Shown here piece by piece: positions 1 through 29,471 of a DNA stretch of 29,471 nt (position 1 is the stretch's first letter; every line of letters begins with the position of its first letter). The position numbers and the translations under genes are program-made. The notes under the pieces are model-generated. The model was given only the letters and a program-made list of their open reading frames with translations, was not told the DNA's origin and did not search any database. Origin of the DNA: Amoeboaphelidium protococcarum X5 (lineage: Eukaryota > Fungi > Aphelidiomycota). The stretch spans positions 47,801 through 77,271 of the forward strand of contig JALDTO010000223.1 of NCBI GenBank assembly GCA_023515725.1. The letters are read 5' to 3'.

Positions 1-1805
1 GCAGATATGTGAACACTCTTCTAATTAGGATTCAGCGAGATGCTCACAAATTCATTAATCTTTCCATTACGTCTCATAGTGCGCAATTTTGCGGCAAGAA
101 TATCTGGCCTAACATGAATACCGATGAGCGTACCATTGACGAAGACCATAAACGGTTGGTGGCCATTTACAGGAGCATGGATCTCTAAGCCATTGAGTAG
201 AGAGATATCCTCAACACCCAGTGAGTATGCATAATTCAGTAACTCATCTTCATCCTGGTCAGTCGTCACATGAGTCATCAGAGCTAAATTCTTCACCAAT
301 CCACACGCTTCACCTTCTGGAGTGTCGCTAGAGCATATCCTACCGTACTGGGACATTTGCAGCGAACGCGGACCACTAACCTTTCGCGTCTTCTCAAACT
401 GAGAGGTGATACGCATCATCATGCCCAGGGAGGAGATATAAGAAAGTCGAGATAACACCTGCGTCACACCAGCTCTCTCCATCTTGAATCGCTTCAAAGT
501 CCAATTTCCAGTGGATATAGCACGTACAAGACCATCGGTAATAGTGGATTGTGCCAGCGGCAGGAAGCGAGAAGCATCAAATTCGGTGGCTCTCGATGGT
601 TTCTACAAAGTCTTGTCAATGAGAGATTTCAATTGATGCTGGAACGTCTTAAACAAATCTTCAAAGAGAAGAGACAGCAATTATCCGGCCAATTCCAATC
701 GCTTATTACCCACGTAATCTCTATCATCAATCTAAGTCTTATCATGCAGAGCCAAGAGAACGCGTCTAGCCATTAGAGCCAGATAAGCGGCCTTGGGCTT
801 AAAATTTGTATCATTTACAGCAACGTGTGCCAGTACCAGGTCAGCTAGAGCATTATAAGCCTCTTCAGCAGGTGGTTTCTTCACGCTCATTGACTTATTA
901 GCCCATCCAGTACCGCGAGACAACTTCACTCTCGTGCCCACATACTCCAAGCACTGATTGCGCGTATGAAGGTCCATCTAGGAGGATTCTTCCAGCGACG
1001 GAGAGAAAGAGTCCAACAATTTAATGTCATTCCCGCAAATCATCTGAGCCACCTCCTTGTCACTCGTAATACCCATAGCTTTCAAGGCGATAACAATCGG
1101 AACATCTTCAGTCAGACAGTTATGCTTCAGATACACCTTGCCATTCTTCATGGACACTTTAGTCAAAGATTTTCTCTCCATCGTACTACTGGTAACACTA
1201 GCCTCAGGGAAACCAAATCTATCCTGATCAATAATGATTCTGTTCTTGCTCAGCTGCTCTTAAATCAATATCACCTTCTCCGTACCTCGCGTTATAAAAT
1301 ATCCACCAACATCCAGCGGACACTCGTACCTCTCCATGTAATCTGCCTCAGACTTCAACGCGGCCAAGTGACAATTATCGGATCGCAGCATAATAGGCAT
1401 ACGTCCGATAGATACACCTTTAGTGATAACCAGATTCTTATTTCTCTTGTACCTGATATCCACAGTGATAGGCGCAGAGTATGTCAAATCACGGAGTCGG
1501 CACTCTTGCGGCATCACATCCTTCTCCATCATGTTATCTTCCACAGACGGCTTTCCCACCTGAATATCATTAAACTCCAGAAAGAAGTGAGGATCAATAT
1601 CAGATCTAATGACGCGATTAGCAGCCAGAATCTTCTTCAACTCCACTTGGATAAAGAAGTTGAACGAGTCAATATGCTGCTTAATCAGACCTCGATTCTG
1701 CAAGAACGCGGGCAGCAAGTGGTACTTGTCCGTATCCAAAGGGTAATTGGAGCGATTCAAATTCTCATCAGCACTAGTCTTTTACTACTTCTTTTTCTAA
1801 ACCAT
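1..1805 (-). CDS. RPC2: RNA polymerase III second-largest subunit (RPC2/RET1/POLR3B), N-terminal ~600 aa; runs off the left edge
   Basis: With TAR=Gln, one frame runs from ATG 1805 ([51 protein letters not shown]) and joins track ORFs 1260-1760, 978-1181, 732-977 and 21-497. Motifs: [15 protein letters not shown], [16 protein letters not shown], [21 protein letters not shown], [32 protein letters not shown]. The 'DKxHLLPAFL' and '[10 protein letters not shown]' segments are Pol III-type. Confidence 0.96.
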
Positions 1806-2007
1806 ACTAACTGAATTTCTCGCAGGTAAACGTAGATCCGGAATAAGATATTCCGTGTCAGTTTAGTTACTTAAGTGATTGTTGACAGTAAAATAACAAA
1901 AAGCCTCTGTGAAAGGGATGAAAAACTTGAAAAAAATTTAAGATCAAGATTGCCGAACATTGATTAAGACTAAACTGATCCAATTTATAATACCTTATTT
2001 TCAAGTA

Positions 2008-3786
2008 TCAGTTTTAAAAAATAGCGTCTAGTATGAGCTAGTCTTGGGGATGAAGTTATCCGTTTTTATCTACTTGGTATGATGCAATCGACTGAAACTA
2101 GAAACCAGAAGGTTGACACTCGCTTTACCTCAAGTTTTACGATGACTGTTAAGATTGGTTCTTTTTAAACCATACATTGCTAATATTGGCCCATCTTTTA
2201 GTATCTTTTTATAGTACATTGCCATTAACGTGAAAAGATTATTAAACGCGACCACTACCATCACCTTGAGAAGTCTTTGTTAGCGGAGTGATAAATGTAC
2301 CATGAATGGAATGCGAATCACTGCTATTACTGGGGAGGTGAGATAGAGCCAGAGAGGAGGTGCTTTTTCTACCAAACTACGCGTCACCCCGTTCATCATT
2401 CCTGATGGGTGATGTTGAAGTCGATAATAGACTACTACTAGTAGGTAACAAAGCCATGGAGGAGTAGCGCTGAGATTTCTTTGTAGGCAGAGTATAAGTG
2501 CTCAGTTCAAACATACTACTAGACATTGCTTACTAGGAAGGATCAAGCCCATCTGAAGCATCATTCCACGCGTTAGACCGTCTTCTCTGCTTTCCACACA
2601 TCAATTTCTTCCAAGACGCATCATGAGGATTGAACACCTGTTCAACATCACCATTGTGCGTATGCGATCTAAGTCTCTGCTACTACTCATCTGATAATTA
2701 TTTGTCCTATTGGGTTACCATATTAAATATCCAATCCACATCAAGTGACCGAGCATCACTACTTCCGCAATGGAGCATTTCCATCGACAGTTTAAAGTCT
2801 TTAATTACCACTTTCAGGTATTTATAACTTACTCCCGACTCTTAACTCCCAACCATGAATATATTTTACAATAGCTCTTGTAATATACTGCCACAATACA
2901 CTTTGCCCTGGTAATTGTCACTTTTTAATTCAAAACTAGCGGCGAAAGGCTCTATAATTGTGTTTTCAGTATCACTCATAAAAACAATGGTGTCGTACGT
3001 CAATTGTGACCCGGTCAAGAGCGTATAGATATTATGCAGGAAATCAGCCAGATTTTTAACCAGTTCCTCATTACTCTAATTGTAAATCAACTTTATAGAA
3101 GATCTTTATACTAAACTAAATAGTAAACTGGACACGTGAGATATATTCACCATCCTAAGACTATCTTCTACGCTATATTATTCACGAGTCTCAGCAACCT
3201 CATTTATAAAATACTGATAGTTCATATGCCCAACCAGTTCCTGAATGGACTACAAAGGTTCATTGACATCGCGAGGGAATTTCTAAAGCACCCTGTGAGG
3301 TTTCACACTCTCTGGTACACAAGAGCCCAACAAGGAATTTTGCAAGATTTAACCTATATCCAGCAAATACTAAATGTCCAATTGATCACTATATATCCTT
3401 TTCTATAATTAGTCTATATCACCACAGAAGGTCTCGATAGACGCGTGTTGCAGTCGACGAATAGTATTGGTAACAACATCTTCATCCAAATTGTAATCCA
3501 TTATCAGACACAAACGACGCGTCGCTCCACGAGCTTGTACATCATATAGATCAAAATAGTATTTATGTATCCAGCAATTTGGAATTGCTTAACTGTTCAT
3601 CTCTTTAATGTACACCATAGATCTTATTTAAAACGAATCTTCAGCTAGCGTATCATCACTCAATGCACATGGATCGACAGTTAGAGCCTCATATATCAAT
3701 TGAGAATGGTCGACTCCACTTTGGACGTTTTAATTGTGCAGGCAACTGGGACCTTTCAACTCATCGAATTCACCAAGTATCAACAT
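2008..3786 (-). CDS. SMCR8: SMCR8/folliculin-like uDENN (longin) domain protein, 592 aa
   Basis: Continuous TGA-free frame from ATG 3786 to TGA 2008-2010 when TAR=Gln. The N-terminus MLILGEFDELKGP...LIYEALTVDP...EDSF...YFDLYDVQARGATRRLCLI...LQHASIETFCGDIDQL resembles SMCR8 as I recall it (ILISEFSEQVGP...LTLYDLEARGFVRPFCMAY...LKTGNRKAFAGELE). The C-terminal third is Ser-rich and low-complexity. The ORF is secure; the orthology is less so. Confidence 0.68.
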
Positions 3787-4186
3787 AAGCAATTCAATTC
3801 TGATTACTTATGTTATTTAAAGACGGACAGTCTGGAAATTGCAAAGAGAAAACAATCAAGGGAGTGTAAAAGCAATCTCGTTGACATCAAAAGCGAGCAG
3901 ATTCAGCTTTCCAAACGCTATCACTTAGCATTACTGATATTCATATTGATATCTAGCCAAGTGGAACTCAAATATGAAATTTAGAGCTCAGCTAGTATGA
4001 CCAATGAAATACAATGCAATAAAGTACGCGTTAAATTTGACTGATTTACAATGCAACCTCGTTGATGGCGTCGCATCACTTGGCGGAATTTAAATTCTCC
4101 GTTTAAAATCTGACAGAGATTAATCTACATCTCTTCCACTAATAAGTTAAGAATATAAAATTTTTTCAAATAGAAGTTATAATATA

Positions 4187-4699
4187 ATGCACGTCTAACT
4201 CTTTTTGGTGTCTTTGGCCTCCATTGCTCATTGTGCTGTGGCCATCTCGGAGTAGACCAGGACCTTTGCTGACACTCTCGTTGATCTCCTCAACGTGGTC
4301 CGCCCTGAAACAAGATCGGTGTTTTGTTTGAATCAGAAGCTAATGGAAGCCGCTCAAGAATTGGCTGATATAGAAGCATCTGGTCAGTCATACGACCACA
4401 CTGATGGAAGAAATTTGTACTTTCCAAGTTAAGCTAATGGGTTCAATGGTACTACACATATTGTGTAGATTCTGAAGAACATTAAAACTCCGCAGGAAGC
4501 TTTCGACCAAGTTAAAGAGGCAATTTCCAGAGGTACGCGTTACAATTATGATTAGCGTTTCATTGGAGTAGGTTACAACGATGGACATTGCGTTGTATAC
4601 TTTGTCGCCAGTGAACATGAGCAATGCATGCCTTCCGTAAAAGATGGTACGAGAGTTCAGCCTACCTCAACTACTGCTGAAACAGCTGTTAACAATTGA
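4187..4699 (+). CDS. Secreted CAP/SCP (PR-1/YkwD-like) domain protein, paralog 1, 170 aa
   Basis: ATG 4187 to TGA 4697-4699. Signal peptide MHVqLFLVSLASIAHCAVA; CAP-like core LVDLLNVVR...CLNQKLMEAAQELA...RFIGVGYNDGHCVVYF...EQC. Confidence 0.8.
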
Positions 4700-5195
4700 T
4701 TGAAGAATTGAGATTCAACATCTTAATAGAGCCTTTAAAGTCATTGCTTCTATTCCAGTTTCTTCTCATATTTTTTATCTGTCATCATCACAAAAACTAA
4801 CGCGTGAAGGCTGTATTGCTTTATGTATCAGCGAACAAGCCATCCTATTCAAACGGCATCAACCTTAGATGTAGGTAGTATCGACAGATTCGACTATTCA
4901 GGGACCAAATTCAAATTGCAACTTCAACTTAGCAACTCAATAATCATACTAAATCGTTTACTATCTGTTCACAGCGGTTTCTCGCTTGCTAATGGCTTAG
5001 TTGAAACGTTGTCTATTCCCTCGGTGATGGTCAGGTAAAATTTTGTGCGTCATGCCGATAGATCAACATCGTTGCCATCTATCTTTCACCGAACTATCAT
5101 TAATCGCGTTAATTCAGAGTCATCGCAATCCGATAGATTTACGATATCTTCTTGAACAACTACATTGCTTATTTGCAATACTCAATTTTATTAAA

Positions 5196-5699
5196 ATGAT
5201 GCGTTTCACTATCTTACTGATCTGCTTGTTATCAGTGATCCATGCTGCTGCAATTCCAAAGGACACGAGAGTCTTTGCCAAGAGTTTGGTCGATTTACTG
5301 AATGCTGATCGCCCTGCCAATCTATCTTCATACTGTTTGAATAGAAAACTGATGGCACCTGCTCAAGAACTGGCCGAGATTTATGCTTCTGGGTAAAGTT
5401 ATGATAATAACGATGGTAGAAATCTGACTAGACCAATGTTTGTCAATGGTTTCATCGGTTATTAGGACGCTTATGGGCTTCAGGCTGACGTCGAGACTCC
5501 AGAAGAGGCCAAGGAGGGGATCAAGACGCTAACATCCGCATTTGCCCGCTTTGGATAAGACTTGCGTTTCATGGGAGTCGGCTTTAAGAATGGCGTCGTT
5601 GTAACGTACTTTGTCGGAAGTGATGTTGAAAAATGTTCGTATGGTTACGGGCGCGGTAAGGATTAAGGCGATCAGGGACAAGATTGCGATGATCAGTGA
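5196..5699 (+). CDS. Secreted CAP/SCP domain protein, paralog 2, 167 aa
   Basis: ATG 5196 to TGA 5697-5699. Signal peptide MMRFTILLICLLSVIHAAA; LVDLLNADR...CLNRKLMAPAQELAEIYASGqSYDNNDGRNL...RFMGVGFKNG...EKC. Collinear with paralog 1. Confidence 0.82.
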
Positions 5700-6188
5700 G
5701 TGTGTTGGAAATGCTATAATGTGACAGTTTTGAAAAAGTATGAATGAAAGACTAATTGATGAATTACATGAAATTGCGTAATAAAAGCTTATGAAAATAA
5801 AAGTGATTTACATGGTGCTTTCATTTTGTAGTTACGAACATGGTTGGATTGGGTTACAAGTTGTGTTTGCTTTTCCACCGTATGATTATCAGAGCGAGAA
5901 ATTTCAAGGCAATCTCGGTATCAAGCGCATGAGCGACGGCCATGAGAGATTAGGTGGTATTGTATGGTATTTAGCAGATGTCACTTGAGAAGACATAAAA
6001 AGTGATCACGCGTTACATTGTACGATCAGTTGTTTCATTTGACGGTAACACATGTAGCACAATGTAACGTTCTCGATCTGCCATAAAATCTCATTTAGTC
6101 CATACGGCTTCTTCTTCTTCTTTCTTACCATTCATATATATAAACTCTGCTATACTAACAACATTCAAACAACTTAAATTAGAAAGAA

Positions 6189-6770
6189 ATGAAATTGACA
6201 TTCGCTGTATCCACTGTTGTATCTGTTCTGTTGTCGACGCTGATCAATGCTCAGGCCGGCGCTTCCAATGATGCCACTTAAATGCTGAGCTTGATTAACG
6301 CTGTACGTTTTGATTATGGTCTGGATGAAGTGTGCCTGAATGCAAAACTTAATGATGCTGTCTCTCAATATGCTCAAGCTATGGCTAAGGCAAATAGATT
6401 TGAAACTTAGCTTAATGGTCAGTATGTTTCAGATCGCGTCGAAGCAGTCGGATTCGAAGGAGGCTCAGCAGCTCACGAGGCTTTAACAATGGGTCATTAG
6501 TCTGCAGATGATGCCTTCTAATCCATAATGGACGTACCATCTACAAGATCTATGGTTATGGATTCAAGCATTGAATTCGTTGGTGTCGGAATGCATGAAG
6601 GCTACTGGGATGTGATCTTCAGTTCAAGTCCCACAGAGAAATGTCTGGGGGAAGAAGGTGCATCTGACCAGTACGACGCTCAAATTCAGTCTAGTAATGG
6701 CACCGATGTGAACGCGTCAAATGCCGTTGGCTAAAACAGTACTTCTGATGGAATTGAATCCGCTATTTGA
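6189..6770 (+). CDS. Secreted CAP/SCP domain protein, paralog 3, 193 aa
   Basis: ATG 6189 to TGA 6768-6770. Signal peptide MKLTFAVSTVVSVLLSTLINA; MLSLINAVRFDYGLDEVCLNAKLNDAVSQYAQAMA...DRVEAVGF...FVGVGMHEGYWDVIF...EKC. This is the most canonical CAP pattern of the three. Confidence 0.86.
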
Positions 6771-6879
6771 GCCACGCAGTATGTTAAGTGATGATAATCC
6801 TTATGATGTTTGAACTCCAGTTATTAAAATATACTATTAAGTAAATCATTTAAAAAATCTATTCAGTTCAAAACTTTGA

Positions 6880-8970
6880 TCATTCCAAGATATTAAATGT
6901 CAATGCACAAAGTACTACCATCAAGCCAACTATGTAAGTAGAAGACAGAGATTAGAATGTAGAAGTGGAGCCAGATACAAAATCATCTTCAGTGACGGAA
7001 GACGATAAAGAATCTCCCAGCGAATGTGACGCATCATTCTATTATTGCCCAACCACCGAGGATTCATTAAAAGTACCAGCCTGATACAAAGACCCGTCTG
7101 ACGCATCAAGATCAAGCAGAGGTGCCATCTCTATGAGCTAATCGTAAGAATCAATAAAGAGAACTGACATACCCATAGTCATATGAGAATTGATATGACA
7201 GTGCATTGGCCACACACCAGGATTATCAGCCTTAAATCTAATGACTCTCCAACCACAAGGTGCACCAGGTTTACCAGTGGTATTGGTTTGCAAGTTGGAT
7301 GCAAAATCATGTTCATAAGGATACACCGTCACAGTGTCGCGAAAGAGAGGATCTTGCAAGTTGGTAGCCTGAGCCACCTCAGCACTATCCAATTTATACT
7401 CGCCAGGACCAGATGCAATATCAAAGACGTGATATCCGTGTAAATGAAATGGATGCTACTCGCATATACCATTCATTGCCACAGTATTCTGCAAAATCAC
7501 CTCAATAGTTCTCTCGAAATCAATCTCGAATATCACCGCTTTCATTGCCTCCTCCGCAGACATCAACGTACCATTGGAATGGACACCCGATACAGCTGAT
7601 GACAACACCTTGTTCATATGATCTCGACCTTTGAAGGCAGCATGAAGAGCCGGCTCGCTCAAACTCATCATATCAAATGCACCCCCGTTTATTAACCACT
7701 TGGTCTTGTTTTCATAGGTGCCATCGGATTTCAAAACAGGCAGTAGACTCTGCTGCAAATGTAAATGGATACGCTGCATATTAGAAGAGTCCTTTAAAAT
7801 TGTGGCCTCCTCAGATAGATCAATAGCTGGCTTCAGGTGGCTGAGAATCCAATTAGGATCGCTCTTGGTATTGTTCTGAGTGAATAAACTCTCCACTTTA
7901 ACAGAAGTAATATCTTCAGCACCATCTTTATAACTCAGCATTGCATAACCAATAGGTCCAGATTTACGGTAGGCAACCTGTGCTCTAATCATATACTTAC
8001 CAGCAGCTGATGGATCACTCATACGCACCAATACTGAGTACCTCTGTGCAGAATTGATCTCAAGTTCAGTTACTCGAAATGGCTGCACGTAGATACCATC
8101 AACCTCAATTATGGTCATCTCATGCAAATCCATACTCACTTTGATATAGGAAAGCGTGGAGGCACCAACAATTCTAAAGCGATACACTTTGTCCTTCTCC
8201 ACCTGAAATGACTCCATGCTGGCAAGAGATTAATTGCACTTGGAAATATCACTAGAGCCACCAGAAGATGATGATAGAGAAGAGCAATTAAACTAGCCTT
8301 TACCATTAAACAGGATAGACTGAGGATCACCAATCCACTTGAAAGGAGTCATCAGTAACCCGCTGGTCATATCATCTTCTTTAGCATGGAAATTATCACT
8401 CAGCATCAAGACGCGCTCTTCATCATAACGATACTACTCTCCCAAAGTATCTACCAGATGATCAACTCCATCATCTTCAATGATAATCGGACCATAAAGC
8501 TGTTCACCAGTCTGCATGAAATGAGCATGATACCAATATGTTCCACCAGGCTCATTCACGATATACTGCTTGATAACATAGCTCTAGCCAGGTGCAATTG
8601 GATATTAAGTCAGAAATGCAGCACCATCATTCTAAGGTGTCAGAATAGAATCTAAACCATGCAAGTGGATAGCAATCTTATTCCCGGAAGCCATCTGATT
8701 AGTAATATTCAGCACTAGAGTATCTCCTTTACGAACACGAATCGCCGGTCCAGGATACTGGCCATTAATCAGAATCAGATGCTTCTCATAACCATCAGGA
8801 CTAGCGTAGCCATCAGTCAAGACAAAATCGTACTTGGTGGTATTGCCATTCAATTGCACACCATACTTTTACTACAGCTACTGAGACAATGCCTGCAATT
8901 AATCAGCAGCAACCAAAGAAGCAGCACCTATCAAAGCAACAAAACAAGAAAGCTACTTATACCAAATCAT
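6880..8970 (-). CDS. Multicopper oxidase, L-ascorbate oxidase/laccase-like, 696 aa, secreted, with probable GPI-anchor signal
   Basis: ATG 8970 to TGA 6880-6882 in one frame. Signal peptide present. Four Cu-binding motifs: IHLHG, WYHAH, qHPFHLHG and ADNPGVWPMHCHINSHMTMGM. Also INGQYPGP and KWIGDPQSILFNGKGqFNCS. Ends in a Ser-rich spacer plus the hydrophobic tail YIVGLMVVLCALTFNILE. Confidence 0.93.
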
Positions 8971-9489
8971 ATCAATCAACTTATAGATATTACGGGAATA
9001 TCACTATAGATATAAAAATGACAGTGCAGTGAGATATTATAACGAGAGATCAAGCCGGAAGATGAGAGAGAACGCTGCAGCAATAGAACATTGACAGAGA
9101 GAGAGGGAAGAAACAGCTGATAAGGGACTTTCTAACGCGCGTTTTCAGTGGTTTCTCTCGTGCGCGCGTGATTCAATGAAGATCTCTACATTGTAGTGGT
9201 TGGTAGAACTGTTCAATCTACTTAAGCAACTCCCAACATTGCTTTTTAATTTTCCACCTAGCCTTCAAGTATCATGCTTTCTTAATTATCAGAGTGTTGA
9301 TTTGATCTCTTGATGTGTTTCTATCATTCATCATTAAGTATGATCTAATCAGTTCAATCAATTAAAACGGTGTAAGGCATCTCTTTTCGATTATAATTAT
9401 CATCGGGAACGTGAAGGCTTCTTTACTTTAATTTTATCGCTAACAATATAAATTTTCAATTTTATAGACAATTTTAAATAAATAAATAA

Positions 9490-9945
9490 ATGCTTAGAAC
9501 TACTAGATTAATAAATCGCGGCGCTGTGTAATGCCAAAAATTCTACAGTAGTCAGTAGACTGAAGCGTAGAAGGCTTTACTTGGTAGCAAGAGACACCCG
9601 GAGATTGAGAAGCGCGTACATGACATCATTGTTAAGAATGTCAGTGGTAATCCCCTGGTGGTATTCATGAAGGGTTCTCCATCCTATCCATAGTGTGGAT
9701 TCTCGCGTCTAGTCATTTAAATCTTGAATCTTAATGGTGTACCGATGGAGAAGATTAAGGCTCTGGATGTGCTTGATGATGCCGATCTGAGGTAGGGTGT
9801 CAAGCTATTCTCCCAGTGGCCTACTATCCCTCAAGTTTATATTGGCGGTGAGTTTGTGGGAGGCAGCGATATTTTGCGCAATATGCACGAGACTGGTGAG
9901 TTATAGTAGCTGTTGAAATAACACAAGCTGCTTGATGATGAATGA
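9490..9945 (+). CDS. GRX5: Mitochondrial monothiol glutaredoxin (CGFS type), 151 aa
   Basis: ATG 9490 to TGA 9943-9945. Arg-rich presequence [11 protein letters not shown]; [17 protein letters not shown], [29 protein letters not shown]. Absent from the ORF track. Confidence 0.95.
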
Positions 9946-10039
9946 CAGTAAGAAGAGGATAAAGGACACTAGTGATACGTGACTCTAATTAGGATAATCA
10001 TTTCTCTTTAATATACTCAAGAACAGTATGTCTCTGAAT

Positions 10040-11116
10040 TCATTAGCCATCTTTTTCAGACGCATCTTGTTCATCGTCTGACAAATCCAAATCTTGGAAT
10101 GCAGATTCATCAACTTCCGGTTCATCCTCGTCCTGATCAGCGTCAGTATTATCATCGTCCCGGTTCGCATAGTCATAAGACACCACTTCACCGTCATTGT
10201 CTTCATCATCATCGCGCTGGTACAGGTCAGCATTGAATGTAAACAACTCACGTCCACTGGCACCAATCATCTTACCAGCCTTGATCGCAGCCTCTCTACT
10301 CTTACGCAGTTCATCCTGCTCCTTCTTCTACTTGGTGAGACGGTCCTACTTCCACTTATTGAACGAATCGAGAGTGACGGGAGTCAACTTTGTTGGCATT
10401 CGCTTTCTCTCCTCTTCAATCCACTCCTCAAGAGTCTGCACCACTTCATCTTCGCCGTTACCGCGTCTGCCAGACTCTTTCAATTAAAATCCGGGTGGTA
10501 GAGCGTGTTTATACTTGCAATCAATACCATTAGGACATTACCAAAACCATCCGTACTTTCTATCTTCCACAGCCTGGATGAAATATTTGCACACAATATC
10601 GGTCGTTGGCTGAGCATTCTTGCCTGCCTTACGCGATACGACCTCCTCTAATTTCGCCTAGTCCCACTTGTCCATGGTGTCATTCTCTTTATCCAAATCC
10701 TCCTTGCTCTTAGACTGACCACTACCACTTTAAGCACGCGCATCCGTGTACAGATCAATCTTGGCACTCTTTCGCTCCACATTCAGATCGTGAGAGAATT
10801 TACAATTTTTACCTTTAGTGCATGTGCCCATCTTGTGGAATTGACATAGAATAGTTTTCGGATCTACACCAAACGGCACCTTCTGCGAAAGCTAGACTGG
10901 CTTAAATATCTCATTGAGCTCCTGCTTCCTCTATAGCTCAAGCTCCTTCTTACTCGGACCTTCCTATTTCTTTTTATTATTCGCCTGATTAGCCGCCTAC
11001 TGCATCTGCTGCACATATTGCTGCACCTTCTTACTCTTATTCTTGTTCTTCAATCCAAAAGTCTTGTCATCCACAACCTTCTGCTTCTTTGCCTTTTCTG
11101 CTTTCGATGGTGGCAT
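10040..11116 (-). CDS. TMA46: Translation machinery-associated protein 46 / ZC3H15 (two CCCH fingers, DFRP domain), 358 aa
   Basis: ATG 11116 ([35 protein letters not shown]) to TGA 10040-10042. [33 protein letters not shown], [38 protein letters not shown], [19 protein letters not shown], acidic tail. Confidence 0.95.
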
Positions 11117-11304
11117 ACTAAATATATATTGATTAATGTTTATCCAATTTTGATTTCTCTGATTATTGATCGCGCCGAAATAGAAAAATCTTAATTCAAC
11201 TGAAATCAGAGCCGGAGTCCTACGGTAAGTACAAAGCAGTGCAATCAAATGAAATTGAAAAGCTAAACATATAATCATAATTCTATTTAATTCATGCTGC
11301 GAAT

Positions 11305-14300
11305 TCAAATGCCCCTATTGTCTTTCATTTATGTTATTTTTATGAGCCACTCGTTGATAAAGACTGAGGTTGGCCGTTTGTCTGGATCAGAGTCCCAGCA
11401 CAGCTCAATAAGATCCAGCAACGACTTCAGCTCCTCAACACCAAACTTCTTTGCTGCCAACTCAAAACTCTCAGCCAAAAATTCATCGTTAGTCCAGATG
11501 ACATCTGCCGAGAATGGATTCTCGCCATTATTATCACTGGCCAGTTGAAGGGACGGATCAGCGCGTTATCGCTTCAGAACATTCTACAACGATGAGCCAT
11601 ACGGTGGCATTTCTGGTCTGTCTCCACGCATAGCCACTGCTGCATACACCTCCATTGATGACATCTTCTTCCAACAGAAATCTCTCGAAACAGTCTCGTA
11701 CAGAATGACGGCGAACGCGTAAATATCTCTAGATGGATTCGCTTCATCTGCAGGCACCTTCTTCTGCTCTTTAGTAGAATTCAAAGTCACCTGTACTACC
11801 AATTGCATGTCCAGATCACCAGGTCCCATAAAACGCGTCAAAATCTCTGGCGAAGCATACGTGATAGAGGCAGCAGGCACTCTAATATTACGCCGGGTCT
11901 TTACCTTCTCTGCTGCCAGACGAACCTGTGAAATACCAAAGTCAGTCACATGCACAGTGTATGGCCGAGCTTTATCTTTCGTCTTACAGAACAGAATATT
12001 GTCAGGCTTGAGATCACAGTGAGTAATTCCGCTCTTGTGCATTTCAATCATTGCTGCATTCAATTGCATAGCCAGATCCAAAATTGGAAGCACAACGATA
12101 TCAGTATCTGCAATTAATTTGGATAAGCTGCCATCATATGCTTTCATTATCATCGCCATCTATGGACTATCCTGGAAGCCTACCAGAGAAATAATGTTCG
12201 GGTGACCCTGCAACGCGTTGATTATACTTAGTTCCTACTTAAACTTGTCCCTGGGAGTTAGCTCTTCATAATCATCTGGTGACTATGGCTTCTCTAAAAG
12301 AGTCTTAATAGCAACCAGCAACTTGCCTTCTGAATTTTTATTGAAATCGACGCTTCTCTCATTTAAAGCTATCTCTAATTAAGGATCAGACACAAACGCC
12401 AAATCAATCTACCCGTCTCCACCTTTACCCAAAGTTTTGACAACTTTAAACTGATCCAGCGACAATTCCATGTATCCAGGCACAGCGACAATTCTAGTGG
12501 ACGGGTCAATGTACGTTGTATTTCCTCCAATTGTACTAAGATCAGTACCCATACGGCTCTTGAAATCTGTGGCAAGCTTCGACAGCATAGAGTTGCCAAG
12601 TTTACTTCTCATTTGCAACTTATACTCGCTCTTAAACTCGACTTTCTACTGCGGGGTAGGAGCCTCACCAATACTTTCACCGATCATAGTGGTGGATACG
12701 CCTTTACTCTCAACCATAGTCGTACTGAGTCCAGTGGCCATGAGTGTCGGAGATTGCTCAATGATTGCCATCAGTTTACCTTGTCTCTGTCTCTTATCTC
12801 TTCTCCTGCGTGCCACAGTAAATAAGGATGCTGCCACTAGAACTGATAGAACAGACCCGATCAAAGCTATAGTGAGAATAGTACTCTACGTAAACACAGG
12901 ATTGTCTTGATTCTACCTATCGTCAGGAGTAGTGAATGGGCGAATGGATTTTAAAGTACTCGTAACACCGTTTACAACTACAACGTAATCAAAGGTGAAG
13001 TAGTTACCTCCATTGTCCAAGACCACTGAAGTAGTACCAAGTCTCTATGTAGTCAATGTTGAAGTCCACTTGGTAGTTGACGAAGAGGAGCCTACATCAT
13101 TATCAATGATACCAATTAATCGATCTGATGAAAATTCATTACTTTCTGTCTGAGTTTAGATCCCACTTTCCACTAAATCCACAGTGCTAGAATGTAACGT
13201 AGATACTGATTCCTCCACACTTATGGAAGTTTGATTATTTATTGAGACTGTTGTGAGGACAGCATCGGTGGACAAAGTAATTGAAGCAGAATCTAAACTA
13301 GTAGTCAAGGATGATTCAGAAGTAGATGTAGTGTCTATAGCAGTTGAGGAAGTACTTGTATCAGTCACAGTAGGTGTAGTTGAAGGAGTAGCTATTCCAT
13401 TAGTACTGATAGAAGTAGTAGAGATCTCAGACAAAGTTGCAAGTAGTGTAGATGACAGCATTTCAGTAGACGTGGACGCAGAAGTGGTAGATGAGGAATG
13501 AGTATCAACCATAGTAGATGTAGTAGAAGTCATTAGAGTTGTACTTGACGGAGTAGATGACGTTGCAGTGGATACTAACGTGCCAGTATTAGATGTTGTT
13601 AATGTAGTTGTGGGAGTTGATGATGTACTTGATGCCGTTGTAGTGGTAATAGTTGTACTTGTTCTAGTAGTGGTACTAGTTGTACTTGTTGTAGTAGTAG
13701 TAGATGAAGTAGTCGTCGTTGTAGTTGTCGTAGGAGTAGTCATAGTAGTGGTAGTAGTAGTCGTCGTCGTCGTCGTCGGAGTAGTAGTAGTGGTGGTGGA
13801 AGTTGTAGTAGTTGTTGTTGTTGTAGTGGTAGTTGTAGTTGTAGTACTTGTCGTTGTTGTTGTTGTTGTAGTTCTAGTTGTCGTAGTGGGCATTGTAAAC
13901 TGAGGATAAACTTGCACCAAATCTTGTCTAATCCATGCCCATTCGTCAAAGCTACTAGTTCCATTAGAGATTAGCAGAGTTGCAACGAACGACGCGCCAG
14001 AATATAAAGGACCGTTGTATGCCAGTTAACAGGTGAGAGAGGTGTATGTTTTAGACTGAATGATACACGATAAAGGAGTCGAACTAGTGTTTGCAGCAGG
14101 ATGGAATGCGATTTCACTCAACAAAACAGCATTCGATTAGCCATTGCCACGTATGCTATAGTTAGAGCTCACTTACGAGGAGTTTAATGGAGTCACGTAG
14201 ACATTAACAGACAACACGTCATTCCACCCCGAATTAGAGGTGAAGCCAAACCCATTAAGCGTAAAATTGATGTACTAACTACTCTGTGATACACTCATAC

Positions 14301-15408
14301 TATTAGCCTTCATTGTAATCCAACGGTCATAAGTTAAATCGCTTAGCACGTAAGCCATGGAATTATCTGAAAAATCACAAGCATTGCCTCCAAACATGAA
14401 TACTCCATAGCCAGGAATTTACATCAATTTAGCTCCAACTTTCTGGACCGGTTGCACAGAAGAGCTGCTTATACTCCATTATTGCCAACTATTATTGGAT
14501 GAGGAGTAAATGAAACTGTATAGCCCTGATCCGGTACAACTAGACTCACGTCCGCCGTAGAATAAAGCCTATTAGCTGTTAATGTTAATTACACTTGAAC
14601 CGTACCTTGCAGATGGAAGGGTGCCAGCGGTAGTTTAATTCCATACATTCAAAGAGAGATCGTATTTCCAACCAGTGCCATCATACGTTAAAGGTCCAAG
14701 AGAACTAAAACCGCCAAAGTTAATCAAAGAATTATTCAAAAGAGTCATTGCGGAATATCCACGAAATATTGGCGGACCCTTCTGCTAGATCTGATTAAAT
14801 CTACAACTAGAAACATCACTGCCCAGACAACTGAATGACCATAAATCACTCAATAGCACAGTATCCTATCTGCCGCCATGGAGATACGCGAAAGACTCAT
14901 TCACCTTTGACACTCCATAGCCAACTCTAGCGGTAGGCAGCGTCGTACTAGAAGTATTGCCACTAACATCCGTGAAGACTTTAGTAACAAGATCAAGCTG
15001 TGTCAATGAGATAGAAGTCCCATTGAAATATTTCACTTATGCACTACAGTACCCACCAATTATGATCCAGTATCGTTTCTATAAGAGCAGCCCATCCACC
15101 ATACAAAATCCGGATGGAAATTCAAGACCGACCAAGTCGCTAGTCCAAGAGTTAGTAGACGGTGTGTAAGTCTGCATGTAAAATTATCCGGCAGCCGTAG
15201 AGGCATTGAATCCGCCAAGAAGATACACAACATCCTATCCGCTTATATCACTCATTACCCCGACAGGAAATTACATATTCACAGGAGCAGGGGCAGGATT
15301 TCTATTGTACCATCTAGCTTGATACTGTGCACACATGATCAGAATATATAACCATATTGCAGATTTCCATGCTACTCTATGATGCACTGAAAATCGCATA
15401 ATCATCAT
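11305..15408 (-). CDS. Receptor-like protein kinase, 1367 aa: signal region, Kelch beta-propeller, IPT/TIG-like domain, Thr/Ser mucin stalk, TM, TKL-like kinase
   Basis: One TGA-free frame from ATG 15408 (alternative ATGs at 15405 and 15399) to TGA 11305-11307. Kelch-like units: VYLLGG, IIIGG, PTARVGYG..AYLHGG..SDLWSF, INFGG..WKYDLSLNVW, PSARYG..LFYGG, VFMFGG. TM ILTIALIGSVLSVLVAASLFTVA followed by RRRR. Kinase motifs: LGKGGDG, VAIK, GHPNIISLVG, HCDLKPDN, DFG, YASPE, DIYAFAV, CWDSDPDKRP. Confidence 0.92.
13560..13893 (-). repeat. Poly-Thr (ACN)n coding tract, mucin-like stalk
   Basis: Imperfect GTA/GTT/GTC/GTG trinucleotide runs on the + strand, read as TTTTT... on the - strand within the Kelch receptor kinase. 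Confidence 0.9.
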
Positions 15409-16141
15409 TCAATAGATTTTCCAGTCTTCAAGTCAAACTCCTTTGTAAATTAAATTAGCTAAAGATTACTTCTAATATATCTATATAAGAGAAAAAGGAC
15501 CAAACTATACTAAAGGATCAGTGATAGAATTCTATGGCAACTGCATATCGCCGTCACTTGATTCGAGTCTATTTTTAGACAGTCAGTCAGTTAGATAATC
15601 AGTTAATGGGACAGACGCGTTACATCTTATCTGAGTTAAGCAGACAATGAAACAATGTACGAACAGCAGGTCAGTAAAAACAGGGACCTTATAGTACAGG
15701 GTCAGCGTATTGCTATGAGAAGTAGTGTAATGCAGTATAATCAAAGGTCATCAAGTCTTCAAATCTACCTAATACCTGTTCGCGATTCGGTACTAGCTTC
15801 TGATTAATGCACTGTTCTTTAGTTTCTTATCGTTGCACTATACTCACCAAGATTAGCTATTATGGAGAAAAATTAATAATATATGGCCAACTCTTATTTA
15901 TATCATGTCATGTGCGCGTTAGTAAAACGCGTGTGTATCAATTTAATCGAATTGTACAGACTATTTTGGGCCTGCTGTAAAAATAATGCATCATTTGGAA
16001 CATGTTGATGTTTATCTTGCTTTATTAATTAACGCTGAATGCTCAACCTTTTTGTACGTGGTTGAGAATGGCAATGTTAAGAATACTGTTGATGATGAGA
16101 TTGATCATGTTCATTAGGTCGGTATTTCTATAGTGTGCAGT

Positions 16142-16152
16142 CTATATTTAGC
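16142..16152 (+). promoter_or_regulatory. CTATATTTAGC TATA-like motif upstream of gene A
   Basis: The identical 11-mer recurs upstream of every family member: 16142, 18458, 19453, 22414 and 24764. Confidence 0.5.
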
Positions 16153-16260
16153 AAAATTGGCCGAGCATATAACTCTGATAGAGATATTATATTCATTTAG
16201 CTTCGAATTTCTCTTCTGATTATTAGCTATAGATTAATAGTTTAAATAGAAGAATATACA

Positions 16261-18435
16261 ATGTAGATTACAGCTTATTCTGTAGTGGTAGCAATAATTT
16301 CGCTGTTGGCTGCCGCTGTAGATGCAGGCCCACTGGTGTTGACTGATAGAAAGAATGTCGGCGCAGTCTATAGCGGAGTAAGTAAAAAGCTTTACGTGTA
16401 TGGTACTTTTGAGGGATACATTGGGTTGATGGCTACAGATCATACTGTAACCCAAGTGATCGGATAAAGCGGAGCTACTGATCTTTTCATTGAGGAGTAC
16501 TGTGATGATGGCACTCTGCAATTTCAGTTCATTGTCGCTGGTCTAAGTAGAGAGTATGAGCCCGTTGTGTCTCTGAGTGGAAATTAGCTATTTCTTGGGG
16601 CAACTACCGCAAGCTTGTCGTATTTTAGTTCGCTTAGTCCTTATCCGCAAAGTTTGCTCCTCTTCGGTGAGTTATGCATTGCCCTTCAGTCTCCTTTAGT
16701 AAACAAGTTCATTATCAGTGCCACAACCCCTATTTCTTTTGAATGGTCTAGATGTATATTACCGCCGCCTCACACATAGGTGGTGCTTCTCGATTTGTCA
16801 TATTATGTCTCAGATGGCGATCAAATGCTCGCTATAAGTTATGCACCCCAAAGAGAGACGAGAAATACGTGGATTAAAGATTATTCTTTGCTGTAGTATA
16901 ATATTGGCCTTTTAATGTTTTCTGGTGACTCACTTGCCACTGGTTCTTAGTACAATGCCTCGTAATATTAATAACAGTCGCTAAACTCCAATGGCGATAT
17001 TGTATCTTTTCTAAGTGATGGCTATCAATTGAAGAAAATTTTTGGCCCAACTGCATACTCTGCGAATATTAATATGGCAAGTGTCGGTGACTTTAAATGC
17101 ATTGGTGTAAATTGCTTTGTGCTGGGCATCTACAATTCACAAGCTGTGTTATATTATAACGGTGGCAATTCCTACTCACCAGTCATCACTTTTGGTGTTG
17201 CAAATATTGTGTAAAGTCTCTACTATGATTAAAGTTTGAACGCAATGGTGGTCATGGATCTGAAACCCATTGGCAGTTCGTCTGGTCGTCTACTTTTTTA
17301 CGGAGTCAGTACGGGTTCGAGATTCAAGATCGTCTATATATACATGGGTGTCACTCTACAATTTCAGGATGTCCTATCGTTCGGAATTGATTCTGGTAGT
17401 AGGAAAGGCTTGATTGGTATGTCTACGTATGTAAGCAAAGCTGCGACGTTCACTTACAGTGATGTCTTGACGACTACAATTAGAACATCTACAACTACTA
17501 CTACGACTACGACTACTAAGACTACTAAGACTACGACCACAACCACGACAACTAGTACTACTACTACGACGACGACAACTACTACATCCACTACAACAAC
17601 AACTACGACCACTACCCCGACAAGTAGAATAACGACATTGACTAGTACAAGAACTACCTTGCCTTCGTCTGCCGCTACTACTTAAACTTCTGCTACTACA
17701 ACGTCGTCCAGTACTGCGTCAACGACTGGTGCAAGTGCTTTGAACCACACGCAGTCAACCACATCTGCATCGCTATCTTACTCTGAGACTACTTCATCAA
17801 TTGTTTCTGGATCTACACTATCGTCCGTCTCTCAATCTATGAATACGACATCCTAAGTTATGGGTCCTACATCAACTGATCAAGCCTCTGTGGCATTAAG
17901 TGCTCCTTCCGTCAGTAACATGGTCTTTTCTACTTCAGTAATCCAATAACCTACGTCAACCGATGTAAGTGAATTGTACTCTCTATCTTCTTATTCAGCT
18001 ACGTTAGCACCTACCTCTGTAAGCTTCTCAATCATTGGTAATGTTGAAAGTGTTTCCGTTTAATCTTTGGGTATAGATTCATCGTCAGTAAGTGGCCAAA
18101 GAAGCTAATCTATCTAGTTTGAATTCTCAGATGTTCTTATTGGTAGCGTCTAGACATCTACAATAAGTGGTGGTTCAGGCTTCTCTGATAAGTCACCTGA
18201 GAATTAAGCCCTGGTATCTTCACCTGTGTTTCTGTAGTATGTGACTGTAGCAGGAGCTGTGGTTGTCATTGTTGGAGTCTTGGGAGGTCTCTATAAACTA
18301 AGATAAAATAGACGCAAACAGTAGCAAACTATGTGGCAGTCAAGCAAAAGTGTTCTGACATCATAGTCTTTCATGCTGAATAGGACTATCCCGCTTGAGA
18401 TTACTGCTAATACGTCGTCGACTGTTTAACACTGA
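16261..18435 (+). CDS. Receptor-like type I membrane protein A (beta-rich ectodomain, Thr stalk, TM, short tail, no kinase), 724 aa
   Basis: ATG-TAG start (MqITAYSVVVAIISLLAAAVDA signal peptide), TGA-free to 18433-18435. TM YVTVAGAVVVIVGVLGGLY; tail KLRqNRRKQqQTMWQSSKSVLTSqSFMLNRTIPLEITANTSSTVqH. Confidence 0.88.
17470..17710 (+). repeat. Poly-Thr coding tract in gene A
   Basis: ACT/ACA/ACG/ACC runs. Confidence 0.85.
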
Positions 18436-18598
18436 AATATGGCATTCTGATTGATGGCTATATTTAGCCCATGGCTATGGTATGGGGATTAACATTGTTA
18501 CGAAAGCCTTTGTCTTTTATGAAATGAAATCAATAGCAATTTAATTGTTATACTGTAATTAAAAGATTTCCGCTTAGGATTAATTAACAACAACAGAA

Positions 18599-18670
18599 AT
18601 GACATTGTATCATATGTTGGCTCTCTTCACGCTTTTAGGTGCTTTTACTCCATAGGCCTCGCGAGTATGA
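18599..18670 (+). pseudogene. Truncated duplicate of the 5' end (signal peptide) of receptor kinase D
   Basis: Reads MTLYHMLALFTLLGAFTPqASRV*, versus D (24926) MTLYHMLALFTLLGAFTPqARAq. The upstream DNA (TTTCCGCTTAGGATTAATTAACAAC) is also shared. Similarity ends at about 18665. Confidence 0.85.
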
Positions 18671-19452
18671 GAGGACCTTACTAATTACAGTTTGAATCAG
18701 TTAAGTGTTTGTCATGGAGCATATATGCGTCAAAGGATAGCATGTTCCACCTTCTTCTTCTTCTTTACCTTCTTGACTTTCTAGCAATTAGAATTATCTC
18801 CCACAACAGAGCTGTGCGTAGTCTCGTCACTTCTTTAACAGATAAGATTGTAGAATAGCATAGATGTTTATGATTTGGCAGAGGATCTAGCGGGAAGGGG
18901 GGGGGTAGCTCAACTCTACACAGTATGTAGAGGATAGACAGATCTATACTCATCGAATATATTGTAAAATGAGGACAATTAAAGACTAAGAGACATTTTT
19001 ATATATAACGCCATTTTAACGTTCCTGTATAATCTTTCCAATATCTTCAGACGCGTACTGTATCCAAGTACAACAGATTATAATTCAACTTGCGATTAGT
19101 TTAGTTAATTTAAAAGTTTAACATCTTCGGATTATGTCTTGCAATTCACGCTCCAGATAAATACAAAATTCTCATTTTAGTCAAAATTAATTAAATGTAG
19201 TTTGAATAGTAGTAGCTTGGACTATATAATCTGAATTTTAGTTGAGCATGATTGCGACAAGACGTAATGGACCAGACGCGGTTGAGATAAAAGATTAGTG
19301 CGTTATCCCAAGCCAAATGGAGACCAGATTGGTGCATTGGAAAACTAAGTGTTGCTTTTTTATCACAGATCCAGTTTAAACTAATTGAGCCATTTAGCGC
19401 ATCCCTGTGCTTTAGTGTAGGTAGTGAACTTCATCGCCCTTCATTGCGTTAT

Positions 19453-19463
19453 CTATATTTAGC
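19453..19463 (+). promoter_or_regulatory. CTATATTTAGC motif upstream of gene B
   Basis: 155 bp before ATG 19608, within an upstream block conserved with A and C. Confidence 0.5.
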
Positions 19464-19607
19464 ACTGTGGCGGGCATATCTCTGTGATTAAGATACTACC
19501 ATCATTTCCCTTCGATTCTTCTTCTTCTTATCAGTCACACTTTTCATCGTCAGCTATTGATTAATTGGCCAATAGAATAAAGAGATTTAGTTAATCAAGA
19601 ATAGGTG

Positions 19608-21716
19608 ATGTAGATTATTGCTTTTTCAGTAGTGGTAACAATAATTGCGCTGTTGGCTACCGCTTTAGATGCAGGCCCACTGGTTTTGACTGATAGAAAG
19701 AATGTCGGCGCAGTCTATAGCGGAGTTAGTAAAAAGCTTTACGTGTATGGTACTTTTGAGGGATACATTGGGTTGATGGCTACAGATCATACTGTAACCC
19801 AAGTGATCGGATAAAGCGGAGCTACTGATCTTTTCATAGAGGAATACTGTGATGATGGCACTCTGCAATTTTAGTACATTCTCGCTGGGCTTGATGATGA
19901 ATATGAACCTGTAGTATCGCTGAGTGGAAATTAATTGTTTCTTGGCGCTACTACCAGGAGCATACCGTACATAAGTGTATTGAGCCCTTACCCACGCAAT
20001 TTGATATATTATGGCACTGCGTGTACTGGCTCCCGATCTGTATTAGTAAACAAATTTATAATCGATGCTGGTAGCTCAATGTCTTTCGAATGGTCTAAAT
20101 GCATTTTCCCCGCTGGTTTCACGTAAGTTTTATTGCTTGATCTGGCTTATTACGTCTCTGGTGGTTTCCCAATGCTCGCCGTCAGTTATGCCAAGTCGTA
20201 AGTGACTAGAAATTCTGTGTTCAAAGACTATTATCTTGATCGATATAACATTGACTCATCCGAATTTGCAGGTACAATTGGATTGCTTGGCTTTTATTAC
20301 AATGCCTCATAATATTAATCTCAAGTCATGAGTACTAATGATATTGTGTCATTTCTTAGTAATGGATAATCCTTAAAGCAAATATTTGGCAATCCGCTGA
20401 CCTTGAATAATTTGCCAATTGCTAGCGTTGGAGACTTCAAATGTGTTGGAGTACGATGTTTTGTGCTTGGTATTCACTATTCCTAAGCTGTGCTGTACTT
20501 TTACGATGGTGTACGATTCTTGCCTGCTATTACTTTTAGTGGTGCGGATATTGCATTAAGTCTCTTCCATGACCAAACTTTGAATGCAGTGGTAGTCATG
20601 GATCTGAAAACTTCCGTTTCGGCTTCTGGAAGGCTGCTTTTCATAAGCGTCAGCACTGGACAGATTTTAAAGACTGCCCTATTGTATACAACTAGCATCG
20701 TCTCTTTTCGGGATGTTCTGTCCTTTGGAATAGATCCCTCCAATAAGAGAGGCTTGATTGGTATTTCCACCATGTCAAGAACAGGCGTAAAGTTTACATA
20801 CAGTGATATCGTGACTACTACTACTACAACAACAACAACATCGACTACAACAACAACAACGACTACAACCACAACTACAACTACTACTGCTACTACTCCT
20901 AGCACCACGGCTACTACCACTACAACTAATTCAACTAGGATGACCCCTACCTTAACTGTTAGATCAACGACTTCAACAATCTCTACGAGCACGCTATCCT
21001 CAGCTGCAAGTGTATCTCGAAGCACCATCACAAATACTGCTACCTCTATCATCACGTCAACAAGTCGCTCAGAGTCAACTACATCTACTGCATTGCCCTC
21101 TACTTTGGCCGTAGTATCCTCTAATGTGACCATTTAAGCATAAGGTTCAACGTCATAACTATCCTCAAGTCTCTTTAATCCTTCTGTCAGCAGTGTGATT
21201 TACTCTACCTCTGTATTCTCAGTAAGCTCATTCATTGCAGAAAGCGCGTCTAGTTCACATGTGTCGGCATCTGCCTAATCAGCTAAATAATTGACTGTTA
21301 CCGTGAGTTCCACTTATGAAGTTGTTACCGAAAGTATTTCGTAACAGTCATTTGGCTCAGAGTCCTTGTCGCGGAGCCAGTCTAATGTGATCATATACTC
21401 TATAAACTCTATAGATAACATACAGACATCCACGATAAGAGATGATTCTAGTTTTACTGACGAGTCACCCGAGATCCAAGGACTGGCTTCTTCTCCTGCA
21501 TTTCTACAGTATCTTGCTGTAGCTGGAGCAGTTGTTGTTATTGTCGCAGTCCCTGGCGGCTTTTATAAACTGAGATAAAAAAGGCGCAAGCAGCAGTTGT
21601 TATAGCAGTCAATGTGGCAGTCCAATAGAAACTTGGAGACTTCATAGTCTGTCATGTTAGACAGAACAATTCCTTTGGACATTACAGCGAATACGCAATC
21701 TACTGTTTAGCACTGA
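19608..21716 (+). CDS. Receptor-like type I membrane protein B (paralog of A and C, no kinase), 702 aa
   Basis: ATG-TAG start at 19608, TGA at 21714-21716. Joins track ORFs 19632, 19935, 20490 and 21366 in one frame. TM YLAVAGAVVVIVAVPGGFY; tail ...MWQSNRNLETSqSVMLDRTIPLDITANTQSTVqH. Confidence 0.88.
20813..20945 (+). repeat. Poly-Thr coding tract in gene B
   Basis: ACT/ACA runs. Confidence 0.85.
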
Positions 21717-22413
21717 GATTTGGCAAACTGATCTGTATTCAACCACATTGCTTTGGGAACAAGAATGGTGATAAAGCGCGTCATTAAATTTCTTACAATA
21801 GCACTAATAAAAGAGGGGTGGCTTCTGATTTGCTTCAAATCTCTGAAGAGCGTACAAGATAGTGATGAGTTTTTGGCGATGGTCATATGCTTCCATTGCT
21901 GAGGAGTATGAATGAACGTGTACGTGATGAATCTGATGAAATAATTTCACTTTCGTTTGCAAACTACACATTTAAAATTTGAAGCGTATTATTCTAGTTA
22001 GTTCAAATAGAGTTGCGCTCAGCCCACTTTAAGAATAAAGTCTGAAAAACTAAGTACGCGTTTCTTCACGAGGCTCAACCAAGTTGTGGCCTGAGACTCT
22101 AAGAAACGGGTCTACAAGATGCAAAGCTGCGTTCTTTTAAAAACCGGCAATAGCACAGGTAGTATTCTGGATCATGTTATGTTGCTTAAGCTCTCACTCT
22201 CGATCTAACGAGCAAGAATGGCATGTTGAGCTGAAACCGTGTTGACGTGTTTCTAGCACGAACTCACTCTTCTTATTACACAAATGTACTTGTTATATCT
22301 CATACAGTATTCACTTCACCGTCTTATGTTATGCTTAATATGGCACCGCAAAAGATGAACGCCCATACCTTTTTGCGCTAGATGAAGGATGCTAGAGCTC
22401 AACTTATCGCTGT

Positions 22414-22424
22414 CTATATTTAGC
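22414..22424 (+). promoter_or_regulatory. CTATATTTAGC motif upstream of gene C
   Basis: 156 bp before ATG 22570. Confidence 0.5.
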
Positions 22425-22569
22425 ACCGTTGCCGGCATATCATTGTGATGAAGATACTACATCATTTGCCCTTGGAATCTTCTTCTTCTTATCAGCCACA
22501 CTTTTCATCATCAGCTATTGATTAATTGGCCAATAGTATAAAGAGATTTAGTTAATCGCAGAGTAGTTG

Positions 22570-24741
22570 ATGTAGATTATTGCTTTTTCAGTAGTTGTAA
22601 CAATAATCGCTTAGTTGGCTGCCGCTGTATCTACAGGTCCACTTGTGTTAACTAATAGAAAGAATATCGGCGCAGTCTATAGCGGAGTTAGTAAAAAGCT
22701 TTACGTGTATGGTACTTTTGAAGGATAGTCTGGATTGATGGCATAAGATCGTGCTGTAACTGAAATAATCGGCTAAAGTGGAGCATCTGATTTTTTCATC
22801 GAAGAATATTCTACTGTTGGTTAGTTACAATTTCAGTACATTGTCGCTGGCCCTAATGGCGAAAATGAACCTGTTGTATCTCTGAGTGGAAATTAACTGT
22901 TTCTTGGTGCTACTACTACAAGTGCGGAAGCACGTTCTTATCTAAGTTAGATTCCTTTCGGCTCGGGATGTTTAAGCTCCCAGTCTATAATGGTGAATAA
23001 GTTCACACTAAGTGCTGCAAATCCAATGGTCATCGAATGGTCGCGATGCATTTATCCGGCTGCTGATAATACATAAGTTTTATTGCTTGATCTGGCGTAT
23101 TATGTCCAAGGCTCTGTCCAAATGCTGGCTGTGAGTTATGCACCGTCAAGAAATACGAGAAATTCACTGATCAACAATTTTTCTCTTAGCCATTACAACA
23201 TTGGCTCAGGTAATTTCACAGGTAGCCAAAGTGCGTCTGGTTCTTAGTACAATGCCTCTTAGTATTAATCACAAGCACTGAGCTCTGGCACTAATGACAA
23301 TATTGTATCTTTTCTAAGTGATGGGCTAACATTGAGAACAATATTTGGACCTGCTTAATACTCTGCTAATATTGCAATGGCAAGTGTCGGTGACTTTAAA
23401 TGCGTTGGTACAAATTGCTTTGTACTGGGCATTCACAATTCACAAGCTGTGTTATATTATCACGGTGGCTCTTCCTTCTCTCCAGTCATCACTTTTGGTG
23501 TTGCAAATATTGTGTAAAGTCTCTACTATGATTAAAGTTCGAACGCAATGGTGGTCATGGATCTGAAAGCATCTGGCAGTTCATCTGGTCGTCTACTTTT
23601 TTACGGAGTCAGTACGGGTTCAATAGTAAAGATTGCCTTAGTTTAAACATCTGTTACTGTTAAATTCACTGATGTATTGTCTTTTGGCATTGATTCTGGT
23701 AGTAGAAAAGGATTGATTGGTATGTCTACGTATGGAACCACAGCGGCGACGTTCACTTATAGTGATATCATGACGAGTACAACTACGACGACTACTACTA
23801 CTACCACCACAACCACAACCACGACAACTAGTACTACTACGACAACGACTACAACGACAACTAGTACTACTACGACAACGACAACTAGTACTACTACTAC
23901 AACGACGACAACAACGACCACGACCCCTACAAGTAGAATAACGACATCGACTAGTACAAGAACTACCTTGCCTTCATCTGCAGCTACTACTGAAACTTCT
24001 GCTACTACAACGTCGTCCAGTATTACGTCAACGGTTGGGACAAGCTCAATAAGCCGCACATTGTCGTTTACATCTGCCTCGTTGAGTTCGACAAAGACGA
24101 CTTCATCAATAGTCTCATCATCAAGTTTTTCATCAGTTTTGCCATCGCTGAATGCTTCATCCTACGTAATGGTTGCTACATATACTAGCCAAGCCTCTCT
24201 AGCATCAAGCACCTCATCTCCTTCTGGAAGTAATGTGGTTTAATCTACTTTAATTATCTCATAACTGGTGCCAAGTGATGTAAGTGAATTGTACTCTAAT
24301 TCAGCCACGTCAATAACGGCCTCTATTAGCTTCTCTCTTATGGTTGATGTAGAAAGTATCTCCGTGCAATCTGTGGGTTCCGATTCACCCTCGTTTACTG
24401 GTTAAAGAAGCTAATCGACCCAAATTGCATTCTCAGTAGTTTCTTTTTCTGGCTTCTAGACGTCTACAGTTAGTGGTGGCTCAAGTATCTCTGATAGGTC
24501 ACCTGAGAATTAAGCCCTGGTATCTTCACCTGTGTTTCTGTAGTATGTGACTGTAGCAGGAGCTGTGGTTGTGATTGTTGGAGTCTTGGGAGGTCTCTAT
24601 AAACTAAGATAAAATAGACGCAAACAGTAGCAGTCTATGTGGCAGTCTGGCAAAAGTCTTTAGACATCATAGTCTGTCATGCTGAACAGGACTATCCCTC
24701 TTGAGATTACTGCTAACACGTCGTCGACTGTTTAACACTGA
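22570..24741 (+). CDS. Receptor-like type I membrane protein C (paralog of A and B, no kinase), 723 aa
   Basis: ATG-TAG start at 22570, TGA at 24739-24741. Same ectodomain scaffold (KKLYVYGTFEG, EPVVSLSGNqLFLGATT, EWSRCI, SVGDFKC.G..CFVLGI) and nearly the same TM/tail as A. Confidence 0.88.
23770..24020 (+). repeat. Poly-Thr coding tract in gene C, with repeated ACGACAACTAGTACTACTAC units
   Basis: The unit ACGACAACTAGTACTACTAC occurs three times between about 23821 and 23900, indicating slippage expansion. Confidence 0.85.
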
Positions 24742-24763
24742 GATATGGCATTCTGATTGATGG

Positions 24764-24774
24764 CTATATTTAGC
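24764..24774 (+). promoter_or_regulatory. CTATATTTAGC motif upstream of receptor kinase D
   Basis: 162 bp before ATG 24926, in otherwise dissimilar flanking sequence. Confidence 0.45.
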
Positions 24775-24925
24775 CAATGGCTATGGGGATTAACATGGTT
24801 ACGAAATTCTTTCTCTTTTATGAAATGAAATCAATAGTAATTCAATTTTAATAATTCAAGAATAATACAATTCAATTTGAGTCATTAAAGAATTTCCGCT
24901 TAGGATTAATTAACAACTACAGAAA

Positions 24926-27900
24926 ATGACTTTGTATCATATGTTGGCGCTCTTCACGCTCTTAGGTGCTTTTACTCCATAGGCTCGCGCGTAGGTGGAT
25001 TTAACTGTCAATAGGGTGAATTATGAGTCTTTGTACTACGCTGCCAATGGAAGGACATATATGTGCTCAACTTTCACAGGTAAGCCAAGGCTTTAAAATG
25101 ATGTCACGTCTGCTACGAATTCATTCATCGGGAAGAGTGACAAGACAGACATTATGCTGGAGGAGTTTGACTCCAATGGCCAGTTGATTTTTCGCCTCCT
25201 CTTGGGTGGCACTAAAGAGGACTATGAGCCTGTTATTAGTATAGACGAGGTGAGTGGAAGATTGTATCTAGCTGCAACTACGTACAGTGGCGCAGATACT
25301 AACAGCTAGAATGATTTCGTGTTTGGGTAAGGTTGTGTTGCCTCCTCCAAATCTGCCGTTTTGGTTAATATGATACAATTAGATCCAAATGGAATCAGCC
25401 CTATGTTGTTCAAATGGTCTTAATGTATTTCGTCTTCAAATGCTGTAGCTGTGGTAGATATAGTGGCCAGCCTGCTCGATTCTTAGCGAATCTTTCACCT
25501 TCTGTTTATCGAGGGCACGTCTAGGTTGACAGGAGTTTCGAGCAAGTATATTTTGCAGACTTATAATAGCAGCATCAGCAGTCTTGATTAGCTATAGAGT
25601 GTCACCACATTCTATGTAACCGTAGCCACTAAACCTGATTAAACCTTTATCAGCTAAGATGAATAAGTGCTGTTTGCTACTTGCGATGGTTTAAATTTAT
25701 TTACTGCTCGAAGGTCAATGTGTACAAATACGTCACCTTGTACTTCTTCTATCCTTACAGGTAGCGTGACTGCTCTCAAAGGTCTGAATTGTTATAGCAG
25801 CGGTTGCTACGCGTTGGTCGACCTTTGGGTCTAATATTCTCCTTAATTTCCAGCTGTGGTGCCTCTCGGTGGATAAGCAGCTCTATTATATATCAGTGCG
25901 TAGTCTGCTTAGGTACAATAGGTGTTCTACTAGAGTGCTATACAATCGGCCGCTGCTTTTTATCTCTCTACGGAATCGTCTATAGTATTAACTGGTAGGC
26001 AAAGTACAGGCACTTACTCTGGAGTCACAATTAGCCGAAATGTAGCCGATGGTATTTTATCAATCGCTGCTGCTTTCAACTCTTCAGTGAAGACTGAAGC
26101 AATAGGAATTGGTGGAAGTCAATCATCTGGTGTAGTCGTTATCGGTCTCTTGAGTGATGCTCAGCAAAATCTTATCCAGAGGATTACTTGGCCACTGGTA
26201 ACTACTACTCGAACGACCACTACTTCTACAACTAGAAGCACCTCAACGACTACCTCAACTTCACTATTTGTTACTCGAACTACTAGCTCAATTTGGTTAT
26301 CTGTTACTCCAACGACTAGCTCAACCTCGTTATCTGTTACTACAACAACTAGCTCCACTTCATTGACTGCCACTTTAAGGACTAGCTCGACGTCAACAAC
26401 ACTCAATATAGTCACATCGAGCCCTTCTACAGTTACAACTCCAAGTACAACTTCTCTACCAACATCCTCAATATCGTCGACACTTATTGGTTCTGTAGCA
26501 ACAAGTTCTAGTCTGCTTGAAGTTTCTGCTTTGCCCACTTCGCTCATATTCTCGACTATTGGCTCCACTTCTATTGGTATGTCATATTTGTCAGCTTCGC
26601 AGTAATCATTTGCGTCGTATTAGTCGGCGGGAACAACCAGTGATCTTGGTCTTATGGTGTCCTCATCTACTCCTGATGCATCTACCATCCATAGCTCTTT
26701 TGTTTCATCGTCAGTCATGTAGTCATCCCAATCTGATAAGAATTAGCTTGAAGCGTGGTCTAGTCTAACGTTAGTGACGCAGAAAACTACCTCTTCTCAT
26801 GCACCATAATTGTAAAGTTCTGCATCTATATTATCGACATTGTCAGATCCTATCACATTTGGATTTGGTTAAACATCGTAAGCCTAAACTAACGATGTCC
26901 AATTTTCTTTACATGGTCATGGGTCAATACATTTGAGCCTATCACGGACAACTTACACTGTTATAGTTGGCGATGGCGGATCTTCCAATGCGGAGGTTGG
27001 AAATGGGATCCCATTTTTGATGATCGCTATTGCCTCTTCTGTTGGATTGATGGTTGTACTTCTTATGTTTGCACTGATGCTATTATACAGAAGAAGGAGG
27101 TAGTAGTAAAAGAAGCTACATTCCTCAAGGTTGGCGCTGCAATAATCTGTCGCTTTAATGAACTCTGGTAATGCAAATGGAGGAGATACGTACATGAACA
27201 CTACCATAATTCCAACCAATGATTCTATATATGGCGCCAATAAAATGTCCATTCCTGGATATTTGGCCATGATTCCTGGAGTCCATTTTGCAATAGTCAA
27301 GAAAATCTCTGAGGGTGGTTTCGGCACTGTGTACGAAGGGAGATTAACTAGTCTCCAGCATTAGTAAAAGATCGGATCGGATCTCTGTGCGATCAAGGTT
27401 GAGAAATCTTTACAGCTACCTCCTGATCAGAGACACGAGTAAGACGCGGCTTTTCTATAGGAGGTGATGTTGTTGAATCTATTTGAGCACAATCCTAATA
27501 TCGTCAGTCTAGTCGGTTTCTCCACAAATCCAAATACAATCGTGATGAAGGTGTACTCTGGTGGCAGTCTTAGTGATTTACTTTTTGCGCCTCAGACGGT
27601 CGATCTGTATTCAATTTCCTTGATGGTCTCCCTGTTTAAGGATTTACTGAATGCTCTTGTCGACATTCATAAAGCCAAAGTTGTGCATCTTGATTTAAAG
27701 CCTGGCAATGTACTGTTGAGCTTTTCCAACAACAATAATAAAAGTGGCAATAATGTTCCTTTGTCAGCCGTCTTGTGTGATTTTGGAGCTGCTAAACTCC
27801 TGGTAAACAGTCAAGATCTTATCAAGGGATTTTAGAAGGCTAAATTGTAAGGTGTGTCATTGTAGTACGCTGCTCCGGAGTACATTTAGCGTGTGTTGGA

Positions 27901-28246
27901 GATAACATCTAGACAAGAAGAGTCTGCTGACGTGAATCATACATCAACCACTATGTTCACAGATATAAACACCATGGAAGAGTAAAAGATTGATATTTAT
28001 GCGCTTGGCGTAGTCGCTTACGAGATGTTTATCCGTCAGAAGTGCTGGACCATCCCAGCATAAGACGTTGTGGTGTAAGTGCAGGCAGGCGTCAGGCCAC
28101 TTATTCCTCAATTATCACCGCTCCAATCTGTGAATGATCCTCTTGTGGTGAAAACTATCATAGATTTAATTCAACGCATGTGGCATCAAGAAGCTGTCAT
28201 CCGTCCTACCGCCGAAGAGGTGCTATCTATCATCAGTCCACTTTGA
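24926..28246 (+). CDS. Receptor-like protein kinase D, 1106 aa: signal peptide, ectodomain homologous to A/B/C, Thr/Ser stalk, TM, TKL-like kinase
   Basis: One TGA-free frame from ATG 24926 to TGA 28244-28246. TM IPFLMIAIASSVGLMVVLLMFALMLLY followed by RRRR. Kinase motifs: ISEGGFGTVY, CAIK, FLqEV, HNPNIVSLVG, HLDLKPGN, DFG, YAAPE, DIYALGV, MWHQEAVIRPT. Confidence 0.93.
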
Positions 28247-28347
28247 ATATTGATTTGTGATAAAAAGTTATTAACAGAACATGTTTAAATGATAAAAAAT
28301 AATGCATGAATAATAAATACAATTTTCAGTTCATATAAGTAATGCTA

Positions 28348-29471
28348 TCAGTAGTAATCTTGGTACTGACCGTAATTGTCATCGTCCTCATCCAGTTCTT
28401 CCATTTCCCTCATTTCTTTGGTGTCTGCATCTTCACCATGCTACAGACTCTGGTCGACAACGTACAAAAGATCATGCAAAGATTCTTCATTATGAATATT
28501 GAGAGGAATGAAATTGACAAGTCCAAACTCGTCTATCAAATCCACTAGTCGCTTGCTTAGTTGGGCAAATTGCGATGATTACGACTGGTTGAGCCGCTCC
28601 AACAATAAGGACGTATCAGTCTCTAGAAATCGGTCCAGTTGAACTTGGTCTCTTCTACTTTCCACTAATTGTGCCTCTTCTTCATCAAAAGTATTAGCAT
28701 AACCACTTTTAGGAGCCTCTGGATCTATATCAACAGGAACTCCTCCTGATGTATTAACATGTTCATCAATATCCTCTTGATCCACATCACTGCCGCATTA
28801 AGCCAGTAGATTATCTTCATCATTCGACGCGTCAGAGCTAATCATTGACATCCAAGGATTAGAAGTGGAAGCTGATGTAAGCAACTCTCCCGGACGCCCT
28901 TCAATCAGATCCATTTTACTCAACACATTAACGTGTGGTATCTACAACTAGATCATGCAACTCATTGCAGCCAGTGCTCCAGTAAAAAACTTTGGCGCGT
29001 CTGTGACAAACGATGATTCCAGCAGATAGACTGCACAACACTGCAATTACAAGCGCGATTACAGCAGACCGATAATTGTCTGTACCACATTGCTATATGT
29101 AAATAACTCCAACTATCCCGGGAAGTCTATAATGACATATTCATCCTGCAAATCGTTACCAATCTCTTCCTCAAGCCAGTCAAATTCTTAAATCAGATAA
29201 TTCATCGCGTAAACCAGCCCACCATTAGGACCGTATTGCAACTCATCCATCACATCAGTTACCGTGATCAATTCACGTATATCAACATGAGGCTCATAGT
29301 AAGTGTCCTCAGCAGCGGGATCCAAATTCACCATCAGCACGGGTCGCTTACACTATCTGATATGATTAGACATTGCCAGACAGTAAGTAGACTACACATA
29401 GAATTTACAGATTAAATGTCAAAAGCTGTTGATACTATACATTCTCAAATATACAATCATACCTTTCCTGC
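28348..29471 (-). CDS. GPN3: GPN-loop GTPase 3; 5' end lies outside the window; intron at 29392-29462
   Basis: AGK|STYC P-loop split by the intron; [41 protein letters not shown], DFPGqLELFT, [37 protein letters not shown], qHGED; TGA at 28348-28350. DPAAE and KFF.GAL.AM favour GPN3 over GPN1 or GPN2. Confidence 0.92.
29392..29462 (-). other. Spliceosomal intron (71 nt) in GPN3
   Basis: GTATGA...TGTGTAG on the - strand. Removal restores GCA GGA AAG TCT ACT TAC TGT (AGKSTYC). It is the only intron I needed to invoke in the window. Confidence 0.88.

What the first reader, a model, noticed from the sequence alone, without database searches (positions are those of the whole stretch)
16261..28246. 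RLK/RLP-like locus: three kinase-less receptors in tandem with a receptor kinase bearing the homologous ectodomain
Seen: A, B and C (signal peptide, ~380-aa ectodomain, Thr stalk, TM, ~46-50 aa tail) directly precede D on the same strand. The ectodomains align by eye: A 'LYVYGTFEG..VIGqSGATDLFIEEYCDDGTLQFQFIVAGLSREYEPVVSLSGNqLFLGATT..FGELC..LVNKF..FEWSRCI..FKCIGVNCFVL' versus D 'TYMCSTFTG..FIGKSDKTDIMLEEFDSNGQLIFRLLLGGTKEDYEPVISIDEVSGRLYLAATT..FGqGC..LVNMI..FKWSqCI..LNCYSSGCYAL'. Established: plants pair RLKs with kinase-less RLPs or ectodomain copies in clusters (Xa21 family, SRK/SLG, Cf genes). Inference: a convergent, possibly undescribed recognition system in a fungal relative, in which variable co-receptors, decoys or adhesins work with one signalling kinase, for example in host recognition or allorecognition.
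Basis: partly seen in the sequence, partly recalled or inferred. Interest (0 to 1): 0.85.

Follow-up and report, generated by a model that had tools for sequence, protein, structure and literature searches.

The report
Kinase-less receptors beside aphelid receptor kinase
An algal parasite related to fungi keeps two to four or more variable surface receptors without a kinase directly in front of a receptor kinase with a distantly related outer domain, all behind the same promoter box, which makes the cluster a testable candidate for how the parasite senses or grips a surface such as its host's wall.

Summary
Observation confirmed. In Amoeboaphelidium protococcarum (TAA/TAG = Gln), genes A, B and C (702-724 aa: signal peptide, head, Ser/Thr stalk, TM, 46-50 aa tail) precede receptor kinase D. 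The heads are homologous but anciently so (23% identity, E 2e-14, firm for the N-terminal half) and model as an SBBP-related beta-propeller. A-C are not relics: dN/dS is 0.24-0.52 in the head and mostly 0.08-0.23 in TM+tail, B and C show transcript-like coverage, and no kinase remnant or splice was found. The kinase-less array sits before D in all four haplotypes seen, with 2, 3, 3 and at least 4 copies, and is shuffled by gene conversion. A CTA(W)4TAG box (MEF2/Rlm1 consensus) lies 119-170 bp upstream of A-D and of the divergent kinase E, and 2-3.4 kb upstream of 11 of 49 other kinase hits (0.8 expected). Partnership with D is plausible but not shown; the same head also tops an unlinked, kinase-less 3,650-aa mucin. 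Aphelid receptor-kinase expansion is published; I found no description of these kinase-less copies. The scan noted the same module on another piece (s1-568921, probably the homeolog) and the box on other receptors (s1-563903).

The parts
16261..18435 (+). Gene A, 724 aa: signal peptide (about aa 1-22), propeller head (aa 23-403), Ser/Thr stalk (411-655), TM with GVLGG motif (656-678), 46-aa tail
   Evidence: orthologue MP228_010791 in a second strain
16327..17469 (+). Head of A: SBBP-related beta-propeller; most variable loop aa 117-143
   Evidence: AlphaFold pLDDT 67, pTM 0.64; propellers at Z 13-15; SBBP clusters TM 0.61-0.62; loop variability 0.62
18226..18435 (+). TM and cytoplasmic tail of A, the most conserved part of A-C; weakly resembles the juxtamembrane segment of D
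   Evidence: dN/dS 0.08-0.23 in six of seven pairs; z 3-7 against D; alignment; no other copies in the genome
18599..18667 (+). Stub of D's start (signal-peptide codons) with D's promoter, left by duplication of a unit made of a C-like gene plus the start of D
   Evidence: tblastn E 2e-8; also behind A' on C192 and behind a copy on L042
19608..21716 (+). Gene B, 702 aa, same architecture; first 68 codons nearly identical to A (gene conversion), rest the most divergent
   Evidence: transcript-like coverage
22570..24741 (+). Gene C, 723 aa, same architecture
   Evidence: transcript-like coverage
24926..28246 (+). Gene D, 1106-aa receptor kinase: homologous head (aa 23-425), stalk of 268 aa, TM, non-RD kinase (HLDLKPGN) with Lys, catalytic Asp, DFG and APE present
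   Evidence: Pkinase E 3e-29, aa 789-1101; motifs
11305..15408 (-). Gene E, 1367-aa receptor kinase with kelch-like head and Thr stalk, divergently transcribed; non-RD; head unrelated to A-D
   Evidence: (Kelch_2 E 4e-4, just under the cut-off)
16142..16152 (+). CTA(W)4TAG box, 119 bp upstream of A
19453..19463 (+). Same box, 155 bp upstream of B
22414..22424 (+). Same box, 156 bp upstream of C
24764..24774 (+). Same box, 162 bp upstream of D, 23 bp behind the stop of C
18458..18468 (+). Same box upstream of the D stub
15569..15578 (.). CTA(W)4TAG variant 161-170 bp upstream of E
   Evidence: kept on C192 and L041

Best explanation
A-C are maintained receptor-like proteins. Shown: each has a propeller-type head on a Ser/Thr stalk, a conserved TM and tail, and the promoter box of the flanking kinases D and E. 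Inferred origin: an old duplicate of a D-type receptor lost its kinase and kept the juxtamembrane segment as a tail; unequal crossing-over and gene conversion then multiplied it and kept three head types (A, B, C) whose loops differ. Inferred mechanism: a MEF2/Rlm1-type MADS factor switches A-E on together at one life stage (attachment or encystment are the natural guesses); the variable heads bind an external surface ligand, and the conserved TM (GxxxG) and tail pass the signal to a receptor kinase, for which D is the first candidate because it is linked, co-regulated, has a stalk of similar length and a homologous head.
For: Purifying selection, strongest in TM+tail (mean pairwise difference TM 0.17, tail 0.19, head 0.32). 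Array lies before D in 4 of 4 haplotypes from two strains. The 11-mer box is the only word of 6 or more letters shared by the nine A-C and D promoters compared; 7 sites in the window against 0.9 expected. GVLGG in the TM of A and C, small-xxx-small in B and D; plant RLPs couple to SOBIR1 through TM GxxxG and need their short tails (PMC13425104). Stalks of 229-268 aa in A-D. Variation is in loops (0.41) more than strands (0.21). D keeps its catalytic residues and is non-RD, a class associated with recognition receptors (PMC8463890).
Against: No physical or genetic link to D was tested. Linkage is expected from tandem origin alone. The box also precedes many other kinases, so it marks a regulon, not a pair. 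The head is used without any linked receptor kinase in the giant mucin F. Contig depth over B and C is several times that at the start of D, which fits an abundant coat protein better than a 1:1 co-receptor, though contig depth is a poor measure. GxxxG is common in TM helices. No dN/dS above 1. Tail-to-juxtamembrane homology is weak (6.8 bits, driven by basic and Gln residues).
Confidence: 0.42

Rival explanations
1. A-C are stand-alone adhesins or wall/contact sensors, working like fungal Wsc1/Mid2 or signalling mucins: head plus glycosylated stalk plus TM, with a tail that recruits a cytoplasmic partner (Rho GEF, trafficking or cytoskeletal adaptor). D is only the neighbour from which they arose.
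For: Same architecture as those sensors (own knowledge). The same head tops the kinase-less 3,650-aa mucin F, whose TM+tail is strongly conserved (dN/dS 0.04). Rlm1 binds CTA(T/A)4TAG and drives cell-wall genes downstream of Mid2/Wsc1 in yeast (PMC13284371; PMC8836261). Apparently higher RNA level than D (weak).
Against: No WSC domain or other Pfam match in A. The tail looks, weakly, like the juxtamembrane part of D rather than a known sensor tail. Never seen away from D in four haplotypes, and no dispersed copies in the genome.
Confidence: 0.33
2. A-C are decoys or dominant-negative brakes that bind D's ligand or D itself without signalling.
For: Homologous head, no kinase, same promoter box, possibly in excess over D.
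Against: 23% identity and a branch of over 3 substitutions per site between A-C and D heads make a shared ligand unlikely; a pure decoy would not need the most conserved part to be the tail.
Confidence: 0.1
3. The locus is a self/non-self (allorecognition) locus in which A-C on one cell are ligands for D on another, as with linked receptor-ligand pairs in Dictyostelium (own knowledge).
For: Linked, polymorphic in copy number, mosaic alleles; D head has higher synonymous divergence between haplotypes than its kinase (0.48 against 0.26).
Against: B and the main head types are nearly the same between strains (pN mostly under 0.05 for B and A); no dN/dS above 1; hybrid genomes are mosaic anyway; no co-varying A-C/D alleles shown.
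Confidence: 0.1
4. A-C are functionless debris of receptor-kinase duplications.
For: A true relic (the D stub) exists in the array; parts of A's head approach dN/dS 0.8 between homeologs.
Against: Open frames of about 700 codons in all complete copies despite near-saturated synonymous divergence; dN/dS well under 1; conserved promoter box; transcript-like coverage.
Confidence: 0.03

Closest known systems
Aphelid receptor-like kinase expansion (Mikhailov et al. 2022, Curr Biol, pmid 36126656; not held, seen only as cited in PMC10608142)
   Same: D and E are such kinases: signal peptide, ectodomain, TM, kinase; 128 kinase matches to a piece of D in this genome, many in tandem.
   Different: Kinase-less paralogues in tandem with the kinase, the divergent SBBP-type head and the shared MEF2/Rlm1-type box were not found in the papers I could search; I could not read the 2022 paper itself.
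Plant receptor-like proteins (Cf-4/9, Ve1, RLP23) with SOBIR1
   Same: Variable ectodomain, single TM with GxxxG, short functional tail, tandem arrays with sequence exchange.
   Different: Propeller on a mucin stalk, not LRRs; no homology. In plants the partner kinase is an unlinked common adaptor; here a partner is not shown.
SRK/SLG and Xa21/Xa21D (own knowledge)
   Same: A kinase-less relative of the ectodomain encoded next to the kinase.
   Different: Those are close copies and lack a TM and tail; A-C are 23% identical to D and keep a conserved TM and tail.
Fungal wall sensors and signalling mucins (Wsc1, Mid2, Msb2, Hkr1) and the Rlm1 regulon
   Same: Head, Ser/Thr stalk, TM, short tail; CTA(W)4TAG box upstream.
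   Different: No WSC or other shared domain; derived from a receptor-kinase family that yeasts lack; multi-copy and variable.
SBBP beta-propeller repeat proteins (PF06739, DUF5122) of bacterial and archaeal surfaces
   Same: The first two blades match SBBP-type repeats; a 70-position profile hits 4,292 proteins, and the multi-repeat hits checked carry SBBP; predicted fold matches SBBP clusters.
   Different: A-D do not reach the Pfam model; similarity is limited to about the first 100 residues.

Membership tests
Receptor-like kinase (architecture), gene D | Signal peptide, ectodomain, single TM, cytoplasmic kinase with catalytic residues | tested here: met
Non-RD kinase, genes D and E | No Arg before the catalytic Asp | tested here: met
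   HLD in D, HCD in E
Receptor-like protein (architecture), genes A-C | Ectodomain, one TM, short tail, no signalling domain | tested here: met
Plant RLP family | LRR (or LysM, lectin) ectodomain of plant lineage | tested here: not met
   No Pfam match; propeller fold
Plant RLP family | Constitutive complex with an adaptor receptor kinase | not testable with these tools
   No complex prediction or bench data; TM GxxxG present in A and C only
SRK/SLG or Xa21D type ectodomain copies | Close sequence copy of the kinase's ectodomain, without TM | tested here: not met
   23% identity; TM and tail present
SBBP repeat family PF06739 | Score over the Pfam cut-off | tested here: not met
   No hit in A, D or pieces; A-D absent from the 20 SBBP places in the genome
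SBBP repeat family PF06739 | Beta-propeller fold with SBBP-like blade motif | tested here: met
   (model of moderate confidence; D's model poor, pLDDT 52)
Wsc/Mid2 wall sensors | WSC or Mid2 domain; tail binding a Rho1 GEF | tested here: not met
   No such domain; tail binding not testable
MEF2/Rlm1 regulon | Conserved CTA(T/A)4TAG in the promoter | tested here: met
   consensus from PMC13284371
MEF2/Rlm1 regulon | Binding and control by a MEF2-type MADS factor | not testable with these tools
   MADS genes are present in the genome; their class and binding were not tested
Allorecognition locus | High allelic diversity under balancing or positive selection, co-varying ligand and receptor | tested here: inconclusive
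   Four haplotypes only; mosaicism and copy variation but no dN/dS above 1

The most novel reading that the evidence does not exclude
A fungal relative has independently evolved a receptor-like-protein plus receptor-kinase recognition module from a bacterial-type propeller, in which variable kinase-less receptors signal through the linked kinase D and, under one MEF2/Rlm1-type switch, decide which algal surface the parasite accepts.
Probability: 0.2. Interest if true: 0.85.

Novelty: new variant of a known kind. Interest (0 to 1): 0.58.

Why it matters
How aphelids recognise algal hosts is not known from the papers I could search, and they damage algal mass cultures. The locus gives named candidates (three head types, one kinase, one promoter box) for binding, expression and loss-of-function tests. 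The box suggests that the receptor repertoire of this sister group of fungi is controlled by the kind of MADS factor that runs the yeast cell-wall programme, which bears on how fungal surface sensing arose after receptor kinases were lost.

Tried and rejected
Kinase remnant or hidden exon behind A, B or C: tblastn of both kinases against all gaps gave nothing under E 0.6. Splicing of C onto D: no such joint, and depth runs through C's stop and then falls; the laid stretch ended at 25200, so a joint to D's kinase part could not be seen directly. Positive selection: none above 1; highest 0.79 in A's C-terminal head half and 1.13 (CI 0.65-2.49) in one stalk comparison. Relatives outside A. protococcarum: none in JGI metagenomes, GTDB genomes or plasmids and none in three word-index protein searches, which are insensitive and length-limited; the profile search was swamped by bacterial-type repeat proteins, so other aphelid or chytrid relatives are not excluded. 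PDB sequence search gave only chance hits. Alignments of non-overlapping pieces (A2, A3, A6) were wrong and were not used for conclusions. The box as a general core promoter: rejected, 311 sites against 311 in the control. Limits: the tools take no protein read through TAA/TAG by reference, so whole-protein searches used NCBI ids (P0007, P0151-P0155) and the rest was searched in pieces; a joined search for B, C and F was left out.
Full report
Organism and code. Long frames appear only when TAA and TAG are read as Gln. The homeolog of D is annotated as MIR68_006329 of Amoeboaphelidium protococcarum, and a second strain has MP228_010791 to 010794 at the same place. My code-6 translations of A and D equal the database proteins. 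The genome has 23.6 Mb and carries the locus twice (C221, C192), which fits the genome duplication reported for this species (PMC10608142).

Anatomy. A (16261-18435), B (19608-21716) and C (22570-24741) each encode a signal peptide, a 380-aa head, a stalk of 229-251 aa with over half Ser and Thr, one TM and a tail of 46-50 aa. D (24926-28246) has the same plan plus a kinase. A fifth receptor, E (15408-11305), points away from A; it has a kelch-like head and a kinase 27% identical to D's. Both kinases are non-RD and keep the catalytic residues.

Homology of the heads. A-C are 60-70% identical to each other and 23% to D (E 2e-14). The signal is strong in aa 29-168 and not significant for the C-terminal half alone, although two Cys pairs line up across the family. 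The family has nine members in this genome: five kinase-less short ones, two D, and two copies of a 3,650-aa mucin F on C98 and C158 with a TM and a 130-aa tail but no kinase. In the tree the three architectures are three well-supported groups on long branches; the tree is unrooted, so kinase loss is inferred from the wider kinase family, not shown.

Fold. A profile of the most conserved 70 positions hits 4,292 proteins, nearly all multi-repeat; those checked carry SBBP or DUF5122 propeller repeats. The match covers about the first 100 residues of the head. AlphaFold gives an all-beta model of A's head (pLDDT 67, pTM 0.64, aa 206-268 poor) that matches beta-propellers at Z 13-15 with no standout and SBBP clusters at TM about 0.6. 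D's model is poor (pLDDT 52) but its first half also matches propellers. About 20 true SBBP hits lie elsewhere in the genome, many about 2 kb upstream of kinase hits, so A-D are divergent members of a wider set of propeller receptors.

Are A-C functional? Heads show dN/dS 0.24-0.36 between paralogues and 0.52 between A and its homeolog; TM+tail 0.08-0.23 in six of seven pairs. Neighbouring genes give 0.03-0.31 and E's head 0.10, so the A-C heads change faster than their neighbours but stay constrained. No kinase remnant lies in any gap. Three public runs from another strain (library type not on record) give contig depths near or above 1,000 over B and C in two runs and 50-140 in the third, 0-140 in the gaps, and lower depth at the start of D. 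That pattern is what RNA gives, with B, C and D as separate units; it is an inference, and contig depth cannot rank genes reliably. A itself was outside the stretch laid.

History and variation. Behind A lies a copy of D's promoter and first 23 codons, so A arose from a unit holding a C-like gene and the start of D. The array has 2 copies on C192, 3 in the window, 3 on one haplotype of the second strain and at least 4 on the other, where an assembly gap hides more. Synonymous divergence is patchy: A and B share codons 1-68 (pS 0.08) but differ at about 0.7 over aa 111-320; on L042 three copies share one stalk. This is gene conversion and unequal crossing-over around a retained variable core. 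The most variable part is the 27-residue loop at aa 117-143; by propeller topology it should lie on the top face, which is my inference from the strand order.

Promoter box. It fits CTA(T/A)4TAG, the Rlm1 MADS-box consensus (PMC13284371), shared with MEF2 (PMC8836261). The genome has MADS genes. The motif is not enriched overall, but 11 of 49 kinase hits on the listed contigs have it 2.0-3.4 kb upstream, against 0.8 expected and 2 downstream. The distance window was chosen after looking, and tandem copies and homeologs are not independent, so the nominal P of 2e-10 overstates the case; the peak at 2.4-3.1 kb is still clear.

Mechanism. Shown: architecture, homology, selection, linkage, shared box. 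Inferred: ligand binding by the variable loops, stage-specific co-expression, and coupling through TM and tail. A and C carry GVLGG in the TM; plant RLPs use GxxxG and their tails to work with SOBIR1 (PMC13425104). The tail aligns weakly with D's juxtamembrane segment and ends about where D's pre-kinase motif lies. I put signalling through a receptor kinase, D first, at 0.42, and stand-alone adhesion or wall sensing at 0.33. The latter gains from the kinase-less mucin F and from the yeast parallel. Decoy and allorecognition readings get 0.1 each. Aphelid dispersal cells attach to a host cell and encyst (PMC3975115), but no result here ties the locus to that step.

Novelty. The receptor-kinase expansion is published (cited in PMC10608142; the primary paper was not held). 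I found no account of kinase-less paralogues, of this head or of the box in aphelids, in a library that lacks most subscription journals. It works like an RLP/RLK cluster but is not a member of any plant family.

Noticed in passing
G000:C98:687970-698901 and C158:79408-90378 (L020-L025): Giant 3,650-aa mucin-like membrane protein with the A-D type head, a 3,000-aa Ser/Thr stalk, one TM and a strongly conserved 130-aa tail without kinase (dN/dS 0.04). Also on a 7.4-kb contig of run SRR845265 (L043).
   Followed up: partly
genome-wide coordinates: CTA(W)4TAG box 2.0-3.4 kb upstream of 11 of 49 kinase hits: a possible MEF2/Rlm1-type regulon of aphelid receptor kinases.
   Followed up: partly
window 11305-15408 (-): Kelch-like receptor kinase E, far more conserved between homeologs (head dN/dS 0.10, kinase 0.02) than A-D; shares the promoter region and box with A.
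   Followed up: partly
window 4004-4699, 5052-5699, 6189-6770 (+): Three small related proteins with hydrophobic N-termini (26-45% identical); by eye CAP/SCP-like; one stop-free piece gave no Pfam hit.
   Followed up: partly
window 6880-8970 (-): Multicopper oxidase (laccase-like), 696 aa, with a hydrophobic N-terminus; Cu-oxidase domains confirmed.
   Followed up: partly
window 1-1805 (-) and 28348-29373 (-): RNA polymerase second-largest subunit and a GPN-loop type ATPase (ATP_bind_1 in the second strain) flank the region; ordinary.
   Followed up: partly
L042:9020-9140: The annotated 190-aa gene before D in GCA_023515745.1 is the stalk and tail of a C copy cut by an assembly gap, not a new small gene.
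   Followed up: yes
G000:C212:507098 and 511755: SBBP hits with no listed kinase hit nearby: possibly further kinase-less propeller proteins.
   Followed up: no
window 24992-25435 against C192, L041, L042: D's N-terminal head has higher synonymous divergence between haplotypes (pS 0.15-0.5) than its kinase (0.01-0.3): older alleles or recombination in a hybrid genome.
   Followed up: partly
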